Shown piece after piece: positions 1-64,000 of a DNA stretch of 64,000 nt. Under the pieces are notes generated by a model, which saw only the letters and a list, made by a program, of their open reading frames with translations, was not told the origin of the DNA and did not search any database. Each line of letters starts with the position of its first letter. Positions within the stretch are counted from its first letter, which is position 1. This DNA comes from Bacteroidota bacterium. Its GTDB lineage: Bacteria > Bacteroidota > Bacteroidia > Bacteroidales > VadinHA17. The position numbers and the translations under genes are program-made. The stretch covers positions 29,512 to 93,511 of the forward strand of contig JAYEGY010000122.1 in assembly GCA_034659275.1 (NCBI GenBank). Reading direction: 5' to 3'.

Positions 1-1
1 A

Positions 2-247
2 TTGAGCAGGGCCTTAGAAGATTCGGGCACAGTAACCTCTGTGCTTATACCGTGGAACACATGTGGCGCCACACAAGCTGGAGTATTGGGGGTATCAACA
101 TTCACATATGCCCCTTACTGCTTTTTTAATATCATAAGTCCTTTCATGAGTATTTTCATGGCTGCTTTTAATATTAAGATAAGGCGCTTAAGTGATGACA
201 GTGAATCAGGTAATACCCATACTGAAGAAGACAGGCGTGATGTCTGA
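2..247 (+). CDS. NhaC-family Na+/H+ antiporter, C-terminal fragment (5' end lies outside the window)
   Basis: The ORF is open to the window edge. The hydrophobic C-terminus 'IPWNTCGATQAGVLGV..YAPYCFFNIISP' resembles the conserved last TM region of NhaC-type antiporters as I recall it. Confidence 0.5.
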   Translation: MSRALEDSGTVTSVLIPWNTCGATQAGVLGVSTFTYAPYCFFNIISPFMSIFMAAFNIKIRRLSDDSESGNTHTEEDRRDV

Positions 248-252
248 TTATC

Positions 253-2676
253 CTATGCCAGGAAATCGACGTATTTATCAGGCTTAACTTCCCTCATCAT
301 CTCATATACCACATCGAAAATATCCTCTGCCGACGGTTTCGAAAGGTAATCGCCATCTGATGTATATGCCGGCCTGTGTTCACTGGCTGTAAGGGTCCTG
401 GGCATGCTGTCGAGCCAGTACCAGCCTTTTTGCTTTTCCAGAACCTGTTGCATCATGAATCCGGTGGTCCCGCCGGGGACATCCTCATCAAGGAAGAGTA
501 TCTTACCTGTTTTCTTCAATGAGTCTATTATTATTCCATTAATATCAAAGGGCAATAATGTTTGCACATCAACCAGTTCGACACTTATATCATGTTTCCT
601 GAGCTGTTCTATTGCTTCCATTGCTATCTTCAGGGTAGATCCGTAAGATAAGACGGTAATATCACTGCCTTCAGAGATTATTTCGGGCACCCCCAGGGGA
701 ATTCTGTATTCGCCGATATTATCAGGACGCTTTCCCCTGAGTCGGTAACCGTTCAGTGGCTCTATCACTATTCCCGGATCATCAGCTTCCAGCAGGGTAT
801 TATAGAAACCTGCCGCCCTGGTCATATCGCGTGGCACGCAAACATATACTCCTCTTACTGAATTTATAAGCATTGCCAGGGGCGAGCCGCTATGCCATAT
901 TCCTTCAAGCCTGTGCCCCCTTGTACTTATAATAAGAGGAGCAACCATATTACCGGTGGTACGATAGTGTGTTGTAGCCACATCATCACTCAGTCCCTGT
1001 ATGGCATACAAGAGGTAATCGAGGTACTGTATTTCGGCTATGGGTCTTAATCCGCGCAGGGCCAAACCCAATCCCTGGCCAAGTATTGTTGCCTCCCTGA
1101 TACCTGTATCTGTTACTCTCAGCTCACCGAATTTTGATTGCAGGCCTTCGTAACTCTGGTTCACTCCACCTATTTTACCTGCATCTTCACCGAAGCTAAG
1201 GAGGAGGGGGTTCTTTGAGAACTGAACATCATAGTTATCCCTCAATATTTCCCGGCCGGGCACAATGGGTGAATCATCTGAATAAACAGGCTCAACCGGT
1301 TTAACTTTGAGGGCTGATCTTTCAGTCTGGTTATACAGGTATGTATTATATCTCTGGTAACCGTCCTCCCTGTTTCTTTTAAGCCACGCCTGCAGATCAT
1401 TCTTAAGGCTGTTCTTCTTGTTGCAATCGCTGCATACATTACGTATTATCTTTCGTGCAGCAACAAAGTTGTTTTTACGTATAGGATGTATTACCTTTTG
1501 CAGGTCATCAATAATGTTCTCAATAGAATCTTCCTTACCCTTACTGTCGCACCTGCAGTTTTTCTCTTTTACCAGTTTAACAAGGGCATCACGTTCGATT
1601 TTTATAGGTTCCTGGAATGCATTCCATGCCTTTTTCCTGGCTTCTTTCTCCTCCTGATCGGCTTCTTTCTCGATATTATCGAGTTCTTTTTCAGTGGCTA
1701 TTCCCTCTGCCAGTATCCATTCACGCATTTTCTTTATAGGGTCAAAGTCTTTTTCCCACTGTAATCTCTCCTCATCTTTATATCTCTCATGTGATCCCGA
1801 TGTTGAATGGCCCAGTGGCTGTGTTACTTCATCAATATGAAAAACAACGGGTACATGGTTGCGCCGTGACATGGCAACACCTTTTTCATACATTTCCAGA
1901 AGGCCGGGATAGTCCCATCCCCTGCCTTTGAATATTCGTATTCCCTCGCCTTTTTTCCTGCTCTCAAAGCCTTTGAGTATTTCTGATATACTATTTTTTG
2001 TGGTCTGGTACTTTTTAGGCACTGATATTCCATACCCGTCATCCCATACGGATAATGCCATTGGCACCTGCAGCACTCCTGCCGCATTCACTGTTTCCCA
2101 GAAAAGTCCCTCCGAGGTACTTGCATCACCTATGGAACCAAAAGCCACTTCATTCCCATTTACTGACAGGTTCTTAAATTTTTTTAGTTCCGTGTTTTGC
2201 CTGAACAGTTTTGATGCATATGCAAGCCCGAGCAACCTGGGCATCTGGCCTGCCGTTGGTGATATATCGGCAGATGAATTCTTCAATTTTGCCAGCTCTT
2301 TCCAGCTGCCGTCACTGTTGATATTAGGTGTGGAAAAATGATTATTGAACATCCTGCCTCCGTTACCGGGGTTCAGTTCCTTATCGGTATTACCGTATAG
2401 CTGATGGAAAAATCCTTCTGCATCAAAAAGACCCATGGCCATCATCCAGGTCTGGTCCCGGTAATAACCTGACCTCCAGTCACCTTCCTTAAACTGCTTT
2501 GCCAGTGCTATCTGTGCTATTTCCTTACCATCACCAAAGATCCCGAATTTGGCTTTTCCCGATAAGACTTCGCGCCGCCCGACTACGCTCAACTTACGGC
2601 TGAGATTCGCAAGTTTATAGTCTGATAATACTTCTTTACTGTCAAACTTCCTTTGATTTTTCTCCTGTTTTTTCAT
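253..2676 (-). CDS. 2-oxoacid (branched-chain type) dehydrogenase E1 component, fused alpha/beta subunits
   Basis: 807-aa ORF. The N-terminal half has a TPP-binding E1-alpha pattern ('GDASTSEG', 'WDDGYGISVP'). The C-terminal half is E1-beta/transketolase-like ('DTGIREATILGQGLGLALRGLRPIAEIQYLDY'). Confidence 0.8.
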   Translation of the reverse strand: MKKQEKNQRKFDSKEVLSDYKLANLSRKLSVVGRREVLSGKAKFGIFGDGKEIAQIALAKQFKEGDWRSGYYRDQTWMMAMGLFDAEGFFHQLYGNTDKELNPGNGGRMFNNHFSTPNINSDGSWKELAKLKNSSADISPTAGQMPRLLGLAYASKLFRQNTELKKFKNLSVNGNEVAFGSIGDASTSEGLFWETVNAAGVLQVPMALSVWDDGYGISVPKKYQTTKNSISEILKGFESRKKGEGIRIFKGRGWDYPGLLEMYEKGVAMSRRNHVPVVFHIDEVTQPLGHSTSGSHERYKDEERLQWEKDFDPIKKMREWILAEGIATEKELDNIEKEADQEEKEARKKAWNAFQEPIKIERDALVKLVKEKNCRCDSKGKEDSIENIIDDLQKVIHPIRKNNFVAARKIIRNVCSDCNKKNSLKNDLQAWLKRNREDGYQRYNTYLYNQTERSALKVKPVEPVYSDDSPIVPGREILRDNYDVQFSKNPLLLSFGEDAGKIGGVNQSYEGLQSKFGELRVTDTGIREATILGQGLGLALRGLRPIAEIQYLDYLLYAIQGLSDDVATTHYRTTGNMVAPLIISTRGHRLEGIWHSGSPLAMLINSVRGVYVCVPRDMTRAAGFYNTLLEADDPGIVIEPLNGYRLRGKRPDNIGEYRIPLGVPEIISEGSDITVLSYGSTLKIAMEAIEQLRKHDISVELVDVQTLLPFDINGIIIDSLKKTGKILFLDEDVPGGTTGFMMQQVLEKQKGWYWLDSMPRTLTASEHRPAYTSDGDYLSKPSAEDIFDVVYEMMREVKPDKYVDFLA

Positions 2677-2844
2677 TACTGATTATTTATTCAGTTTTGG
2701 CAGTTAATCCTCTTAAACCAATTCTGCAATAAGCATTATAACAGCAAAAGGATTAGCCCTGATTATCATTTTATAAAAGTCTTTTATCTACTAAACAAAA
2801 ATAATCACCTCTTGTTTTAACACAGAGATTCAAATTGTTTTTAT

Positions 2845-2852
2845 TAAATTTG
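2845..2852 (+). promoter_or_regulatory. Candidate Bacteroidota -7 box (TAAATTTG) for the small ORF
   Basis: Matches the TAnnTTTG consensus 30 nt upstream of ATG 2882. It overlaps a 9-bp hairpin (2828-2836 / 2847-2855). Confidence 0.3.
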
Positions 2853-2881
2853 AATTTGATATAAGATGAAGGGAGTTAAGG

Positions 2882-3106
2882 ATGTTTATTAAACTATTAT
2901 TTTTAAGCCTCATACTTGTTGCAATAGCCTTGGTGGCTTTGGGTATTAAGGTCATATTCAGTAAGGCCGGCCGTTTCCCTGAAACCCATGTAGGACGCAA
3001 CAAGGAGATGGCCAGGCGAGGCATCAAATGTGCCCAGAGCATTGATGTCGGTTGTCATTCCACTGATGATTTTCCTGGGTGTTGTACGTGCAGGGACATA
3101 AAGTAG
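2882..3106 (+). CDS. Small single-pass Cys-rich membrane protein, possibly an NqrM-like maturation factor
   Basis: 74 aa with an N-terminal TM helix 'LLFLSLILVAIALVALGI' and a tail carrying 5 Cys ('KCAQSIDVGCHSTDDFPGCCTC'). It lies next to apbE and the nqr operon. Confidence 0.45.
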   Translation: MFIKLLFLSLILVAIALVALGIKVIFSKAGRFPETHVGRNKEMARRGIKCAQSIDVGCHSTDDFPGCCTCRDIK

Positions 3107-4120
3107 TCATTCAGAGAGGTAATCAATCATTCCATCCGTAAACCACGTTTTAAAATCTCCCTCTTCGCCGCAATATACCAGGTAAGCCTCGAGGCCCCCG
3201 ATTTTTTTTATCAATTCTTTTGATTCTTCCAGTCCTACCACCATGCATGCCGTAGCCAGGGCATCAGCCGTAATGCAATCATCAGTAATAATGGTAGCGC
3301 TCAATAACTTATGTCGCACAGGGTAGCCTGTTTTCGGGTCAATGGTATGTGAATACTTGATCCCATCTTCAATATAATATTTCCTGTAATTACCCGAGGT
3401 TGCCAGGGCTTTATCCACCAGCTTAATATCAGCCTGCCTGTAGAGGCCCGGTGTAATATTACCGTCGCTTGGTTTATCCAGCCCTATTATCCACGGCCTG
3501 CCACCAGGTTTTGTACCCCTGGTCCGCACTTCGCCGCCTACTTCCACAAGGTAGCTGGTGAGCCCTCTGGATGCAAGGCAAGCGGATATCAGGTCCACGG
3601 TATACCCCTGGGCTATAGCATTAACATCCAGGCACATATCCAGATCACTCTTAACCACTATACCATCTATAATCTTTATTTTATCCATTCCCACCAGTTC
3701 CATGAGCCTGTCCTTGATGCTTTCATTAAATCTTTTTGTTGCATCAGGCCCGAATCCCCAGGCATTAATGAGGGGTGCAACAGTTATATCAAAGGCTCCA
3801 TCGGTAAGGGCCCATATCTCGTAAGATTTATTAAAAACATTAATAAACATTGTATCCAGAACAACATCCTCGTTTTTGTTGACCATTGAAATCACTGATC
3901 CGGGGTTATAAGTTGACAATGAATTATCGATTGCTTCAAGCAGGTTACTTATGTCATCACTCACTTCTTTTTCGTCACTGCTCCTGATGTCGTACCAGAT
4001 AACAGAATAACTGGTACCCTGGGTCAGCCCCTGGATTTTGTATTCGACTTTTTTATCTGTCTGACAAGACGATAGAGCAGCAATTATAAATAATCCCAAT
4101 AAAAAATACCTTTTAGCCAT
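3107..4120 (-). CDS. apbE: FAD:protein FMN transferase ApbE (lipoprotein)
   Basis: 337 aa with lipobox 'ALSSC' and ApbE-like blocks ('FDITVAPL', 'IAQGYTVD', 'GGEV', 'ATSGNY..'). It sits immediately downstream of nqrF. Confidence 0.85.
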   Translation of the reverse strand: MAKRYFLLGLFIIAALSSCQTDKKVEYKIQGLTQGTSYSVIWYDIRSSDEKEVSDDISNLLEAIDNSLSTYNPGSVISMVNKNEDVVLDTMFINVFNKSYEIWALTDGAFDITVAPLINAWGFGPDATKRFNESIKDRLMELVGMDKIKIIDGIVVKSDLDMCLDVNAIAQGYTVDLISACLASRGLTSYLVEVGGEVRTRGTKPGGRPWIIGLDKPSDGNITPGLYRQADIKLVDKALATSGNYRKYYIEDGIKYSHTIDPKTGYPVRHKLLSATIITDDCITADALATACMVVGLEESKELIKKIGGLEAYLVYCGEEGDFKTWFTDGMIDYLSE

Positions 4121-4326
4121 CTTCCTGTAATTTATTCATTTCGAAAATAATTAATATCTGAAAGAATAGGAAATTTACTTTCCTGTAAAAAAAACCTGCT
4201 TTCATGGATTAATTAACGTGGTTCGCCAAAAAGATATTTTATAAAAGAAATAAAATAATAGATTTGTAAATGAAGAAGATATGTTTTCATATTCCCCTTT
4301 CCCCCTATCTTCAAAGGATAAGAAAA

Positions 4327-4361
4327 GAGGAGGGCTGTTACCAAAACGGCCCTCTTTTTTT
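4327..4361 (-). terminator. Hairpin terminator after nqrF (bidirectional-looking)
   Basis: GAGGGC (4330-4335) pairs with GCCCTC (4349-4354). The hairpin has T-runs on both strands. Confidence 0.55.
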
Positions 4362-4392
4362 ATGTATCATCTCATCTACTCATCTACGGGTT

Positions 4393-5646
4393 TTAACCGC
4401 CGAAGTCATCAAAGGCTACATTCTCATCAGGGACACCCAGGTTATACAGCAATTTCAGTACTGCATCGTTCATCAGTGGCGGGCCGCACAGATAATATTC
4501 TATTTCCTCGGGTTCCTCCAGTTTGCTGAGATATTCATCATATAATACCTGATGGATGAAACCTGTATAACCTTTCCAGTTATCCTCGGGCAGGGGTTCA
4601 GAAAGGGACAGGTTAAATGTAAAGTTTGAAAAATTCTTTTCTATTTCCCTGAATTCCTCTTCATAGAATATCTCTCGACGTGACCGGGCCCCATACCAGT
4701 AAGATACTTTACGCTTTGTTTTAAGTGTACGGAAAAGATGGAAAATATGGGACCTCAGTGGTGCCATACCTGCTCCGCCACCAATATAAACCATTTCGTT
4801 ATCTGTATCTTTAAGGTGGAAATCGCCGTAGGGGCCTGATATATTGACTTTATCGCCCGGCTTACGTGTAAAAATATATGATGAGCATAAGCCCGGTGGA
4901 ACATTCATAAACTGCTTCCTTTTCCTGTCCCACGGAGGGGTTGCAATACGTACATTAAGCATAATGATATTCCCTTCGGCAGGGTGGTTCGCCATTGAAT
5001 ATGCCCGCATTGTTTCCTCTGAATTCTTAGTGCTGAGGTCCCACATGTTAAATTTATCCCATTCGTCCCTGAATTCTTCTTCGACATCAATATCTTTAAA
5101 TGATATATCAAACTTCGGGACATCCACCTGGACATATTCTCCCGGTCTGAAGTCCATTGTTTCATCTTCAGGCAGCTTTACAACGAATTCCTTTATAAAT
5201 GTTGCCACATTTTTATTGGACACCACTTCACATTCCCACTTCTTAATACCAAAAACTTCCTCCGGCACATGGATAACCATATCTTCCCGCACCTTTACCT
5301 GGCAACTCAGGCGCCAGTTATTCTGTTGTTCTTTACGGGTGAAAAAACCTGTTTCAGTGGGCAGTATTGAGCCTCCTCCTTCAAATATCTGGCATCTACA
5401 TTGCCCGCAGGTACCACCACCGCCGCATGCTGAGGGCAGGAATATGTCATTATTCGACAATGTTGTCATCAGGTTATTACCGGGGGATACAGTCAATTCC
5501 TTATCGTTTACCTGCAGATGAACGTCGCCCTGTGGCACCAGTTTTTTTCTTGCATACAAGAGTATCATAACAAGTAACAATATCACCACCAGGAATATCA
5601 GTATACTTATTCCGATAATTACTATTGTGGAGGTAGCTAATATCAT
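4393..5646 (-). CDS. nqrF: Na+-translocating NADH:quinone oxidoreductase subunit F
   Basis: N-terminal TM helix, a 2Fe-2S ferredoxin motif '[12 protein letters not shown]', and an FAD/NAD-binding domain ('RAYSMAN', 'GGGAGMAP'). Confidence 0.95.
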
Positions 5647-5657
5647 AATTATGTAAT

Positions 5658-6275
5658 TTACAGTTTAATACCCATGAAGCTCATGAATGCTATACCCATA
5701 AGCCCGGTAATAATAAATGTTATTCCCAGTCCTCTCAGTGGTGCCGGCACATTAGAATATTGTATTTTTTCCCTTATTGCTGCAATACCTGCTATGGCAA
5801 GCAGGAAGCCCACCCCTGATCCAAATCCGAATACCGTTGCTTCCGCGAGGTTTGTATATTCTCTTTCGACCATAAACAGTGAACCTCCAAGTATTGCGCA
5901 GTTTACGGCAATAAGCGGCAGGAATATACCAAGTGATGCATAGAGGGCGGGGCTGAATTTCTCAACAACCATCTCCACAAGTTGGACCATTGAAGCGATG
6001 ACAGCTATGAACATGATAAATGTGAGGAAGCTAAGGTCAATATCTGCAAAGGACTGGCTCAACCAGGTAAGGGCGCCTTCTTTCAGCAGGTAATTATGAA
6101 TAAGATAATTCACGGGAACTGTTATGGTAAGCACGAATACCACTGCCATACCGAGCCCGACCGAGGTCTTCACTGTTTTCGACACTGCCAGGTATGAACA
6201 CATACCAAGGAAATATGCAAAGACCATATTGTCTATAAAGACCGATCTTACAAAGATATCAACGAGATTTTCCAT
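5658..6275 (-). CDS. nqrE: Na+-NQR subunit E
   Basis: 205-aa polytopic membrane protein of the RnfA/NqrE type, in the expected operon position. Confidence 0.9.
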
Positions 6276-6286
6276 AATTCCGGTTT

Positions 6287-6943
6287 TTAACTTTTATTAA
6301 TCAGATCTCTGTTCCTTGTTCGCTGTACCCAAATAATTATTCCCACGGTGATCAGTGCCATGGGAGGCAGGATCATGAAACCATTATTTTCATAACCCAG
6401 TTCATATACTCCTATTTTCTCCATTACCGGGTATCCGAAAACCGTACCTGATCCAAGAAACTCCCTGAAGAAGCCGACTATAATGAGTATCAATCCATAT
6501 CCTGCAGCGTTTCCCAGGCCGTCGAGGAATGCTTCCCAGGGTTTATTGGCCATGGCAAAGGCTTCGAGCCTTCCCATTATTATACAATTAGTAATGATGA
6601 GGCCCACGAATACCGAAAGCTGTTTACTCACTTCATAGGCAAATGCTTTAAGTACCTGGTCGACGAGGATAACCATCATTGCTATTACGACCAGCTGGAA
6701 GATAATTCGTATCCTGGGGGGAATTGATTTCCTGAATAAGGACACTATAACATTTGAGGCTGCAAGTACCACTACAACTGATATAGCCATTACAACTGAC
6801 GGTCTCAGTTTGACCGTCACTGCCAGGACAGAGCATATCCCCAGTACCTGGACTGTTACCGGGTTATTTTCACCGAGCGGCTCTCTCAGCAGTCTCAGAT
6901 TTTTGGCTGAGAACAAAGGTTCTCTTTCTTTATTATTGCTCAT
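6287..6943 (-). CDS. nqrD: Na+-NQR subunit D
   Basis: 218-aa polytopic membrane protein of the RnfE/NqrD type, in the expected operon position. Confidence 0.9.
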
Positions 6944-6946
6944 ATC

Positions 6947-7648
6947 TTATTCATTATTTTTTCCCAGGAATTCAACATATTTAACCAGGCAGTCATAAAT
7001 CATTGATTCAAGCCCTTTACTTGTAATGGTACCACCTGATATTGCATCTACGGCATGGGGGTCATCTTCTTCCGCACCTCCTTTCTGCACTGTTATACTT
7101 ACGAAATCCCCATTCTCAAAAAGTTTCTTATCCTCAAATTGTTCTTCAAACCAGCTCTCATTAATTTCAGCACCCAGCCCCGGTGTTTCCGACTTATGGT
7201 CGAATGTGACACCGTTTATTGTCCTAAGGTCTTCATTAAGAGAAATATAACCATATATGGGACCCCAGAGCCCCTTACCCTCGAGAGGCATTATATAGCT
7301 GTTGCTTCCGTCTTCCATACTGGCGACAAACACAGGCAAGACCTGTTCTTCGACTGGTTTTTTCTGTTCTTTCCTGACATCCACATTAAAAGGATCAACA
7401 TTCTCTACTCTCTCCGCATCATTGTTAATTGCAAAGGACTCGGTAATATATTTATCATAGAGGTTTTCAGCATTATCTTCTGTAGTTTCCACACCCACAG
7501 ATGCCAGGATATTACGTTTCTTCTCTATTTCTGCATTTTTCTCCTTTAGGGGTTGAAGGAGGAGGGCAGCTGAAGAGAGTATTAAAGCGACAATGGCAAC
7601 CATTGCTGCCGCGAAGATGAATATATAAGTGTTACTGAATTGTTTCAT
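6947..7648 (-). CDS. nqrC: Na+-NQR subunit C
   Basis: 233 aa with one TM helix and the FMN-attachment motif 'SGGTITS'. Confidence 0.9.
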   Translation of the reverse strand: MKQFSNTYIFIFAAAMVAIVALILSSAALLLQPLKEKNAEIEKKRNILASVGVETTEDNAENLYDKYITESFAINNDAERVENVDPFNVDVRKEQKKPVEEQVLPVFVASMEDGSNSYIMPLEGKGLWGPIYGYISLNEDLRTINGVTFDHKSETPGLGAEINESWFEEQFEDKKLFENGDFVSITVQKGGAEEDDPHAVDAISGGTITSKGLESMIYDCLVKYVEFLGKNNE

Positions 7649-7660
7649 TGTCGATATCTT

Positions 7661-8818
7661 TTATTTACTTTTTACCCTGTTCAGTCTTCTTTTGATGTTT
7701 GCCTGCACTATATAGTAATCGATCAAAGGGGCAAATACATTCATGAACAGTATAGCCAACATCATTCCTTCGGGGAATGCCGGGTTCAGGACCCTGATAA
7801 GTATTGCAAGTATACCGATAAGCAATCCATATATCCATTTGCCTTTCTCGGTTTGACTGGCGCTCACCGGGTCGGTAGCCATAAATACGGCACCAAAAGC
7901 AAAGCCGCCCATCACAAGGTGGTGCCATGCGGGTATTTCCATGTATGGATTTACTGCAAAAGCATTCATCAACAGCCCCATACCCAGTCCTCCTGCAAAT
8001 ACGCTCAACATTATTTTCCAGCTACCCACCCCGGAAATTACCAGGATAATTGCCCCGATGAGTATTGCTATCGTTGAAGTTTCTCCTATTGATCCCGGTA
8101 TTTTTCCTATAAACATTTCCATTACAGAAGGCATACTGTCAATTTCATACAGTGCGGCCTGTGCCAGTGGTGTGGCTCCTGAAAAAGTATCGGCCACCCC
8201 CTGTCCTTCCACCAGGTTAGCTATCCAGACCTTATCGCCTGACATCCACTGGGGATAGCTAAAGAAGAGGAAGGCTCTTGCCACCAGGGCGGGGTTGAGT
8301 ATATTCATACCGGTACCACCAAAGACCTCTTTACCTATTATTACAGCAAATATCACGGCCAGGGCCAGTTGCCAGAGAGGTACATCCACCGGTACAATAA
8401 GGGGGATTAGCAAGCCCGTGACAAAATATCCTTCGTTTACTTCATGCCCCCTGATCTGTGCAAAAATTATTTCAATGCCCAGTCCCACAATGTAACTCAC
8501 AAGTAAGAGGGGCAGGAATTTAAGGAAGCCAAACCATACCATTTCCCAGAAACCAGCGTCAACATTAATAGACTCGTAATACTGAAAGCCGATATTATAA
8601 ATTCCGAACAGCACCGAAGGTATGAGGGCCATCCACACTGTTATCATCACCCTTTTCATGTCAACACCATCGCGAATATGAGAACCCCTGGATGTTACCC
8701 GGTCAGGCACAAAGATCAATACTTCAATTGCATCAAATAAGGAGTGAAGTTTTTCAAACCTGCCACCTTTTTCAAAATGAGGTTTGATCTTGTCTATTTT
8801 TTTCCTTAGTGCTTTCAT
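7661..8818 (-). CDS. nqrB: Na+-NQR subunit B
   Basis: 385-aa polytopic protein with the flavinylation motif 'FSGATPL'. Confidence 0.9.
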   Translation of the reverse strand: MKALRKKIDKIKPHFEKGGRFEKLHSLFDAIEVLIFVPDRVTSRGSHIRDGVDMKRVMITVWMALIPSVLFGIYNIGFQYYESINVDAGFWEMVWFGFLKFLPLLLVSYIVGLGIEIIFAQIRGHEVNEGYFVTGLLIPLIVPVDVPLWQLALAVIFAVIIGKEVFGGTGMNILNPALVARAFLFFSYPQWMSGDKVWIANLVEGQGVADTFSGATPLAQAALYEIDSMPSVMEMFIGKIPGSIGETSTIAILIGAIILVISGVGSWKIMLSVFAGGLGMGLLMNAFAVNPYMEIPAWHHLVMGGFAFGAVFMATDPVSASQTEKGKWIYGLLIGILAILIRVLNPAFPEGMMLAILFMNVFAPLIDYYIVQANIKRRLNRVKSK

Positions 8819-8841
8819 TATTAAGCTAATAGTTTATTATT

Positions 8842-10191
8842 TTAACTCATCTCCTTAATCATCAGCTCAAGTCCTTTACGGATAATTGACTGCATCTCTA
8901 TTTTGGAAGGGCAGATAAATTCACACAGTGCAAAATCTTCCTCAGCCACCTCGTATATTCCCAGTTGCTCCATTTTATCGATATCATCGACAAGAATGGA
9001 TTTGAGCAATTGCATCGGGTAAATATCCATAGGAAGTACTTTCTCATATTCACCTGTAACAACAAATGGCCTTTCTCCACCATGCATATTTGTATCGAGC
9101 CGGTACTTTTTACCGGGCATCAGCCAGGTAGTGAAAGTACGTGAGAAGCTGAATTTCTTCAATCCCGGTTTGATCCATCCGAAGAACTCGTAGTAATTGC
9201 CTTCGGGAATAACCGTTATTGTTGAATCATAATAGCCTAAGAAGCCGTCGGGTTCAATCTTTTGCCCGGTAAGTACATTACCACTGATATACCTTACATT
9301 GTGGGACAAAATATTGTCTTTTACCATTGTGGATATACTTGCCCCTTTACGGGTACGATAGTACCTGGGTTTTTTTACTTCTGAACCTGTAAGAGCCACT
9401 ATCTTTGAAGGAACATATTTACCTTCGTTAAACAGGCGGCCTATCGATATTATATCCTGCAGGTTAACATACCATACTACTTCACCCTTGTTCACAGGAT
9501 CGAGATGATGTATTTGCACCCCCACATTTCCTGAGGGGTGAGGGCCTGAAAAATAGTTAATAATAACGCCGGGGGTCTTTTTCAGGAGGGCCGAGGTTGA
9601 GTTAGTACTAAGACTGAGGAAAACATCACCGTCAGTAAGTTTCCTCAATATATATATACCGGTAAGGTAATGTTCCCTGGGTAAAAGTCCTATGATATAA
9701 TCAAAGTCGGCTGCGAGTGGAGCGGTATCAAAACCGCTAATAAATATAGACTTGGGAGTATCTTCGGGCCTGGCTACTATATGATAAGGCCTCTGGCGAA
9801 CAGCGGGCCACAAGCCGGATTCAAGCAGTTTATTTTTTATGGTTTTGACGTCCAGTTTTTCAGGATCGCCCTTACCAAAATTTTCATAACCCTCACCTTT
9901 CCTCTCAATCACCACTTCCAGTATCCGGCGGCGTTCCCCCCTTACAATATCACGTACCACGCCGCTCACCGGTGACGTATATTTGATCTTTTCATTCTTT
10001 TTATCAAAGAAGAGTGTTGTGCCTGCCTTGACTTCTGCGCCGGGTTTGACAATCATTTTAGGAACCAGGCCGGGAAAATCAACGGGTTTTACAGCATACC
10101 TGTCGGGGGGTTCTTCAGGTATCAGGATTTTATCCGCCTTACCTTTAATCCTGATGTTCAGCCCTTTGCGTAACTTTATCTGATTGGACAT
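8842..10191 (-). CDS. nqrA: Na+-NQR subunit A
   Basis: 449-aa soluble subunit and first gene of the operon. It has the NqrA-like N-terminus 'KLRKGLNIRIKG'. Confidence 0.9.
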   Translation of the reverse strand: MSNQIKLRKGLNIRIKGKADKILIPEEPPDRYAVKPVDFPGLVPKMIVKPGAEVKAGTTLFFDKKNEKIKYTSPVSGVVRDIVRGERRRILEVVIERKGEGYENFGKGDPEKLDVKTIKNKLLESGLWPAVRQRPYHIVARPEDTPKSIFISGFDTAPLAADFDYIIGLLPREHYLTGIYILRKLTDGDVFLSLSTNSTSALLKKTPGVIINYFSGPHPSGNVGVQIHHLDPVNKGEVVWYVNLQDIISIGRLFNEGKYVPSKIVALTGSEVKKPRYYRTRKGASISTMVKDNILSHNVRYISGNVLTGQKIEPDGFLGYYDSTITVIPEGNYYEFFGWIKPGLKKFSFSRTFTTWLMPGKKYRLDTNMHGGERPFVVTGEYEKVLPMDIYPMQLLKSILVDDIDKMEQLGIYEVAEEDFALCEFICPSKIEMQSIIRKGLELMIKEMS

Positions 10192-10460
10192 AAAGACCTA
10201 TTTATTATTATAAAATAAACCAAAGAAAATAGTTTAATGTTATTTCCTTAACATTAAATAATGACAAATATTATAATTTCCCTCAAAGTGACAAAAATAC
10301 CTTCATCATCAATCCAAGCTCGTGTTTTAAAACATAAAAATATATGATACATCTGGATTTTCATGAAAAAACTTCATTTATAATCGATGGAAGTGAGTTC
10401 CAATTAGTAATAGATACGATTAGTATTTTTTTAGCGTTATAATGAGTACTTTTGGCTTGT

Positions 10461-11732
10461 ATGGGTCTTAAAAAATTTAAATATTACATATCTGCATATT
10501 TGCTAACAGTAATTGCAGTAAGCAGTTTAGCTGCCCAGGACATAGCTGAAGGAGAAATAAGGTCAATAAGGTTACACAGGGAAGAATGGAACCTGTCTTA
10601 TCCTATAATTGAGCTGGGATCAGATTCGAAATTTGTGCTGCATTTTGATTTACTGGCTGAAAATATAGAAACATATTGGTATACATTCATCCATTGTGAT
10701 AAGGACTGGAAACCCAGCCAGCTATACGAATCGGAATATCTCGAAGGGTTCACTGAAAACCAGCTACAGGATTACGAGATGTCATTCAATACCACTGTCA
10801 ATTATATACATTACAGTTTAGTTTTCCCGAACGACGATGTCAGTTTCAAAGTCTCGGGTAATTATATAATTAAAATATATCCTTTTGGAGAGCCCGGTAA
10901 TCCTGTTCTCACCAAAAGATTTATGATAAGTGAAGCGGCCATACCCATAAGAGCCACCACCTCAAGGTCGAAGTTAGCGGGCTACTACGAGACAGGGCAA
11001 CAGGTTGATTTCAGTGTTAACCATTCATCCCTTGATATAGTGGACCCTTATAATACTGTTTACATCACTATTCTTAAGAACGGCAGGTGGGATAATGCAA
11101 GAAAGAATTTAAAACCTGATTTCACATCCAGTTACACTCTTGAATACAATGGATTATCTGACCTGAATATATTTCCCGGAGGCAGTGAATACAGGTATTT
11201 TGATATAAGGAGCATAAGGTATCAGACAGAGTATATAAAAAATATAGAGAATATATACGGATATTACCATATTGAGCTAAAAGAATCGGACAACAGGGCT
11301 GCGCGCCGGTATTTTTACTGGGAGGACTTCAACGGCAAATATTACATTGCCCATCAGGAAGGCATCGATCCGGAAACCGATGCAGATTATGTTTATGTAT
11401 ATTTCACCCTTCCTTCCAGGTTTCCTGTATCAAACGATGTATATGTATTTGGGGAGCTCACCAACTGGGAATTCAATGAAGAGAATAAGATGAATTACAA
11501 TTCCGAAAGCGGAGCCTATGAATGCCGGCTCTTATTAAAACAAGGCTGGTATAATTATATGTACGCTGTCAGGAATGAAAGTCTTTCATCTTCTATCTTC
11601 AGTAAGTTTGAAGGGGATCATTACGAAACAGAAAATGATTATACAATCCTGGCCTATTACAGGGATCCCAACGGAAGGTACGACCGCCTTATAGGTCACC
11701 ATACTGTGAATACCCTGAGTACTCAGCGGTAG
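10461..11732 (+). CDS. DUF5103 / T9SS plug-like protein (secreted)
   Basis: Signal peptide 'AVSSLAAQ'. 'FIHCDKDWKPSQL' resembles the HC(N/D)ADW block I associate with the DUF5103 (T9SS plug N-terminal domain) family. The ATG at 10461 is preferred over the TTG at 10452. Confidence 0.45.
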   Translation: MGLKKFKYYISAYLLTVIAVSSLAAQDIAEGEIRSIRLHREEWNLSYPIIELGSDSKFVLHFDLLAENIETYWYTFIHCDKDWKPSQLYESEYLEGFTENQLQDYEMSFNTTVNYIHYSLVFPNDDVSFKVSGNYIIKIYPFGEPGNPVLTKRFMISEAAIPIRATTSRSKLAGYYETGQQVDFSVNHSSLDIVDPYNTVYITILKNGRWDNARKNLKPDFTSSYTLEYNGLSDLNIFPGGSEYRYFDIRSIRYQTEYIKNIENIYGYYHIELKESDNRAARRYFYWEDFNGKYYIAHQEGIDPETDADYVYVYFTLPSRFPVSNDVYVFGELTNWEFNEENKMNYNSESGAYECRLLLKQGWYNYMYAVRNESLSSSIFSKFEGDHYETENDYTILAYYRDPNGRYDRLIGHHTVNTLSTQR

Positions 11733-11734
11733 CA

Positions 11735-12250
11735 TCAATGTTTTTTATGCACATCAATCCCGTACTGCATATATATAGTATGCTGGAGTGTTTTCAGTAT
11801 TTCAGACATATATTCCCTGACTGCTTTTACAGAGCCCGGCAAGGTATATATAAGGCATTGCCCCATTATCCCGGCTATTGACCGGCTGAGCAATGCATTT
11901 GCTTGTTTCATTCCGTACTTTATCCTGATATGATCCATTATTCCCGGTATTTCAATATCGATGAGGTCTTTAACCACATCCACAGTTATATCCCTGGGGC
12001 CTATACCGGTACCACCTGATGTGATAATGATATTATAGTTACGGGAATACTCATTAAGTATCTGGCGCAGCCTGGCCTTATCATCATGTATTACTATTAT
12101 TTCCGTTTCCAGAGGCCAGGCTATACTATTGAAATAATCAGTTATCATTTCTTTTACCTGGGGACCGCTCAGGTCTTCATACTCACCATCTGCTGCCCTG
12201 TCGGACAAGGTTATAATGAGCACTTTAAATTTACCGGGCAGATCATTCAT
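11735..12250 (-). CDS. moaB: MoaB/MogA-family molybdenum cofactor biosynthesis protein
   Basis: 171 aa with 'ITSGGTGIGPRDIT', the MoCF_biosynth signature. It overlaps the 3' end of moaC. Confidence 0.85.
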   Translation of the reverse strand: MNDLPGKFKVLIITLSDRAADGEYEDLSGPQVKEMITDYFNSIAWPLETEIIVIHDDKARLRQILNEYSRNYNIIITSGGTGIGPRDITVDVVKDLIDIEIPGIMDHIRIKYGMKQANALLSRSIAGIMGQCLIYTLPGSVKAVREYMSEILKTLQHTIYMQYGIDVHKKH

Positions 12251-12692
12251 TTTTTTGTTTTTCTATTAAATGAATATTATTTATCACCATATCTTTATCC
12301 ACCGCCTTACACATATCATATACCGTAAGCAGTGCTATGGAAGTAGCTGTGAGGGCCTCCATTTCAACCCCTGTCCTGCCCCTGCTTTTTGCTTCACATT
12401 CGACGCTTATTCCCTCTTTTCCGAGAGTAGCTGTAAGCATTATTTTGTCAACAGTGATATTATGGCACAAAGGGATTAGGTCTGATGTTTTTTTGGCGGC
12501 CTGCACGCCTGCTATCTCAGCCACTGTGAGAACATCACCTTTTCTTATTTCGTTCTTTTTAATGAGTTCTATTGTAGAGGGAGACAGCATTATTGTTCCC
12601 CCGGCACGTGCAATCCTGTCGCTATCGGGCTTATCCCCGACATCAACCATGCGGGCACGGCCCTGTTGGTCGGTATGTGATAATTTTTTCAT
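12243..12692 (-). CDS. moaC: Cyclic pyranopterin monophosphate synthase MoaC
   Basis: 149 aa with 'KGDVL..A.IAG..AAKKT..LIPLCH' and 'GVEMEALTA', which are MoaC hallmarks. Confidence 0.9.
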   Translation of the reverse strand: MKKLSHTDQQGRARMVDVGDKPDSDRIARAGGTIMLSPSTIELIKKNEIRKGDVLTVAEIAGVQAAKKTSDLIPLCHNITVDKIMLTATLGKEGISVECEAKSRGRTGVEMEALTATSIALLTVYDMCKAVDKDMVINNIHLIEKQKNE

Positions 12693-12717
12693 AATTCATA
12701 AATCATAATTCATAAAT
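12690..12717. repeat. Perfect 14-nt tandem duplication (CATAATTCATAAAT x2) spanning the moaC start codon
   Basis: 12690-12703 equals 12704-12717, followed by a degenerate third copy. The repeat fills almost the whole moaA-moaC spacer. Confidence 0.9.
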
Positions 12718-12735
12718 TATAATTAATACTTTTTC

Positions 12736-13536
12736 TTAGCCACCGATATTATAAAATTCGTCTTTAGTATTAATTGTTCCAAATTCAGGTTTATTTTCCA
12801 CTGCCAGTTTAATTGCTTTTTCAGCTCCCAGTTCCCTGACATTATATTCAAGATCACTGAAGAGGCAAGGTTTCAACATACCATTAGCGGTCAATCTCAG
12901 CCTGTTGCATGTTTCACACTCACCTCCACAGCCTCCTTCAACAGTAGTGTATATGCCTTTAGACAGGTTCATTTCTTTTATATATCTTACTTCAAGGCCT
13001 TTCTTTGCAGCATAGTCAGCAACCATTTTCGCATCAGGTTCATTCTTTGATTCTTTTACGACACAATTCAGTTTCACAGGGCTTAAGCCGGCTTCTATGG
13101 CTGCATCGATGCCATCCAGTACCTGGTTCAGGTCACCTCCCCTGGTAATCCACCTGAACTTATGAGGATCCATTGAATCGAGGCTCACATTAATCCTGTG
13201 CAATCCTTTTTCAGCCAGCACCACGGCAAATTTTCTCAGTAGTGTGCCATTGGTAGTCATTGATAAATCATTAATGCCATCGATCCCGGCTATCATGCCA
13301 ACAAGAACAGGCAGGTCTTTCCTGACCAGTGGTTCACCACCTGTCAGTCTCACCTTATCTATTCCCATCCGTACAGCGATTTTAACAAATTCAGTGATTT
13401 CGTCATAAGTAAGAATATCTTCATGCCTCAAAAGTTTAATTCCTTCGGCTGGCATGCAATAGCGGCATCTCAGGTTACACCTGTCGGTTACTGATATTCT
13501 CAAATAATTAATCCTTCTGTTAAATCTGTCGTACAT
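12736..13536 (-). CDS. moaA: GTP 3',8-cyclase MoaA (compact form)
   Basis: Radical-SAM motif 'CNLRCRYC', a C-terminal cluster 'CETCNRLRLTANGMLKPC' (C-x2-C-x13-C) and a terminal 'GG'. It is only 266 aa. Confidence 0.85.
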   Translation of the reverse strand: MYDRFNRRINYLRISVTDRCNLRCRYCMPAEGIKLLRHEDILTYDEITEFVKIAVRMGIDKVRLTGGEPLVRKDLPVLVGMIAGIDGINDLSMTTNGTLLRKFAVVLAEKGLHRINVSLDSMDPHKFRWITRGGDLNQVLDGIDAAIEAGLSPVKLNCVVKESKNEPDAKMVADYAAKKGLEVRYIKEMNLSKGIYTTVEGGCGGECETCNRLRLTANGMLKPCLFSDLEYNVRELGAEKAIKLAVENKPEFGTINTKDEFYNIGG

Positions 13537-14698
13537 CTACTATTTCTCCTTTTTTTATTTCTTTAATCCCCACAGGAACCTTCATTATACCATATGCTCC
13601 CGGAAGTGCATTAATATGGGCTGAACCGTGGTATTCAACCGGCGTAACCGTTTCATCGTTGTTTAAAATAACGGGAACCCATGACATCCGCCCGGCCCGC
13701 TTACGAAAATAGTCTTTCCCCAGTTTATGCTTTCGCTGTCCTTCTTTGATCATTGATCCCATAGATCTGTTTATCAATGGTCTTACAAATAGTTCGAACT
13801 GTATAAATGATGATACAGGATTTCCGGGTAAACCGAATATCAAAGCATTTCCATGAACTCCGAATGTAGTTGGCTTACCTGGTTGAACAGCTATCCTGTC
13901 AAAGATTATTTTTACTCCTGCTCTTGTCATCACCTGAGGCACAAAATCGAAGTCTCCCATTGACACTCCACCTGTAAGCAGGACTATATCACATTCATCT
14001 ATTGCCTTAACCATTATATCATAGGTAATACTTTCTTCATCAGGGGCTATGCCATAATAAACAGGTTCAGCGCCTGCCCTGCTTACCTGGGCCATTAGCT
14101 GGTATGCATTACTGTTTCGTATTTGTGATGGAGCCGGTTTGATATATGGTTCCACCAATTCATTACCCGTGGTAATAACTGCAATTTTCAAGCGTTTTTT
14201 TACAGCTACCTTCACTACACCTACTGTTGCCATAACAGCAATATCCTGAGGCCTAATAAGACGACCCGCTTTTATTACCGTATCCCCCACCCTTATGTCC
14301 TCTCCCATCATGGCAATATTGTTCTTTCCAGGTTTCCCCTTAAACCTGACCCTGCCATTTTTTTCTTCTGCGTCTTCGACCATGAAGACCCAGTCGGCAC
14401 CCTCCGGCATCGTAGCTCCTGTCATTATTTTAATACATTCTCCGGCTTCAACTTTCTTTAAGGCAGGCTTCCCGGCAGGAAGTATATCCTTTATAACAAG
14501 CTCTTTATCCAGGTCTTCTTTCCGGCATGCATAGCCGTCAACAGCAGGCTTATCAAAGGGAGGCATGTTAATATCACTGATAATATCTTCAGCAAGGAAT
14601 CTTCCAAGTGAATCCAAAATCTCAACATATTCAATCCCTGTTTCAAGGATGTATTTTTCAGTTATTGCCAAAGCCTCTTCATAAGGTACCATTATCAA
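13520..14698 (-). CDS. moeA: Molybdopterin molybdenum/tungsten transferase MoeA
   Basis: 392 aa with MoeA N-terminal, MoCF and C-terminal domain patterns ('LLTGGVSMGDFD', 'VAVQPGKP', 'GLPGNPVS'). Confidence 0.9.
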   Translation of the reverse strand: MIMVPYEEALAITEKYILETGIEYVEILDSLGRFLAEDIISDINMPPFDKPAVDGYACRKEDLDKELVIKDILPAGKPALKKVEAGECIKIMTGATMPEGADWVFMVEDAEEKNGRVRFKGKPGKNNIAMMGEDIRVGDTVIKAGRLIRPQDIAVMATVGVVKVAVKKRLKIAVITTGNELVEPYIKPAPSQIRNSNAYQLMAQVSRAGAEPVYYGIAPDEESITYDIMVKAIDECDIVLLTGGVSMGDFDFVPQVMTRAGVKIIFDRIAVQPGKPTTFGVHGNALIFGLPGNPVSSFIQFELFVRPLINRSMGSMIKEGQRKHKLGKDYFRKRAGRMSWVPVILNNDETVTPVEYHGSAHINALPGAYGIMKVPVGIKEIKKGEIVDVRQI

Positions 14699-14705
14699 TT
14701 CAATT

Positions 14706-15746
14706 TTAGATTACTCTCAATTCACTTACCGAAAAACACAAAAATACTAATTGTCCTTTTTTTAGTGATAATTCTTCAAGTTTCTTGCTGCTTATGAGGA
14801 CATGATAAAGATCCCCAGAATTAACAAATAGTTCATAGCCGCTTTCGGCCCTGTTTAATTCTGTTATTTTACCCCTTATACAATTATCTCTGTTGTTTTG
14901 TTCTACAGGAGACAGATGAATTGAATCACTCTTTATTAAGAGAAGCCCGTTTTCAGGATAATCACCCGCTGGCAGTGTATATTTACAGTTTTCAGATACT
15001 GCAATATTTTTCCCTTTTTCCCTGTATATTTTAACCCGGTAAAAATTCCTTATACCCGCAAAGCGGGCAACAAACTTATTTACTGGCCTTGAAAATACGC
15101 TGTCTGTATCACCTGTTTGTAATATCCTTCCATTATGTATAACTCCCACCCTGTGTGACAACCTCACAGCTTCGCTATAATCGTGGGTTACATGAAGCAT
15201 GGTTATCCCCGCTTCATTAATCCTGCGCAGCAGTTGCCTGATATCGTCCCGCAGGGGGGCATCAATGGAAGCCATCGGCTCATCAAGCATAATTAATTCA
15301 GGTGAATTGACAAGTGTACGTGCCAGTGCAAGCCTTTGTTTTTCACCTCCTGAAAGGTCCTCCGTTTTGCGATCCAGTAAGTGTGCTATATTGACGTTCT
15401 CAGCCATCTTCTTTACCCTGTTGTCTATTTCAACTTTTGGTAATCTTTTTATTTTCAATGAATAAGCAATATTGTCATATACAGTCATGTGCGGGAATAT
15501 TGCAAAATCCTGGAACACCAATCCAATTTTCCTTTTCTGTATTTTCTCGTGAGTAATATCCCTTCCGTTAAGATAAATAGTGCCTCTATCAGGTGATCTC
15601 AAACCTGCAATAATTTCCAGAAGCTGTGATTTACCGGCACCTGAACGCCCGAGAAGAATAAAATATTCCCCCTTTGAGACATTCAGGTTTATATCTTTCA
15701 GGGCAAAATCCCCGTAATTCTTCGATATGTTTTTGATTTCAAGCAT
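14706..15746 (-). CDS. ABC transporter ATP-binding protein with a C-terminal TOBE-like extension (tungstate/molybdate type)
   Basis: Walker A 'GRSGAGKS', signature 'LSGGEKQR' and Walker B 'LIMLDEP'. It follows the permease and binding-protein genes. Confidence 0.8.
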   Translation of the reverse strand: MLEIKNISKNYGDFALKDINLNVSKGEYFILLGRSGAGKSQLLEIIAGLRSPDRGTIYLNGRDITHEKIQKRKIGLVFQDFAIFPHMTVYDNIAYSLKIKRLPKVEIDNRVKKMAENVNIAHLLDRKTEDLSGGEKQRLALARTLVNSPELIMLDEPMASIDAPLRDDIRQLLRRINEAGITMLHVTHDYSEAVRLSHRVGVIHNGRILQTGDTDSVFSRPVNKFVARFAGIRNFYRVKIYREKGKNIAVSENCKYTLPAGDYPENGLLLIKSDSIHLSPVEQNNRDNCIRGKITELNRAESGYELFVNSGDLYHVLISSKKLEELSLKKGQLVFLCFSVSELRVI

Positions 15747-16568
15747 TTAGCCGTTATTCACAGTTACTTTCTTAAGGTTTATTTGGTCTTTATTAGAGAA
15801 AATTCTGATTATTATAAATATCACCAGTGCCACAAGAATAAAGAACAAGGAAGCAGGCCTTGCGTATGACAGGCCGAACTGGTTGAATCTTTCATATATC
15901 AATACCGGAGCGGTCATGGGGTGATATGCAATGATCACTACTGCTCCAAATTCACTCATTCCCCTTGCAAACATCATAATAAATCCTGACGCAATATTTC
16001 TCCATGTCAGGGGCAATGACACGGTAAAGAACATTTTTACGGGTGAAGCACCCAGGTTCATGGCTGCCTTTTCCAGTCGTTCAGGAACTGCTACAAAGCC
16101 ATCTCTTGCAGCATTAATCAGGAATGAAAGACTGACAAATGCCATTGCCATAGCTATGCCTACAGGGTTACCAACGAGGTTCAAACCTATGCCTTCAGCT
16201 ATTTTCCCCAGCAGGCCTTCCCGTGAAATAAATCCCAGCATTGCTATGCCGGCTGCAGAGTGAGGTAAGACCACGGGCAGGTCAATAAGCCCCTGCACTA
16301 TTTGTTTACCGGGGAAATTATACCGGGCCATCATCCATGCAAAGGGTATGGCCATAATAGAAAAAGCCAGGGTGGCCATGAATGCAACCGAAAGTGTCAG
16401 CCATACACTGTCCTGGACCTCTTCATCCTTTACTGTCTGAAAAAAATCAGCAGGTGATGTATCGAGGACCATCCCTATGAGTGGTGCCAGGATAAAAAGG
16501 AGTACCAATGATGACAGTACCAGTATTATCCAATGAAATGTACTCCGTTTATTTACTTGAAAAGCCAT
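15747..16568 (-). CDS. ABC transporter permease (molybdate/tungstate family)
   Basis: 273 aa, polytopic, with an EAA-like loop 'EKAAMNLGASP'. Confidence 0.8.
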   Translation of the reverse strand: MAFQVNKRSTFHWIILVLSSLVLLFILAPLIGMVLDTSPADFFQTVKDEEVQDSVWLTLSVAFMATLAFSIMAIPFAWMMARYNFPGKQIVQGLIDLPVVLPHSAAGIAMLGFISREGLLGKIAEGIGLNLVGNPVGIAMAMAFVSLSFLINAARDGFVAVPERLEKAAMNLGASPVKMFFTVSLPLTWRNIASGFIMMFARGMSEFGAVVIIAYHPMTAPVLIYERFNQFGLSYARPASLFFILVALVIFIIIRIFSNKDQINLKKVTVNNG

Positions 16569-16648
16569 TATTTAAAATGCTGACCGGTTATGAACAAATA
16601 TGCATATCGACAAAAATAAAAATAATACCCGAGAAAGCTGGTATATTC

Positions 16649-17599
16649 TTATTTGAATAATGTTCCGAGTCTTTCCGGTAAAGCTTCCGCCGGACCGTTA
16701 AAACGAAGATCAATGGGAGCTTGTCCGTTTTCACGTAATACCTTACGCCCTTTTTCACCCAGGAAAAAAGCCATGAAATCCACAGCGTCATCCCTGTTGG
16801 GTGCATCGTTAATCAAAGTCAGGCCATAAATCATGTTGCTGCCCTTAATCCGGACGGTTTCACCGGGCTTGTCGCCTGTAATGTCCACACTTACCGAATT
16901 ATATAATTCTTCAAATGCAGGGTCAGAGAGGTTTATTTCGGAGGGGAGGCTTATATAATCAAGCCCGTGTTGTTCACAAACCGACTTATATTCAATGATA
17001 TAATCCAATGCCTTTGTTTCTATCAGGGCAACCAGGTCAACGCCCTTGGGCCTGATCATGTTCCTGTCTTTGCCCGTAAGCTTCTCTGCCAGTCCGTTTT
17101 GCTTGTAGTAGTCAGCAGCCAGTTTGAACATCATTACCGTACGGTAGCCACATGGGTCGGCATCTGGATCAGCACGTCCATATACAACATCCTCATCAGA
17201 CAGCACTTCATACCAGTTGCCAGGACCAACAATATCAGCATGTACTGACTTTTCATGATATGCTATTACCATTTCATTTGTTGCAAACCAGATATTCCAA
17301 TCGGTATATTCCGGCATAAGAAATTTTTCGATCACCTTGTAATCAGCTGATGCCATGATATCGCATTCTTTGCCAAGCTCGGTTATTTTACGGGTACAGG
17401 CAACACTGCCTGCTCCTTCGAGCATAATTTTTATATGGGGGTTGATCTCCATATACTCTCCTGCTATCTTCTTGAGAGGTACAGAAAGGCTTCCTGCATG
17501 GAAAATGATTATCTCATTTTCAGTTTTGTTTTTACATGCTGCAAAGGAAAGAAGGCTTATCAAAAAAAATATTGTAAATACCTTATTTCTGTTCTTCAT
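16649..17599 (-). CDS. wtpA: WtpA-like tungstate/molybdate substrate-binding lipoprotein
   Basis: Lipobox 'SFAAC'. 'IIFHAGSLSVP...GAGSVACTRKITELGKECDIMASADY' matches my recollection of archaeal-type WtpA binding proteins. Confidence 0.6.
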   Translation of the reverse strand: MKNRNKVFTIFFLISLLSFAACKNKTENEIIIFHAGSLSVPLKKIAGEYMEINPHIKIMLEGAGSVACTRKITELGKECDIMASADYKVIEKFLMPEYTDWNIWFATNEMVIAYHEKSVHADIVGPGNWYEVLSDEDVVYGRADPDADPCGYRTVMMFKLAADYYKQNGLAEKLTGKDRNMIRPKGVDLVALIETKALDYIIEYKSVCEQHGLDYISLPSEINLSDPAFEELYNSVSVDITGDKPGETVRIKGSNMIYGLTLINDAPNRDDAVDFMAFFLGEKGRKVLRENGQAPIDLRFNGPAEALPERLGTLFK

Positions 17600-17981
17600 C
17601 AGGTCTTTTATTTATGCTCCAGAAAAATTTCCTTGTTATTTCTTTCATTGATGTATTAAACTGTTCGATTAGTTCATTATAAGCATTCATAAGTTCATTT
17701 CCTTCCGCCGTTAGTTCGGTATGACCACCTTCAGCTCCCCCCCGATGTTTTTCAACAAGATTAAATCCAAGTTTTTCCTCCACTTCTCTAATCATACCCC
17801 AGGCCTTCCGATAACTCATACTCATCTCAGCAGCTGCCGAAGCCAGGGATCCTGTTTTCCTTATTGCATTCAGGAGGTCAAAGCCTTCCCAATCCAGTAT
17901 TTTTTCATCACTAAGCGTTTCGAGGTTAATGTGGTATTTCAGGAATACATCATAATATTTTGAACCTTTGGGACCGGCCAT
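17583..17981 (-). CDS. ModE N-terminal-domain-only (winged HTH) regulator
   Basis: 132 aa. 'LLNAIRKTGSLASAAAEMSMSYRKAWGMI..EEKLG..LVEKHRGG..GG.TELT..G' is a ModE/LysR-type HTH. No Mop/TOBE molybdate-binding domains follow it. Confidence 0.7.
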   Translation of the reverse strand: MAGPKGSKYYDVFLKYHINLETLSDEKILDWEGFDLLNAIRKTGSLASAAAEMSMSYRKAWGMIREVEEKLGFNLVEKHRGGAEGGHTELTAEGNELMNAYNELIEQFNTSMKEITRKFFWSINKRPDEEQK

Positions 17982-17997
17982 AATGTTTAAGTTGAGA

Positions 17998-18017
17998 GGC
18001 CTGCCTCATGGCAGGCC
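17998..18017 (-). terminator. GC-rich hairpin downstream of ppnP
   Basis: GGCCTGCC-TCAT-GGCAGGCC, a perfect 8-bp stem. The downstream U-tract is weak. Confidence 0.35.
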
Positions 18018-18036
18018 CGGTTGAAAAAGTTGAGTA

Positions 18037-18318
18037 TTATTTATAAAGACATATATAAGCTGTGGGCTCCTTCACGTTAACCTTGAAGGTACTGCCCTTA
18101 TCAACAATAAAAGATTCTCCTCCTTTAAAGTCTTTCCATTCGGACTCTCCCGGTTGCAAAACCGTGAGAGTCCCTGATGTAACTGTCATATGTTCAACAG
18201 TAGAGGTATTGAACTCATATTTGCCCGGGGCCATAACACCAATGGTGGCATGACCGCCGGCATTCTCAAAGGCAATTGATTTCACATTGCCGTCAAAATA
18301 TTCATTAATTTTGAACAT
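18037..18318 (-). CDS. ppnP: Pyrimidine/purine nucleoside phosphorylase PpnP (DUF1255)
   Basis: 93-aa cupin. 'NEYFDGNVKSI.F......T.GVM.PG.Y.F.T...E.M.V..G.L' matches the YaiE/PpnP pattern. Confidence 0.8.
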   Translation of the reverse strand: MFKINEYFDGNVKSIAFENAGGHATIGVMAPGKYEFNTSTVEHMTVTSGTLTVLQPGESEWKDFKGGESFIVDKGSTFKVNVKEPTAYICLYK

Positions 18319-18434
18319 TATTTAACATTATTTCTGATTACAAATCGATTTAGCTGATCTACAAATTTAAAGTTTTATTGGATTTTTAAAACACATATGT
18401 CTGTTCCAAAAAAACTGAAGCCGTAAGCGGTGAT

Positions 18435-19535
18435 TTATTCAGCACGCATTATATAGGCCAGCTTTGCGCCTTTAAGATGCCTGTCACCGAAGAAGTCGGC
18501 TCCGGGATGCACAATAAACCTTCCACCCTGATTATTGGGTTCATCCAGCAGGATTACGTCTGCCATATCGGTGCGGTTCAATATTTCGGAAAGTGAAAAT
18601 ACCACCCTGTAAGCATCTTTTGCACCTATTGCTATCAGTCCTCTGGCAAGATCATCATTTGTAAAATTATAGTTTTCACTCAGCACTTCACCAAGAGGTA
18701 CACCGGTATAGTCGTTTATTCCCCTGAGTCCTTTATGCATACCGAAAAATACCAGTTTATGATTTATCATCAGCTTACCGCTTGTTTCAGAATCATCAAT
18801 AATCGTTGTTTTATTTCCCGTTCCCTTTATCTCAATCTCTGGGGAGAAGAGAGGTCTAAGCCCTTTTCTGCCGGGAAAGCTTTCCGGGAAAGATCGTATG
18901 ATGATCTTGGATGGCTTATCGATATTTCTGACAGTAATAAAATCATTTGAGGCTACCAGCCTGGTTTTTTCGGGAAGTGGCCATTTTTCATCCGAAGCTG
19001 TAGGGAAAATGGGCTGGACGTATGTTGCCAGGATAATATCGTGACAATGAGTAGAATAGAATAGTTCGCCCCAGCTGAATACTGCTTTATCGCCCCGGTC
19101 ATTTTCCACCACAACAAAAACATCAGTATTAAGTCCGAATTCGCTTTTGTTATATTTGGAAACCACGTAATCCTTCACTATATCCGATAGTGAATAACCG
19201 GTATACTGGAAAGCGCCCCTGAATTCCGGTTCACCATTATTCCGTTCAGGAAAATATTCTTTAACAACAACGGTACGCTTTTGCAGATCATCTATATATG
19301 CCTTGCCCGGATTAAGGATTTCGCCACTGACATAAGGCATATTCCCTTCCAGTTTGACAGCTCTTTCGTTATCAAAAGGATTATTATTGTATTGAGCCCT
19401 GATTACAGGATTTTCAAGATAATTTTTAAGATATTCGGGTTTTAATGTTTCTCCTGAAATAACATCAGGGTCCTGGGCTAATGATGCCACCAGGCTTAAA
19501 GCAAAAAATAATAGCAGTAAACCGGTCCTTTTCAT
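18435..19535 (-). CDS. Secreted protein with two tandem domains of unknown function (sulfite-oxidase/YedY-fold-like pattern)
   Basis: Signal peptide 'LVASLAQ'. There is an internal repeat: 'FQYTGYSLSDIVKDYVV...VVVENDRGDKAVFSWGEL' versus 'NDYTGVPLGEVLSENY...IAIGAKDAYRVVFSLSEIL'. Confidence 0.6.
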   Translation of the reverse strand: MKRTGLLLLFFALSLVASLAQDPDVISGETLKPEYLKNYLENPVIRAQYNNNPFDNERAVKLEGNMPYVSGEILNPGKAYIDDLQKRTVVVKEYFPERNNGEPEFRGAFQYTGYSLSDIVKDYVVSKYNKSEFGLNTDVFVVVENDRGDKAVFSWGELFYSTHCHDIILATYVQPIFPTASDEKWPLPEKTRLVASNDFITVRNIDKPSKIIIRSFPESFPGRKGLRPLFSPEIEIKGTGNKTTIIDDSETSGKLMINHKLVFFGMHKGLRGINDYTGVPLGEVLSENYNFTNDDLARGLIAIGAKDAYRVVFSLSEILNRTDMADVILLDEPNNQGGRFIVHPGADFFGDRHLKGAKLAYIMRAE

Positions 19536-19675
19536 ATCCGCAATTTAAATTAACAACAGGAAGCGAATATAATTTATTCGAGCAAGGCTTGCAAGGATGA
19601 AATGAAGAACCAATATGAATTATGAATTAATGAGGTTTCCCGGATAAGGTAAACCGTTTTTTACTCAGGATGATA

Positions 19676-21829
19676 TTATTGGTAATCCTTCACGAGCTCT
19701 ATCAATTCCGGCAGGTCCATTCCAATTTTTTTCAGGAATTCGATTCTGGGCACTCCCTTGCTATTCCATCCCCTTCTTTTATATACGGCGTCAATAAGGT
19801 CTTCGTATCGTTTTTCCCTGTACTTACGTGTAATTGCCAGTTTTTCCTCAATTGTTTTCCCTTCAGGATCGACCCCTATTAGTTCTTTCATCTGTTTATC
19901 ATATCTTTCAGCCCTCGATTCATATTCTTCAACCGTAACAGGTCCGGCTGCCCGATACGGCTGCCTGTCGTGCTCACGTGTTCCATACCCTCTCCTGAGG
20001 TTGAATATACGCTGGAAGTTATAAACCCTTTCAGAGTCTTCTATCATTTTGTGCTTATCAAATTCCCTGCCCGTAACAGCTTTATATATAGTTACATAAT
20101 TATCTACATGCTCGGGTACCTTGGCAGGTTCATCTGTTTCGGCATTATCTTCAGGTTCAACATCATTCCATGGCAGCTTGCAGAGTCCCACCAATCCAAA
20201 CCAGGTACGGAACATGGGGAAATAATGCAATGCTTCAGCCTTATCCTCGAATGTCGGTATCTGGTTATTGACCATATCCATAAATATAAGCCATGCTTCA
20301 TCATGCTGGGGGCCCTTATTGGTCATTGCAAAGCCTCCCTGCTGAGCCAGGGATTCTTTAGAGATATACTGTGAATACTCGAGCCCTTTATTCTCCATCC
20401 CTATATCATTGAGAAAATCAGGGTCGCCCCATCCTTTCTCTATGAACATCTCTTTCATTTTGCGTACGCCCATTCCTGCTATCTTACCAAAGCCTTCACC
20501 ACGGCTCAGCCTGTGCATAAGTTCCATAGCCGAGTCAGCATTCCCAAAATTTAGTTTAAGCCCGCCGGTTCTTTCTTCATTAAGGATGCCATTTTCATAA
20601 CATTCCATTATAAAAGCAAGCAGGGTGCCCCATGTAATGGTACAGATGCCATATGTATCACAATAGAAATTATATTCAAGGATATAGTCAGTACTGAAAA
20701 TACCACAGTTTGAACCAAGTCCGCCTGCACTTTCATATTCAGGTCCGTCCACAATGACTTTCTGCCCTTTATACGGACCTGTTCTAACCTCGTAGTTATC
20801 AACGCCCTTGGAGCATGACATACTACAACCTATCCAGCATCCATCGGGTATTCCCTGGGTAAATAATTTTTTCCACTTATCAGATTCAATTTTGAAAGCG
20901 TCGGGATGACTGCCGAACTTATAATTATCTGTCGGCAGGAGATCATGATCATTCATAATTTCTATAAGGTGCGCCGTACCCACTTCTTTCATCTGTGACT
21001 GCTCATGGTCAAATTCACGCATTTCACGGTTGAAGCGTTTTCCCCTTTCCTTGATAGCTTCTAAATCGACCACATTATTCAGGTTCCCTTTAACCCCGGG
21101 CACTTTGCAAACAAGAGCTTTGATCTTCTTATCACGGAACACTGTTCCTGTACCTCCCCGGCCTGCCTGTTTCATCCTGACAACTTTTCTCTTGGGATCG
21201 TAAAAACTGAAATTTAACATTCCTATGAGCGAATTATCCGCACCGCTTCCCGTTGACACAACAGCTACATTCTTTTTATCCTTTTCATTATCGGCATACA
21301 TCTCCGTGAGTTGTTCTGCCAGTATATGGCTATCAAGGGCTTCTTCCGGTGCTTCGTATATCCCTATGGTGTGGTTAATACCATCAATATATATAATAAC
21401 ATCTTTTTCAGCCTTGCCCTGTAGTTCCAGCGCATCATAACCGGCAAACTTGAGGAAGGGTCCAAAAAAGCCTCCGACATTGTTGTCCATAACCGAATCG
21501 GTCTGGGGCGATATTGTTACCACAAGTGACTTCCCTGTTCCCGAATACTGTGTAATCCCACCGATTGGCCCGGATGAAATAATTATTTCATTCTTTGGAT
21601 CATTCCAGGGAGTGCGTGGCTCGGTGGCATCCCATAGAAGTCTTAAGCCATACCCTCTCCCACCTATGAATTTTTCTTTCATCTCGGAAGGAACATCTTT
21701 CTCCTTGATCTCGTTGGTGCCAACATTAATGTAAAGTATTTTATCTGTATAACCTTTATCAAGAGGAAGCCAATCATATGAATATTCCTTGATTAATTTG
21801 TGTTTTTCTTTAATTGCCTGTACGTCCAT
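19676..21829 (-). CDS. Aldehyde:ferredoxin oxidoreductase family tungsto/molybdo-pterin enzyme (long, 717-aa form)
   Basis: AOR N-terminal domain ('ILYINVGTNEI..K.....KFIGGRGYGLRLLW'), a Cys cluster 'CWIGCSMSC', and an AOR C-terminal tail 'YKRRGWNSKGVP'. Confidence 0.85.
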   Translation of the reverse strand: MDVQAIKEKHKLIKEYSYDWLPLDKGYTDKILYINVGTNEIKEKDVPSEMKEKFIGGRGYGLRLLWDATEPRTPWNDPKNEIIISSGPIGGITQYSGTGKSLVVTISPQTDSVMDNNVGGFFGPFLKFAGYDALELQGKAEKDVIIYIDGINHTIGIYEAPEEALDSHILAEQLTEMYADNEKDKKNVAVVSTGSGADNSLIGMLNFSFYDPKRKVVRMKQAGRGGTGTVFRDKKIKALVCKVPGVKGNLNNVVDLEAIKERGKRFNREMREFDHEQSQMKEVGTAHLIEIMNDHDLLPTDNYKFGSHPDAFKIESDKWKKLFTQGIPDGCWIGCSMSCSKGVDNYEVRTGPYKGQKVIVDGPEYESAGGLGSNCGIFSTDYILEYNFYCDTYGICTITWGTLLAFIMECYENGILNEERTGGLKLNFGNADSAMELMHRLSRGEGFGKIAGMGVRKMKEMFIEKGWGDPDFLNDIGMENKGLEYSQYISKESLAQQGGFAMTNKGPQHDEAWLIFMDMVNNQIPTFEDKAEALHYFPMFRTWFGLVGLCKLPWNDVEPEDNAETDEPAKVPEHVDNYVTIYKAVTGREFDKHKMIEDSERVYNFQRIFNLRRGYGTREHDRQPYRAAGPVTVEEYESRAERYDKQMKELIGVDPEGKTIEEKLAITRKYREKRYEDLIDAVYKRRGWNSKGVPRIEFLKKIGMDLPELIELVKDYQ

Positions 21830-21889
21830 CTGTTATTATTTTATTTAATTATCCTAACGCTTAATTATTGTTAGATCTAAGTTACAAAT

Positions 21890-21897
21890 CAAATATA
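21890..21897 (-). promoter_or_regulatory. Candidate -7 box (TATATTTG on the minus strand) for the AOR operon
   Basis: Perfect TAnnTTTG 61 nt upstream of the AOR ATG. No clear -33 TTTG. Confidence 0.35.
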
Positions 21898-21946
21898 GGG
21901 CATAAAATGAGATATATCAATATGTTACAAAATGCATAACGGAACA

Positions 21947-21959
21947 AATTATTAATTAT
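21947..21959. repeat. Left copy of the 13-nt direct repeat AATTATTAATTAT flanking the GC-rich island
   Basis: Identical to 22071-22083. Confidence 0.9.
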
Positions 21960-22070
21960 GAAAGGCGAGAGGCGAGATGCGAACCGAACGGTGCGAGTAT
22001 GCACAAGCATACGAGTACCGTGAGCTCACGAGCTGTTAGTGGTTGTGGCCGGTGGGAGCGAGTAAATGCG
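21960..22070. other. 111-nt GC-rich island in an AT-rich divergent intergenic region
   Basis: It contains four GCGAG and two ACGAG repeats, the dyad GTATGC-ACAA-GCATAC (21997-22012) and the perfect 12-nt palindrome CGTGAGCTCACG (22019-22030). Confidence 0.8.
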
Positions 22071-22083
22071 AATTATTAATTAT
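22071..22083. repeat. Right copy of the 13-nt direct repeat AATTATTAATTAT
   Basis: Identical to 21947-21959. Confidence 0.9.
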
Positions 22084-22087
22084 TAAT

Positions 22088-22095
22088 TACTTTTG
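22088..22095 (+). promoter_or_regulatory. Candidate -7 box (TACTTTTG) for the DUF364-thiF-thiS-like operon
   Basis: TAnnTTTG match 17 nt upstream of ATG 22112. Confidence 0.35.
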
Positions 22096-22111
22096 AAGGA
22101 AAAGAGATCTT

Positions 22112-22834
22112 ATGGAAGAACCGCTGAAGCATTTCTATTCAATAAAAGGCTTTAAGAGGGCACATATTAAAGAATGTGTGATAGGTGACAAATACGTAGC
22201 TATATTGCATGAGAGCGGTAATATTGGCGTATGCGCCACACTTGGAACTAAAATGGATGACAAGCTGCTTATCGGCGAAGAAGCCGATCTGGCTAAGCCG
22301 GTACACAGGATAATCCTGAATGCTTATTACAATTCCATTTTCAATTATGAGCGGGACTATGATGATATCTGTGATATCTTTGACCGGATTGATTTCAGCA
22401 AATACAGCAGGATTGTGATGATAGGATATTTTGAGAGCCTGTACGATAAATTCGCCAGGAATTGTATAAACCTGGATGTATTTGATATTCAGAAGGAAAG
22501 TCATATTCTGGCAGATATTTCAAAAATGAAAGAATCACTTATAGGAGCTGAAACCATAATACTTACCGGCACCACAATTTTTAATAATACTTTCAATGAT
22601 ATAGTTAGCATAACGCCCCCGGGATGTAATATTTTTTTGCTTGGTCCATCAAATATTTTATCGGAAGAAATGTTCAGGTATCCCAATATCAAGGTTGTTT
22701 TCGGGTCGGTATTTATGCATGATGACAGCCGGGTGTTAGAAAAGGTGGGGGCAGGTTACGGTACCAGGGGATTTCTTCCCTACCTTAATAAAGTGTATAT
22801 AATAAGCGATGATTACAAAGATGAAATTCAGTGA
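22112..22834 (+). CDS. DUF4213/DUF364 ('putative heavy-metal chelation') Rossmann-like protein
   Basis: 240 aa. The N-terminal part reads 'VIGDKYVAILHESGNIGVCATLG'. The C-terminal part reads 'IVMIGYF...AETIILTGTTIFNNTF...IFLLGPS...VFGSVF', which matches my recollection of the DUF364 pattern. Confidence 0.55.
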   Translation: MEEPLKHFYSIKGFKRAHIKECVIGDKYVAILHESGNIGVCATLGTKMDDKLLIGEEADLAKPVHRIILNAYYNSIFNYERDYDDICDIFDRIDFSKYSRIVMIGYFESLYDKFARNCINLDVFDIQKESHILADISKMKESLIGAETIILTGTTIFNNTFNDIVSITPPGCNIFLLGPSNILSEEMFRYPNIKVVFGSVFMHDDSRVLEKVGAGYGTRGFLPYLNKVYIISDDYKDEIQ

Positions 22835-23426
22835 AATAAAAAATCATTTAGCAGGCTATACTGTCGGCATTGCAGGAGCGGGCGGACTGGGGTCGAACTG
22901 CGCTGTTGCCCTTGCACGAAGTGGCATAGGCCGTTTAATAATAGTTGATCATGATACAGTGGATGTTGATAACCTGAACAGGCAGTATTATTTTGCTGAC
23001 CAGGTCGGGATGAAAAAAACGGAAGCCCTCAGGGATAACATCAGAAGGATTAAGCCTGACATAGGGATCGATATTTATGATACAGAGCTTAATGAGAGTA
23101 ATATCCCTGTTATTTTCAGGGATTGTGATATAATAGTAGAGGCCCTGGACCTGGACTCGATGAAGAAAATGCTTGCGGAGACGGTATTAAGCAAGTGGCC
23201 TGAGCGGCCTCTTATAATTGGCTCGGGCCTTGCCGGCTATGGTAAAACCAATCAACTCAGGGAAAGGACCATAGACAAGACGCTTATAGTATGTGGGGAT
23301 GAAGATTCAGAAGCATCGGAAGAGCTTCCGGCTATGGCACCACGGACAGCAATTGTTGCAAACATGCAGGCCAATGCAGTTGTTGAAATATTAATGAAAA
23401 GGAAGAATTATGAAAATAATGCTTAA
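22809..23426 (+). CDS. Short ThiF/MoeB-family E1-like adenylyltransferase
   Basis: 205 aa with 'GIAGAGGLGSNCAVALARSGIGRLIIVDHDTVDVDNLNRQ'. There is no rhodanese domain. It overlaps both neighbours, which suggests translational coupling. Confidence 0.8.
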   Translation: MITKMKFSEIKNHLAGYTVGIAGAGGLGSNCAVALARSGIGRLIIVDHDTVDVDNLNRQYYFADQVGMKKTEALRDNIRRIKPDIGIDIYDTELNESNIPVIFRDCDIIVEALDLDSMKKMLAETVLSKWPERPLIIGSGLAGYGKTNQLRERTIDKTLIVCGDEDSEASEELPAMAPRTAIVANMQANAVVEILMKRKNYENNA

Positions 23427-23613
23427 TAACAGGCCTGAAGAATTCGACAAGGAAGAAATGACTGTTAGTGAAATGCTTGATATTAAGAGATTTACCTACA
23501 GAATGCGTCTCGTAAAGATAAATGGGAAACTCATAAAAAAGGACGAATACGATAAGGCTATAATTAAGGATGGTGATGATGTGAAGATGTTATACCTTAT
23601 GAGTGGTGGATAG
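23410..23613 (+). CDS. ThiS/MoaD-family sulfur-carrier protein (C-terminal GG)
   Basis: 67 aa with a beta-grasp pattern 'INGK.I.K..YDK..IKDGDDV....LMSGG'. Confidence 0.75.
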   Translation: MKIMLNNRPEEFDKEEMTVSEMLDIKRFTYRMRLVKINGKLIKKDEYDKAIIKDGDDVKMLYLMSGG

Positions 23614-23659
23614 CAGGTATGTCATTGATTATTTTACAAATTTGTTATAGGTTTGTATT

Positions 23660-24004
23660 ATGAACGATTCGGTTAAAGTTTTATTTGATAAGATACCGCC
23701 GATACTCAAGAACAGATATTTTCTCACCCTTGTTGTATTCCTGGTGTGGATACTGCTTTTTGACAATAATAATCTTATCGACAGGTATCATTACCTGAAG
23801 AATCTCAGGCAGCTGGAAAAAGATAAGAACTATTACCAGGAAAGGATAGAAGAAGACCGGAGGAAGCTGAATGAACTCAAAACAAGTGATGAAAATCTTG
23901 AGAAATTTGCCCGCGAACAATATTTCATGAAGAAAGAAAACGAAGACATCTATATCATAGTGGACGAAGACGGTAATAAACTGCCGGATACTGAGGATAA
24001 GTGA
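23660..24004 (+). CDS. FtsB/DivIC-like septum formation initiator family protein
   Basis: 114 aa with one TM helix and a coiled coil. 'ARE.YFMKKENEDIY' is typical of the family. Confidence 0.65.
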   Translation: MNDSVKVLFDKIPPILKNRYFLTLVVFLVWILLFDNNNLIDRYHYLKNLRQLEKDKNYYQERIEEDRRKLNELKTSDENLEKFAREQYFMKKENEDIYIIVDEDGNKLPDTEDK

Positions 24005-24005
24005 C

Positions 24006-25262
24006 TTATCTTTCCATCTCCCTGTACCGGCTCAATAAAGCAAACACCTCACCTTCAGGACCTCCTTTCCCGAATTTTTCCAGCAAATCAAAAGCTGCTT
24101 TTTCAACCGGTTTTTTGTTAAGGTAGGGTTCAGAATGTGTGAAATTTAAATATTTAACTATTCTGAACATATTGAACCAATTAAAAAACCTTTTACGGAA
24201 CGAATCCTTCGATGCAGTATTGTTACTTATCTCCACCATCTTTTCAAACCAGTCATTCCCGGCAAGAAATTCCTGCATGCTTTTATGCAGGCGTGCATAA
24301 ATATTTTCGTATGCTTGGATATCAGCATTATACAAGAGCATTATATTATTAAAGAATTCTTTCAGGTGATCAAAACCATCCGGATCATAAGTCATATACT
24401 CATTCTCATCATCCATTGCTATTTTAGTTATTACCGGTCCGGTTCCAAAAGGGACCCTGTCGGAAGTCCTGGGTGAGGGTATAACAGTGGCCGAATTGAG
24501 GTAAAAATATCCACCTGCAGGCACCAGTTTCTGTATGAAGTAAAAATCTTCCGCTCCCTGTTTTTTGCTCATCCCCCCAGCTTTAACATAAGCTTCTGCT
24601 TTAACTGCAAGAGCTGATCCCATGGTATGAAATGCCCATGGATATCCTGTATATTTCAATGCCTGGTAATAATATCTCAGGTGCAGCTCATACCTGGCAA
24701 TTGCATCATAGACTTTCACCGGCAGATCACCGGTCAATGGATGCTCAAAATATATGGAGCATGCCTTACGGCCATTTCGCCGGTACAGCTGCTCATAAAT
24801 TTCTTCCAGGTAATTTTCTGACACCAGGCAATCAGCATCAAGTGACACTATCACACCACCGGGATTATGTATATTATTAAACCGTCTCAGGGCTTCATCC
24901 ATTGCCATCTTCCTTGCCATGCCCACTCCCCAGCCAGGATTATCACATACTCCCGCATCATAAAAAAGCATGTTATAAAATGCGTTTTTATTGTCTCTCT
25001 TCCAGGCAGCCAATTCGTTACAGGTTGCAATATTTTGTTCTATCTGTGATATGCCAGCATCATTCGGAGCATTAACAAGTACTATTATTTCAACATTGCA
25101 TGGAGGATTTTTACATTTAAGCAATGAGTTCAGGGTAAAAATAATCCCGGGCTCATTAAAGGCCGGGATTATTATTATTATTCCGGTATTTTCTTTTGGT
25201 ATATTTGCAAACAGTCTATTGCTCAGTATTTTGTTTGCAAGATACGAGGATACAAAATTCAT
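24006..25262 (-). CDS. Family 2 glycosyltransferase
   Basis: 'IIIIPAFNEP' and 'SLDADC' (DxD-type) motifs. Confidence 0.7.
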   Translation of the reverse strand: MNFVSSYLANKILSNRLFANIPKENTGIIIIIPAFNEPGIIFTLNSLLKCKNPPCNVEIIVLVNAPNDAGISQIEQNIATCNELAAWKRDNKNAFYNMLFYDAGVCDNPGWGVGMARKMAMDEALRRFNNIHNPGGVIVSLDADCLVSENYLEEIYEQLYRRNGRKACSIYFEHPLTGDLPVKVYDAIARYELHLRYYYQALKYTGYPWAFHTMGSALAVKAEAYVKAGGMSKKQGAEDFYFIQKLVPAGGYFYLNSATVIPSPRTSDRVPFGTGPVITKIAMDDENEYMTYDPDGFDHLKEFFNNIMLLYNADIQAYENIYARLHKSMQEFLAGNDWFEKMVEISNNTASKDSFRKRFFNWFNMFRIVKYLNFTHSEPYLNKKPVEKAAFDLLEKFGKGGPEGEVFALLSRYREMER

Positions 25263-25264
25263 TA

Positions 25265-25867
25265 TTATTCATTCTTCTCTTCCCTGTATTTATAATTAAC
25301 CCCCCTTAGTACTTCCTTGGTTATATCCAGCGAGTCATTGGCATACATCACAGGGCTTCCGAATCTTTTTGCCAGTATGTAATCATAATAGTTATCAGCA
25401 GAAAACTCTTCCAGAAAATCATATATATAGTTAAGAATTTTCCTGTTCATAACCTGCTCTTCTTCCATCAGCTGGTTTTCGAGTTCATTTCTCAGGTTCA
25501 TTAGGTCCTGCTGCTGCTGGAGAAGTTCCTGTTCCATTTGGGCTGCTGTTGCCCTGGTAACCAGTCCTTTCCGGACTTTTTCTTCATAATCGCGTGCGCC
25601 TGATTGATACTGTTTTCCTTTTGTGTTCAATTCAGCCTCAGAGCTCTGTTGCTTTTGCATAAGTTCATCTCTGAGGTCGAAATACATATCAAAATTCAGT
25701 ATAATTGAGTCTATTTCAACGTAAGCAATATTGGTGGGGGTCATTTTTTGCTCAACTTGCTGAGCTTCAGTTGTTTCTTTTTTATCAACATAAAAAAATT
25801 GCCACATGAGCAAAAATATCACTCCAAGGATTGCAACTATTCCCAGTATTAAAGGTAACTTCTTCAT
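25265..25867 (-). CDS. OmpH/Skp-like coiled-coil protein with an N-terminal anchor
   Basis: 200 aa with a TM/signal segment followed by Q/E-rich coiled coil ('ELLQQQQDLMNLRNELENQL'). Confidence 0.45.
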   Translation of the reverse strand: MKKLPLILGIVAILGVIFLLMWQFFYVDKKETTEAQQVEQKMTPTNIAYVEIDSIILNFDMYFDLRDELMQKQQSSEAELNTKGKQYQSGARDYEEKVRKGLVTRATAAQMEQELLQQQQDLMNLRNELENQLMEEEQVMNRKILNYIYDFLEEFSADNYYDYILAKRFGSPVMYANDSLDITKEVLRGVNYKYREEKNE

Positions 25868-25943
25868 CTCTAATAGTTAATTGGTTATACTTAACAGGCA
25901 ACAAATATAAAGTAATTTGGCGAAATACGAAACAACAATTCTT

Positions 25944-26939
25944 TTAGAATTCGGGGCATGGGACAGCATGGAACATTCTTCTGCGTTGTCCTATCGTTGA
26001 AGTCAGGAATTCATAAACAAGGGATATCTCGTGTGAACCGCCGGTAGAGGCTATAAGATTAGAAATAGTAAAATCATAGCTATAGCCTATATGCAGTTTT
26101 TCTGTTTTTATACCGATAAGAGCGATAAGGGCATCGCCTGCCTGGCTGGTAACGAAGGGGATACCACGGTACCACAAACCGAAAATCAAGGGATCCCTGT
26201 AATAATACAATCCAACGTCGGACTGCCAGAACCTATCCTGGTATTTTATATTGGCTGCTACGGATATTACTTCCGAGTACCTGTTAAGCAATCTTCCGCG
26301 TCGGGATATTTGCATGCCTCCGAATGCATTTACCTTAACCGGCACGTGGGTATCCCAGTCGCCATAGAATGATTGACGAGGTTTTAGGAGATGGTCAAAA
26401 TTAATACCTCCCCATATGCGGTCATTAAAAGCCATAACCGAGAAGGCAAAATCCACATCTGCCACTCCCTCGAAGGGAGGCGGATAAACAGAAGGGGTTG
26501 TACCCCTGGCTGTTATCATACTGTTCCATATCAGTTTGCCATAGTTAAGTCCCAGGTATGTAAACTTGAAATTTACCCCCGGACGGACATGCCAGTCCCT
26601 GTTAAGCTGGATATCGTATGAATAGAGCAGCCCGATATTGGTGGTACTCAGGTCTCCTGATCCTGCAACATCATAGGTAGCCAGTACACCTATACCTGAA
26701 CGGAAATTTGGCATATACCTGTCATAGCTGAAGCTGTATGTATTGAAAACACCTGTCACTGACGGCCATTGATTCCTGTAATTTATTGATATCCTGTTCT
26801 CTTCAATGGCCCCTGTAAATGATGGTGCCAAATAAAGAGCGTTAGCATAGAACTGCGAAAAGTGGGGATCCTGACCTGTCAAATCAGCAGAAATTAATAT
26901 GCTTATTATAACGACAGTATATTTGATTCTCTTTTGCAA
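25944..26939 (-). CDS. PorP/SprF-family T9SS outer-membrane protein
   Basis: Signal peptide followed by the hallmark 'QDPHFSQFYANALYLAPSFTG'. The profile is beta-barrel-like. TTG start. Confidence 0.85.
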   Translation of the reverse strand: MQKRIKYTVVIISILISADLTGQDPHFSQFYANALYLAPSFTGAIEENRISINYRNQWPSVTGVFNTYSFSYDRYMPNFRSGIGVLATYDVAGSGDLSTTNIGLLYSYDIQLNRDWHVRPGVNFKFTYLGLNYGKLIWNSMITARGTTPSVYPPPFEGVADVDFAFSVMAFNDRIWGGINFDHLLKPRQSFYGDWDTHVPVKVNAFGGMQISRRGRLLNRYSEVISVAANIKYQDRFWQSDVGLYYYRDPLIFGLWYRGIPFVTSQAGDALIALIGIKTEKLHIGYSYDFTISNLIASTGGSHEISLVYEFLTSTIGQRRRMFHAVPCPEF

Positions 26940-27124
26940 GATCAGTTTCTGTTAGACTTCTGGTTAAGAAATTAACGAAATGTATACAATTAAGTTACAT
27001 TTTTGCCGATGAAAATTGTCCAGAAACTAACAATAGGTGAATACTTATTAACAGTTACAGGCAGGTAATAAAAGGTTTATCAGAAGGATTATTTATACTG
27101 TTACCGGCTTATAAAATTGAAAAA

Positions 27125-28444
27125 TTACCATTTTGGAAGAAGGGTTACATCACCTCCTTTTACAAATGATTCACCATTCTGGAACATTCCTCTCGCTTTC
27201 CAGATATATACACCCGGTTCTGCTTTTTGTCCCTTATAATATCCATCCCATCCTATTTCTATATCATTTGTTTCAAAGACCAGTAAGCCTCTCCTGCTGT
27301 ATATCCGCAGGTTATACGAAGTAACTCCCGAACATACAGGGTGAAATACCTCTTCCTGCTGGTCACTCCTGTTTGAATAATACCCTCCTGTCGGTCCGCC
27401 TTCATTTGGGACAAAAGCATTTGGGAACTTAATAAAACAAGTATTTCCTCCGAATGCATCCGTAATGACCATGGTATCTGTGCAGCCATTCTCAGATAGC
27501 ACTACCAGTTTCACTGTATAAGAACCCGGCTTATCGTAAAAGTGCGATGGCTCAAACTCCTTACTTGAATTTCCGTCACCAAAATCCCATTTCCATGCAA
27601 CTGAGTTTTGTGAATAGTTATAAAACCTTATTTCCTCATCAGGTATTGCAGGGTTACCTGTACTTACTTCGAATCTTGCCACCGCTTTTGGATATACATT
27701 TATTGTTTCCGTGGCAGTTACCCTTGATCCGTCTTCGCCAAAAACAATAAGGTTTGCCTCATAATCTCCCACTTCATCATAGACCCACACCGGGCTTTCT
27801 TCGGTACTGATGCCACCATCACCAAATTCCCAGATACACGAATCAAAATTATGTGACAGGTTCTTAAAAGCAATACTCAGCGGCACGCAACCTTCCTTTA
27901 CATCGGGTATAAACTTGGCCACGGGTGCCGGCGCTACCACAGGTTCAGATATAACTGTCTCATCAACCATCAGGCGTTCCGGCTTATCACTGCCAGGTTT
28001 TTCAATTTTTTCAGTGTCAGTATTATCCTGTTGTTGTTTTTTATTTACTTTTTCCCTTATGTGCCGGGCAGTTTTACTTCCTATTTCATCCTTCCCCTCC
28101 GTTTCCTCTTCATATGTTATTCCTGTTTCTTCGACATTATCCTTTTCATCCGTGATATTACCGGGGGCAATGTATAGAGAATCTGTATAAATACCGGTAT
28201 CGGGCGCTTCCACCGGTGGTTCTTCACTTTTTATTGTAAGAACTGATATTGTCACAGCAGCTGCAGCAATAAGCCCGGCGAGGTAATATATATTGAAGCT
28301 ACCCGGCCTGAAATGCATAAACTCCCTGAAGCGGAGTTTCTTTGCAAAACGCGGCCAGAAATTATCAGAAACGGGGTACTCTCTTTTACCGAGTTCCGCC
28401 CTGTATAATTCTTCAATACTTTTATATTTCCCCGTGTTTTTCAA
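27125..28444 (-). CDS. Membrane-anchored PKD-repeat protein with a T9SS type-B (gliding-motility) C-terminal sorting domain, in the anti-sigma position
   Basis: About 50 aa of cytoplasmic N-terminus, then TM helix 'IYYLAGLIAAAAVTISVLTI'. Two PKD-like repeats ('FEFGDGG..', 'WDFGDGNSS'). The C-terminus reads 'FPNAFVPN...LRIYSRRGLLVF...GWDGYYKGQKAEPGVYIW'. It starts 10 nt after the ECF sigma gene. Confidence 0.7.
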   Translation of the reverse strand: MKNTGKYKSIEELYRAELGKREYPVSDNFWPRFAKKLRFREFMHFRPGSFNIYYLAGLIAAAAVTISVLTIKSEEPPVEAPDTGIYTDSLYIAPGNITDEKDNVEETGITYEEETEGKDEIGSKTARHIREKVNKKQQQDNTDTEKIEKPGSDKPERLMVDETVISEPVVAPAPVAKFIPDVKEGCVPLSIAFKNLSHNFDSCIWEFGDGGISTEESPVWVYDEVGDYEANLIVFGEDGSRVTATETINVYPKAVARFEVSTGNPAIPDEEIRFYNYSQNSVAWKWDFGDGNSSKEFEPSHFYDKPGSYTVKLVVLSENGCTDTMVITDAFGGNTCFIKFPNAFVPNEGGPTGGYYSNRSDQQEEVFHPVCSGVTSYNLRIYSRRGLLVFETNDIEIGWDGYYKGQKAEPGVYIWKARGMFQNGESFVKGGDVTLLPKW

Positions 28445-28453
28445 GTTTATTAT

Positions 28454-28987
28454 TTATTTAAAGTTCTCCAGCTTTTTGCGCAGGAAAGACCTTGCGCGTG
28501 AATACTGTGATTTAGATGTATTTATGTCTATATCAAGCATTTCTGCTATCTCTTTATGTTTATATCCCTCAATGGCGTAAAGATTAAAGATTACTTTATA
28601 TCCCGGGGGCAGTAAATCCAGCACTTTCTGGAGCTCGTCCGTAGTGTACCTTGAATCGCCGATACTACTTTCACCTGCCTCACTGGTATATAATTCCTCG
28701 ATCTCAATATAATGCTTGTGTTTGAGATTCTTATGATAATAGGTTATAGCGGTATTAATCACTATACGCCTCATCCAGCCTATAAAAGAACCCTCTCCGC
28801 TGTAATCCTTTATATTCAGATAAATTTTGAGCAAACTTTCCTGGAGAATGTCTTCAGCTTCCGGAACATCTGTTGCATACCTAACACATATTCCCATCAG
28901 CATTCCCGAATATTTCTCAAATAGTAACTTCTGAGATAGTTTGTCATGTTTCAGACATCCTTCGAGTATTTGCCCGTCGCTTATCAT
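28454..28987 (-). CDS. ECF-type RNA polymerase sigma-70 factor
   Basis: 177 aa. Region 2 reads 'AEDILQESLLKIY'. The region 4 HTH reads 'YKHKEIAEMLDIDINTSKSQYSRAR'. Confidence 0.85.
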   Translation of the reverse strand: MISDGQILEGCLKHDKLSQKLLFEKYSGMLMGICVRYATDVPEAEDILQESLLKIYLNIKDYSGEGSFIGWMRRIVINTAITYYHKNLKHKHYIEIEELYTSEAGESSIGDSRYTTDELQKVLDLLPPGYKVIFNLYAIEGYKHKEIAEMLDIDINTSKSQYSRARSFLRKKLENFK

Positions 28988-29240
28988 TACGGAGACCAGA
29001 TTATAGACCAGTGATTAAACAAAATGGTTGCACAAATTTACCATCTTAATGAAAATATTATCGTTTATCCAACAACATTTTTATACCCACAATGGTTATA
29101 ACTAATAATTTTCCATTTTAGTTTGTTAAAGATATTATATTAACATGAAAATTATTTCATTGGATTTAGAATTCAATTTTTTGTCAATTTAAAAAAAATT
29201 AAATAGATTCATTATTTTCAACAGGTTTATTGCTTCAATA

Positions 29241-30125
29241 TTGCCATATTTCCCGAAGAAATTCGTATGGTTATTTTCAAAGCCTTATGTGGCTGGAGAG
29301 AGTGTGCATGATGCCATAAGGATAGCCAGGGAGTTTAATTCCAGGGGCATAAAAGTCACTCTGGATGTACTTGGTGAGTTCATCAAGACCCTTGAGGAAG
29401 CTGAAGATAACAAAAAAGAGTATCTTGAGCTCATCGACCTGGCAGAAAAGGAAAAGATAAACGGAAATTACTCAATCAAGCCAAGCAGTTTCGGTCTGCT
29501 CCTTGACAAGGAGGTATGTTACGATCATTTGAGGGAAGTTGTACAGAAGGCCGCTGAATATGATAATTTTATAAGGATTGACATGGAAGACTCGCCATGC
29601 ACAGATCTTGAGATAGAATTATTCAGGAAGCTGAAGACAGAGTTTCCTAAAAATGTAGGCCTTGTTTTCCAGGCTTATCTTAAACGAACGCTTGACGATA
29701 TTAAAGGATTAATGGATCTCAACTCTGAAGAAACACCTCTTAATTACAGGATATGTAAGGGTATATATGTTGAACCTGCTGAAATAGCATTTAAGAAGTA
29801 CGAAGATATCAATGACAATTTTCTCAAAATAGTGGAATATTTATTCCGGAATAAGCTGTATGCTTCCATTGCCACACATGATAAAGCGCTGATAGCAGGC
29901 TCATACGAACTCATCAATAAATATAATGTACCGGATAACATGTATGAGTTCCAGATGCTTTACGGTGTCACCCCGGGATTAAGGCAAAGCATAATTGACA
30001 GGGGTCATTTAATGAGAATATATATTCCTTTCGGCAAGGACTGGTTTGGATATTCAACCAGGCGCCTCAAGGAAAACCCGAAGATGGCTTCTCATATCAT
30101 AAAGGCCATATTTTATAAAGGCTGA
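29241..30125 (+). CDS. Proline dehydrogenase family protein (monofunctional)
   Basis: 294 aa with a PRODH TIM-barrel pattern ('ISIKPSSFGL', 'IRIDMEDS', 'RICKGIY', 'FQMLYGV', 'YIPFG..W..Y..RRL.ENP'). The start is a TTG and the N-terminus is uncertain. Confidence 0.7.
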   Translation: MPYFPKKFVWLFSKPYVAGESVHDAIRIAREFNSRGIKVTLDVLGEFIKTLEEAEDNKKEYLELIDLAEKEKINGNYSIKPSSFGLLLDKEVCYDHLREVVQKAAEYDNFIRIDMEDSPCTDLEIELFRKLKTEFPKNVGLVFQAYLKRTLDDIKGLMDLNSEETPLNYRICKGIYVEPAEIAFKKYEDINDNFLKIVEYLFRNKLYASIATHDKALIAGSYELINKYNVPDNMYEFQMLYGVTPGLRQSIIDRGHLMRIYIPFGKDWFGYSTRRLKENPKMASHIIKAIFYKG

Positions 30126-30132
30126 GGTGGTT

Positions 30133-30166
30133 ACCGTAGAGACGTTGCATGCAACGTCTCTACGGT
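30133..30166. terminator. Perfect 34-nt palindrome (17-bp stem) between convergent genes, followed by a second 6-bp hairpin (30170-30186)
   Basis: ACCGTAGAGACGTTGCA|TGCAACGTCTCTACGGT. The second hairpin is ATCGGT-TTTTT-ACCGAT. Confidence 0.55.
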
Positions 30167-30186
30167 TGGATCGGTTTTTTACCGAT

Positions 30187-30621
30187 TCAACGATTCAACA
30201 TATCTTTATTAATTCTTTCCCTGTATAATTCTTTCATCCTTTCGATATCTTTCTGCGGAATCATTGGCCTGGGAGGTTCGGGTTTTTCCGGCAGTCCTTT
30301 TGAGAAAAATAATATTCCTGCGGTGAATGCATTGCCCCGGAGGGTATCTGAGGGAGTATAAATAAAGTCCCGGTAACCGACATGCGAAAACTTTATGGTA
30401 TCATCTTTTTCAATATACAGGGAAAACTCTCCTTTTTCATCAGTTACGTTACCCACAGCCTTATTCAGGATAAAGTGAGTATTTGGCAGGGGCTCCAGGC
30501 TGGCTGCATCCATTACCACTCCCTGAAAAAGGATAAGCTTTGCTCTTTCCTGTTGCTGGGCCGACATAAACGACAGGTTCAGCAAAAGGATGACAAATAC
30601 CATATTTAGCTTCCTTGTCAT
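30187..30621 (-). CDS. Carboxypeptidase-regulatory-like domain protein (secreted)
   Basis: Signal peptide. 'GVVMDAASLEPLPNTHF...TDEKGEFSL......I.FSHVGY' is a CarboxypepD_reg-like pattern. Confidence 0.55.
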   Translation of the reverse strand: MTRKLNMVFVILLLNLSFMSAQQQERAKLILFQGVVMDAASLEPLPNTHFILNKAVGNVTDEKGEFSLYIEKDDTIKFSHVGYRDFIYTPSDTLRGNAFTAGILFFSKGLPEKPEPPRPMIPQKDIERMKELYRERINKDMLNR

Positions 30622-30630
30622 TCTTATGGC

Positions 30631-31203
30631 TCATAAATCAATCACCAGGTCATCAAGGTTTCTTTTAGGCACATGATGGACATCCTCACTATCTCTCCAG
30701 TATTTAATATTACCTTCTTTTACTTCATCTATAACAACCTTCTCCCGCGGTTTACCCAATGCTATAATAAGTAATATTTCATAACTGGCAGGTATCTTAA
30801 GGTCAACTCTAAGCTTATCCCTGTCAATGGATGCTATTATACATCCCCCGTATCCTTTCTCCGTTGCTCCCAGTGTTATGCTCTGGGCTGCTATCCCATG
30901 ATCGACTCCAAAAGAATCGCTTATGGCAGTATCTCCAAGAATAATTATGTAAGCTGAGGGTTGTTCTCCTTTTTCCGGTCCTTCCCAGTCTTCCAGGTAC
31001 CCTGCCCATTTTGTCAATGGGAAGACGGTATCACATGTGAAGGGATCATTCACAATTATAAATTTCAGAGCCTGTTTATTCGATCCTGAAGCTGATAAAC
31101 GGGCCAGTTTTACCATTTCAAGGAGCTCTTCCCTGGAAATTTTCTTATCCTGGTAGAAACGCCGGCAGCTTCTGTTTTTTAATACAAGCTTATTCAGATC
31201 CAT
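30631..31203 (-). CDS. Nitroreductase family protein
   Basis: 'KNRSCRRF' and 'RLSASGSNKQALKF' are nitroreductase N-terminal motifs. The ATG at 31203 is preferred because the longer ORF overlaps the sod stop. Confidence 0.75.
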   Translation of the reverse strand: MDLNKLVLKNRSCRRFYQDKKISREELLEMVKLARLSASGSNKQALKFIIVNDPFTCDTVFPLTKWAGYLEDWEGPEKGEQPSAYIIILGDTAISDSFGVDHGIAAQSITLGATEKGYGGCIIASIDRDKLRVDLKIPASYEILLIIALGKPREKVVIDEVKEGNIKYWRDSEDVHHVPKRNLDDLVIDL

Positions 31204-31204
31204 A

Positions 31205-31780
31205 CTAATATCGTGAAGCAATAATATCCCAGTCAATTATCTCCCAGAAAGATTTTATATAGTCGGGTCGTTTGTTTCTGTAGTCGATATAGTAAGCATG
31301 TTCCCACACATCACAGGTCAGGATAGGTTTGAGCCCGTCACGTAAAGGATTTTCAGCGTTTGATTTCTGGATTATTGAAAGACTCCCGTTATTGTTTTTT
31401 ATAAGCCATGCCCACCCTGAGCCAAAGAGGCTGGCAGCTTCTTCACCAAACTTAATCTTAAATTTATCAAAGGAGCCGAATGATGATTTAATGGCTTCAG
31501 CCAGCTCACCGTCGGGTTCTCTCCGACCATCTTTGGAAAAACTTTCGAAATAAAAAGTATGATTCCATACCTGGGCCCCGTTATTGAAAATAGCACCATC
31601 GGCATTTTTAATTATTGATTCCAGATTGGCATCTTCGAACTGTGTCCCGGGAATAAGGGAATTCAGAGTGTCAACATATTTCTGGTGATGCTTACCATAG
31701 TGGTAATCAATTGTTTCTTCACTTATGTGAGGTTTAAGAGCATCTCTCTCAAATGGCAGTTTTGGTAATTGATGATTCAT
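31205..31780 (-). CDS. sodB: Fe/Mn superoxide dismutase
   Basis: 'LPFERDALKPHIS..T...HYGKHH' and the signature 'DVWEHAYYIDY'. Confidence 0.9.
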   Translation of the reverse strand: MNHQLPKLPFERDALKPHISEETIDYHYGKHHQKYVDTLNSLIPGTQFEDANLESIIKNADGAIFNNGAQVWNHTFYFESFSKDGRREPDGELAEAIKSSFGSFDKFKIKFGEEAASLFGSGWAWLIKNNNGSLSIIQKSNAENPLRDGLKPILTCDVWEHAYYIDYRNKRPDYIKSFWEIIDWDIIASRY

Positions 31781-31805
31781 GATTCTATTTTTTTAAGTTA
31801 TTATT

Positions 31806-31827
31806 ATAAAAATAGGCAATTTTTGCC
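31806..31827 (-). terminator. Small hairpin plus U-tract after mqnD
   Basis: On the minus strand: GGCAA-AAA-TTGCC followed by TATTTTTAT. Confidence 0.4.
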
Positions 31828-31848
31828 AAATAAGCAGGGGAGATTTAG

Positions 31849-32697
31849 TCATTTGGAAGAATGGAAGCCAGCAAAGATATCCCTTCGCACATGAGGTATA
31901 GCATTAAGGGCTTCAGCCTTTTCATAGAGGGTCCGTACCGCATCACGACCCGTTGCGCCCAGGTCCAGGCTAAAGTCATTTACATACATTTTAATATGTT
32001 TTTGCATAACATCAGGTTCCATAGATGCTGCATATTTTCTGACAAAGTCATATGATGATCCGGGATTTTTGTATGCAAAATCAATGCTTGAGGCAAGCAC
32101 TTTTTGCACTTTAAGAGCCACATCATTACCCAGTGTCCTTTTAATAGCTATGCCTCCCAGCGGGATGGGCATTCCTGTTTGTTTCTTCCACACTTCGCCC
32201 AGGTCAGCAATCTTATGGAGCCCTTTAGCCCGGTATGTGAACCTGTTTTCATGGATCAGAAGTCCTGCAGTTGCTTCTCTTTTCAAAACAATGTCTTCAA
32301 TATCAGAGAAAAGATATTCATGTTTCTCGGTCAGCCCCGGGTATATAACACCCATCAGCAAATTTGCCGTTGTGAACCTTCCCGGTATAGCTATCGGTTG
32401 ACCTGCAAGATGATCAGGGTCTACTTTGCCTGCGGCTACCAATAAGGGCCCATTATTGTAAGCCAGTGCTGATCCCGAATTAAGTAAAATATAATTGTCA
32501 GATACATAGGCATAGGCATGATAACTAAGTTTTGTAATATCGACCTCAGTGTTGAAAGCTTTTTTATTCAACTCTTCAACGTCAGTGAGTTCACACTCAA
32601 AGTCCATGTTCAAAGTATCAATCTTACCGTTCAACATCGCATCAAAAATGAAAGTATCATTCGGACAGGTTGATATTCCGAGAGTATATGTTCTCAT
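31849..32697 (-). CDS. mqnD: 1,4-dihydroxy-6-naphthoate synthase (futalosine pathway)
   Basis: 282 aa. The N-terminus 'LGISTCPNDTFIFDAMLNGKID' is typical of MqnD. Confidence 0.75.
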   Translation of the reverse strand: MRTYTLGISTCPNDTFIFDAMLNGKIDTLNMDFECELTDVEELNKKAFNTEVDITKLSYHAYAYVSDNYILLNSGSALAYNNGPLLVAAGKVDPDHLAGQPIAIPGRFTTANLLMGVIYPGLTEKHEYLFSDIEDIVLKREATAGLLIHENRFTYRAKGLHKIADLGEVWKKQTGMPIPLGGIAIKRTLGNDVALKVQKVLASSIDFAYKNPGSSYDFVRKYAASMEPDVMQKHIKMYVNDFSLDLGATGRDAVRTLYEKAEALNAIPHVRRDIFAGFHSSK

Positions 32698-33353
32698 GTC
32701 ATTATATCGTTAAAATATTTTACAAGCTTCTTTCCAAGCTGCTCAAGTGCAAGGTTTATATCCCATAAAGCTTTATTCCTGGGCCCGACCATATTTGAAA
32801 CCGATCTAATACCAATACATGGTATTCCTTGTTTATTACATACATAGTAGGCTGCAGCACCTTCCATGCTTTCTATATCAGGATCATACTCTGAGCGGAT
32901 CGCATCGAGTCCTTCGGCTGATCCTGTGGAGACACCTACTGTTACTCCTTTAACAGGTATAAGGTCTGGTGTCAGCTTCTGTACAATGTCAGTGCTGGCA
33001 TAATAAGTACCGGAAGGGGTATAGTCATCATCAACATTTTCGATACCTGCCCTGCTGATAGGAATGAATCCTTTGCCGTCACACACCCCCAGATCAGCAA
33101 AACTGTCTGTTACCGGAACAACCACAGTACCAGGGGTCAGATTTTCATTGTAACTGCCTGCTATACCAATATTTATCAGCAGGTCAGGTTTATCATTTTC
33201 TGCAAGGTAATTCATTATCGCATATACTGTTGATACCGGGCCTATACCACTTATTAGCCTGGACGGCACCATTTTGAGGTAATTTTCTTCTACTCTACCC
33301 AAACATTCGATCTCCCTTGCAGTAGCTGCCGTTATTAAAACATTTTTGATCAT
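32694..33353 (-). CDS. mqnB: Futalosine hydrolase-like nucleosidase
   Basis: 219-aa PNP/MTAN-fold pattern ('GIAGS', 'ESMEGAA'). It overlaps mqnD by 4 nt. Confidence 0.6.
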   Translation of the reverse strand: MIKNVLITAATAREIECLGRVEENYLKMVPSRLISGIGPVSTVYAIMNYLAENDKPDLLINIGIAGSYNENLTPGTVVVPVTDSFADLGVCDGKGFIPISRAGIENVDDDYTPSGTYYASTDIVQKLTPDLIPVKGVTVGVSTGSAEGLDAIRSEYDPDIESMEGAAAYYVCNKQGIPCIGIRSVSNMVGPRNKALWDINLALEQLGKKLVKYFNDIMT

Positions 33354-33443
33354 CCGGTACCTTTAATTGTCAAGTAATGAATAAAGATATTGTTTTTCCG
33401 GATAAAAAGGGGCAAATTTGAATCCGACTAAAACAGGAAGGAT

Positions 33444-33854
33444 ATGATCTATCTAACCAGAAGGGAAAGGTTCAGTGCTGCTCACCGGATGTTCAGGCCC
33501 GATTTCAGTGATGAAAAAAATGCAGAAGTGTACGGGCCGTGTTCAAACCCGGAATGGCATGGTCATAATTATGAGTTATTTGTCACTGTCAGGGGTAAAA
33601 TGGACAAAGAGCTTGGCTATGCTATGAACCTTAAAAAGCTCAAGAAGATAATTATTGAACATGTCATAGAACCTCTTGATCATAAGAATATTAATACCGA
33701 GGTTGATTTCATGAAAGGCAAGCTGGCATCCACCGAGAATATTGCAATAGCTATATGGGAAGTTCTGGAACCTAAGATAAGGGAAGAAGGTGTAGAATTG
33801 CATTGCGTTAAAATCACTGAAACAGAAAATAATTACATTGAGTATTACGGTTAA
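33444..33854 (+). CDS. queD: 6-carboxytetrahydropterin / 6-pyruvoyltetrahydropterin synthase family protein
   Basis: 136 aa with 'FSAAHR' and 'C....WHGHNY' motifs. Adjacent to folE. Confidence 0.75.
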   Translation: MIYLTRRERFSAAHRMFRPDFSDEKNAEVYGPCSNPEWHGHNYELFVTVRGKMDKELGYAMNLKKLKKIIIEHVIEPLDHKNINTEVDFMKGKLASTENIAIAIWEVLEPKIREEGVELHCVKITETENNYIEYYG

Positions 33855-33865
33855 ATTACTAAACA

Positions 33866-34504
33866 ATGGAAATAATAAACAATGGATCAGGACTAAAAGA
33901 TAATGGAGGTTATAATAAGGTTGAATCATGGGGCGATGAAAAGACCAATAAAATGGCGGATCTGTACCGGCAAATATTAGAGTTAATTGGGGAGGATGCC
34001 CTCAGGGAGGGCTTACAGAACACCCCTTTAAGGGTGGCAAAAGCCATACAGTTTTTAACCCAGGGATATAATCACGATCCTCATGAAATTCTCAGGGGTG
34101 CCATGTTCCGTGAAGATTACAGGCAGATGGTTATTGTTAAAGACATTGAACTTTTTTCACTTTGTGAGCATCATATGCTACCCTTTTTCGGGAAAGCACA
34201 CGTAGCCTATATCCCGGATAAATACATTACCGGTTTAAGCAAGCTGGCCAGGGTTACCGAAGCCTATGCCAGGCGCCTGCAGGTGCAGGAAAGATTAACC
34301 AACCAGATAAGGGACTGTATACAGGATACACTTGATCCACTGGGGGTGGCGGTTGTAATTGAAGCCCAGCATATGTGCATGCAAATCAGGGGTGTACAAA
34401 AGCAACACTCTGTTACAACAACGTCAGCTTTTACCGGTTGTTTTTTAAAACACCTGCCTACCCGTCAAGAATTTACTCATTTAATAGGATCTAATTTACA
34501 CTAG
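33866..34504 (+). CDS. folE: GTP cyclohydrolase I
   Basis: '[19 protein letters not shown]' and '[12 protein letters not shown]' signatures. Confidence 0.9.
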
Positions 34505-34505
34505 T

Positions 34506-35393
34506 ATGAAAGCATATGTTTTCCCCGGACAGGGAGCACAATTCAGCGGTATGGGAAAAGACCTGTATGAATCAGATGATAAATTCAGGGAAATGTTTGA
34601 TAAGGGAAATGATATTCTCGGTTTCGATATAACGGATATAATGTTTAACGGGACCGACAGTGACCTGAAGCAAACTAAGGTGACCCAGCCGGCCATATTT
34701 CTTCATTCCACAATACTGGCTGAAGCCCTGGGTGACAAATGTGTGCCTGATATGGTTGCCGGTCATTCCCTGGGTGAGTTTTCTGCCCTGGTGGCAAACG
34801 GCACCCTCAGGTTTGAAGACGGACTAAGGCTGGTGGCCCAACGGGCACATGCGATGCAGAAAGCTTGTGAGACAAGACCATCAACCATGGCTGCAATCAT
34901 AGGCCTCGAGGATAACATAGTGGAAGAAGTGTGTGAATCAATAGATGACATAGTAATACCTGCCAATTATAATTCACCCGGCCAGATTGTAATTTCAGGA
35001 TCTGTTGAAGGTGTAGACCAGGCCATAGAGATCTTAAAACAAAAAGGTGCCCGTATGACAGTTAAGCTTGCAGTTGGTGGTGCCTTCCACACCCAGCTAA
35101 TGGAACCGGCCAGGCTCGAACTGGAAAAGGCTATCAATGAGACCCACTTTTCTGATCCTTCATGCCCGGTTTACCAGAATGCTTCTGCCAAAGCGGTAAG
35201 CAACCCCAATCAGATCAGGGCCAACCTGGTGGCACAGCTCACTTCACCTGTGAAATGGACACAGACAATACTCAATATGATAAGGGATGGAGCCGATCAC
35301 TTCACTGAAGTAGGGCCCGGAAATGTATTGCAAGGATTAATAAAGAAAACTGACAAGACAGTAGCAGTGGATTCGGCCAGCAAATTTGTTTAA
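34506..35393 (+). CDS. fabD: Malonyl-CoA:ACP transacylase
   Basis: 'FPGQGAQ' and the active site 'GHSLGEFSAL'. Confidence 0.9.
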   Translation: MKAYVFPGQGAQFSGMGKDLYESDDKFREMFDKGNDILGFDITDIMFNGTDSDLKQTKVTQPAIFLHSTILAEALGDKCVPDMVAGHSLGEFSALVANGTLRFEDGLRLVAQRAHAMQKACETRPSTMAAIIGLEDNIVEEVCESIDDIVIPANYNSPGQIVISGSVEGVDQAIEILKQKGARMTVKLAVGGAFHTQLMEPARLELEKAINETHFSDPSCPVYQNASAKAVSNPNQIRANLVAQLTSPVKWTQTILNMIRDGADHFTEVGPGNVLQGLIKKTDKTVAVDSASKFV

Positions 35394-38300
35394 GCATTAT
35401 AAGCATTTGTTGTATTATTACCTTTATCTTTCCCTGGCTTCATTATAACACCCTTATGTATCCTGCCGTCGATCATTATACTCAAGGGTTTATCAAACCT
35501 TACATGCCTAATATATTCATCCTGGTAAACATGAGGGGTATTATTCAGGAAGTCAACATCATAATAACCATCATCAATAAACGGATTTATAGTGAAGTAG
35601 CCCACCCTGAAAGATGTTATATTCTGAAAGAAATGTGTACCCTGGCTTGGATCTATACGGTAATTGGGCAATCCTGATTCAACTATTACCCTTGCCTGAG
35701 ATATATGTGGCCACTTAATAGGTATACCAAGCCAGGGGTCTGTTGATCCCCAGCGACCCGGTCCTATCAGGACATAATTCTTAGCATCCTTTATAAATTC
35801 CCTGTTGATCTTATCAATTACGTCAACCATCTTTTCATTATTGACTGCTTTGAATGATTCAGGTTTAACATAAATAAGGTCATAAATACCTCTTATCCTG
35901 CCGTTGCCAAGTGCAGAATCGGACATGATAATGGTGTCTTCTTTATTCACTTTTTCCAGATCTATTTTACCTGACTGGTCACTTTCCACAGTAGGTCTTA
36001 TCTGGAGGAAGTTAAAAATATTGGGAAGGCTTGATTCGGTTTCGAGATTAGCCGCAAATTCAATCTCAACAGGGTTACCCATTTCCTTCTGCCCCAGTTC
36101 AAGGAGGAAATCCAGCGCCTCAGCCAGTGGAAATGAACTGTATTTAAGGATATTATCAAATGTTATTATTCGTTTACCCTTAAGAGAGATGCCGGGCCTT
36201 ATAATATTATTATGGAGGTCGTATGTTGAAGCAACTTTCTTTAATGTGCTCTTACTGATATCATCATTTATTTTAAGCTTTTTGATATTTACCCCGTCAT
36301 CAACTGAAGGAACAAAGCTATCAGTATCGAGGTCAAGGGCATAATAAAGTTTCTGGGTTTCTTTAAGAGTTGTAGACGGTGAACTAAGCTGTAACACTTT
36401 TGCAGGGTATTTCGGGGAGAAACGAAGCGACACCCCGCCATCAACTATAAGTTTCCCCAGTCCCATTGCAATATTGGCTATTCCATCCTCAGCTTTTTCC
36501 GAGCCTATAGGATAAAAATTGATTGACCGTGCCACGCCGGACAGAGTGGGGTAATAGATATTATCATGCCTGTTACCACATACCTCCTGGATAATAATTC
36601 CCATTTTCTCTTCGTCAATTACATTTGCAGTTGCAGTCATATAAGCTTTGCTACTCTTATAATACACAGAGGCATATACTTCTTTTATTGCATCTGAGAG
36701 CATCTTCACCATCACAGGATTATCGCCGACACGTGGTAACATATAGGTTGAATAAATACCTGCAAATGGCTGGTAGTGGCTGTCTTCAAGCTTACTGGAC
36801 GATCTCACGGCCAGGGGATATGTTCTTGAAACCGACAGGAAGGCATACAGGTCCTGGTATACCCACCCCGGAAGTTCAGCATCCACGAACTTTTTCAGTA
36901 TTTCTTCATCGGGCAGGTCACTTATTCCAACCGAGTACAGGTTGTTTCTCTCCATAAATTCATCGAATACATCGGTACTGAGCACAACGGTACGGGGTAT
37001 TGTAATAAGTGTTCCAGGGTATTTATGGAATAATTTCTTTTTCTTAATAAGGCTGTTAATGAAAGCAAGGCCCCGGGCTTTGCCCCCTATTGATCCTTCA
37101 CCTATCCTGCTGAAAATCTGATATTCATCGAAAGTATTACGGTCAAATTTAGCAATTACACCCCTGCCCTTACCCAGCCTGAAGCTTGAGATTGCCACAT
37201 AGATAAACCTCCTCATATCTTCCATTGAGTCAAAATCTTCCATTTTGATAAACTTGAAAAGCTGTGCAACAGGGAACAGCGCCCTGGCATTCAGCCACTT
37301 AGAAAAATGGTTTCGCTCAGCATGATAGAAAAGAGATTTATCGGAAAGGGTTAGTAGTTTTTGCTGGAAACTCTGCAGGTCGGTAGCAATACCGATTGTT
37401 TCCATGGTATCCGGATCTCTGAAAATAAAAGGCCCAAATGCCAGGTTCTGGATAATAAAATTTCTCAGTTCTATTGAGAGATTCTTGGAATACTTATTCA
37501 AGAATCCCACTTCCAGTTCATCGGCGATTTTTTTTGATTTAATATCCGATGATTGAAGGAGTAATGGCATATTGCTTTCATCCTTCTTTATTAATTTAAT
37601 GAGGTCAATCCCGGCATCATCCTTTAGCTTACCTTCTTTCTTATAGGAGATATCGGAGATTATTCCCAGCAAATTGTATTTATATTTTTCATATAGGGCT
37701 ATAGCATCCTCATAATTTGTAGCCAGTAATATCTTGGGACGACCCCGCATTTTCAGCATTTTCTGGTGCGGATTAAGTGCTTCCTGCTGAAAATCCCTTG
37801 ACTGTTTAAGAATTATTTTATAAAGGTTTGGCAAGTAAGTAGATATATAACGTATTGAATCTTCCACAAAAATTATGGCCTGTACACCCACTACTTCAAT
37901 ATCATGCTCGGCATTCATCCTGTCTTCCAGCAGTTTGATAATAGCCAATAGAAGGCTGGCCTCACCCAGCCAGCAAAAAATATAATCAACAGCACTGAGA
38001 TCTTCCCTCTGCAACCGCAGTGATACTTCACGGGAAAAATAGGTAAGGGCAACAATAGGGGTGGAAGGGCATTTACCTTTTATCTTACGTGCAATGGCAA
38101 AAACATCTTTTTCCCTGAAGTTAAGCATGGAAATAACAAGGTCAATTTTTTCCTCATTCAGGATTTTCATTGCTTCACTTTCACTATCGGTCTGTACAAA
38201 AGATGGGGGGTATCTCAGGTTAAGTGATACATACTCATTAAAGATCTGCTCATCGATACGGCCATCTTCTTCGAGCATATAATTATCATAGTTGCTGCAT

Positions 38301-38401
38301 ATGATCAGCACCTTATGAATACGCTTCTGCATTAAAAGGTTAAAAGAAGTATCACTAAAGTCATACTTCTGCAATTCCATTATACCTTCAATAAGTGCCA
38401 T
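35390..38401 (-). CDS. Pseudo-receiver + receiver + PPDK-type ATP-grasp (PEP/pyruvate-binding N-terminal domain) protein with an unassigned C-terminal module
   Basis: 1003 aa. The REC-like segment reads 'IIFVEDS...GIISDISY...LLLQSS'. The ATP-grasp segment reads 'GGKARGLAF' and 'LAVRSSSKLEDSHYQPFAGIYSTY'. The C-terminus reads 'GPGRWGSTDPWLGIPIKWPHISQARVIVE...SQGTHFFQN'. I found no 'TSH' swivel-His motif. Confidence 0.7.
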   Translation of the reverse strand: MALIEGIMELQKYDFSDTSFNLLMQKRIHKVLIICSNYDNYMLEEDGRIDEQIFNEYVSLNLRYPPSFVQTDSESEAMKILNEEKIDLVISMLNFREKDVFAIARKIKGKCPSTPIVALTYFSREVSLRLQREDLSAVDYIFCWLGEASLLLAIIKLLEDRMNAEHDIEVVGVQAIIFVEDSIRYISTYLPNLYKIILKQSRDFQQEALNPHQKMLKMRGRPKILLATNYEDAIALYEKYKYNLLGIISDISYKKEGKLKDDAGIDLIKLIKKDESNMPLLLQSSDIKSKKIADELEVGFLNKYSKNLSIELRNFIIQNLAFGPFIFRDPDTMETIGIATDLQSFQQKLLTLSDKSLFYHAERNHFSKWLNARALFPVAQLFKFIKMEDFDSMEDMRRFIYVAISSFRLGKGRGVIAKFDRNTFDEYQIFSRIGEGSIGGKARGLAFINSLIKKKKLFHKYPGTLITIPRTVVLSTDVFDEFMERNNLYSVGISDLPDEEILKKFVDAELPGWVYQDLYAFLSVSRTYPLAVRSSSKLEDSHYQPFAGIYSTYMLPRVGDNPVMVKMLSDAIKEVYASVYYKSSKAYMTATANVIDEEKMGIIIQEVCGNRHDNIYYPTLSGVARSINFYPIGSEKAEDGIANIAMGLGKLIVDGGVSLRFSPKYPAKVLQLSSPSTTLKETQKLYYALDLDTDSFVPSVDDGVNIKKLKINDDISKSTLKKVASTYDLHNNIIRPGISLKGKRIITFDNILKYSSFPLAEALDFLLELGQKEMGNPVEIEFAANLETESSLPNIFNFLQIRPTVESDQSGKIDLEKVNKEDTIIMSDSALGNGRIRGIYDLIYVKPESFKAVNNEKMVDVIDKINREFIKDAKNYVLIGPGRWGSTDPWLGIPIKWPHISQARVIVESGLPNYRIDPSQGTHFFQNITSFRVGYFTINPFIDDGYYDVDFLNNTPHVYQDEYIRHVRFDKPLSIMIDGRIHKGVIMKPGKDKGNNTTNAYNA

Positions 38402-38402
38402 A

Positions 38403-41400
38403 TTAACTACATTCAGTACATTCGATAGTGGAGATTCGTTTTTTACCGTCCATTCTTACTATAAGGGGCGATTTGAACCTTACGTGGTTAAAGAATTTTC
38501 CTTTATATATCACTTTTCCCTTTCTCAGCCTGTCCCACTTTACAAACTCATCGGATGATTGCTGATCGATAGAGAAATACCCTACATTCATTGAGGTAAC
38601 GTTATGGAAGAAATGGGAGCCGAGGGAAGCATCCAGTGGAAAGTCGGGCAGGCTTACTTCCACAATAACTTTGGCTTGCGATATTTGTGGCCAGGCCACA
38701 GGAACACCAATAAACCTGTCTCTGGTACCCCAACGGCCCGGGCCGATCAATATATACTTTTTACCCTCTGCTATCATTTTATCGTTTATTGAATCTATTT
38801 CCTCGGCCATTGCATCTGTATGAGTATTATCAAATTTATCAGGATCGATGTATATAACATCAGTAATATCATCCACCTTGCCATTCCCCATACTTCTCCG
38901 TGATATCAGCAGGCAATCATCTTTGCTAATTTTATCCAGGTTAATATTATATCCTGCACCGCTGCCAACCATTGGTTTTACCTGCAGCAGGTAAAAGTCA
39001 GCTTTACCACTTTTCCCCAGGTTAAGATCAACGGCATATTCAATCTCCACCGGGGCCCCGAATGCTTCCTTCACCACATCCAGTACTGTTGCTATTGTTT
39101 GGGCCAGGGGTATATAATCATACCTCAATATATTTGCAAAATTTACCACTCTGGGGCCATAAGTATCTATCCCCGGTTCTATAGTATCATTATCAGGGTT
39201 ATACACCGAAGCACAATGTTTAAGGGTGCCATGCTTCTCAGCGTCAGATATCTCAAGTTTTACCAGGCCTGCACTTTCACCTTCAAGCAAGTTTATTTCT
39301 TCCTTTTTCATATCCACGGCATAGAAATAAACCTGGGTATCCTTGGATACATCCTTCTGGGACACTATTTCAAGAGAGGGGTAGCTTGGTGAGAACCTAT
39401 AGGCTTTTTCACCTTCAACCACATATTGTCCCAGGCCCACGGCAGCAACGGCGAATCCTTCATCGGGTTTCATATGAGCAACAGGGTAAAAATTATATGA
39501 TTGGGCTGTCCCGCTTATATGTGGATAGAAGGCATCCTCAAACCTGTTACCAACCACTTCCTGCAGGACAATTGCCATTTTTTCCTGTTCGATCATATAG
39601 TTTATTGCCTCGAAATATGTACGGGCACTTTTTGAATATATAGATGCGAAGACAAGCTTAATAGCATTCATGATGAGCCTCAGCCTAACTTCAAAATCAG
39701 GGTTATTATTCGGCAGCAGGTAGGTACCAAATACACCGGAAAAGGGCTGGCTCATTGAGTCTTCAAAAAGGCTGGATGAACGAATGGCTATTGGCCTGTC
39801 CATCAGTTTAAGGAATGACCTCAGCTTTTTTTCAAGGTTATAGGAAAGGTTGCTGTTCAGGAATTTTCTTTTAAGCTGTTCATAGTCCTTTTCTTCCTTG
39901 ATAACGGAGCGCAGCTTGTTTGTTTCTATAAAAAGGTCAAACTCATCTGTCCCGATTATTATTGTAACCGGGCTTTTTATGTTTATCCCCGGAGTGAGTT
40001 TACCCAGTTCAAAGCCATATATCAGGGTATTAATAAAAGCCAACCCTCTGCCTTTACCCCCGAGTGAACCGCTGGTAAGGCTTACAACGTTGGTTTCATC
40101 TATAGCTGCTGACTCCACGTAGTTTACCACCTTCCCCTTGTCCAACTCTCGCCGACGCTTGGATATAAGGCCAAGCAGAAAATTCCTCAGTTCTGAAAGG
40201 TTGGAGAAATCACTTATCTTCATGGGGTTGATGATCTTGGCAATCTTAACCTCACCTCTGGCCATAAGCCATAGCGAGAAATGATTCTTCATCGCATGGT
40301 ATACAAGTGAATCTTCAGGTATTGTTTTAAGGTATTGCTCAAATTCATTCATCGACTTGGCTACTGCAATCTGCCTTCCCATATTATCCCGGTATACAAA
40401 ATGTCCAAATCCGAGGTAATAATTAATAAATGATCTGAGATCCTGAAGGAGGCTCTGGGAATTCTTGTTAATAAAGTTTGATTTAAGTGAATGTGCGTAT
40501 TTTGAATTTTCCGGATCGGATGATTGAAGCACGCTTGGCAGGTTAGGGAGTTCACTTTTGACATACTTAATAAGTTCGTAACCTGCTTTGTCATTCAATT
40601 TATTATTTTTCGGGAACCTCATGTCAGATATGACGCACAGCATGTTGTTCTTATACCTGTCGATTATAGCCAGGGCATCTTCGTAGGTTGTTGCGAGCAA
40701 TATTTTTGGTCTGGCCCTCATTTTGAGAACCTTGTATAACTCGTCGGTACTCACATCTTCTATCAGATGTCTTGTTTGCTCCATCACCAGGGTATACAGT
40801 GTAGGCAGGTAGCTTGAATAGTATTCAGCCGAGTCTTCCACCAGCATAATAACCCTCGTCAGGCCCTTCCTGGTATCATTTTCAACATTCACCCTGTCTT
40901 CAAGAAGCTTAACCATGGCAAAGAAGACCCGTGTTTCACCTGTCCATACAAAATATTCATCAAAGGGGTATCCCCTGTCTCTTTTTTTCTTTACATAGGC
41001 CACATCATCCTGGCTGCTCAGCAATAGAAAAGTAGGTATATAGGGGTATTTTTGTTTTATTTTGAGGCATAGCTTCATGGGATTTTCCTTTTCTACCCCC
41101 AGCATCACTATAATAAGGTCGAAATGTTTAGACCTGAGTCGTTCCATTGCTTCTTCGAGTCCGGAAACACCTGTTACCCTAGGCATAGAGGTAAGGTTAA
41201 GCTGGTGATATTCACCGAAAATATATTCCGAGAACCTTCCTTCGCCTTCTATTGAATAAGCATCATACAGGTTTGCCACCAGCAATATTTCCTTCACTTT
41301 AAAGGGCATGAGGTCGTGGAAGATATCCCGTTCAGCATTATATCTTTCCAGGAAGCGCTGCAGGAGTTGACGGGATGAAGTTACTGGTTTTGCTGTATCA

Positions 41401-41849
41401 TCCATGGTGACCGTTTCAGGGATATTCATCATTTCCCTTGCAAGCGAACTATTTATAAAGCCCGTGAGCAGGCTTGCCAGGTTTTCAATAAGATCTTTTT
41501 CCTCTTCAAGGAAGACACCAAAATCGCTTGGTTCAAATTCCCGGCTATAAAATACTTCTATTGAGCCCCTGACGTTATTTATTGTCTTAAATTCCTGTCT
41601 CAGTACCCACTTGGTTTCTTCAAAATTTGTTGTCACAAATACTTTGTTGCCATATTTTATCCTGGCAACGGTAAACTCAGGATACTGCCATGCGTGTGGC
41701 AGTGTATGAACCACTTTTTGCAATGTTTCATCAATTGACTTCCCTTCTTTAAGGATGGCGGTAGTACGGTTTATGCAGGCCAGTTCCTTAAGACGTTCCT
41801 GCTGGTCATGCAACAATTGTTTATACCCGTTACCCTGAATTTTACCCAT
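38403..41849 (-). CDS. Paralog of the preceding gene with an extra N-terminal sensor-like module
   Basis: It has the same architecture ('MLVEDS...VISDMRF...VLQSS', 'GGKGRGLAF', 'IAIRSSSLFEDSMSQPFSGVFGTY', 'GPGRWGTRDRFIGVPVAWPQISQAKVIVE...SLGSHFFHN'). It also carries about 170 aa of N-terminal extension ('LKELACINRTTAIL...LPHAWQYPE'). The ATG at 41849 is preferred because the GTG at 41921 lies inside the korB terminator hairpin. Confidence 0.7.
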   Translation of the reverse strand: MGKIQGNGYKQLLHDQQERLKELACINRTTAILKEGKSIDETLQKVVHTLPHAWQYPEFTVARIKYGNKVFVTTNFEETKWVLRQEFKTINNVRGSIEVFYSREFEPSDFGVFLEEEKDLIENLASLLTGFINSSLAREMMNIPETVTMDDTAKPVTSSRQLLQRFLERYNAERDIFHDLMPFKVKEILLVANLYDAYSIEGEGRFSEYIFGEYHQLNLTSMPRVTGVSGLEEAMERLRSKHFDLIIVMLGVEKENPMKLCLKIKQKYPYIPTFLLLSSQDDVAYVKKKRDRGYPFDEYFVWTGETRVFFAMVKLLEDRVNVENDTRKGLTRVIMLVEDSAEYYSSYLPTLYTLVMEQTRHLIEDVSTDELYKVLKMRARPKILLATTYEDALAIIDRYKNNMLCVISDMRFPKNNKLNDKAGYELIKYVKSELPNLPSVLQSSDPENSKYAHSLKSNFINKNSQSLLQDLRSFINYYLGFGHFVYRDNMGRQIAVAKSMNEFEQYLKTIPEDSLVYHAMKNHFSLWLMARGEVKIAKIINPMKISDFSNLSELRNFLLGLISKRRRELDKGKVVNYVESAAIDETNVVSLTSGSLGGKGRGLAFINTLIYGFELGKLTPGINIKSPVTIIIGTDEFDLFIETNKLRSVIKEEKDYEQLKRKFLNSNLSYNLEKKLRSFLKLMDRPIAIRSSSLFEDSMSQPFSGVFGTYLLPNNNPDFEVRLRLIMNAIKLVFASIYSKSARTYFEAINYMIEQEKMAIVLQEVVGNRFEDAFYPHISGTAQSYNFYPVAHMKPDEGFAVAAVGLGQYVVEGEKAYRFSPSYPSLEIVSQKDVSKDTQVYFYAVDMKKEEINLLEGESAGLVKLEISDAEKHGTLKHCASVYNPDNDTIEPGIDTYGPRVVNFANILRYDYIPLAQTIATVLDVVKEAFGAPVEIEYAVDLNLGKSGKADFYLLQVKPMVGSGAGYNINLDKISKDDCLLISRRSMGNGKVDDITDVIYIDPDKFDNTHTDAMAEEIDSINDKMIAEGKKYILIGPGRWGTRDRFIGVPVAWPQISQAKVIVEVSLPDFPLDASLGSHFFHNVTSMNVGYFSIDQQSSDEFVKWDRLRKGKVIYKGKFFNHVRFKSPLIVRMDGKKRISTIECTECS

Positions 41850-41895
41850 ACGGAAGCAAGTTATTAAACCATCTAAAGATACCTCTTTATCAAAT

Positions 41896-41924
41896 AAAAA
41901 AAAAGGTGTCCCTAAGAACACCTT
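41896..41924 (-). terminator. Rho-independent terminator after korB
   Basis: On the minus strand: AAGGTGT-TCTTAGGG-ACACCTT followed by a T-run of about 9 nt. Confidence 0.7.
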
Positions 41925-41948
41925 ATGATAAAAGGAGTTAATTCTCCC

Positions 41949-42965
41949 CTATTTTGATTCCCATGTTGACCCACTACGCAGCAGTTCGTCAACATTCTTT
42001 ATCTCCCTGCTTTTCTGCACTTTAGTTATCTGTCCTTTTACGGACATGTCATAGGTGGGGGCTGAGACGCATCGTATAACTCCCATAGCCACAGGGTAAC
42101 CCGGGTACCTCATATTGGCCAGCATGGTGTGAATACCGGGATTATTTTCTTCACAATCATGCACAAGGATATCTTTTTCAGTGATACCCTTACCCAGCTT
42201 TACCACCTTAAGTTTCAATCCATCGAGTTTAAGACCTTTATCCATGTTTTTACCAAATAACATTGGTTCACCCTGTTTAAGAATAATGGTATTTTCTTCT
42301 CTTGTTTCCCTGTCAGTAAGTTGTTCATGCACCCCGTCATTGAAAATCACACAATTCTGTAGTGTTTCTACCACCGATGCTCCTTCATGCAGGGCAGCTT
42401 GCTTATATACTTCTGTTGAAAGTTGCACATTGGAATCGATGGTACGTGCAAAAAATTTCCCTTTGGCTCCTATTACCAGCTCACCTACAGAAAAGGGCTC
42501 TTCAATTGTACCAAACGGTGATGTTTCTGTAACAGCCCCTCTCACTGAAGTTGGAGAGTACTGTCCCTTTGTCAGTCCGTATATCTCGTTATTAAACAGG
42601 ATGATATTGATATCTATATTTCGTCTTATCGCGTGAATAAAATGATTACCTCCGATAGCCATTGCGTCGCCGTCGCCGGTTATCTGCCACACATTAAGGT
42701 CAGGATTAGCCACTTTTACACCTGTTGCCAGAGCTGAGGCACGACCATGGATACCATGGAATCCGTAAGTGTTCATATAATAAGGGAATCTCGAGGAGCA
42801 ACCGATACCAGAGATAAAGGCAAACTTCTCTTTGGGTATCTTAAGTTCGGCCAGTGCCCTTGTAACGGCGGCCAGTATAGCATGATTACCGCAACCGGGG
42901 CACCATCTTACTTCCTGGTCACTTTTAAAATCATTCGGGCTATAATCTATTTTTTCTTCAGCCAT
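41949..42965 (-). CDS. korB: 2-oxoglutarate/2-oxoacid:ferredoxin oxidoreductase beta subunit
   Basis: 338 aa with the TPP-binding motif 'ITGDGDAMAIGGNH' and 'WCPGCG'. Confidence 0.85.
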   Translation of the reverse strand: MAEEKIDYSPNDFKSDQEVRWCPGCGNHAILAAVTRALAELKIPKEKFAFISGIGCSSRFPYYMNTYGFHGIHGRASALATGVKVANPDLNVWQITGDGDAMAIGGNHFIHAIRRNIDINIILFNNEIYGLTKGQYSPTSVRGAVTETSPFGTIEEPFSVGELVIGAKGKFFARTIDSNVQLSTEVYKQAALHEGASVVETLQNCVIFNDGVHEQLTDRETREENTIILKQGEPMLFGKNMDKGLKLDGLKLKVVKLGKGITEKDILVHDCEENNPGIHTMLANMRYPGYPVAMGVIRCVSAPTYDMSVKGQITKVQKSREIKNVDELLRSGSTWESK

Positions 42966-42968
42966 AAT

Positions 42969-44810
42969 TTATTCCTCCAGTATCTTGATACATTGTTCTT
43001 TTACTTCAGCACATATAAAAGGCAATCCCTGGATTTTATTTATTTGTTTAAATTTAAATCCTTCGAATTCCATTCTCAGGTACCTAACGAATTGCCCCGC
43101 ATTAAGTTCGGCCACTACCAGCTTATTAAATCGTGAAAAGACTTCAGCCGTATTAGCCGGCAATGGGTTTATGTAGTTAAAATGTGCAAGGCTTACTTTC
43201 CTGCCTTCTTTTCTAAGTGCCCGTACTGTAGTCAGCAAGTGGCCATATGTCCCTCCCCAGCCTATGAGCAGCATATCGCCTTCATCGTCTCCATAAGTTC
43301 TGAGGTGAGGCACCTTAGTTGCTACCCTTGCTACTTTTTCAGCTCTCATTTCTACCATATGTTCATGGTTTTCAGGGATATATGACACTGTTCCCCTCAC
43401 TGTTTTTTCCAGTCCTCCTATCCTGTGCTCCCTGCCCCTTGTTCCGGGTACAGCCCACTTCCTGCTGAGTTTCTTTTCATCCCGTTCGTAGGGTATAAAT
43501 TCATCATCTCCTTCACCGACTAATAGTGGTTTTATATCAGGCAGTGAATCCATTGAGGGTATCTTCCACGGTTCAGAACCATTAGCAAGAAATCCGTCTG
43601 AAAGCAAAATCACGGGAACCATATGTTCAAGGGCTATCCTGGCTGCTTCAAATGCATATTGAAAGCAATTGGATGGTGTACTTGCAGCTATAACTACTAC
43701 CGGGCATTCCCCGTTCCTGCCATACAATGCCTGCAGAAGGTCAGCCTGTTCTGTCTTGGTTGGCAATCCTGTAGAAGGTCCTCCCCGCTGAACATCAATA
43801 ATCACTATTGGCAATTCTGTCATAACGGCCAGGCCCAGTGCTTCTGATTTAAGTGCCAGCCCCGGTCCCGAAGTTGTTGTAACTGCCAGGTTTCCTGCGA
43901 AGCTTGCTCCTATAGAAGTACAAATACCGGCAATCTCATCTTCAGCCTGGAAGCTTTTTACACCAAGGTCTTTTCTTACAGCCAACGCTTCCAGTATACC
44001 GGTAGCAGGCGTGATGGGGTAGGACCCAATAAATAATTCAAGGCCTGCTTTCTCTGCCGCAGCAAGTAAACCCCAGGCTGTAGCAGTATTACCGTCAATT
44101 GTACGGTATAATCCTTTTTCAATGCTTGCAGGTCTGACCTTATAAATAGGTGCCATGACTTCTATAGTCTCGGCGTAATTATACCCTGCCCGCAATACTG
44201 CTCTGTTGGCTTCTATTATCTTTGGCCGTTTGCTGAACTTATTTTTGAAATATTCTTCGGTATATTTCAGGTCACGCCCAAACAGGAAGTAAACCATACC
44301 CAGGGCAAACATATTTTTGGTACGTATAACCGTTTTAGGATCAAGACCATGATCTTTAAGGGTTTCCTTAACCATTGAGGAAATCGGTGCAGAGATAACA
44401 TTATACTTATCCAGTTGATCTTCCCCTATAGGGTTACTGGTATAACCGGCTTTTTTAATATTTTTATCAGTAAAATTATCTTCATCAAGAATAATTATAC
44501 CTCCCTCGCGGATATTGTTAGCATTGGCTTTTACTGCCGCGGGGTTCATAGCAACAAGAATATCTGCATAATCACCCGGTGTATTTACCTCCGAATGCCC
44601 CACATGTACCTGGAAGCCTGACACTCCACCTACTGTCCCCTGGGGAGCCCTTATCTCAGCCGGGTAGTCCGGGAAAGTAGACAGGTCATTACCAAAAAGG
44701 GCTGATGTATTGGAAAATAAAGTTCCGGTGAGCTGCATTCCGTCACCCGAATCTCCCGAGAAACGTATAACAACATCTTCTCGTTCGACGACACGCTCAT
44801 TCTTATTCAT
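42969..44810 (-). CDS. korA: 2-oxoglutarate/2-oxoacid:ferredoxin oxidoreductase alpha subunit
   Basis: 613 aa with the fused gamma/alpha domain pattern typical of KorA ('GDSGDGMQ', 'YPITPAT', 'TSGPGL'). Confidence 0.85.
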   Translation of the reverse strand: MNKNERVVEREDVVIRFSGDSGDGMQLTGTLFSNTSALFGNDLSTFPDYPAEIRAPQGTVGGVSGFQVHVGHSEVNTPGDYADILVAMNPAAVKANANNIREGGIIILDEDNFTDKNIKKAGYTSNPIGEDQLDKYNVISAPISSMVKETLKDHGLDPKTVIRTKNMFALGMVYFLFGRDLKYTEEYFKNKFSKRPKIIEANRAVLRAGYNYAETIEVMAPIYKVRPASIEKGLYRTIDGNTATAWGLLAAAEKAGLELFIGSYPITPATGILEALAVRKDLGVKSFQAEDEIAGICTSIGASFAGNLAVTTTSGPGLALKSEALGLAVMTELPIVIIDVQRGGPSTGLPTKTEQADLLQALYGRNGECPVVVIAASTPSNCFQYAFEAARIALEHMVPVILLSDGFLANGSEPWKIPSMDSLPDIKPLLVGEGDDEFIPYERDEKKLSRKWAVPGTRGREHRIGGLEKTVRGTVSYIPENHEHMVEMRAEKVARVATKVPHLRTYGDDEGDMLLIGWGGTYGHLLTTVRALRKEGRKVSLAHFNYINPLPANTAEVFSRFNKLVVAELNAGQFVRYLRMEFEGFKFKQINKIQGLPFICAEVKEQCIKILEE

Positions 44811-45083
44811 AGTTATGATTTATATATTCACTACAAAAGAACAGTTCAATTAGGTCTAAAAATAAATGCATACGAAGACCTTTGATTTTCATATGCATCG
44901 GAAAGCTTTAAGTATGCGTTTTCTATAATTTTCGATACTTTTAAAAATTGCAGTTGTCTATAATGCAAAATTAAGTAAATTCATTTGTGAATATTAAACA
45001 TTTATCACTTTTTTTAAACATGATTTTGGTCATGTTTTAACAGTTGTAAGAATCTGTCAGACAAGTGCCGCAGTCAGAAAATT

Positions 45084-45899
45084 TCAGTTCCAGATATCGG
45101 CCACTTCGAGATTAATATCGCCACCTTCAAAGAACATCCTTGCTATTCTCCCGAAGTAAGGTGTATAATCAGAAACAAAGAATTTATCATCTGTTCTTTT
45201 CCCCCCGGGGTTAAGCATATGATTGTCTTCCAGCATTTCCCTCAATTTCAAGGCGACCACCCTAGCCGAATCGACTACTTCGATATCAAAATTATAAAAC
45301 TTGCTTATCTGGTTCCTTATGAGTGGATAGTGGGTACATCCCAGTACCAGTGCCTGTAAATTAGTAAGATTTTCATCAGAGAGGTAAGTTCTTATTATGG
45401 CATTTGAAATATCATCAAAAATAAAGCCTTCCTCTATCATAGGTACAAGCAAGGGTGTAGAGAGGGAAACAATCTCACAGCCGGGTGCTTTTTCCTTAAA
45501 ACCTGACTCATATGTCCCTGAGCTTATGGTTCTCTTTGTACCTATCACACCCACCCTTGAATAATCTTTTGTTGCAATGTAGTCTATTACAGGACTTATA
45601 ACATCAAGCAATAAAACCTTCTGTTTATATTCTTTCTTCAAGACTGAGTAAGCCGAAGCAGAAGCGGAGTTACATGCTATAAGGATAAGCTTAGCACCAT
45701 GATCCAGAAGGAATTCAGTAATTTTCCTGCTATAGTTAATTATTGCTCTTTTCGATTTATCTCCGTATGGGAGATGGGCGGTATCCCCGAAATATACGAG
45801 TTCCTCATCGGGGAGGATCTGCTTAATGGCATGAGCCACGGTTAATCCCCCCACTCCGGAATCGAATACTCCAATAGGCTTTTCATTGAGGCTTTTCAT
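45084..45899 (-). CDS. murI: Glutamate racemase
   Basis: 'IGVFDSGVGGLTV', 'IACNSAS' and 'GCTHYP'. The ATG at 45899 is preferred because the upstream extension overlaps a terminator. Confidence 0.9.
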   Translation of the reverse strand: MKSLNEKPIGVFDSGVGGLTVAHAIKQILPDEELVYFGDTAHLPYGDKSKRAIINYSRKITEFLLDHGAKLILIACNSASASAYSVLKKEYKQKVLLLDVISPVIDYIATKDYSRVGVIGTKRTISSGTYESGFKEKAPGCEIVSLSTPLLVPMIEEGFIFDDISNAIIRTYLSDENLTNLQALVLGCTHYPLIRNQISKFYNFDIEVVDSARVVALKLREMLEDNHMLNPGGKRTDDKFFVSDYTPYFGRIARMFFEGGDINLEVADIWN

Positions 45900-45903
45900 A
45901 ATG

Positions 45904-45933
45904 AAAAAAATGACCACCCTCCACGGATGGTCA
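45904..45933 (-). terminator. Hairpin plus T7 tract after the ompH pair
   Basis: On the minus strand: TGACCA-(11 nt)-TGGTCA followed by TTTTTTT. Confidence 0.5.
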
Positions 45934-45954
45934 CCTGTATTTGATTGACAATAT

Positions 45955-46482
45955 TTACTCTATGCCAAGCTTGGCCTTAACCTTATCCAGAATATTTTCA
46001 CTTTCCGTTTCATCAAAATAGATGATTGGCCCACGTGCAAGATCAAAAATGTAAGTAAAACCTCCTTTCCTGGCTACATCTTCGATAGCTTTTTCAGCTT
46101 TCTGGATAACCGGCTGCATAAGTTGCATCTGTTTATTCTGGAACTGCTGGTCGGCATTCTGTTGAAAATTTGTTATTCTCTGCTGTAAACCCATCAACTC
46201 TTCTTCTTTTGTCTGGCGTACCAGATCAGAGAGTTTATCGGCTTCATTGGTATACTCATTGAGCTTATTATTGTATTCAACCTGCATTATTTCGAGCGTA
46301 TTCTGCAGTTCGGTCCGCAGTTCTTCCATTTGAGTGATGATTGTGTCCCTTTCCGGCATTATTGAGAATAGTTCATCAGAATTAATATGTCCGAATTTAT
46401 AATTCTGTGCTGATACATTCTGGCCGAAAGAAAAAACCATCGTCAACGCCATTAATCCAATTAGTCTCTTCATTGTTCTCAT
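45955..46482 (-). CDS. OmpH/Skp-family periplasmic chaperone
   Basis: 175 aa with a signal peptide and coiled coil. It is in the conserved position after bamA. Confidence 0.8.
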   Translation of the reverse strand: MRTMKRLIGLMALTMVFSFGQNVSAQNYKFGHINSDELFSIMPERDTIITQMEELRTELQNTLEIMQVEYNNKLNEYTNEADKLSDLVRQTKEEELMGLQQRITNFQQNADQQFQNKQMQLMQPVIQKAEKAIEDVARKGGFTYIFDLARGPIIYFDETESENILDKVKAKLGIE

Positions 46483-46518
46483 TTTAATATTTGATTTTAT
46501 CCCTGCAAATGTAATTAA

Positions 46519-47034
46519 TTAATTCGTATAACCTAATTTTTCAAGTACTTCATCACTAAGGTCATACCTTGGATCGGTATACAACATATTCATTCCTGCC
46601 GAGGTATCGAATATAACAGCGTAATTACCATCGGCTGCAATTTCTTTCACTGCATTATAAATTTCATCCTGTATAGGTTGTATAAGTTCCTGACGTTTTT
46701 GGTATAATTCGCCTTCAACACCAAAATATTTATTTTGAAGTTCTTTGGCTTCCTGTTCTTTATTGATGATTTCTTCTTCACGTTTTATCTTGGCTTCACG
46801 TGACAGCAGAACCACTTCATTCTGGTAGTTTTTATACATTTCTTCCACCAGGTCATAAGCTTCGGCTATTTCCTGTTCCCATCCTTTTGACAGTTCATCG
46901 AGTTTTTCCTGTGCTGCCTTATATGACGGGATGTTATTAAGGATATATTCCGTATCGACAAATGCATATTTCTGTGCTAATGCTGTGCCCGTCAGAAATA
47001 TCATAGCTGTAAAAAGTAAAGTTATTTTTTTCAT
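46519..47034 (-). CDS. OmpH/Skp-family periplasmic chaperone
   Basis: 171 aa with a signal peptide and coiled coil. It is a paralog of the adjacent gene. Confidence 0.8.
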   Translation of the reverse strand: MKKITLLFTAMIFLTGTALAQKYAFVDTEYILNNIPSYKAAQEKLDELSKGWEQEIAEAYDLVEEMYKNYQNEVVLLSREAKIKREEEIINKEQEAKELQNKYFGVEGELYQKRQELIQPIQDEIYNAVKEIAADGNYAVIFDTSAGMNMLYTDPRYDLSDEVLEKLGYTN

Positions 47035-47053
47035 GTCTAATAGTTTTAATTGT

Positions 47054-49546
47054 CTAAAATTGTTGTCCCATTACAAAATGGAATTGTGACCCGGCCACAT
47101 CCCTTCCGGGTACCGGGTCAAAACCGTAAGCCCAGTCAATACCCAGCAAGCCGAACATCGGAAGGTTGGCACGCAAGCCGACTCCTGCTGACCTGTGCAT
47201 CTTGAATGGGTTAAATTCTTTAAGCTCATACCAGGCTTTCCCTGCTTCAAGAAATGTAAGCACATAAATTGTCGCCTGTGGATTGAGTGTCAGTGGATAC
47301 CTGAACTCGAAGGTAAGCTTTGAATAAACATTACCTGAGTATACAGTTTTATCATCTTTTACGATGGTTGGGGTAAGGCTTCCATTTTCGTATCCTCTCA
47401 GTGCTATTACATCACGCCCATAAAAGCTATAGCCTGTCATGCCGTCTCCACCGAGGTAGAAATTCTCAAAGGGAGATGGGCCAATGTCTTTATTATAATG
47501 TCCCAGGTAGCCAAATGATACTCTTGTATTAAGTACAAACTTATCAAACAACTCATAATAATAATCCCCTTTAAACAGCCATTTATGGAATTCTATCCAC
47601 CTGTACTTCTCCTGATCGTTGGCATTTGAATAGTCTTTACCGGAAATTAATGAATAAGGAGGAGTCATCTGTAACGACAGGCTGAAGGAGGAGCCCCTGC
47701 GGGGATAAATAAGGCTCGGTGCGGTTGAGAATCGCGTGAGTCTTGTTGTTAATGACAGCATGTTAGCCTCACCGTTCCTGAACAAGAAGTTATAATATGA
47801 GTAATTATTAAGGCTGTACCTCTGGTATCCCAGTTCAGAAAACAGGCTAAAGTAATTATCAGGCCATTCGAGTCTTTTACCGAGGCCTGTTGTTACTCCA
47901 TCGATGATCATTGACTGCCTGCTTTCCACTCCTTTTCTGTCACCATTGGTCATAAGGGATCGGTAGGCTGAAACAGAAAATGTATTTGGTTTTTTGCCCC
48001 CCAGCCAGGGTTCCACGAAGGAGATATTATATGACTGGTAAACCCGTCCGTTCGACTGTGCCCTGAGGCTCAATGATTGTCCGTCGCCGCTGGGGTAAGG
48101 TCTCCATTCCGATGGTTTAAAGAAATTCTTCATCGCAAAATTATTGAATCTCACTCCCACCGTTCCGACTAACATACTGGCACCCCAGCCACCTGATATT
48201 TCAAACTGGTCATTAGCTCTTTCTTCCAAATCATATTCAAGGTCGACAGTACCCTCTGCCGGATTCATCAGAGGCTGCGGGTTGATCTTTTCGGGATCGA
48301 AATGACCCAGCACCGCTATCTGACGTGCCGATCGCATAATAGCATCTTTACTGAAAAGGTCCCCCGGCAATGTATACAATTCACGCCTGACAACGTGTTC
48401 ATTTGTACGGGTATTACCTTTTATAATAACCTTTTCAAGGGTAGCCTGTTCGCCTTCCTGTATCCTTATTTCCAAATCTATGGTATCATTCTGCACATCT
48501 GTTTCTACGGGCATGAGGTTCGAGAAAAGATAGCCGTTGTTAAGGTAAAGTGAGGATACCGCATCCTCTTCATAGTTCAGTCTGTCATTGAGCAGGGTCT
48601 GGTTATAAACATCCCCCTCATTTATATTAAGGACTTCTGAAAGCAATCCTTTGGGATATATGCTATTACCCACCCAGTCAATATTGCCAAAACAGTACTG
48701 GTCGCCCTCGTCTACCATGATAGCCATTACAACCCGATCTTCAGACACATCCATAACGGTATCATTGAGTATTCGGAAATCGCGATAGCCATTTTCATTA
48801 TAAAAAGTAATGAGGCTTTCCTTATCTTCTTCGTACAGATCTTCAACGTATTTTGAAGCCTTAAAAATATTCAGGTTTTTCTTCTTTGTATTTTTCATCA
48901 CCCTCCTGAGCCTTCCATCAGAAAATACCTCATTGCCTTCGAAGACTATATCACTGATCTTCACCCTTTCATTTTTATCAATATGCACATTCAGTTTAAT
49001 GCTGTTGGGGTTTACGGGATCGTCTTTCTGGATTAATCGTACTTCGGTATTCAGAAATCCCTTTTCAATAAAATGATCCTTGATTATAGATTTTGTATTT
49101 GAAAGTACATGGTCAGTAACCTGGCTTCCGCTTATCAGGTTAACCTTATCAATGATATTCTGTATTTCGTTTTGTTTAATACCATAATATTCAACGGATG
49201 ATATGCGCGCTCTTTCCCCGAGGTAAATATCAAGGAATATTGTATCAGATTTAATATCTGTTGCCGTTATTTTCACTTCGGAGAACAAGCCCTGATCCCA
49301 GAGCTTCTGGACAGCCTGGGTTATTACTTCGCCCGGCACGAGTATTCTTGAATATTTTCTTATTCCTGACAGGCCCACGATAGCATTTGTATCAAGATAT
49401 TTGACCCCTGACACCGTTATATCACCAACCACATACTCCCCGGGATCCATATAGTCCATTATTTCTATATCTTCCTGGGCCAGTATTTTCACTGGTGATA
49501 AACATATTATTATTGCTGTCAGTAATATTGAAAATCTTCTCAACAT
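47054..49546 (-). CDS. bamA: Outer membrane protein assembly factor BamA
   Basis: POTRA repeats followed by a C-terminal beta-barrel ending in '..FVMGQQF'. The start at ATG 49546 ('MLRRFSILL', 1 nt after the uppS stop) is preferred over the ORF-track start at 49615. Confidence 0.9.
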   Translation of the reverse strand: MLRRFSILLTAIIICLSPVKILAQEDIEIMDYMDPGEYVVGDITVSGVKYLDTNAIVGLSGIRKYSRILVPGEVITQAVQKLWDQGLFSEVKITATDIKSDTIFLDIYLGERARISSVEYYGIKQNEIQNIIDKVNLISGSQVTDHVLSNTKSIIKDHFIEKGFLNTEVRLIQKDDPVNPNSIKLNVHIDKNERVKISDIVFEGNEVFSDGRLRRVMKNTKKKNLNIFKASKYVEDLYEEDKESLITFYNENGYRDFRILNDTVMDVSEDRVVMAIMVDEGDQYCFGNIDWVGNSIYPKGLLSEVLNINEGDVYNQTLLNDRLNYEEDAVSSLYLNNGYLFSNLMPVETDVQNDTIDLEIRIQEGEQATLEKVIIKGNTRTNEHVVRRELYTLPGDLFSKDAIMRSARQIAVLGHFDPEKINPQPLMNPAEGTVDLEYDLEERANDQFEISGGWGASMLVGTVGVRFNNFAMKNFFKPSEWRPYPSGDGQSLSLRAQSNGRVYQSYNISFVEPWLGGKKPNTFSVSAYRSLMTNGDRKGVESRQSMIIDGVTTGLGKRLEWPDNYFSLFSELGYQRYSLNNYSYYNFLFRNGEANMLSLTTRLTRFSTAPSLIYPRRGSSFSLSLQMTPPYSLISGKDYSNANDQEKYRWIEFHKWLFKGDYYYELFDKFVLNTRVSFGYLGHYNKDIGPSPFENFYLGGDGMTGYSFYGRDVIALRGYENGSLTPTIVKDDKTVYSGNVYSKLTFEFRYPLTLNPQATIYVLTFLEAGKAWYELKEFNPFKMHRSAGVGLRANLPMFGLLGIDWAYGFDPVPGRDVAGSQFHFVMGQQF

Positions 49547-49547
49547 A

Positions 49548-50300
49548 TCAGTCCTTGTTTTCATGCACCTGTTCACTGGTTTTTCCAAATCTTCTCTCTC
49601 GTTTCTGATATTCAATCAAGGCCTTATATAATTCTTCTTTACCAAAATCAGGCCAAAGTGTTTCTGTGAAATATAATTCACTGTATGCTATCTGCCATAG
49701 CAGAAAGTTGCTGATGCGTAATTCACCACTTGTCCTGATAAGCATTTCCGGATCAGGTATATCCTTTGTTGTAAGGTAATTCTCAAATATTTTATCATCA
49801 ATATTTGCAGGGTCTATTTCCCCTTCTTTTACTTTATAGGCTATATCCTTCACCGCCTTCACCATTTCCCACCGCGAGCTATAGCTGAGGGCAACAACCA
49901 GGGTCATTCCATTGCACCGGGAGGTTTGCTCCAGGGTATCATCCAGGCTTTTCCTCACCTGAGTTGTAAGCCTGTCAATATCACCAACTACTTTCAGAAC
50001 GATATCATTTTCTATAAGTTTCCTGGTTTCATTATTTAATGAATTGACCATCAGTTCCATCAGTGCCTCTACTTCTTCCCATGGACGATTCCAGTTCTCA
50101 ATTGAAAAAGCATATAATGTAAGGTATTCAATTCCTATTTCAGCCGCTGCTTCAATAATTTCCCTTACTGCATCTACACCTTTTGTATGTCCATAATTGC
50201 GATCCTTACCCCTGTGCAGAGCCCATCTGCCATTACCATCCATTATGATGGCAACATGTTTTGGCAAGCTTTTCAAATTTATATTGCCTTTAAGAGACAT
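49548..50300 (-). CDS. uppS: Isoprenyl (undecaprenyl) diphosphate synthase
   Basis: 'HVAIIMDGNGRWA', 'LTLYAFSIENW' and 'RISNFLLWQ'. Confidence 0.9.
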   Translation of the reverse strand: MSLKGNINLKSLPKHVAIIMDGNGRWALHRGKDRNYGHTKGVDAVREIIEAAAEIGIEYLTLYAFSIENWNRPWEEVEALMELMVNSLNNETRKLIENDIVLKVVGDIDRLTTQVRKSLDDTLEQTSRCNGMTLVVALSYSSRWEMVKAVKDIAYKVKEGEIDPANIDDKIFENYLTTKDIPDPEMLIRTSGELRISNFLLWQIAYSELYFTETLWPDFGKEELYKALIEYQKRERRFGKTSEQVHENKD

Positions 50301-50986
50301 TACCTGTGTTTCTTATATTTATCATCCCAATAATCACCATAAGCAGGGCAACTCAGCATGTTATGGAACATTTTCCATGTAAATGTCACCCCTGAAAACA
50401 TATACCAATCATTATTATGTGTCCACACATGATGATCAGAGTCAATATTGTCAATTAAGCCGTCAAAGTTATCATAAAATGTTTTACGAGCGCCATATTC
50501 GAGCTCTAATCCCAAATTTTTATAAATATTTACTTTGATTCCAAGCGAAATCGGGATAATAGGGGTATAGGTAAGGTCTTCATTATTCAGGAAGCATACC
50601 CCCGCTCCGATAGCAAAATAAGGAGAATAATCCCACCATTTACCTGTTGTTGCATAGGGCAGAAAATTGAATTCGAACTGGGCAGACCATTCGAATATTG
50701 TAGTTTCAAAGGATGCAGCACGTGCCTGCTGAAAGTTATTATTGAAGTCGAGGTCGTTTGCCTTTATTCTTCCGTAGGAAATATTGGTTTTCAGTGCGTG
50801 CCGGGGGTGAAAATTATACCGGTACATTATTCCCACGGCAGGTGATGAGCCGTAAAAGTATCTCTCCGGGTTAATATCGCCCATATAACAGGAAAGTCCT
50901 CCGAAAACGCCATAATCTGATTTTAGTTGAGCGTTCAGAGGAATAAAAAATATAAACATCAAAACAACCCAAAAGCACCTCTTCAT
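50300..50986 (-). CDS. DUF6089-like outer-membrane beta-barrel protein
   Basis: Signal peptide, alternating aromatic beta-strand pattern, and the conserved position upstream of uppS-bamA. Confidence 0.5.
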   Translation of the reverse strand: MKRCFWVVLMFIFFIPLNAQLKSDYGVFGGLSCYMGDINPERYFYGSSPAVGIMYRYNFHPRHALKTNISYGRIKANDLDFNNNFQQARAASFETTIFEWSAQFEFNFLPYATTGKWWDYSPYFAIGAGVCFLNNEDLTYTPIIPISLGIKVNIYKNLGLELEYGARKTFYDNFDGLIDNIDSDHHVWTHNNDWYMFSGVTFTWKMFHNMLSCPAYGDYWDDKYKKHR

Positions 50987-51015
50987 GTAAACAATATTCT
51001 GTATTTATTACTTTA

Positions 51016-51762
51016 TTACTTTCTAAAAGTCGGTAATCCTCTCTCCGATGTTTTCAGTTTATGAGTATAAACAAAAGTCATAAGGTAATAAACGTCATTA
51101 TGAGTTGAATATTGCGAGGTATAACCGTCAATATAATCTGACGTGGTATATCTTAATCCGAGATCAACGCCAATCATTGAATTAGGCCTGATCAGGTAAT
51201 TAAACCCTAATCCTATCGGTATTGCAAGAGCCACACCTGAATTTTTTATATCACGTTCATCCAGGGCATCATTTGGTTTAGCATTAAAAAAAGCGGGGGC
51301 CAATCCTGTATAGATATATCCATCCAGCTTGGCCAAAACGGAATTAAATATCCTGTCACCTTTAATAAACCTGTAACTGCTCTCTGCATTATTTTTGAGG
51401 AAATAATATTCACCTTTTACCAGGGGTTCAAATAAGGTTATGGACGATTCGTAGCCTCGGTTAACGTTGCTGCCTTTAACATCTGAGGCATGCATTACGG
51501 CAAAATTAATGTCGAATGTAATTCCGACTCTTTCCTCTATCCTGTATCTCATACCTGCTTTCAGATTAAAGCGAGTTTGTTTAATCAGTACATCCTTTAA
51601 ACCTAATGCATTTTCACCGATGCTAAAACCTCCAATATCGCCAAGAACCTGGGCTGTACCTATTCCTCCATATATTTCATATCGTCTAAGCTTCCATAAC
51701 TGAGCATTGGCAACCGGGTTCAAGAAAATGAATAATAACAGTAGCAGGAAAACCCGTTTCAT
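51016..51762 (-). CDS. Outer-membrane beta-barrel protein (DUF6089-like paralog)
   Basis: Signal peptide 'VANAQ', a beta-strand pattern, and a C-terminal aromatic residue near the end. Confidence 0.45.
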   Translation of the reverse strand: MKRVFLLLLLFIFLNPVANAQLWKLRRYEIYGGIGTAQVLGDIGGFSIGENALGLKDVLIKQTRFNLKAGMRYRIEERVGITFDINFAVMHASDVKGSNVNRGYESSITLFEPLVKGEYYFLKNNAESSYRFIKGDRIFNSVLAKLDGYIYTGLAPAFFNAKPNDALDERDIKNSGVALAIPIGLGFNYLIRPNSMIGVDLGLRYTTSDYIDGYTSQYSTHNDVYYLMTFVYTHKLKTSERGLPTFRK

Positions 51763-51843
51763 AATAATGTGTATAGATTATTACTGATACAAATATAATA
51801 ATCCATGAATAACAATCCTAAAAGAATGAATTAAAAAAGATAA

Positions 51844-52707
51844 TCAATTTCTCCGGTCGGCTCCCCACATCAATTTATTTCGCAGTGTACTGAAAAAATC
51901 CTGCCCCTCCACGTTGATGGTTTTTATTGTATAATCAGCCTTTGATATAAGCAGTTTCTTGAAGAAGGGTAAGCGGACCGATCTGAAATCACATGTTACC
52001 AGGTACTCGGGGCTTCTTCCTTCAACTTCCATTCGCAACCTGCTGGTACCGGGAAGGACTATGGGCCTGACACTCAATGTATGTGGTGAGAGGGGTGATA
52101 TAATAATGCTTTCATCAGAAGGTGCCAGTATAGGGCCACCTGTGCTCATATTATATGCTGTTGATCCTGTAGCCGTAGATATTATCAAACCATCAGCCCA
52201 GTAGGCATTAAGGTAGAGGTCATCCACAAATACTTTAACCATTATCATATTAAGGTCGGCTTTCTGTATTGTAATATCATTAAGAGCTACATTTGAGGTG
52301 CCAAGAATACCGGATGGTTCGGTGAGTTCAATCAAATAGCGGTTGATAAGAGTATATTGACGCCTTACGATTTTTTCCAATGATCCGGTTATATTATCAT
52401 GAATATTAGCCAGGAAGCCCATCCTGCCCGCATTTACACCCGCAATGGGGATCCCCGAATCCCTTACCTGCAAGACAGTCTCAAGGAAAGTACCATCGCC
52501 TCCCACGCTGAGTACAAGATCGGGTTTAAGATTCTCTTTATAAAGGTTCCTGAAAATCTTGTAAGAACCCTTAGCAACAAGCCTTGCCAGATTTTCGTGC
52601 AGCAGTACATTTAAATTATGAGATTTCAGAACTGACATGATATTGCTTAAGCAGGAAGCCGTGGTTCTACCATTGTCAGATCCAAAAATTGCAATTTCTT
52701 TAAGCAT
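51844..52707 (-). CDS. nadK: NAD+ kinase
   Basis: 'LVLSVGGDGTFL' and 'STATGSTAY' motifs. Confidence 0.9.
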   Translation of the reverse strand: MLKEIAIFGSDNGRTTASCLSNIMSVLKSHNLNVLLHENLARLVAKGSYKIFRNLYKENLKPDLVLSVGGDGTFLETVLQVRDSGIPIAGVNAGRMGFLANIHDNITGSLEKIVRRQYTLINRYLIELTEPSGILGTSNVALNDITIQKADLNMIMVKVFVDDLYLNAYWADGLIISTATGSTAYNMSTGGPILAPSDESIIISPLSPHTLSVRPIVLPGTSRLRMEVEGRSPEYLVTCDFRSVRLPFFKKLLISKADYTIKTINVEGQDFFSTLRNKLMWGADRRN

Positions 52708-52718
52708 TGATAATGATT

Positions 52719-53384
52719 TTAAATATCCAGATATCTCATGAAGGAATCAAAGCGGTCAGAATAAAAGTTATCCATATCATCTTCATGACCATGCCATGCC
52801 GTTACTTCGTACTCAAAACGCTCAAATGTCCTTATTATAGGCATCAGGTTATTGGTATTGAGTTTAATGGTAACCTCCATCCTGGTGGATTCAGGAGGTG
52901 AAGAAATATAAAGGTTCAGAATCTTTGCATCATTGCTTTCAATTATCTGTGCTATCTGAGAGAGGGTATAATCATTCTGTAATATATCAAGTACTATCAG
53001 CCCGCCCGGTTCCGTGAGTGATGACATCTTAGCCAGCTCTGAAATAAGGTCACTAACCATTATTACTCCTTTGTAGTGGTTATGGTCATCAAGAACGGGA
53101 ACGACCGACAGCTTAAGCCTGGCAGCAAGGCTTATGACATCAAAAATATGCTGATCGAGCCTCACATAAGGTTTTATTAACGAGAGTTTGTGATTACCAA
53201 TAGACTGTTCGGGATCATTGAGATCATAAATATCGGTATCGGAAATAAGACCAAGGAACTCAAGATTATTAACTATGGGTAAATGGGATATTCGGAATAC
53301 TTCCATCCAGTTAAGAGCTGTCTGACCGGTATCCGAGGTTTTTAATGCAGATACTACTTCCGATATAAGTTCTTTTGCCAGCAT
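52719..53384 (-). CDS. CBS-domain protein
   Basis: 221 aa with a tandem CBS pattern ('HLPIVNN', 'VVPVLDD..YKGVI'), followed by a C-terminal ACT-like part. Confidence 0.65.
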   Translation of the reverse strand: MLAKELISEVVSALKTSDTGQTALNWMEVFRISHLPIVNNLEFLGLISDTDIYDLNDPEQSIGNHKLSLIKPYVRLDQHIFDVISLAARLKLSVVPVLDDHNHYKGVIMVSDLISELAKMSSLTEPGGLIVLDILQNDYTLSQIAQIIESNDAKILNLYISSPPESTRMEVTIKLNTNNLMPIIRTFERFEYEVTAWHGHEDDMDNFYSDRFDSFMRYLDI

Positions 53385-53508
53385 TGTTATTCCTCTTTCT
53401 GTTTTTCTTTTGCGGTTAATTAATATAATACATCTAAAGTACGGAAAAAAATATTTATTGTTGTTTTATTCATTTGTTATATGAAAATTTGTATAAAAGG
53501 AAAAAATT

Positions 53509-54228
53509 ATGACAAAATTAAGTGTTAATATCAATAAAATAGCTACCATAAGAAATGCCAGGGGAGGTAATATCCCCGATGTACACAAGGCAGCTATGGA
53601 ATGTGAAAGATATGGTGCTGACGGAATAACAGTGCACCCCAGGCCCGATGAAAGACATATAAGCTATGAGGATGTCAGGACTATAAGACCCGACATAAAA
53701 ACAGAATTCAATATTGAAGGAAATCCTTCAGATAAATTCATTGACCTTGTATGCGAGGTTAAACCTCACCAGGTAACACTTGTTCCTGATCCTCCGGATG
53801 CCCTTACTTCAAATACGGGATGGGATACTATCAAGCACAGCGATTTCTTAAAAGATATTGTAAGAGTTTTTAAAGACAAGGGCATTCGCACTTCAATATT
53901 CATTGATCCTGATGTTTACATGATAGAGGTGGCATTGAATATAGGATGTGACAGGCTTGAACTATATACGGAGTCATATGCCTCGGGCTACCCTTCTGAT
54001 CCTGAAAAAGCCATTGCTCCTTTTATCACGGCAGCTACAGCAGCCAGGGAACTGGGACTGGATCTGAATGCGGGCCATGACCTCAACCTTGATAACCTGA
54101 AATATTTCTCGGAGAATATACCATGGCTGAAAGAGGTTTCAATTGGTCATGCACTGATATCAGATGCCCTGTATTATGGCCTGCAAAATACTATCGGCAT
54201 GTACAAGAGACTGCTTGTAAAAGAATAA
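53509..54228 (+). CDS. pdxJ: Pyridoxine 5'-phosphate synthase
   Basis: '[16 protein letters not shown]', '[11 protein letters not shown]' and 'NAGHDLN'. Confidence 0.9.
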
Positions 54229-54245
54229 AAACACAATACCCCCCG

Positions 54246-55049
54246 ATGAAGTTATTTTACCGCGAATACGGCGATGGATTCCCCCTGGTAATACTTCATG
54301 GTTTATATGGGTCATCAGATAACTGGATTTCTATTGCCCGGGAACTTTCAGATACCTACAGAGTAGTATTACCCGACCAGAGAAATCATGGCCAGTCACC
54401 CCATGATCCGGTTCATACCTATGAAGCAATGAGCGAAGACCTTCATGAGCTGGTGCTCAGTCTTGATATAGACAAATTTATCCTGGCGGGTCATAGTATG
54501 GGCGGGAAAACAGCCTCATTCTTCGCCAGGCGATGGCCCGGTTTGCTTTCAGGATTGGTAATAATTGATATATCCCCTTTCAAAACCAGACCCGAAGATA
54601 ACATATCCAACAGCATACACACTCGTCTATTAAAAAGAATGAGCGAAACTGATCTTTCATTAATAGAAAACCGGGAAGAGGCTCATAATATTTTCAAAGA
54701 TATAATACCCGCGTTGAAAGTGAGGAATTTCCTGTTAAAGAACCTGCGCAGAGACAATAAGGGCAATTTTAAGTGGAAGATTAACCCCCCTAAGCTTTAT
54801 GACAACCTGGAAAATATATTTGACGGATTAGAAATACCGGTAAGCGGGAATGTTGATCCTGTTACCGGCTTCCCGGTTTATTTTCTCAGGGTTATGGACT
54901 CGGATTATATGAATGAGAAGGATTATGATCTCATACAGAAAGTTTTCCCGGCAGCTGAAATAATCGAGGTAGCCGGCTCCAGTCACTGGATACATGCAGA
55001 AAAACCTGAGATTATAATTAAACTGTTCAGGGAAAATTTCCCGGCTTAA
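54246..55049 (+). CDS. Alpha/beta hydrolase
   Basis: 'LVILHGLYGSSDNW' and the nucleophile elbow 'GHSMGG'. The ATG at 54246 is preferred over the ORF-track start, which overlaps pdxJ. Confidence 0.8.
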   Translation: MKLFYREYGDGFPLVILHGLYGSSDNWISIARELSDTYRVVLPDQRNHGQSPHDPVHTYEAMSEDLHELVLSLDIDKFILAGHSMGGKTASFFARRWPGLLSGLVIIDISPFKTRPEDNISNSIHTRLLKRMSETDLSLIENREEAHNIFKDIIPALKVRNFLLKNLRRDNKGNFKWKINPPKLYDNLENIFDGLEIPVSGNVDPVTGFPVYFLRVMDSDYMNEKDYDLIQKVFPAAEIIEVAGSSHWIHAEKPEIIIKLFRENFPA

Positions 55050-55783
55050 GCACCAAATTGTGTCACAGATTCTATTTTTCCCTGTGGTATAGGCTCACAA
55101 TTCCTGAATTTCAGGAAGACCTGTACAAGAGCAACAACATCCTTTTCGCAGTACCTTGCTATCCTTGTAATATCATTTTCCTTCCAGTATGTATCAGCAA
55201 CCATGGAACCATCAATATCATCCTTTGGAGTAGGAACATTTAAAATGCCCGCCAGCAGCTCAAGGGAGGTATAACTCTTATGATCACCAAATTTCCATAG
55301 TTCCATTGTGTCCAGAAGATTAATCTCCCATGGTTTCTTCCCTGCATTATCAAGCAGAGGCGGTATCTTCAGACCATTAATTATCATACGCCTTGCTATG
55401 TAGGGATAATCAAATTCCTTCCCGTTGTGGGCACACAGCATTGCATCCTTGTTTGCGCTGAAATTATTGAGCATCACCGAAAAGTCGTCCAGTAATTCTT
55501 TTTCATTATGCCCGAAAAATGATTTAAGCCTTAAGGACATATCATTTTCCTGGCCCGCAATATAGCCAACTGAAATACATATTATTTTTCCAAATTCAGC
55601 ATATATGCCTGCCCTTGAATAAACATCGCCGGCATTTTGGTCCTCGGTTCTGAAATACAGTGATTTCTTTTCCCAGAGTAACTGTAATTCGGGACTCAGC
55701 TCTTCATATGATGAAACCATGGGAACAGTTTCAATATCCAGGAACAGTATCCTCGCCGGGTTGATGCTTCTAAGTAATTTCAT
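55046..55783 (-). CDS. PolB-exonuclease-like 3'-5' exonuclease (RNase H fold)
   Basis: 'ILFLDIETVP', 'LCAHNGKEFDYPYI' and 'YCEKDV' look like DEDDy-type Exo I-III motifs. Confidence 0.65.
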   Translation of the reverse strand: MKLLRSINPARILFLDIETVPMVSSYEELSPELQLLWEKKSLYFRTEDQNAGDVYSRAGIYAEFGKIICISVGYIAGQENDMSLRLKSFFGHNEKELLDDFSVMLNNFSANKDAMLCAHNGKEFDYPYIARRMIINGLKIPPLLDNAGKKPWEINLLDTMELWKFGDHKSYTSLELLAGILNVPTPKDDIDGSMVADTYWKENDITRIARYCEKDVVALVQVFLKFRNCEPIPQGKIESVTQFGA

Positions 55784-55815
55784 AGGTTCATTATTATATT
55801 AGGCCAAGGCCCATA

Positions 55816-55924
55816 CTTCATTGATGTGGATTTGCTATCTACGACATCATCGCTCACTAAGCTCGCAGTACTCGCTGGCTAATGGCAAGCCCAAACTGCC
55901 CGGTTGAAATCCACACCATCAAAG
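55816..55924 (-). ncRNA. Candidate structured RNA or repeat element downstream of udk
   Basis: An 18-position closing stem (55907-55924 with 55816-55833) encloses about 73 nt of GC-rich sequence. On the minus strand the stem has 14 Watson-Crick pairs, 3 G:U pairs and 1 mismatch. On the plus strand it has 4 mismatches. Confidence 0.3.
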
Positions 55925-55932
55925 TAAGGCGG

Positions 55933-56544
55933 CTATGAGTTTAAATATTTTTCTACTGCAGACACAAGCATTTCTATGGCAACTTCATTTTCTCCTCCAC
56001 GAGGAATAATTATATCTGCATATCTCTTCGTTGGTTCAATAAACTGCAGGTGCGAAGGTTTTACCGTATCATAATACCTGTCAAGCACCATTTTTATATT
56101 GCGCCCCCGCTTTTCTATATCCCTCCTGATAACACTTGCAAGGCGGTCATCAGGGTCAGCATCGACAAAGGCTTTTATACGCATCTTCTCCCTCAGTTCT
56201 GCATCAGTAAGAACGAGTATCCCTTCAATTATGACGACCCGTGCCGGTTTAACAACGATATATTCATCTGACCTCGTACATGTAATATATGAATATTGTG
56301 GCATCTGCACCGTATTTCCACCTGCCAGGTCATCAATATGTTTATTTAGAAGGCTGAATTCGATGGAAGCAGGGTGATCAAAATTTATTTTTTGTCTTTC
56401 TTCAAAAGGCAGGTGCCTGTTATCCCTGTAATAAGCATCCTGTGGTATCATTATCACATTTTCATTGCCAAGGAGGTCAATTACCTTTCTTGTAACGGTT
56501 GTTTTCCCTGACCCTGTACCACCGGCAATTCCTACAATCAACAT
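55933..56544 (-). CDS. udk: Uridine kinase
   Basis: P-loop 'GIAGGTGSGKTT' and a Udk-like body ('IIIEGIL'). Confidence 0.9.
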   Translation of the reverse strand: MLIVGIAGGTGSGKTTVTRKVIDLLGNENVIMIPQDAYYRDNRHLPFEERQKINFDHPASIEFSLLNKHIDDLAGGNTVQMPQYSYITCTRSDEYIVVKPARVVIIEGILVLTDAELREKMRIKAFVDADPDDRLASVIRRDIEKRGRNIKMVLDRYYDTVKPSHLQFIEPTKRYADIIIPRGGENEVAIEMLVSAVEKYLNS

Positions 56545-56619
56545 ATTTTATTACTTTTGTTTGCAATAATTTAGTCAAAAATACTAATTTCTGTTAATGA
56601 TTAAATACAGCACTCTTTT

Positions 56620-57615
56620 ATGACGAATTTATATCCCCTGAAGTTTTTCCCAATCCTAAAAGAAAGAGTCTGGGGAGGCAACAGGCTTTCTGTTGAATAC
56701 GGTAAAAAGGCAAAGGAAGGATCTAAAATAGGTGAAAGCTGGGAGCTATCGGCTGTACAGGGTGATATTTCCCTTGTGGCAAATGGTTTTCTTGAAGGCA
56801 ATAACCTTGAAGAAATAACAGAGGTATACATGGGCGATCTGGTTGGAGAAGATATCTTTGAAAAATTCGGCAGGGAATTTCCTCTGCTGGTTAAGATAAT
56901 AGATGCCAACGAAGATCTTTCAATTCAGGTTCATCCCCCTGATGAGCTGGCAAAAGAAAGACACCACGCATATGGGAAAACCGAAATGTGGTATGTTCTT
57001 GAAGCAAGTGATGATGCAGTGATATACACCGGCTTCAACAGGAAAATGACAAAAGAATTATATTTAAAAACCCTGAAAGATGGAAATATTGCTGATATAC
57101 TGAATAAAGAAAAGCCTCGAGCCGGTGATGTTTTCTTTATACCATCAGGACGTGTTCATGCTCTTGGCAAAGGGGTGGTACTCATTGAGATACAGCAAAC
57201 ATCCGATATCACTTACAGGATATGGGACTGGAACAGGAACGGCCTTGATGGTAAACCACGTGAGCTCCATACCGAACTGGCAGTGGATGCCATTGATTAT
57301 AATACTTATGAATCCTATAAAACAAGAGTGGAACCCGAATTCAACAAAACTGTCAATATAATTGATTGTAAATATTTTACAACTAATATAATTGAACTTG
57401 ATAAAAACATCAACAAGGATTATTCTCTTATTGACAGCTTTGTTATATACATTTGTGTTGACGGAAAAGCAAAGCTGGAATGGGAAAATCAAAACATGAG
57501 TTTTATGAAAGGCGAAACGGTTCTTATACCGGCCTTGATGGAAAGAGTAGGCATATATCCCGAGCCGTCAGCCAGGATTCTTGAGGTATACATCAGGAAA
57601 ACCGATGAAAAATAA
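56620..57615 (+). CDS. manA: Type I phosphomannose isomerase
   Basis: 'YPLKF.PI.KERVWGG', 'LSIQVHP' and 'KTEMWYV' cupin motifs. Confidence 0.8.
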   Translation: MTNLYPLKFFPILKERVWGGNRLSVEYGKKAKEGSKIGESWELSAVQGDISLVANGFLEGNNLEEITEVYMGDLVGEDIFEKFGREFPLLVKIIDANEDLSIQVHPPDELAKERHHAYGKTEMWYVLEASDDAVIYTGFNRKMTKELYLKTLKDGNIADILNKEKPRAGDVFFIPSGRVHALGKGVVLIEIQQTSDITYRIWDWNRNGLDGKPRELHTELAVDAIDYNTYESYKTRVEPEFNKTVNIIDCKYFTTNIIELDKNINKDYSLIDSFVIYICVDGKAKLEWENQNMSFMKGETVLIPALMERVGIYPEPSARILEVYIRKTDEK

Positions 57616-57637
57616 GCATTTAAAAAACAATAAAATA

Positions 57638-58387
57638 ATGATTAACAGAATCTTTCTCCTCGCCCTGATAATTGCAACGGCTGCCGGTTGCCGGGATGCG
57701 GACAATGATAAGAGCCAGGCAGATGAAGAAAAAGCCGCCGACGATGTACAGGTCGTGAAATACTATAACGAAGGCAGGCTTGTGAAGGAAGTGACTTTCA
57801 AGGATAGTATAAGAAACGGCATCTGCCGTAATTATTACGACGACGGCAGGTTGAAGAGAACGATATGGTATGAGAACGGGCTTAAGGAAGACACTGCCAA
57901 ATGGTATTATCCCGAGGGTATGGTATACCGTGCCACCCCTTATAAGAATGATAAGATACATGGCGTACAGACTAAATACTACAAGTCAGGCCGTATCCAG
58001 GCCACCCTCCCCTATAAAAACGGGCTCAGGACCCCGGGGCTTAAGGAGTATCTCCCGGATGGAAGGGAAGTGGAATCATACCCCACCATTGAACATACCA
58101 TAAGGGACCTGACAGATACCCAGGCAGATGCTGTGAGAGTATTCACCCAGCTTAGCAACGAATCAGTAAATGTAAGATTCTACCGGGGCTCGCTCATTGA
58201 CGGTTCTTTTGAACCTGATAAGTGCACAGATATCACAACATCATCAGGCAAGGGCTTTGTTGAACTCAAGCCCAACAGTGAAAAAGGTAAAGGATACGTT
58301 AACATTATTGCAGTATACACGACCAGGTTCAGAAATAAGAAGATAATAAGCAAAAGAATAAAATTACCCTATAATAATTTATACTGA
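57638..58387 (+). CDS. Lipoprotein with MORN-variant (YwqK-like) repeats
   Basis: Lipobox 'TAAGC'. The repeat 'Y..G.L......Y.NG...G' recurs ('YYNEGRL', 'YYDDGRL', 'YENGLKE', 'YKNDKIHG', 'YYKSGRI', 'YKNGLR'). An alternative start is at 57605. Confidence 0.6.
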   Translation: MINRIFLLALIIATAAGCRDADNDKSQADEEKAADDVQVVKYYNEGRLVKEVTFKDSIRNGICRNYYDDGRLKRTIWYENGLKEDTAKWYYPEGMVYRATPYKNDKIHGVQTKYYKSGRIQATLPYKNGLRTPGLKEYLPDGREVESYPTIEHTIRDLTDTQADAVRVFTQLSNESVNVRFYRGSLIDGSFEPDKCTDITTSSGKGFVELKPNSEKGKGYVNIIAVYTTRFRNKKIISKRIKLPYNNLY

Positions 58388-58770
58388 TGAACATTGCGAT
58401 TAAGGAGGGTGAAAAAATTGAACTCAAAACGACAGTCAGAGAAAATGACACTGCAAGAGTCCATGGTTCTGGCCTGCTGGATGTGTACTCAACACCAGCA
58501 ATGGTGGCATTCATGGAAAAAGCATCTATGGAACTTGTACAGCCATATCTGGAAAAAGGCTATAGCACTGTAGGTATATCGCTGGACATCAGTCATACGA
58601 AAGCCATACCTGTTGGAAAGAAGATAAAATGTATCAGCAAATTGAAGGCTGGTGAGGGTAAGCAGCTCACTTTTGAAGTAAAAGTATTAAGGGGAGAGAA
58701 CCTGGTGGGCGACGGCATACACAAAAGGTATATAATTGAAGAAAAACGGTTTCTCTCAAAAATAAAATAA
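58387..58770 (+). CDS. Hotdog-fold thioesterase family protein
   Basis: 127 aa. 'SGLLDVYSTPAMVAFME.A' resembles FlK-like/thioesterase hotdog proteins. Confidence 0.55.
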   Translation: MNIAIKEGEKIELKTTVRENDTARVHGSGLLDVYSTPAMVAFMEKASMELVQPYLEKGYSTVGISLDISHTKAIPVGKKIKCISKLKAGEGKQLTFEVKVLRGENLVGDGIHKRYIIEEKRFLSKIK

Positions 58771-58774
58771 TTCG

Positions 58775-59371
58775 ATGATTATCCGGTCGGCCAGGTTCAT
58801 TAAAAGCAGTACAAAATTAAATGACTGCCCTGTGGCTGACAAGCCTGAATATGCTTTCATTGGCAGGTCTAATGTCGGAAAGTCATCACTTCTCAATATG
58901 CTTGCCGGAAGAAAAAAGCTGGCGAAGATATCATCCACACCCGGAAAAACCCAGACAATAAACCATTTTATCATTAATGACGAATGGTACCTTGCCGACC
59001 TGCCGGGCTACGGATATGCAAAAGCTTCAAAATCATCCCGTAAGCAGTGGTCAGGATTGATTGCTGACTATATCACAAAAAGGGGAAACCTGGTGTCGTT
59101 GTTTGTCCTTATTGATTCAAGGCACGAACCTCTCAAATCAGATTATGAGTTCATGGAATTCCTTGGCCTTAATGGGATTCCCTTTGCCAGGATATTCACC
59201 AAGTCAGATAAAGTTAGTAACAACAGGTTAGAAAGGATCAGGTCTGTTCATGATAAGTTCATGCTCGAAACATGGGAAAGCCTCCCCCCTGCATTCATCA
59301 GTTCAGCCGTTACCAAAAGGGGGCGTGAAGACATATTAAAATATATTGAAGAAACAATAACTTTTTTTTAA
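58775..59371 (+). CDS. engB: Ribosome biogenesis GTPase YihA/YsxC (EngB)
   Basis: G1 'GRSNVGKSSLLN', G3 'DLPGYGY' and G4 'TKSDK'. Confidence 0.9.
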   Translation: MIIRSARFIKSSTKLNDCPVADKPEYAFIGRSNVGKSSLLNMLAGRKKLAKISSTPGKTQTINHFIINDEWYLADLPGYGYAKASKSSRKQWSGLIADYITKRGNLVSLFVLIDSRHEPLKSDYEFMEFLGLNGIPFARIFTKSDKVSNNRLERIRSVHDKFMLETWESLPPAFISSAVTKRGREDILKYIEETITFF

Positions 59372-59402
59372 AAAAGCTACATTAAGGTAAATATGATTTT
59401 TG

Positions 59403-59410
59403 TAGTTTTG
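59403..59410 (+). promoter_or_regulatory. Candidate -7 box (TAGTTTTG) for prs
   Basis: TAnnTTTG match 39 nt upstream of ATG 59449. Confidence 0.35.
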
Positions 59411-59448
59411 CAGATAGCATAAAACCTGTTACTTAAACCGAAACCTCC

Positions 59449-60387
59449 ATGAACGGAAAATCACCTTTGAAGATATTCTCCTGCAGAGCCTCCCGATACA
59501 TAGCTGATAATATTGCCAAGCACCTTGGAGTAAGGCTGGGTGAGAGCAGCGTAACAGAGTTCAGTGACGGTGAATTTCAGCCCCGTATCGATGAATCAGT
59601 AAGGGGATGCTCGGTCTTCATCGTTCAGTCCACCTTCCCTCCTGCTGATAACCTGATGGAACTATTATTGATGATAGATGCGGCTAAAAGGGCATCTGCC
59701 TACAAGGTAATAGCTGTAATACCTTATTTCGGCCTGGCACGCCAGGACAGGAAAGACAGGCCCAGGGTGTCAATAGGGGCAAAAGTGGTTGCTGACCTCC
59801 TGGAATCAGTTGGAGTCGACAGGGTAATGACCCTCGATCTTCATGCCGACCAGATACAGGGATTCTTCAACGTACCGGTAGATCACCTCTATGCTTCATT
59901 CCTTTTTGCCAATTACATTAAGGAAATGAACCTCTCTAATATTACAATCTCCGCTCCCGACATGGGAGGCTCAAAAAGAGCTAATGCTTATTCACGACAC
60001 CTTCAGTCTGAAATGGTACTAAGCTATAAACTCAGGAAGAAACCAAATGTAATAGAAGAAATATCAATTATAGGTGAGGTAAAAGACAGAAACGTTATTA
60101 TTATTGATGACATGGTTGATACAGGAGGAACCATGACACTGGCTGCACAGGTAATAAAAGACAACGGGGCAAAAAGTATTAATGCCTTTGCCACCCATCC
60201 TGTGTTGTCGGGTCCGGCTTACGAAAGAATAGAAAAGTCACCCATAGAAAAACTAGTTGTTACCGATTCAATACCAAATGTAAGACCGTCACCCAAGATC
60301 GAAGTGATGTCTGTGGCAAAGCTGTTTGCTGAAACAATAGATGCAGTTTATCATAATGAATCCATAAGTACTGGCTTTGTTTTTTAA
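59449..60387 (+). CDS. prs: Ribose-phosphate pyrophosphokinase
   Basis: 'DLHADQIQGFF' and the PRPP loop 'IIIDDMVDTGGT'. Confidence 0.9.
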   Translation: MNGKSPLKIFSCRASRYIADNIAKHLGVRLGESSVTEFSDGEFQPRIDESVRGCSVFIVQSTFPPADNLMELLLMIDAAKRASAYKVIAVIPYFGLARQDRKDRPRVSIGAKVVADLLESVGVDRVMTLDLHADQIQGFFNVPVDHLYASFLFANYIKEMNLSNITISAPDMGGSKRANAYSRHLQSEMVLSYKLRKKPNVIEEISIIGEVKDRNVIIIDDMVDTGGTMTLAAQVIKDNGAKSINAFATHPVLSGPAYERIEKSPIEKLVVTDSIPNVRPSPKIEVMSVAKLFAETIDAVYHNESISTGFVF

Positions 60388-60407
60388 CAGTATTTATCCT
60401 ATATTTG
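60376..60407 (+). promoter_or_regulatory. Candidate Bacteroidota promoter (-33 TTTG, 20-nt spacer, -7 TATATTTG) for rplY
   Basis: TTTG at 60376-60379 and TATATTTG at 60400-60407. This leaves a leader of about 85 nt. Confidence 0.45.
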
Positions 60408-60498
60408 CAGGCCAAATTTTAACTGAAACATTTATTGTCAAACGTGTGATGGGAGATCATAATAAGATGATCTTGAGTAGCACAACAAAAGAAGACAA

Positions 60499-61176
60499 AT
60501 GAGAACTCTCGAAATTATTGCCGAGCAAAGAAATCAAACAGGGAAAAAAGAAACAAGGAAAATCAGGAATGAAGGTAATGTGCCATGCGTGATGTATGGA
60601 GGTATCGAAGTAATACACTTTCATTCACACGAAAATAATTTTAAAGAACTGGTATATACACCTAATGTTTATATTGTAACCATTAATATAAATGGTAAAA
60701 AGTATAAAGGAGTACTTAAAGATATCCAGTTTCACCCTGTCACTGATAAAATAACTCACATCGACTTTATGGAGGTGTTTGAGGACCAACCGGTGACTAT
60801 CATAGTGCCTGTTAATCTTATCGGTGAATCAGTCGGACTGAAAGGAGGTGGTAAATTAAGGCTTAAGAGAAGGCGGCTGATCATCAAGGGAAACATTGAT
60901 AAACTGCCCGATAAGCTGGATATTGACATTACCAACCTGGATATAGGCCAGACAATAAAAGTACATGAGCTCAACTATGAAGGTATCGAAATACTTGATC
61001 CCCCCAGGGCCATGGTTGTAGCTGTTATTTCATCACGACTTGCAATGAAAGGGATGGAGATTCCTGAAGTTGTTGAGGAAGAAGCTGAAGGTGAAGTAGA
61101 AGGTGAAGAGGCCGAAGAAGGAGTTGAAGGCGCTGAAGCTAAAGAAGAGGGAAAGGAAGAAACCGAAAGCACCTAG
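60499..61176 (+). CDS. rplY: 50S ribosomal protein L25/Ctc with an acidic C-terminal tail
   Basis: 'R...GK...R..R..G.VP.V.YG' N-terminus, a Ctc-type second domain, and an E-rich tail. Confidence 0.85.
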   Translation: MRTLEIIAEQRNQTGKKETRKIRNEGNVPCVMYGGIEVIHFHSHENNFKELVYTPNVYIVTININGKKYKGVLKDIQFHPVTDKITHIDFMEVFEDQPVTIIVPVNLIGESVGLKGGGKLRLKRRRLIIKGNIDKLPDKLDIDITNLDIGQTIKVHELNYEGIEILDPPRAMVVAVISSRLAMKGMEIPEVVEEEAEGEVEGEEAEEGVEGAEAKEEGKEETEST

Positions 61177-61208
61177 TACAATCTGTTTAACTATAAAAAT
61201 CCCATACC

Positions 61209-61820
61209 TTGAAATACTTAATTGCGGGCTTGGGAAATATTGGTGAGGAATATATCAATACCCGCCATAATATTGGTTTCATAATACTGGATGCCTGGGC
61301 CAGAAAATTAAATATTTCTTTTACTGACAGGCGTTATGGTTCTGTTGCTTCCGTAAAATTAAGGGGACGCACCTTTGTCCTGTTAAAGCCATCAACATTT
61401 GTCAACAGGAGCGGGAATGCAGTCAGGTACTGGCTGAAAAAAGAAAAGATAGCCGAAGAAAACCTGCTTGTCCTTGTGGATGATCTGTCCATTCCTTTCG
61501 GGTCAATGAGGTTGAGAGCCAAAGGAGGAGACGGTGGGCATAATGGCCTTGCGCATATCAACATGATACTGGGGCACGGTAACTATGCAAGGCTGAGATT
61601 TGGCATTGGTGATGACTTTATGACCGGTGGTCAGGTTAATTATGTGCTGAGTAAACTAACTGAAGAAGAAGAGAACATATTAAACAAAAGACTTGAACTG
61701 GTCTTTGAAATAATTCAGTCTTTCGGTACAATTGGTATTGAACTGACAATGACAAAGTATAATAAAGAGGCAAAATCACTGGATGATGGGGAAGAAAACA
61801 GCGGAAGATCAGAGGATTGA
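61209..61820 (+). CDS. pth: Peptidyl-tRNA hydrolase
   Basis: 'LIAGLGNIG..Y..TRHNIGF' and 'GGHNGL'. TTG start. Confidence 0.9.
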   Translation: MKYLIAGLGNIGEEYINTRHNIGFIILDAWARKLNISFTDRRYGSVASVKLRGRTFVLLKPSTFVNRSGNAVRYWLKKEKIAEENLLVLVDDLSIPFGSMRLRAKGGDGGHNGLAHINMILGHGNYARLRFGIGDDFMTGGQVNYVLSKLTEEEENILNKRLELVFEIIQSFGTIGIELTMTKYNKEAKSLDDGEENSGRSED

Positions 61821-62175
61821 CAAATTCCTGTGGTCGGTAAGGATATACAAAACAAGAAGCATTGCTACCGGGGCTTGTAAGAAAGGAAGGATAATTATTT
61901 ACGACATGCAGGTAAAGCCTGCCAGGCTGGTAACACCCGGTGAGATAATTAAAGTTAAAAAGCCACCCGTACTATATACCTACAGTATTAAGGAAATACC
62001 TCCATCCAGGGTCTCGGCCAAAATGGTGAATGACTATATTGAAGACCTGACCCCCGAAGAAGAAAAAATAAAACTGGATATGAAGCAAAAAACAAGAGCC
62101 AGGTATAGATATAAGGGCTCAGGGCGTCCTACAAAGAAAGAAAGGCGTGACCTTGATAAACTCATGGACTTTTAA
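61783..62175 (+). CDS. S4-domain RNA-binding protein (Hsp15/HslR-like)
   Basis: 'RIDKFLWSVRIYKTRS.A...C..G.I' is an S4 motif. The gene overlaps the pth 3' end. Confidence 0.7.
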   Translation: MMGKKTAEDQRIDKFLWSVRIYKTRSIATGACKKGRIIIYDMQVKPARLVTPGEIIKVKKPPVLYTYSIKEIPPSRVSAKMVNDYIEDLTPEEEKIKLDMKQKTRARYRYKGSGRPTKKERRDLDKLMDF

Positions 62176-62283
62176 TTAACAGCTAATTATTTAGTATATT
62201 GGAAGGTTTGAATTGAATATTAATACCACCACGGTGATTACATGGTAATGGCCTGACAGGCGGTAAAAAATATTAAAACAGGG

Positions 62284-63618
62284 ATGGGCAAACATAATAT
62301 TGAAAAAAAATCGGCAGGATACACCCTGGTGAAATTAATTGCCAAAGCCTGGCATAATAATATACATTACAGGAAAATAATAGTTATTGGCAGGGAGAAC
62401 CTGAAAGACAATTCTCCAAAGATAATTGCTCCAAATCACCAGAATGCCCTGATGGATGCACTGGCAATAGCATGTTCCACGAAAGGCCACCAGATATACC
62501 TTGCAAGGGCTGATATTTTTAAAAAAAAGTTTATTGCTTCCATACTTTATTTCCTTAAAATACTCCCCGTTTACAGAATAAGGGATGGATATCAAAGCCT
62601 TAAACAGAACAGCGAGATTTTCAGAAAAACAATTGATGTCCTGAAACATAATAAACCACTTGTCATCCTACCAGAGGGTAGCCATGCCGGTTTCAGGCGC
62701 TTGCGCCAGCTCAAGAAGGGCATTTTCAGAATTGCCCTGCAAACTGAAGCATCAGAAAATTTCACACTGGGCTTAAAGATTATCCCTGTAAGTCTTGATT
62801 TTTCCGACTACCATCGTTTCAGGTCTGTTCTGACTGTTATTTACGGAAAGCCAATTGTTGTAGAGGAGTACAGGGATTTGTATGAAGAAAACCCGCAAAT
62901 GGCATATAACTCTTTCAGGGACAGATTAGCGAAAGAATTAAAGAAATATATGGTCCATATTGAGTCAGAGGAAGACTACAAAGCTCTTAATGAACTCAGG
63001 GAGATAGTGAACGGGAAATATTCCACCAGGACCAGGTATCCCAAAGTTACCAGGGATAAGCAACTGATAAGACAAATGGAATTATTGCAGAAAAAAAATA
63101 CAGCCCTATACAAAAAGATATGCAAGAGGACAATTAAGATACGAGACCTGGCTGAAAAGCTAAATGTAGGGTATTATCACCTTAACAGAAAAAAACCACG
63201 GCTGGTATTCCAGGCCCTTGCAATTACGGGCCTGATTGCATTATCGCCATTTTTCATAGCCGGCTGGATATTAAATTATATTTTTTATAAAATACCAAAA
63301 CTACCACTTAAGAGTATAAAGGATACCATGTTTCATGGTTCAATACGCTACGCAATATCACTTGTACTGGGTATAATTTTCTTACCTGTTTATGCTGTTA
63401 TAGCTTTCTTACTCATACCACAGTGGTGGTTAGCACTTATTGTTATACTGTTAATAATACCGGCCGGGATATTTGCATGGAATTATGTTCTTATGTGGCA
63501 GAAATTACTTGAAAGGATAAGAGTCAGAAAATACGTAAACAGGAATAATAAAGAATACAGACAGCTCAAGGAAGAATATTCATGCCTTTTGGATGACATT
63601 AGCAAGTTAAGGGAATGA
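62284..63618 (+). CDS. Lysophospholipid (PlsC-family) acyltransferase with a C-terminal membrane domain
   Basis: 'PNHQNALMDA' (HXnD-type block), 'ILPEGSH', and two C-terminal TM helices. Confidence 0.65.
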   Translation: MGKHNIEKKSAGYTLVKLIAKAWHNNIHYRKIIVIGRENLKDNSPKIIAPNHQNALMDALAIACSTKGHQIYLARADIFKKKFIASILYFLKILPVYRIRDGYQSLKQNSEIFRKTIDVLKHNKPLVILPEGSHAGFRRLRQLKKGIFRIALQTEASENFTLGLKIIPVSLDFSDYHRFRSVLTVIYGKPIVVEEYRDLYEENPQMAYNSFRDRLAKELKKYMVHIESEEDYKALNELREIVNGKYSTRTRYPKVTRDKQLIRQMELLQKKNTALYKKICKRTIKIRDLAEKLNVGYYHLNRKKPRLVFQALAITGLIALSPFFIAGWILNYIFYKIPKLPLKSIKDTMFHGSIRYAISLVLGIIFLPVYAVIAFLLIPQWWLALIVILLIIPAGIFAWNYVLMWQKLLERIRVRKYVNRNNKEYRQLKEEYSCLLDDISKLRE

Positions 63619-64000
63619 AATACACCAACAAAGTATTCTGGGTGACAGGTGCTTCATCGGGTATAGGCAAAGCGCTTGTTTTCGAACTTCTGGACCGCGG
63701 AGCCACCGTAATAGCCTCATCTAACAAAGCCGATGAACTTGAAGCATTAAAAAAGAGCCCCCATGAAAAGATGCATTTGCTCAGTACAGTAGTCTTTGAT
63801 CTGTCTGAGATGAGCACTATTGACCTTATAGTAGCAAAACAGGTTGAGAAACACGGGCGCATAGATGTGCTTATTAATCTTGGTGGTGTAAGCCAGAGGG
63901 CAAAGATAACGGAAACACCTCTCTGGCTCGACAGGAAGATAATGGAGATAAATTATTTTGGCACCATTGCCCTGAGCAAGGCAGTGCTTCCCTATATGAT
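63615..64000 (+). CDS. Short-chain dehydrogenase/reductase, N-terminal fragment (3' end lies outside the window)
   Basis: My own translation gives 'MKYTNKVFWVTGASSGIGKALV...IDVLINLGG'. This is a TGxxxGIG Rossmann motif. The start overlaps the upstream stop as ATGA. Confidence 0.75.
   Translation, partial: MKYTNKVFWVTGASSGIGKALVFELLDRGATVIASSNKADELEALKKSPHEKMHLLSTVVFDLSEMSTIDLIVAKQVEKHGRIDVLINLGGVSQRAKITETPLWLDRKIMEINYFGTIALSKAVLPYM

Follow-up and report, generated by a model that had tools for sequence, protein, structure and literature searches.

In the 64,000-nt stretch of DNA analyzed here (the window), three overlapping genes on the forward strand encode a DUF364 protein (22112..22834, 240 aa, with enolase-N-like and Rossmann-like domains), a short ThiF/MoeB-type E1 adenylyltransferase (22809..23426, 205 aa), and a WorX-like, ThiS-type beta-grasp sulfur carrier with a C-terminal Gly-Gly (23410..23613, 67 aa). 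A sequence-only reading of this DNA had reported overlaps of 26 nt between DUF364 and E1 and 17 nt between E1 and ThiS, and our ORF calls reproduced these coordinates exactly; if the E1 instead starts at Met5, the first overlap is 14 nt. The assignment of the three products to DUF364, a 205-aa E1, and a GG-ending 67-aa beta-grasp protein was likewise borne out by HMM matches. The 240-aa ORF matches the PF04016 DUF364 family (E 3.5e-21; 75.8 bits, cut-off 23), with a weak DUF4213 match that lies under that family's cut-off. The E1 matches PF00899 ThiF (1.1e-34), NF006395 ThiF (255 bits, cut-off 159), and TIGR02354 thiF_fam2 (206 bits, cut-off 152). It contains the motif GAGGLGSNCAVALARSGIGRLIIVDHDTVDVDNLNRQ, and its GxGGxG, DxD, NLNRQ, and EAxD motifs together with Cys31, Cys106, and Cys162 are at least 95% conserved across 134 orthologs. 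The carrier, which ends in LMSGG, matches TIGR01683 thiS (41.9 bits, cut-off 37.45) and PF02597 ThiS, while no MoaD model matched it at E<=0.01. Its top match in a PDB search was the Geobacter "ThiS" 2k5p, and in our tree it falls on the ThiS side, outside a MoaD clade with support of 100/99. The locus thus holds a GG-terminated beta-grasp gene adjoining an E1 adenylation-domain gene, with the catalytic motifs kept.

Genomic surroundings

A divergent intergenic region of 282 nt (21830..22111), without any Rfam match, is common to this trio and to the gene for a tungsten-type aldehyde:ferredoxin oxidoreductase (AOR) on the reverse strand (19676..21829; long form, 717 aa, AFOR_N and AFOR_C domains), which is the likely client enzyme of the trio. 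Beyond it, also on the reverse strand, lies a W/Mo block comprising moaB, moaC, moaA, moeA, wtpC, wtpB, wtpA, and a ModE-HTH regulator (11735..17981), in which all four of the moa and moe genes mentioned by the sequence-only reading were located. The moaA product is 266 aa long and moaB is plain, without a MOSC domain; tblastn found no MOSC domain in the window or in its genome. The block also includes a 93-aa PpnP-like cupin (18037..18318, reverse strand), and PpnP (PF06865) adjoins DUF364 and ModE in other genomes. No Rfam family reached threshold in the window, and hence no TPP or Moco riboswitch was detected there.

Neither MoaE nor a further ThiS/MoaD-family gene occurs on the window's contig. 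The genome, however, encodes a canonical MoaD (77 aa, ending in PPFAGG) and MoaE on contig C70, and a MoeB-type E1 split over the ends of contigs C36 and C68. The earlier statement that moaD and moaE are missing therefore holds for the window but not for the genome, where a full canonical set of MoaA/C/D/E, MoeB, MoaB, and MoeA coexists with the trio. Given this set, the additional E1/ThiS relay is not strictly needed there for dithiolene synthesis.

Conservation of the operon and its association with AOR

In other genomes, 56 of the 80 closest DUF364 loci have the overlapping trio, a recurrence showing that the arrangement is not due to chance. Every trio locus with 3 kb or more of upstream sequence has a divergent AOR (47/47), and 4 loci contain a second E1-ThiS pair inside an AOR-E1-ThiS-AOR operon. 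In the nearest relative (L029) the three trio proteins are 87%, 91%, and 94% identical to those of the window, compared with 96% for AOR and 78% for GT2; the trio is as conserved as its neighbors, which by sequence comparison we count as a sign of selection. DivIC and GT2, which are unrelated genes, are also syntenic with the trio, and much of the conserved adjacency is shared ancestry inside one order.

The broader association was measured in 251 evenly sampled Bacteroidales genomes. Of the genomes with DUF364, 51/55 encode AOR, versus 58/196 of those without it; of the genomes with the short E1, 81/88 do, versus 28/163 of those lacking it. Together with the 47/47 divergent loci, these counts confirm the association with AOR that the sequence-only reading had proposed to check, and the genomic link between trio and AOR is strong, although co-occurrence could be due in part to a common anaerobic lifestyle. 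At the level of individual loci, AOR lies within 5 kb of the short E1 in 38/87 cases, while 49/87 E1-ThiS loci lie among housekeeping genes with no adjacent AOR. DUF364 adjoins AOR in only 17/54 genomes of the order sample and E1-ThiS in only 12/54, the two being apart in most genomes.

Independence from thiamine biosynthesis

Since the E1 and the carrier pass the cut-offs of ThiF (NF006395, TIGR02354) and ThiS (TIGR01683) models, and the carrier is closer to thiamine ThiS than to MoaD in the tree, the pair might be assigned to thiamine thiazole synthesis, or to another Ubl function such as tRNA 2-thiolation or protein conjugation. We consider these functions very improbable. The observation that no thiG or thiC accompanies the trio extends to the whole genome, which is 95% complete and in which neither ThiG nor ThiC was found; ThiE lies on a different contig. 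ThiG is rare wherever the trio genes occur in the 251-genome sample, with 3/55 DUF364-positive genomes carrying it versus 60/196 of the remaining genomes, and 3/88 E1-positive genomes versus 60/163. The ThiG-adjacent ThiFs of Bacteroidales are longer (~240-250 aa), only 27-38% identical to the short E1, and constitute a separate clade, and the thi-operon ThiS proteins also form a clade of their own (support 99/94). No TtuA/NcsA-type or JAB gene lies near the trio. With thiamine ThiF/ThiS the pair therefore has in common its HMM classes and presumably the chemistry of adenylation followed by thiocarboxylate formation, but a thiamine module is ruled out: ThiG and ThiC are missing, the pair is anticorrelated with ThiG, the ThiFs of thiamine operons lie in another clade, and the window has no TPP riboswitch. 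The sequence-only reading had named two findings that together would count against it, canonical moaD/moaE elsewhere in the genome and co-variation of the trio with thiamine genes; the former was found, while ThiG showed the opposite of the latter. An automatic annotation of "ThiF/ThiS, thiamine biosynthesis" would be wrong for a large group of such genes.

Distribution of MoaE, MOSC-MoaB, and DUF364

The sequence-only reading had also raised the idea that DUF364 replaces MoaE, which would make the trio a non-canonical molybdopterin synthase with a ThiS-like carrier. Favoring this are the lack of moaD and moaE in the window's cluster, the position of DUF364 as the sole uncharacterized cytoplasmic enzyme of that cluster, and the flavin- or pterin-like pocket ligand proposed in the original DUF364 structure paper (PMC2954201). 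The presence of MoaE in the window's genome and in 16/18 genomes of its clade argues that DUF364 is not a MoaE substitute, and the fold of DUF364 is unrelated to that of MoaE. In the order-wide sample, 7/55 DUF364-positive genomes also carry MoaE, and DUF364 occurs in only 48 MoaE-less genomes. DUF364 is missing in about half of the MoaE-less, AOR-bearing Bacteroidales genomes. Of the 81 sample genomes that combine AOR with the short E1, some half are likewise without DUF364; G057 and G152, which have AOR and MoaC but no MoaE, are examples. The idea is already largely refuted and we regard it as scarcely credible.

The protein whose distribution complements that of MoaE is the MOSC-MoaB fusion, not DUF364. 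A MOSC ortholog is present in 103/251 genomes, and only 3/24 MoaE-positive genomes carry MOSC as well. [quoted passage not shown] Five high-quality genomes that have AOR and MoaC contain no true ThiS/MoaD-family gene other than the one linked to the short E1, and MoaE was not found in these even at E<=10. Among 119 MoaC-positive genomes, the short E1 is found in 73 and MoaE in 21, with both found only in the window's genome. The genomes of the window's clade contain no MOSC at all.

DUF364 and MOSC were also considered as mutual alternatives. All 20 DUF364-negative Moco operons (20/20) have the MOSC-MoaB fusion, while the seven MoaB-bearing loci that resemble the window's (the window itself, five DUF364-positive loci, and G125, which is without DUF364) yielded no MOSC domain. 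This alternation was rejected because most DUF364-positive genomes of the order sample carry MOSC too.

Structure and contexts of DUF364

A phmmer search of PDB with the DUF364 protein gave no match, and profile and fold searches were needed to place it. Its AlphaFold model (pLDDT 89.6) has 3npg and 3l5o as top Foldseek matches (E about 1e-12, TM 0.72-0.76), and a profile search matched 3npg with an E of 8e-7. We compared it with Dhaf4260 (PDB 3l5o), PH1506 (3npg), M. maripaludis MMP_RS02675 in a modABC operon, and Streptomyces Orf5. The trio protein shares the two-domain fold of the family, the common motifs (R..NA..N, D, G, an acidic residue after beta-2, N, and GP[ST]), and a gene context of tungstate/molybdate uptake and regulation, but it is only 15-19% identical to the solved structures, and coupling to a sulfur-carrier pair and AOR is unreported for the family. 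DUF364 genes were noted next to W/Mo transporters in 2010 (PMC2954201), and a preprint (10.1101/2024.03.05.583561) likewise covers a W/Mo/V transporter context. The sole characterized DUF364 enzyme, the Streptomyces methyl-azetidine-carboxylate synthase Orf5, converts a methyl-SAM by cyclization into an azetidine amino acid (PMC12930334). A connection of that reaction to pterins is not obvious, and such cyclization of a SAM derivative, which belongs to a secondary-metabolite cluster, is without an evident counterpart at the trio locus.

Within Bacteroidales, DUF364 adjoins AOR in three genomes (G018, G159, and G108) where no short-E1 ortholog is found at E <= 1e-15 and a MoeB-type E1 is retained elsewhere. 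It also lies at the head of, or next to, a modE-wtpABC operon in G033 and a ModE operon in G074 and G204. The idea that DUF364 might take the place of the E1 in genomes without the short form was considered too: of 12 such genomes, 7 have a MoeB-type E1 elsewhere, and the other 5, which have no E1 at all, are fragmented assemblies. The closest DUF364 homologs outside Bacteroidales occur in AOR-less clusters of the NifX-like, MinD-ferredoxin, CGGC, and radical-SAM kind.

A proposed role in tungsten cofactor maturation

[quoted passage not shown] The E1/ThiS pair is best read, from its sequence and context, as having a sulfur-carrier role in the synthesis of the AOR pterin cofactor, and would be a dedicated ubiquitin-like sulfur relay of the type named the "WorX/ThiF" pair of Class I tungsten oxidoreductases. 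In such a relay the short E1 would adenylate the C-terminal Gly-Gly of the ThiS-type carrier, the adenylated carrier would be converted to a thiocarboxylate, and this would give its sulfur to the pterin cofactor, presumably at the dithiolene or possibly as a further sulfur ligand. The earlier suggestion that the operon supplies the dithiolene sulfur gains from the ties to AOR and W-cofactor genes and from the non-thiamine nature of the pair, but its premise, the lack of moaD and moaE, does not hold genome-wide. The relay may be kept beside MoaD/MoaE for a client-specific or non-dithiolene role. The other part of the module, translationally coupled to the relay, would be the DUF364 protein, a Rossmann-type enzyme that acts on small molecules and belongs to the tungstate/molybdate regulon. 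We infer for it an adenosyl- or nucleotide-type ligand and a part in tungsten or cofactor handling. It is conceivable, if rather unlikely, that DUF364 is a new W-cofactor maturation enzyme working directly with the ThiS-type thiocarboxylate, for example by installing a non-dithiolene sulfur (a terminal sulfido ligand) or by processing an adenylated pterin or tungstate intermediate for AOR-family enzymes. Such a role would explain why the operon is kept by AOR despite a complete MoaD/MoaE/MoeB pathway.

The distribution of MOSC-MoaB described above also bears on whether the pair is specific to AOR. E1/ThiS could be a general Bacteroidales molybdopterin sulfur relay that works with MOSC-MoaB in place of MoaD/MoaE/MoeB and is redundant in the window's genome, which acquired or kept MoaD/MoaE, with DUF364 an unrelated W-regulon gene fused into the operon by chance. 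The near-complete mutual exclusion of short E1 and MoaE among MoaC-positive genomes, the scarcity of MOSC in MoaE-positive genomes, the MOSC-MoaB fusion in every DUF364-negative Moco operon, and the five good genomes in which E1-ThiS is the only Ubl all fit a general relay, as do two genomes in which moeA-moaA-moaC lies directly 5' of E1-ThiS. However, the well-conserved trio persists beside MoaE in 16/18 MOSC-less genomes of the window's clade, which argues for a non-redundant function, and a client-specific role is indicated both by the adjacency of AOR to the short E1 and by the operons of AOR-E1-ThiS-AOR order. Moreover, the Aromatoleum aorDE genes aid AOR despite a canonical pathway (PMC9295118). 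We therefore hold a purely general relay to be unlikely. Another explanation is that the trio makes a sulfur-containing small molecule, such as a thiocarboxylate or nicotianamine-like chelator of tungstate/molybdate, with DUF364 acting as an aminocarboxypropyl-type enzyme or a SAM-dependent lyase and with ThiS-COSH donating the sulfur in the manner of PDTC or thioquinolobactin synthesis. The use of a SAM derivative by Orf5 with release of an azetidine amino acid (PMC12930334), the presence of DUF364 in W/Mo/V/Fe uptake operons (PMC2954201), the known ThiS/E1 pairs that build thiocarboxylate siderophores (PMC1779556), and four loci in which DUF364 is adjacent to ThiS with no short E1 between them (L078, L081, L187, L191) are consistent with this. 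Yet the trio loci have no JAB peptidase, acyl-activating enzyme, or siderophore-cluster exporter or receptor, E1-ThiS on its own tracks Moco genes, and most genomes keep DUF364 and E1-ThiS separate, which makes a chelator pathway quite improbable.

Relation to known systems

An AOR-linked ThiS/MoaD-like gene with an E1 was recognized as a "tungsten cofactor biosynthesis" neighborhood by Iyer, Burroughs & Aravind in 2006, who described it as MoaD and MoeB linked to AOR (PMC1779556); Bacteroidota are not in their list. The names WorX/thiF were given to the pair of Class I tungsten oxidoreductases in 2026 (PMC13328260). Comparable genes are aorD/aorE in Aromatoleum (PMC6365974, PMC9295118) and UblC (TK1065) in Thermococcus kodakarensis (PMC11323500). 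When aorDE, the Ubl genes of the AOR operon, were co-expressed in a host that makes Moco normally, the activity of recombinant AOR rose from 4.5 to 16 U/mg (PMC9295118), and Ubl mutants of Thermococcus lost MPT and AOR/FOR activity (PMC11323500). The Bacteroidales trio resembles these systems in that genes for a small GG-terminated beta-grasp protein and an E1 adjoin an AOR-family gene and a separate canonical Moco pathway coexists. A role in W-cofactor/AOR maturation is predicted for those systems and partly shown in two organisms, and by analogy is predicted for the trio. The trio differs in that its carrier is ThiS-type rather than MoaD-type, its E1 is the short 200-aa thiF_fam2 form, it is divergent from aor rather than within the aor operon, and it is translationally coupled to DUF364, which is absent from those descriptions. 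The suggestion that the role of the operon is undescribed thus does not hold for AOR-linked Ubl/E1 genes (PMC1779556, PMC13328260) or for the W/Mo context of DUF364 (PMC2954201); both halves were already published, and it is their fusion into one DUF364-E1-ThiS operon that is new.

MOSC-containing Moco operons without MoaD/MoaE have been noted for Dehalobacter (PMC4751268). Most relatives of the trio locus are of this Moco/Wco operon type of anaerobes, and in the five high-quality genomes checked they share the short E1/ThiS pair as the only Ubl, whereas in the window's genome and clade MoaB is plain, MOSC is absent, and the trio is accompanied by canonical MoaD/MoaE/MoeB. The trio locus and its relatives offer a clean natural experiment on AOR cofactor maturation, in which most AOR-bearing Bacteroidales are without detectable MoaD or MoaE and rely on MOSC-MoaB, while the window's clade has the canonical synthase yet keeps the DUF364-fused pair by AOR. 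Comparing both types could show how molybdopterin forms without MPT synthase, and which extra step AOR-type enzymes need. Aldehyde oxidoreductases of the tungsten type are found widely among anaerobes, gut bacteria included.

A few E1-ThiS loci are associated with another kind of aldehyde-metabolizing gene. A link to tungsten-independent aldehyde metabolism was considered and judged coincidental, as it involves only four loci in genomes that mostly have AOR elsewhere. In the AOR-less genome G041, two aldehyde dehydrogenase genes precede E1-ThiS, and in Lentimicrobiaceae-type loci an aldehyde dehydrogenase gene lies between E1 and DUF364, with a product that by its sequence looks like a proline-catabolic (P5C) dehydrogenase.

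An operon of DUF364, E1 and ThiS-type genes divergent from AOR

Three plus-strand genes lie opposite an AOR-family gene. They encode a DUF364 protein of 240 aa (22112-22834; PF04016, 75.8 bits), a short ThiF/MoeB-type E1 of 205 aa (22809-23426; exceeding the cut-offs of two NCBIfam models, NF006395 (ThiF) and TIGR02354 (thiF_fam2)), and a ThiS-type beta-grasp protein of 67 aa with a Gly-Gly C-terminus (23410-23613; above the TIGR01683 cut-off). These matches bear out the identities proposed in the sequence-only reading, and the ORF calls reproduce its coordinates exactly, with overlaps of 26 nt between DUF364 and E1 and 17 nt between E1 and the ThiS-type gene. A match of the DUF364 protein to DUF4213 is weak and under that family's cut-off in the profile search.

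The tungsten-type AOR gene (717 aa, 19676-21829, minus strand) is separated from the trio by 282 nt; this intergenic region contains a GC-rich stretch at 21947-22083, flanked by AATTATTAATTAT direct repeats. Beyond AOR, away from the trio, are genes for a secreted 366-aa protein, a PpnP-like cupin inside the tungsten block (18037-18318, minus strand), a ModE HTH protein, wtpABC, moeA, a 266-aa moaA, moaC, and a plain, 171-aa moaB. PpnP homologues adjoin DUF364 and ModE in other genomes too (loci L062, L068, L078, L264, L265). No Rfam family reaches threshold in the window, so it contains no TPP or Moco riboswitch. T9SS and Nqr genes identify the organism as a member of the Bacteroidota. A DivIC/FtsB septum gene (23660-24004, plus strand) lies 3' of the ThiS-like gene, an arrangement shared by most Bacteroidales loci. 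Either E1-ThiS-DivIC or MOSC-MoaB, HD protein, DivIC is the conserved gene order, and no function evidently explains it.

Association with AOR and tungsten genes

One evenly drawn set of 251 Bacteroidales genomes, the order sample, was searched for every marker; overlaps were obtained by set algebra, and a short-E1 orthologue was defined by at least 42% identity. AOR is found in 51/55 genomes with DUF364 versus 58/196 of the remainder, and in 81/88 genomes with the short E1 versus 28/163 of the remainder, while among the 80 closest DUF364 loci of the genome collection 56 contain the trio and all 47 trio loci with at least 3 kb of upstream sequence have a divergent AOR; these counts overstate independence, since the genomes are related and the unrelated neighbors DivIC and GT2 are also syntenic. 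The proposed association of the trio with AOR and its tungsten cofactor is upheld by this distribution. An AOR-E1-ThiS-AOR operon with a second E1-ThiS pair occurs in four loci; in L046, L055, L056, and L074 (about 4200-9800 each), this second pair sits between two AOR paralogues on one strand (AOR-ThiS-ThiF-AOR), a short way upstream of the trio. AOR lies within 5 kb of E1 in 38/87 loci, and in two genomes moeA-moaA-moaC is directly followed by E1-ThiS. The remaining E1-ThiS loci show housekeeping synteny with DivIC, FolC, and ExbBD-TonB, and no other conserved partner was found in them.

DUF364 is tied to tungsten independently of E1-ThiS. It adjoins AOR in genomes with no detected short-E1 orthologue, which have a MoeB-type E1 elsewhere, and it heads or adjoins the modE-wtpABC operon in genome G033 and a ModE operon in G074 and G204. 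Within the order sample, DUF364 adjoins AOR in 17/54 genomes and E1-ThiS in 12/54.

The closest DUF364 homologues outside Bacteroidales occur in AOR-less clusters with genes of the NifX-like, MinD-ferredoxin, DUF134, DUF5320, CGGC, radical-SAM, and ARMT1 types. Where DUF364 has no AOR context (L075, L080, L083, L086, L088, L089, L262), its clusters encode a pair of MinD/CbiA-ferredoxin ATPases along with NifX-like, DUF134, DUF5320, CGGC, and ARMT1/DUF89 proteins, a radical-SAM enzyme, a glyoxalase, and an ArsP-like permease; this set looks like an uncharacterized metal or cofactor cassette of anaerobes. Lentimicrobiaceae-type loci (L050, L068, L084, L122, L164) carry a 545-aa aldehyde dehydrogenase (PF00171) between E1-ThiS and DUF364 that, judged by its sequence, looks like a P5C dehydrogenase. 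Two tandem aldehyde dehydrogenase copies precede E1-ThiS in genome G041 (L147), in which AOR was not found.

Thiamine synthesis and MoaE substitution as alternatives

The E1 and carrier scores would fit a thiamine operon, and among solved structures the carrier is closest to 2k5p, which comes from Geobacter and bears the annotation "ThiS"; SAMP2 and PF1061 are next. A single ThiE gene is present in the window's genome, on another contig, and neither ThiG nor ThiC was found in this assembly (95% complete, 137 contigs). ThiG, present in 63/251 genomes of the order sample, occurs in only 3/55 of those with DUF364 and 3/88 of those with the short E1. ThiG-adjacent ThiFs of Bacteroidales, at about 240-250 aa, are longer than the window's E1 and share only 27-38% identity with it. 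In a tree of 88 GG-terminated carriers, thi-operon ThiS proteins form a separate clade (support 99/94), MoaE-adjacent MoaD proteins form a distant one (100/99), and the window's carrier groups, with good support, with other E1-linked carriers; thus the carrier is ThiS-like by sequence, yet is not the thiamine ThiS. Together these observations rule out a thiamine role for the trio.

A second possibility, that DUF364 substitutes for MoaE, arose because the W/Mo block has no moaD or moaE. Both are indeed missing from the window, but the genome has them elsewhere: contig C70 carries MoaD (77 aa, ending in PPFAGG, best-scoring models MoaD) and, convergent with it, MoaE. A MoeB-type E1 is in two pieces, one at an end of contig C36 and one at an end of C68. 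These genes and the window's moaA, moaC, moaB, and moeA add up to a full canonical pathway even with the trio left out. MoaE is also found in 16/18 genomes of the window's clade, and DUF364 as a MoaE substitute is rejected. The genome further encodes three DMSO-reductase-family proteins and a second AOR. Its third ThiS-family match (contig C1:1390-2130, L004), a 246-aa fusion of an N-terminal ThiS-like beta-grasp domain and a C-terminal domain that carries paired CxxC motifs, is apparently unrelated to the trio.

Predicted roles of the E1/carrier pair and DUF364

The E1 has a full set of adenylation motifs and three conserved cysteines, and the carrier retains its Gly-Gly, from which it is safe to infer that the E1 would adenylate the carrier and a carrier thiocarboxylate would then form. 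The most likely acceptor of this sulfur is the pyranopterin cofactor destined for AOR. AOR-linked Ubl/E1 genes have been read as serving this cofactor (PMC1779556; WorX/thiF in PMC13328260), and support comes from increased recombinant AOR activity on aorDE co-expression in a host with the normal pathway (PMC9295118) and from loss of MPT and AOR/FOR activity in Thermococcus Ubl mutants (PMC11323500). Because the window's genome also has MoaD, MoaE, and MoeB, the role of the pair there is probably client-specific or additional.

Structure modeling with fold and profile searches confirms the window's protein as a DUF364 family member. The sole characterized DUF364 relative cyclizes methyl-SAM (PMC12930334), and the recurrent W/Mo context of the family has been on record since 2010 (PMC2954201; preprint 10.1101/2024.03.05.583561). 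Fold, relative, and context lead us to read DUF364 as a predicted tungsten-regulon enzyme binding an adenosyl- or nucleotide-type ligand. The sequence-only reading is partly supported: the AOR/tungsten-cofactor link holds, and the thiamine and MoaE-substitute readings fail. It had also called the role undescribed; each half, AOR-linked Ubl/E1 and DUF364 with W/Mo genes, is already described as a prediction, and what is new is their joining as DUF364-E1-ThiS in one operon beside AOR.

The ThiS-type pair with and without MoaE

MoaC is found in 119/251 order-sample genomes and MoaE in only 24. The short E1 accompanies MoaC in 73 genomes and MoaE does so in 21; the window's genome is the only one of these with both. 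In five high-quality genomes with AOR and MoaC, two of them closed, MoaE was not found even at E<=10, and the sole true ThiS/MoaD-family gene is the one adjoining the short E1. The ThiS-type pair is thus the only sulfur carrier in these five MoaE-less genomes, and elsewhere it persists alongside MoaD/MoaE; both observations are additions of this analysis.

The cofactor operon is moeA-moaA-moaC-[MOSC-MoaB fusion] in all 20 DUF364-negative genomes examined. A MOSC orthologue is present in 103/251 genomes and shared with only 3 of the 24 that have MoaE, making the fusion and MoaE nearly mutually exclusive in Bacteroidales. MOSC proteins were proposed as a possible MPT-synthase replacement in Dehalobacter (PMC4751268), and MOSC-MoaB is the best candidate for such a stand-in where MoaE is missing. 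The fusion is about 310 aa long (loci L212-L231, e.g., L217:10755-11687). In G125 (L104), from the same family as the window's genome, AOR, MoeA, MoaB, and the E1-ThiS pair are present, and MoaC, MoaE, MOSC, and DUF364 were not found (reported completeness 100%, 360 contigs). The window's clade is the opposite of the MOSC-MoaB type, with MoaE in 16/18 genomes, MOSC in none of them and a plain MoaB, and nonetheless retains the trio. Identities of the three proteins to those of the nearest relative are 87%, 91%, and 94%, versus 96% for AOR, a conservation resembling that of the neighbors.

Follow-up and report, generated by a model that had tools for sequence, protein, structure and literature searches.

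Two adjacent genes on the minus strand of the window (the whole 64,000-nt stretch of DNA analysed) encode large proteins in which receiver domains are joined to an ATP-grasp of the PEP synthase/PPDK type, without the swivel domain of those enzymes. Such a pair raises the questions of where the phosphate from ATP would go, through which residue, and under what control.

Gene 1 (35390..38401, minus strand) starts with ATG and encodes protein 1 (1003 aa), in which the open reading frame and Pfam matches delimit a pseudo-receiver, a receiver, a DUF5752-like linker, a PPDK_N ATP-grasp and a novel C-terminal module. Gene 2 (38403..41849, minus strand) encodes protein 2, with the same architecture behind an additional N-terminal sensor-like domain. 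The two genes meet at TAA-T-ATG, with a 1-nt spacer, and their products are paralogs (40% identity and 61% similarity across 978 aa). The mechanically called frame of gene 2 extends from 38403 to 41921 (1172 aa from GTG), but this GTG falls within a terminator-like hairpin (41903..41924, minus strand; 9-bp stem with 4 GC pairs, then a T-run) that separates gene 2 from the oxidoreductase beta gene; the true start is most likely the ATG at 41849, giving 1148 aa. The earlier note had described two same-strand frames 1 nt apart, of 1003 and about 1150 aa and of like architecture, set off from an upstream 'korAB' by a good terminator, and each of these points was borne out; the domain order is kept in thousands of homologs. 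The Pfam scan it had proposed matched Response_reg and PPDK_N in both proteins, with PEP-utilizers (PF00391) absent. A database entry 100% identical to protein 1 carries only the name 'PEP/pyruvate-binding domain-containing protein'.

The ATP-grasp was recognized by Pfam as PPDK_N in protein 1 (aa 437-812, 35966..37093, minus strand; E 3.7e-35), in protein 2 (38967..40067, minus strand; E 4.2e-38) and in all 48 diverse family members scanned, in agreement with the original assignment to the PEP synthase/PPDK type. Invariant residues in protein 1 are GGK439-441, R533-S-S, E539, D540, E779, E781 and Q800; across the family, the GGK, RSS, ED, ExE and Q(x)RP motifs are invariant or nearly so. The conserved residues correspond to K22, R92, D321/E323 and Q335/R337 of Clostridium symbiosum PPDK. 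Judged by these columns, the core retains the nucleotide- and Mg-binding residues of PEP synthase, PPDK and rifampin phosphotransferase. In protein 2 the QxRP motif has Lys for Arg ('LQVKP'), which, like the degenerate first receiver described below, would fit one or both paralogs being catalytically dead scaffolds (pseudoenzymes) kept for regulation. We consider this very improbable: the R-to-K change is conservative, and the catalytic residues of the ATP-grasp and the invariant residues of the C-terminal module are kept in both paralogs and in relatives 29-51% identical to protein 1.

An AF2 model of the ATP-grasp with the C-terminal module was of high confidence (pLDDT 90.8, pTM 0.90), and its best Foldseek matches in the PDB were rifampin phosphotransferase, HpeI (9goj), PEP synthase (2ols) and PPDK (1kbl). 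The first of these (RPH-Lm; 5hv1, 5fbs) gave the best structural match to the ATP-grasp (5hv1: E 6.5e-15, probability 1.0, 424 aligned columns). Like the gene-pair family, it bears its His domain at the extreme C-terminus and has no TIM-barrel PEP/pyruvate domain. It differs in its rifampin-binding domain, in the absence of receivers and in its swivel domain, a canonical PF00391 that matches the swivel region of PpsA at E 7.5e-17 and resembles the C-terminal module of the pair in neither sequence nor fold. PEP synthase and PPDK share with the family PPDK_N with its GGK, RSS, ExE and QxRP motifs; the family, unlike them, has no PF00391 domain, PEP-utilizers_C TIM barrel or GGxTSH motif. Weak NCBIfam matches to the PigC/RedH prodigiosin ligases also covered the ATP-grasp (E 1e-10 to 8e-14, 36-50 bits), well short of the cut-offs of these families, which are 1300 or higher. 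In PigC/RedH, the L-glutamine kinase Cj1418 and phenylphosphate synthase/HpeI, PPDK_N phosphorylates substrates other than pyruvate. To our knowledge, all of these rely on a swivel His domain of the canonical type, either in the same chain or in a partner subunit, and none is fused to a receiver.

Source annotations in many records read 'phosphoenolpyruvate synthase', and NCBIfam PEP synthase models do match weakly, over the ATP-grasp only. These matches covered about 150-340 residues and reached 15-50 bits, where the cut-offs are 600-1000. Neither PF00391 nor the PEP-utilizers_C TIM barrel was found by Pfam in any of the 48 diverse members, and just ~190 aa follow the ATP-grasp. The view that the pair are ordinary PEP synthases or PPDKs whose receivers regulate gluconeogenic PEP formation is refuted at the domain level, and we give it next to no credence.

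What follows the ATP-grasp is a module of ~190 aa in protein 1 (aa 813-1003, 35393..35965, minus strand), marked by GNG, GPGRWG and SxG[ST]HFFxN motifs, and its counterpart in protein 2 (38406..38966, minus strand; 'GPGRWGT', 'SLGSHFFHN'). Its strong conservation, noted from the two paralogs at the outset, extends to 57 sequences 29-51% identical to protein 1, in which R883, G892, P894, E908, S919, G921, H923, F924 and N927 are invariant. Clustering at 50% identity gave 2186 clusters that contain the module; among the full-length sequences listed it is C-terminal, after PPDK_N wherever the architecture was checked, and in fused proteins of ~1500-1650 aa it also occurs mid-protein. It takes the place in the sequence that the swivel domain has in the related enzymes, immediately behind the QxRP motif; both it and the swivel domain of Escherichia coli PpsA start about 20 residues after that motif. 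Searches for the swivel domain itself agreed with the earlier failure to find its motif: Pfam gave no match to the isolated module at E<=10, a profile search of PDB sequences did not reach a swivel domain, hhalign against a swivel alignment gave a probability of only 0.3-1.3%, and Foldseek found no fold match in the PDB to a confident model of the module (pLDDT 83.7 alone, about 80-97 within the two-domain model). The structure prediction and fold search suggested for this end of the proteins thus yielded a confident model with no PDB neighbour.

The His of 'G[ST]HFF', one of the phosphoryl acceptors suggested earlier, is H923 in protein 1 (codon 35633-35635) and H1079 in protein 2 (codon 38613-38615). 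It is invariant in 57/57 homologs, together with R883, E908, S919, G921, F924 and N927, and in the confident model it is the first residue of a helix (923-930). From its conservation, its place in the chain and its predicted helix-N-terminal location, we infer a phosphohistidine role for H923. We tentatively favour a reading, plausible though short of probable, in which the products of both genes are phosphotransferases that depend on ATP, are regulated by signals, belong to the PEP synthase/PPDK/rifampin-phosphotransferase (dikinase) superfamily, have a non-canonical His domain and act at the 2-oxoglutarate/glutamate node. The PPDK_N ATP-grasp is packed against the C-terminal domain, which stands in place of a swivel domain; H923 or H1079 would take phosphate from ATP, as a phosphohistidine carrier or catalytic nucleophile, and the phosphate would be handed from this His to an acceptor.

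The same module may instead be catalytic and bind a substrate or ligand, the ATP-grasp directly phosphorylating (or pyrophosphorylating) a bound small molecule or protein, with H923, R883 and E908 as binding or acid-base residues. The pTM of 0.90 suggests rigid packing in the model rather than a swivelling carrier, the module has no similarity to the swivel domain, and the invariant R883, E908, S919 and N927 around the His resemble a binding pocket; moreover, core proteins of 570-580 aa that have no receivers offer no other candidate for binding a substrate. We nevertheless hold this to be unlikely. The module starts exactly where the His domain of PEP synthase starts, phospho-carriers typically have such an invariant His at the start of a helix, and every characterised PPDK_N enzyme known to us uses a phosphohistidine intermediate.

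Both proteins carry two receiver-fold domains ahead of the ATP-grasp. Receiver 1 of protein 1 (aa 28-165, 37907..38320, minus strand; Pfam Response_reg at 68-142) is a pseudo-receiver: C-S replaces the acidic pair, M92 the acceptor Asp and C143 the Lys, and 'DLVISML' aligns with 'slvisDvnm' of solved receivers, placing Met at the Asp position. Column counts over 57 diverse homologs showed that the acceptor Asp and the Lys are missing family-wide along with the acidic pair, the only loss recorded before. Its counterpart in protein 2 ('EILLVANLYD', 'DLIIVML') lies at 40887..41309 on the minus strand (Response_reg at 241-313, GTG numbering). Receiver 2 of protein 1 (aa 172-320, 37442..37888, minus strand) carries a ~45-aa insertion and is so highly divergent that its profile reached solved receivers only at E 0.1-1.6; all 12 of these weak PDB matches were receivers, with D250 (codon 37652-37654) aligned to the acceptor Asp. 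The residues first picked out by eye are indeed conserved (E180 in 53/57, D181 in 50/57, D250 in 52/57, S284 in 51/57 and K303 in 52/57), so that by its sequence receiver 2 is a divergent but catalytically complete receiver. In protein 2 the paralog alignment places it at 40407..40859 on the minus strand ('LVEDS', 'VISDMRF', 'VLQSS', 'NKNS'), with D409 (codon 40623-40625) as the counterpart of D250.

PleD-type REC-REC-GGDEF proteins are response regulators with an enzymatic output and a tandem of receiver and pseudo-receiver. The pair resembles them in having one phosphorylatable and one degenerate receiver fold N-terminal to an enzyme domain. Here, by contrast, the degenerate receiver comes first, receiver 2 has its insertion and can hardly be picked up by profiles, and a dikinase-like enzyme with an ATP-grasp forms the output. 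In the favoured reading the receiver pair would gate enzyme activity: the enzyme may be switched when an unlinked histidine kinase or small phosphodonor phosphorylates D250 or D409, and the Asp-less receiver 1 may serve as a dimerisation or relay module.

The N-terminal domain peculiar to protein 2 (about 130 aa, 41430..41822, minus strand) had no match in Pfam. Longer relatives contain several copies of it (P0259 and P0341, three being counted in the latter), and REC-less relatives share it; it is 27% identical (E 1e-16) to the N-terminus of a 1062-aa protein at locus L082. Among the REC-less relatives, P0267, P0303, P0380, the L082 protein and the two units of P0242 all retain the His equivalent to H923, which ties the role of this residue to the ATP-grasp core rather than to the receivers. 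Under the favoured reading, the N-terminal domain would add ligand sensing to protein 2, and the two proteins, which would be co-translated across the 1-nt spacer, may act as a pair.

These relatives also bear on a self-contained phosphorelay, in which phosphate would pass from the ATP-grasp to the C-terminal His and on to the receiver 2 Asp of the same protein or of its paralog, with the N-terminal domain of protein 2 as input and the phosphorylated receiver as output. A protein of this kind would be a sensor kinase of a new, non-Bergerat type, and the phosphorylation of its receiver would be kinase-independent. One polypeptide does contain both the invariant His and the conserved acceptor Asp, self-catalysed phosphorylation from a phospho-His donor is established behaviour of receivers, the surveyed loci showed no conserved histidine-kinase partner close to the gene, and protein 2 is laid out like a sensor protein, its N-terminal domain being the one repeated in relatives. 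Yet the REC-less relatives retain the His and the entire ATP-grasp/C-terminal core, so the core functions independently of a fused receiver; 5/57 members without the Asp still have the His; no recognisable output domain lies downstream of the receiver; and an ordinary response regulator would be expected to conserve the Asp just as well. We regard such a relay as quite unlikely.

For the target of the output in the favoured reading, the gene neighbourhood offers candidates. Upstream of the pair (41949..44810, minus strand) lies a two-subunit 2-oxoacid:acceptor (ferredoxin) oxidoreductase (Pfam POR, POR_N, TPP_enzyme_C; NCBIfam TIGR03710 at 658 bits, cut-off 483). The name 'korAB' given earlier is borne out only to the level of that class, with 2-oxoglutarate a putative substrate. 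We surveyed the best 80 of at least 596 loci from Bacteroidota species; being the best-scoring and all protein-1-like, they form a biased sample. A korAB-like oxidoreductase directly adjoins the family gene in 12/80 loci, so the linkage asked about in the earlier note recurs in a subset, and the tandem duplication is limited to close relatives (about 13-17/80). An NADP-type glutamate dehydrogenase (Pfam ELFV_dehydrog; NCBIfam PRK14030 at 826 bits, cut-off 743) directly adjoins the gene in 20/80 and lies within 7 kb in 27/80. In Lutibacter and Polaribacter the arrangement is gdh-gene-gdh, and at one locus (L020) korA-korB-gene-gdh run on a single strand. No gdh is present in the 64-kb window, and both gdh and the oxidoreductase are missing near about half of the well-flanked loci, sampled gut Bacteroides included. 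The frequency of the two neighbours indicates the 2-oxoglutarate/glutamate node; the proposed link to 2-oxoacid metabolism is thereby strengthened, with this node in place of PEP/pyruvate. The output may thus be directed at glutamate dehydrogenase, at the 2-oxoacid:ferredoxin oxidoreductase or at some metabolite of the node.

The family is abundant in Bacteroidota. Full-text literature searches found no characterised member, as the earlier note had supposed. In the parts available to us, response-regulator censuses (PMC5847659; PMC4395418) list the same architecture, a 'REC + pyruvate phosphate dikinase' combination in Bacteroides-like proteins enriched for aspartate-less receivers, and give it without function, analysis of the C-terminal module or gene context. 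The domain combination is therefore already catalogued, and the C-terminal domain with its invariant His is undescribed.

One further element was added to the earlier domain description. Between receiver 2 and the ATP-grasp of protein 1 lies a DUF5752-like linker (aa 321-420, 37142..37441, minus strand); PF19027 (DUF5752) matched 22 of the 48 family members, at best with E 3e-6, and protein 2 with E 1.2e-4.

The two genes lie in tandem on the reverse strand. Gene 1 (35390-38401) encodes a protein of 1003 aa (protein 1). The mechanical ORF of gene 2 (38403-41921, reverse strand) encodes 1172 aa from a GTG at 41921, which falls within a terminator-like hairpin (41903-41924, reverse strand; 9-bp stem, then a T-run) just past the stop codon of the beta-subunit gene of an upstream 2-oxoacid:acceptor oxidoreductase (41949-44810). 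The next ATG, at 41849, gives a product of 1148 aa (protein 2), and relatives are 1145-1147 aa long; this ATG is the likely true start, and a longest-ORF call would over-extend gene 2 by 24 codons (41849-41921). The earlier note was therefore right in placing a good terminator between the oxidoreductase and the pair and in sizing protein 2 at about 1150 aa. Proteins 1 and 2 are 40% identical and 61% similar over 978 aligned residues (BLASTP). The junction of the genes reads TAA-T-ATG; because the spacer is only 1 nt, the operon-like pair is probably translationally coupled. At its other end, gene 1 overlaps a convergent 295-aa ORF (34506-35393, fabD-like in appearance) by 4 nt at the stop codons (35390-35393), leaving no space for an intervening terminator. 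An Rfam scan of the whole window gave zero matches.

Pfam scans returned PPDK_N and Response_reg in both proteins and no PEP-utilizers domain in either. PPDK_N (PF01326) matched with E values of 3.7e-35 (protein 1) and 4.2e-38 (protein 2), and was present in all 48 family members scanned singly. To score conservation, we counted columns in an alignment of 57 diverse family members whose identity to protein 1 is 29-51%. GGK439-441, R533-S-S, E539, D540, E779, E781 and Q800 were invariant, and R802 was conserved in at least 90%; these residues correspond to the nucleotide, Mg and phosphate ligands of PPDK. The conserved residues of the ATP-grasp are kept in both paralogs, and this retention of an intact catalytic set argues for two active enzymes. 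That the proteins are pseudoenzymes is contradicted by residue conservation and domain content, and we consider it very improbable. Employing Foldseek, we found that an AlphaFold2 model of the ATP-grasp plus the C-terminal region (pLDDT 90.8, pTM 0.90) matched rifampin phosphotransferase (5hv1; E 6.5e-15), HpeI (9goj), PEP synthase (2ols) and PPDK (1kbl and others), all with a probability of 1.0.

The family resembles RPH, PEP synthase and PPDK in the nucleotide-binding half but differs from them in having neither the PF00391 swivel domain nor a substrate domain. The swivel domain, with its GGxT[SC]H motif, was found by Pfam neither in protein 1 or 2 nor in any of the 48 members. No substrate domain (PEP-utilizers_C TIM barrel or rifampin-binding) was detected by Pfam or NCBIfam, and only ~190 aa follow the ATP-grasp. 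The only NCBIfam matches, to models of PEP synthase, PigC/RedH and RPH, were far below threshold and did not extend beyond the ATP-grasp. Since two defining dikinase features are missing, the proteins should not be filed as PEP synthases; an ordinary PEP synthase, the name carried by some family records, is contradicted by domain content and residue conservation and is extremely improbable.

The ~190 aa after the ATP-grasp (aa 813-1003 of protein 1) form a module that starts ~20 residues past QxRP, where the swivel begins in E. coli PpsA, and that shares loose patterns with the swivel ('A[IL]GxGxxxG', 'TDPxW', 'LGIP' and a His at a helix start). Isolated modules had no Pfam match at E<=10, fragments made of the module alone had no precomputed Pfam domain, no NCBIfam match covered this region, and a module profile matched no PDB sequence. 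The isolated module was modelled by AlphaFold2 with a pLDDT of 83.7; Foldseek found no fold match for it in the PDB (best E 0.017, TM 0.32), and the 50 matches listed include no dikinase. When the module was compared by hhalign, in several modes, with an alignment of six solved or reference swivel proteins (PpsA, 2ols, 8a8e, 9dae, 2e28 and RPH), the probability was 0.3-1.3%, and the best segment aligned 'LGIP' only. With Pfam, the PDB profile search, Foldseek and hhalign all lending no support, a diverged swivel domain is unsupported, though not disproved. Two weak Foldseek matches (TM <0.4, probability <0.2) were to aconitase X and a PA domain, folds that we take to belong to the swivelling beta/beta/alpha class of SCOP. 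A Rossmann-like reading of 'LIGPGRWGS...VIVE' was rejected: the model does not show the helix that such a fold should have, and the 50 Foldseek matches listed, none with a TMq above 0.32, include no evident Rossmann-fold enzyme. The absence of a canonical swivel domain, as claimed in the earlier note, stands, and the C-terminal motifs described there are borne out: R883, G892, P894, E908, S919, G921, H923, F924 and N927 are invariant in the 57 sequences.

The module profile matched 2186 clusters at 50% identity, 578 of them at E<=1e-30. The listed full-length sequences carry the module at the C-terminus, after PPDK_N where the architecture was checked; in fused proteins of ~1500-1650 aa, it is also found mid-protein. 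It contains an invariant His, and its recognition as an orphan domain is new here. The module co-evolves with the ATP-grasp and, in the two-domain model, is rigidly packed on it; the pLDDT of the His loop is ~60-70 in the isolated model and ~80 in this one. A helix of the two-domain model starts at H923, and this predicted position of the invariant His (H1079 in protein 2) is a hint of dikinase chemistry, in which ATP would be converted to AMP via phospho-His. The rigid two-domain model and the lack of swivel similarity favour a different reaction, direct phosphorylation of a ligand bound to the module, which we nevertheless regard as rather unlikely.

Response_reg (PF00072) scored 39.9 bits in protein 1 and, slightly under the cut-off of 30.2, 27.2 bits in protein 2; it matched 35 of the 48 members. 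Throughout the 57 sequences, receiver 1 is without the acidic pair and has S/A and S/T there instead, with M/T/F/I at the acceptor Asp position and L/V/I at the Lys position. Alignment to solved receivers placed Met92 of protein 1 at the acceptor position, and no residue of the phospho-acceptor pocket is kept in this receiver. Receiver 1 is a pseudo-receiver, which fits the enrichment of aspartate-less receivers among PPDK-linked regulators reported in PMC4395418. Receiver 2 is highly divergent, with a ~45-aa insertion after strand 1, but has the complete pocket (acidic pair, Asp, Thr/Ser and Lys): E180 is kept in 53/57 sequences, D181 in 50/57, D250 in 52/57, S284 in 51/57 and K303 in 52/57. 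A receiver 2 profile found nothing among PDB sequences at E<=0.01; its assignment by this search comes only from the consistent identity of the sub-threshold matches (E 0.1-1.6), 12 of 12 being receiver domains. The Asp of receiver 2 aligned with the acceptor Asp of these matches, including 3hdv.

The region that connects receiver 2 to the ATP-grasp (37142-37441, reverse strand, in protein 1, with an equivalent in protein 2) is DUF5752-like; it matched DUF5752 (PF19027) around the Pfam threshold in 22 of the 48 members; no mention of DUF5752 was found in the literature searched. Relative to protein 1, protein 2 has an extra N-terminal domain of ~130 aa (41430-41822, reverse strand) with the motifs 'ERLKEL.CIN', 'WQYPE', 'GSIEVFY' and 'EE..L' and no Pfam match. 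The same type of domain is present several times over in two longer relatives (P0259 and P0341; three copies were counted in the latter), and it is probably an undescribed ligand-sensing domain. With one competent receiver and one pseudo-receiver in front of the ATP-grasp, and the additional sensor-like domain in protein 2, the proteins qualify as response regulators with enzymatic output.

Protein 1 matched at least 7988 clusters at 90% identity, none of which has a name other than 'PEP/pyruvate-binding domain-containing protein', 'phosphoenolpyruvate synthase' or 'CheY-like'. In species-representative genomes there were at least 596 matches. Almost all of the best 80 carried a Bacteroidota label (Bacteroides, Phocaeicola, Prevotella, Alistipes, Parabacteroides, Paludibacter, Muribaculaceae, Gillisia, Lutibacter and Polaribacter), and a few MAGs were labelled otherwise (Chlorobiota, Victivallales and Acutalibacteraceae). 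Gut Bacteroides orthologs form clusters of thousands of members without a functional name. The family is large and occurs in dominant human-gut and rumen genera (Bacteroides, Phocaeicola, Prevotella, Alistipes and Parabacteroides) and in marine Flavobacteriia, and despite this all of its records bear generic or wrong names.

Some relatives are devoid of receivers. Proteins of 566-580 aa consist of the ATP-grasp and module alone, and in one MAG (GCA_964404765.1, locus L082, 597-5524) such a gene, of 580 aa, overlaps by 4 nt a gene for a 1062-aa protein composed of a protein-2-type sensor domain, PPDK_N, the module and a Pol-beta nucleotidyltransferase domain. Compared with protein 2, the sensor domain of the latter matched at E 1e-16 and its ATP-grasp plus module at E 3e-42. 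A TsaD/HypF-like gene follows this pair. P0242 (1639 aa) is a fused form of the same pair, and working in pairs is a recurring theme of the family. The invariant His is retained in all of these receiver-less relatives (the 566-580-aa cores, the 1062-aa protein and P0242), so that ATP-grasp plus module is the ancestral functional unit and the receivers are a Bacteroidota-typical regulatory addition. The receiver-less relatives also weaken the view that the proteins are self-contained relays, passing phosphoryl groups from ATP-grasp to His to Asp; such a relay would, moreover, have no output domain, and we consider it unlikely.

To survey gene context, ORFs were called in the best 80 of the at least 596 loci and clustered by BLASTP, and neighbours from the window were mapped by tblastn. 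Two family copies were present in 17/80 loci, strictly in tandem in 13 of the 17. The tandem order protein 2-protein 1 was seen in close relatives only, and the closest ones share much of the gene order bamA-skp-murI-oxidoreductase-P2-P1-fabD-folE-queD. Taken by itself, this linkage could therefore reflect inherited order. The oxidoreductase is adjacent to a family gene in 12/80 loci, and in more distant lineages (L008, L013, L020, L022 and L081) it also lies immediately upstream of genes present in single copy. The earlier note placed the pair directly downstream of this enzyme, which it called korAB. In the window, the alpha subunit of this two-subunit 2-oxoacid:acceptor oxidoreductase passes TIGR03710 (OAFO_sf; 658 vs a cut-off of 483), the beta subunit is under all NCBIfam cut-offs, and the 2-oxoglutarate-specific models are under their own.

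The commonest neighbour is a ~445-aa protein, adjacent in 20/80 loci and within 7 kb in 27/80, either following on the same strand or upstream in divergent orientation (median gap 271 bp). It is a glutamate dehydrogenase (ELFV_dehydrog, E 8e-83; NCBIfam PRK14030, 826 bits vs a cut-off of 743). Lutibacter and Polaribacter show a gdh-gene-gdh arrangement, L029 has gene-gdh-gene, and L020 has korA-korB-gene-gdh on one strand; no gdh is present in the window. In L030, L035 and L044 (Lutibacter, Polaribacter), the family gene sits between two gdh paralogs (447 and 445 aa) of the same orientation in what looks like an operon-like unit, with pheS upstream. Flanks of at least 3 kb on each side were available in 50 loci, and in 21 of these glutamate dehydrogenase or the oxidoreductase is directly adjacent. 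The linkage of the family to these enzymes is recurrent, and both would handle 2-oxoglutarate if the oxidoreductase is of the Kor type.

The reading that we favour, tentatively and at somewhat less than an even chance, is a dikinase-type phosphotransferase gated by its receivers, in which H923 would take over from the swivel His as phospho-carrier or nucleophile and the target would lie in the 2-oxoglutarate/glutamate node. No histidine kinase gene is conserved next to the family in the 80 loci, a hybrid two-component system gene is near it in 7 Bacteroides loci only, and no histidine kinase was found among 10 large ORFs of the window. It is conceivable, though quite unlikely, that the ATP-grasp and His module constitute a new kind of signalling kinase, unrelated to the Bergerat-fold histidine kinases, that autophosphorylates on H923 and then hands the phosphoryl group on, either to the Asp of its own receiver or to one of two enzymes, glutamate dehydrogenase and the 2-oxoacid oxidoreductase. 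If true, Bacteroidota would have a form of covalent control not known before, acting on the 2-oxoglutarate/glutamate (nitrogen assimilation) node, and this would explain the reversible inactivation in vivo of Bacteroides fragilis GDH, reportedly observed in 1987.

The combination of REC and PPDK domains is catalogued in two response-regulator censuses (PMC5847659 and PMC4395418). No functional study of any member was found in the full-text literature searched, and the gene does not appear in a nitrogen transcriptome paper on P. ruminicola or in its supplement. The family is, then, already catalogued and uncharacterised; new here are the orphan C-terminal domain with its invariant His, the paired relatives without receivers and the conserved linkage to glutamate dehydrogenase and the oxidoreductase. 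The family links two systems that have been studied well, the receivers of two-component signalling and the ATP-grasps of dikinases, by way of a domain without known relatives, and it therefore probably conceals phosphotransfer chemistry or a class of substrate that is new. To our knowledge, regulation of the carbon/nitrogen junction in Bacteroidota is poorly understood, and the recurrent place of these genes beside glutamate dehydrogenase and 2-oxoacid:ferredoxin oxidoreductase is a testable lead on its control. Single-copy orthologs occur in genetically tractable hosts, so the hypothesis is directly testable.

Two further features of the surroundings were recorded. In five loci, including L079 and L081, a protein of ~516-573 aa directly follows the family gene (median gap 45 bp); it has a low-complexity, coiled-coil look and no Pfam match, and in L081 the oxidoreductase is upstream of the family gene as well. 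In the window, other genes of redox and anaerobic metabolism are located at 253-2676, 4393-10191, 13520-14698 and 19676-21829, and this set includes a fused E1 dehydrogenase/transketolase-like protein of 807 aa, NqrA and an NqrF-like Fer2/FAD/NAD protein, MoeA, and an aldehyde:ferredoxin oxidoreductase (AFOR_N + AFOR_C).
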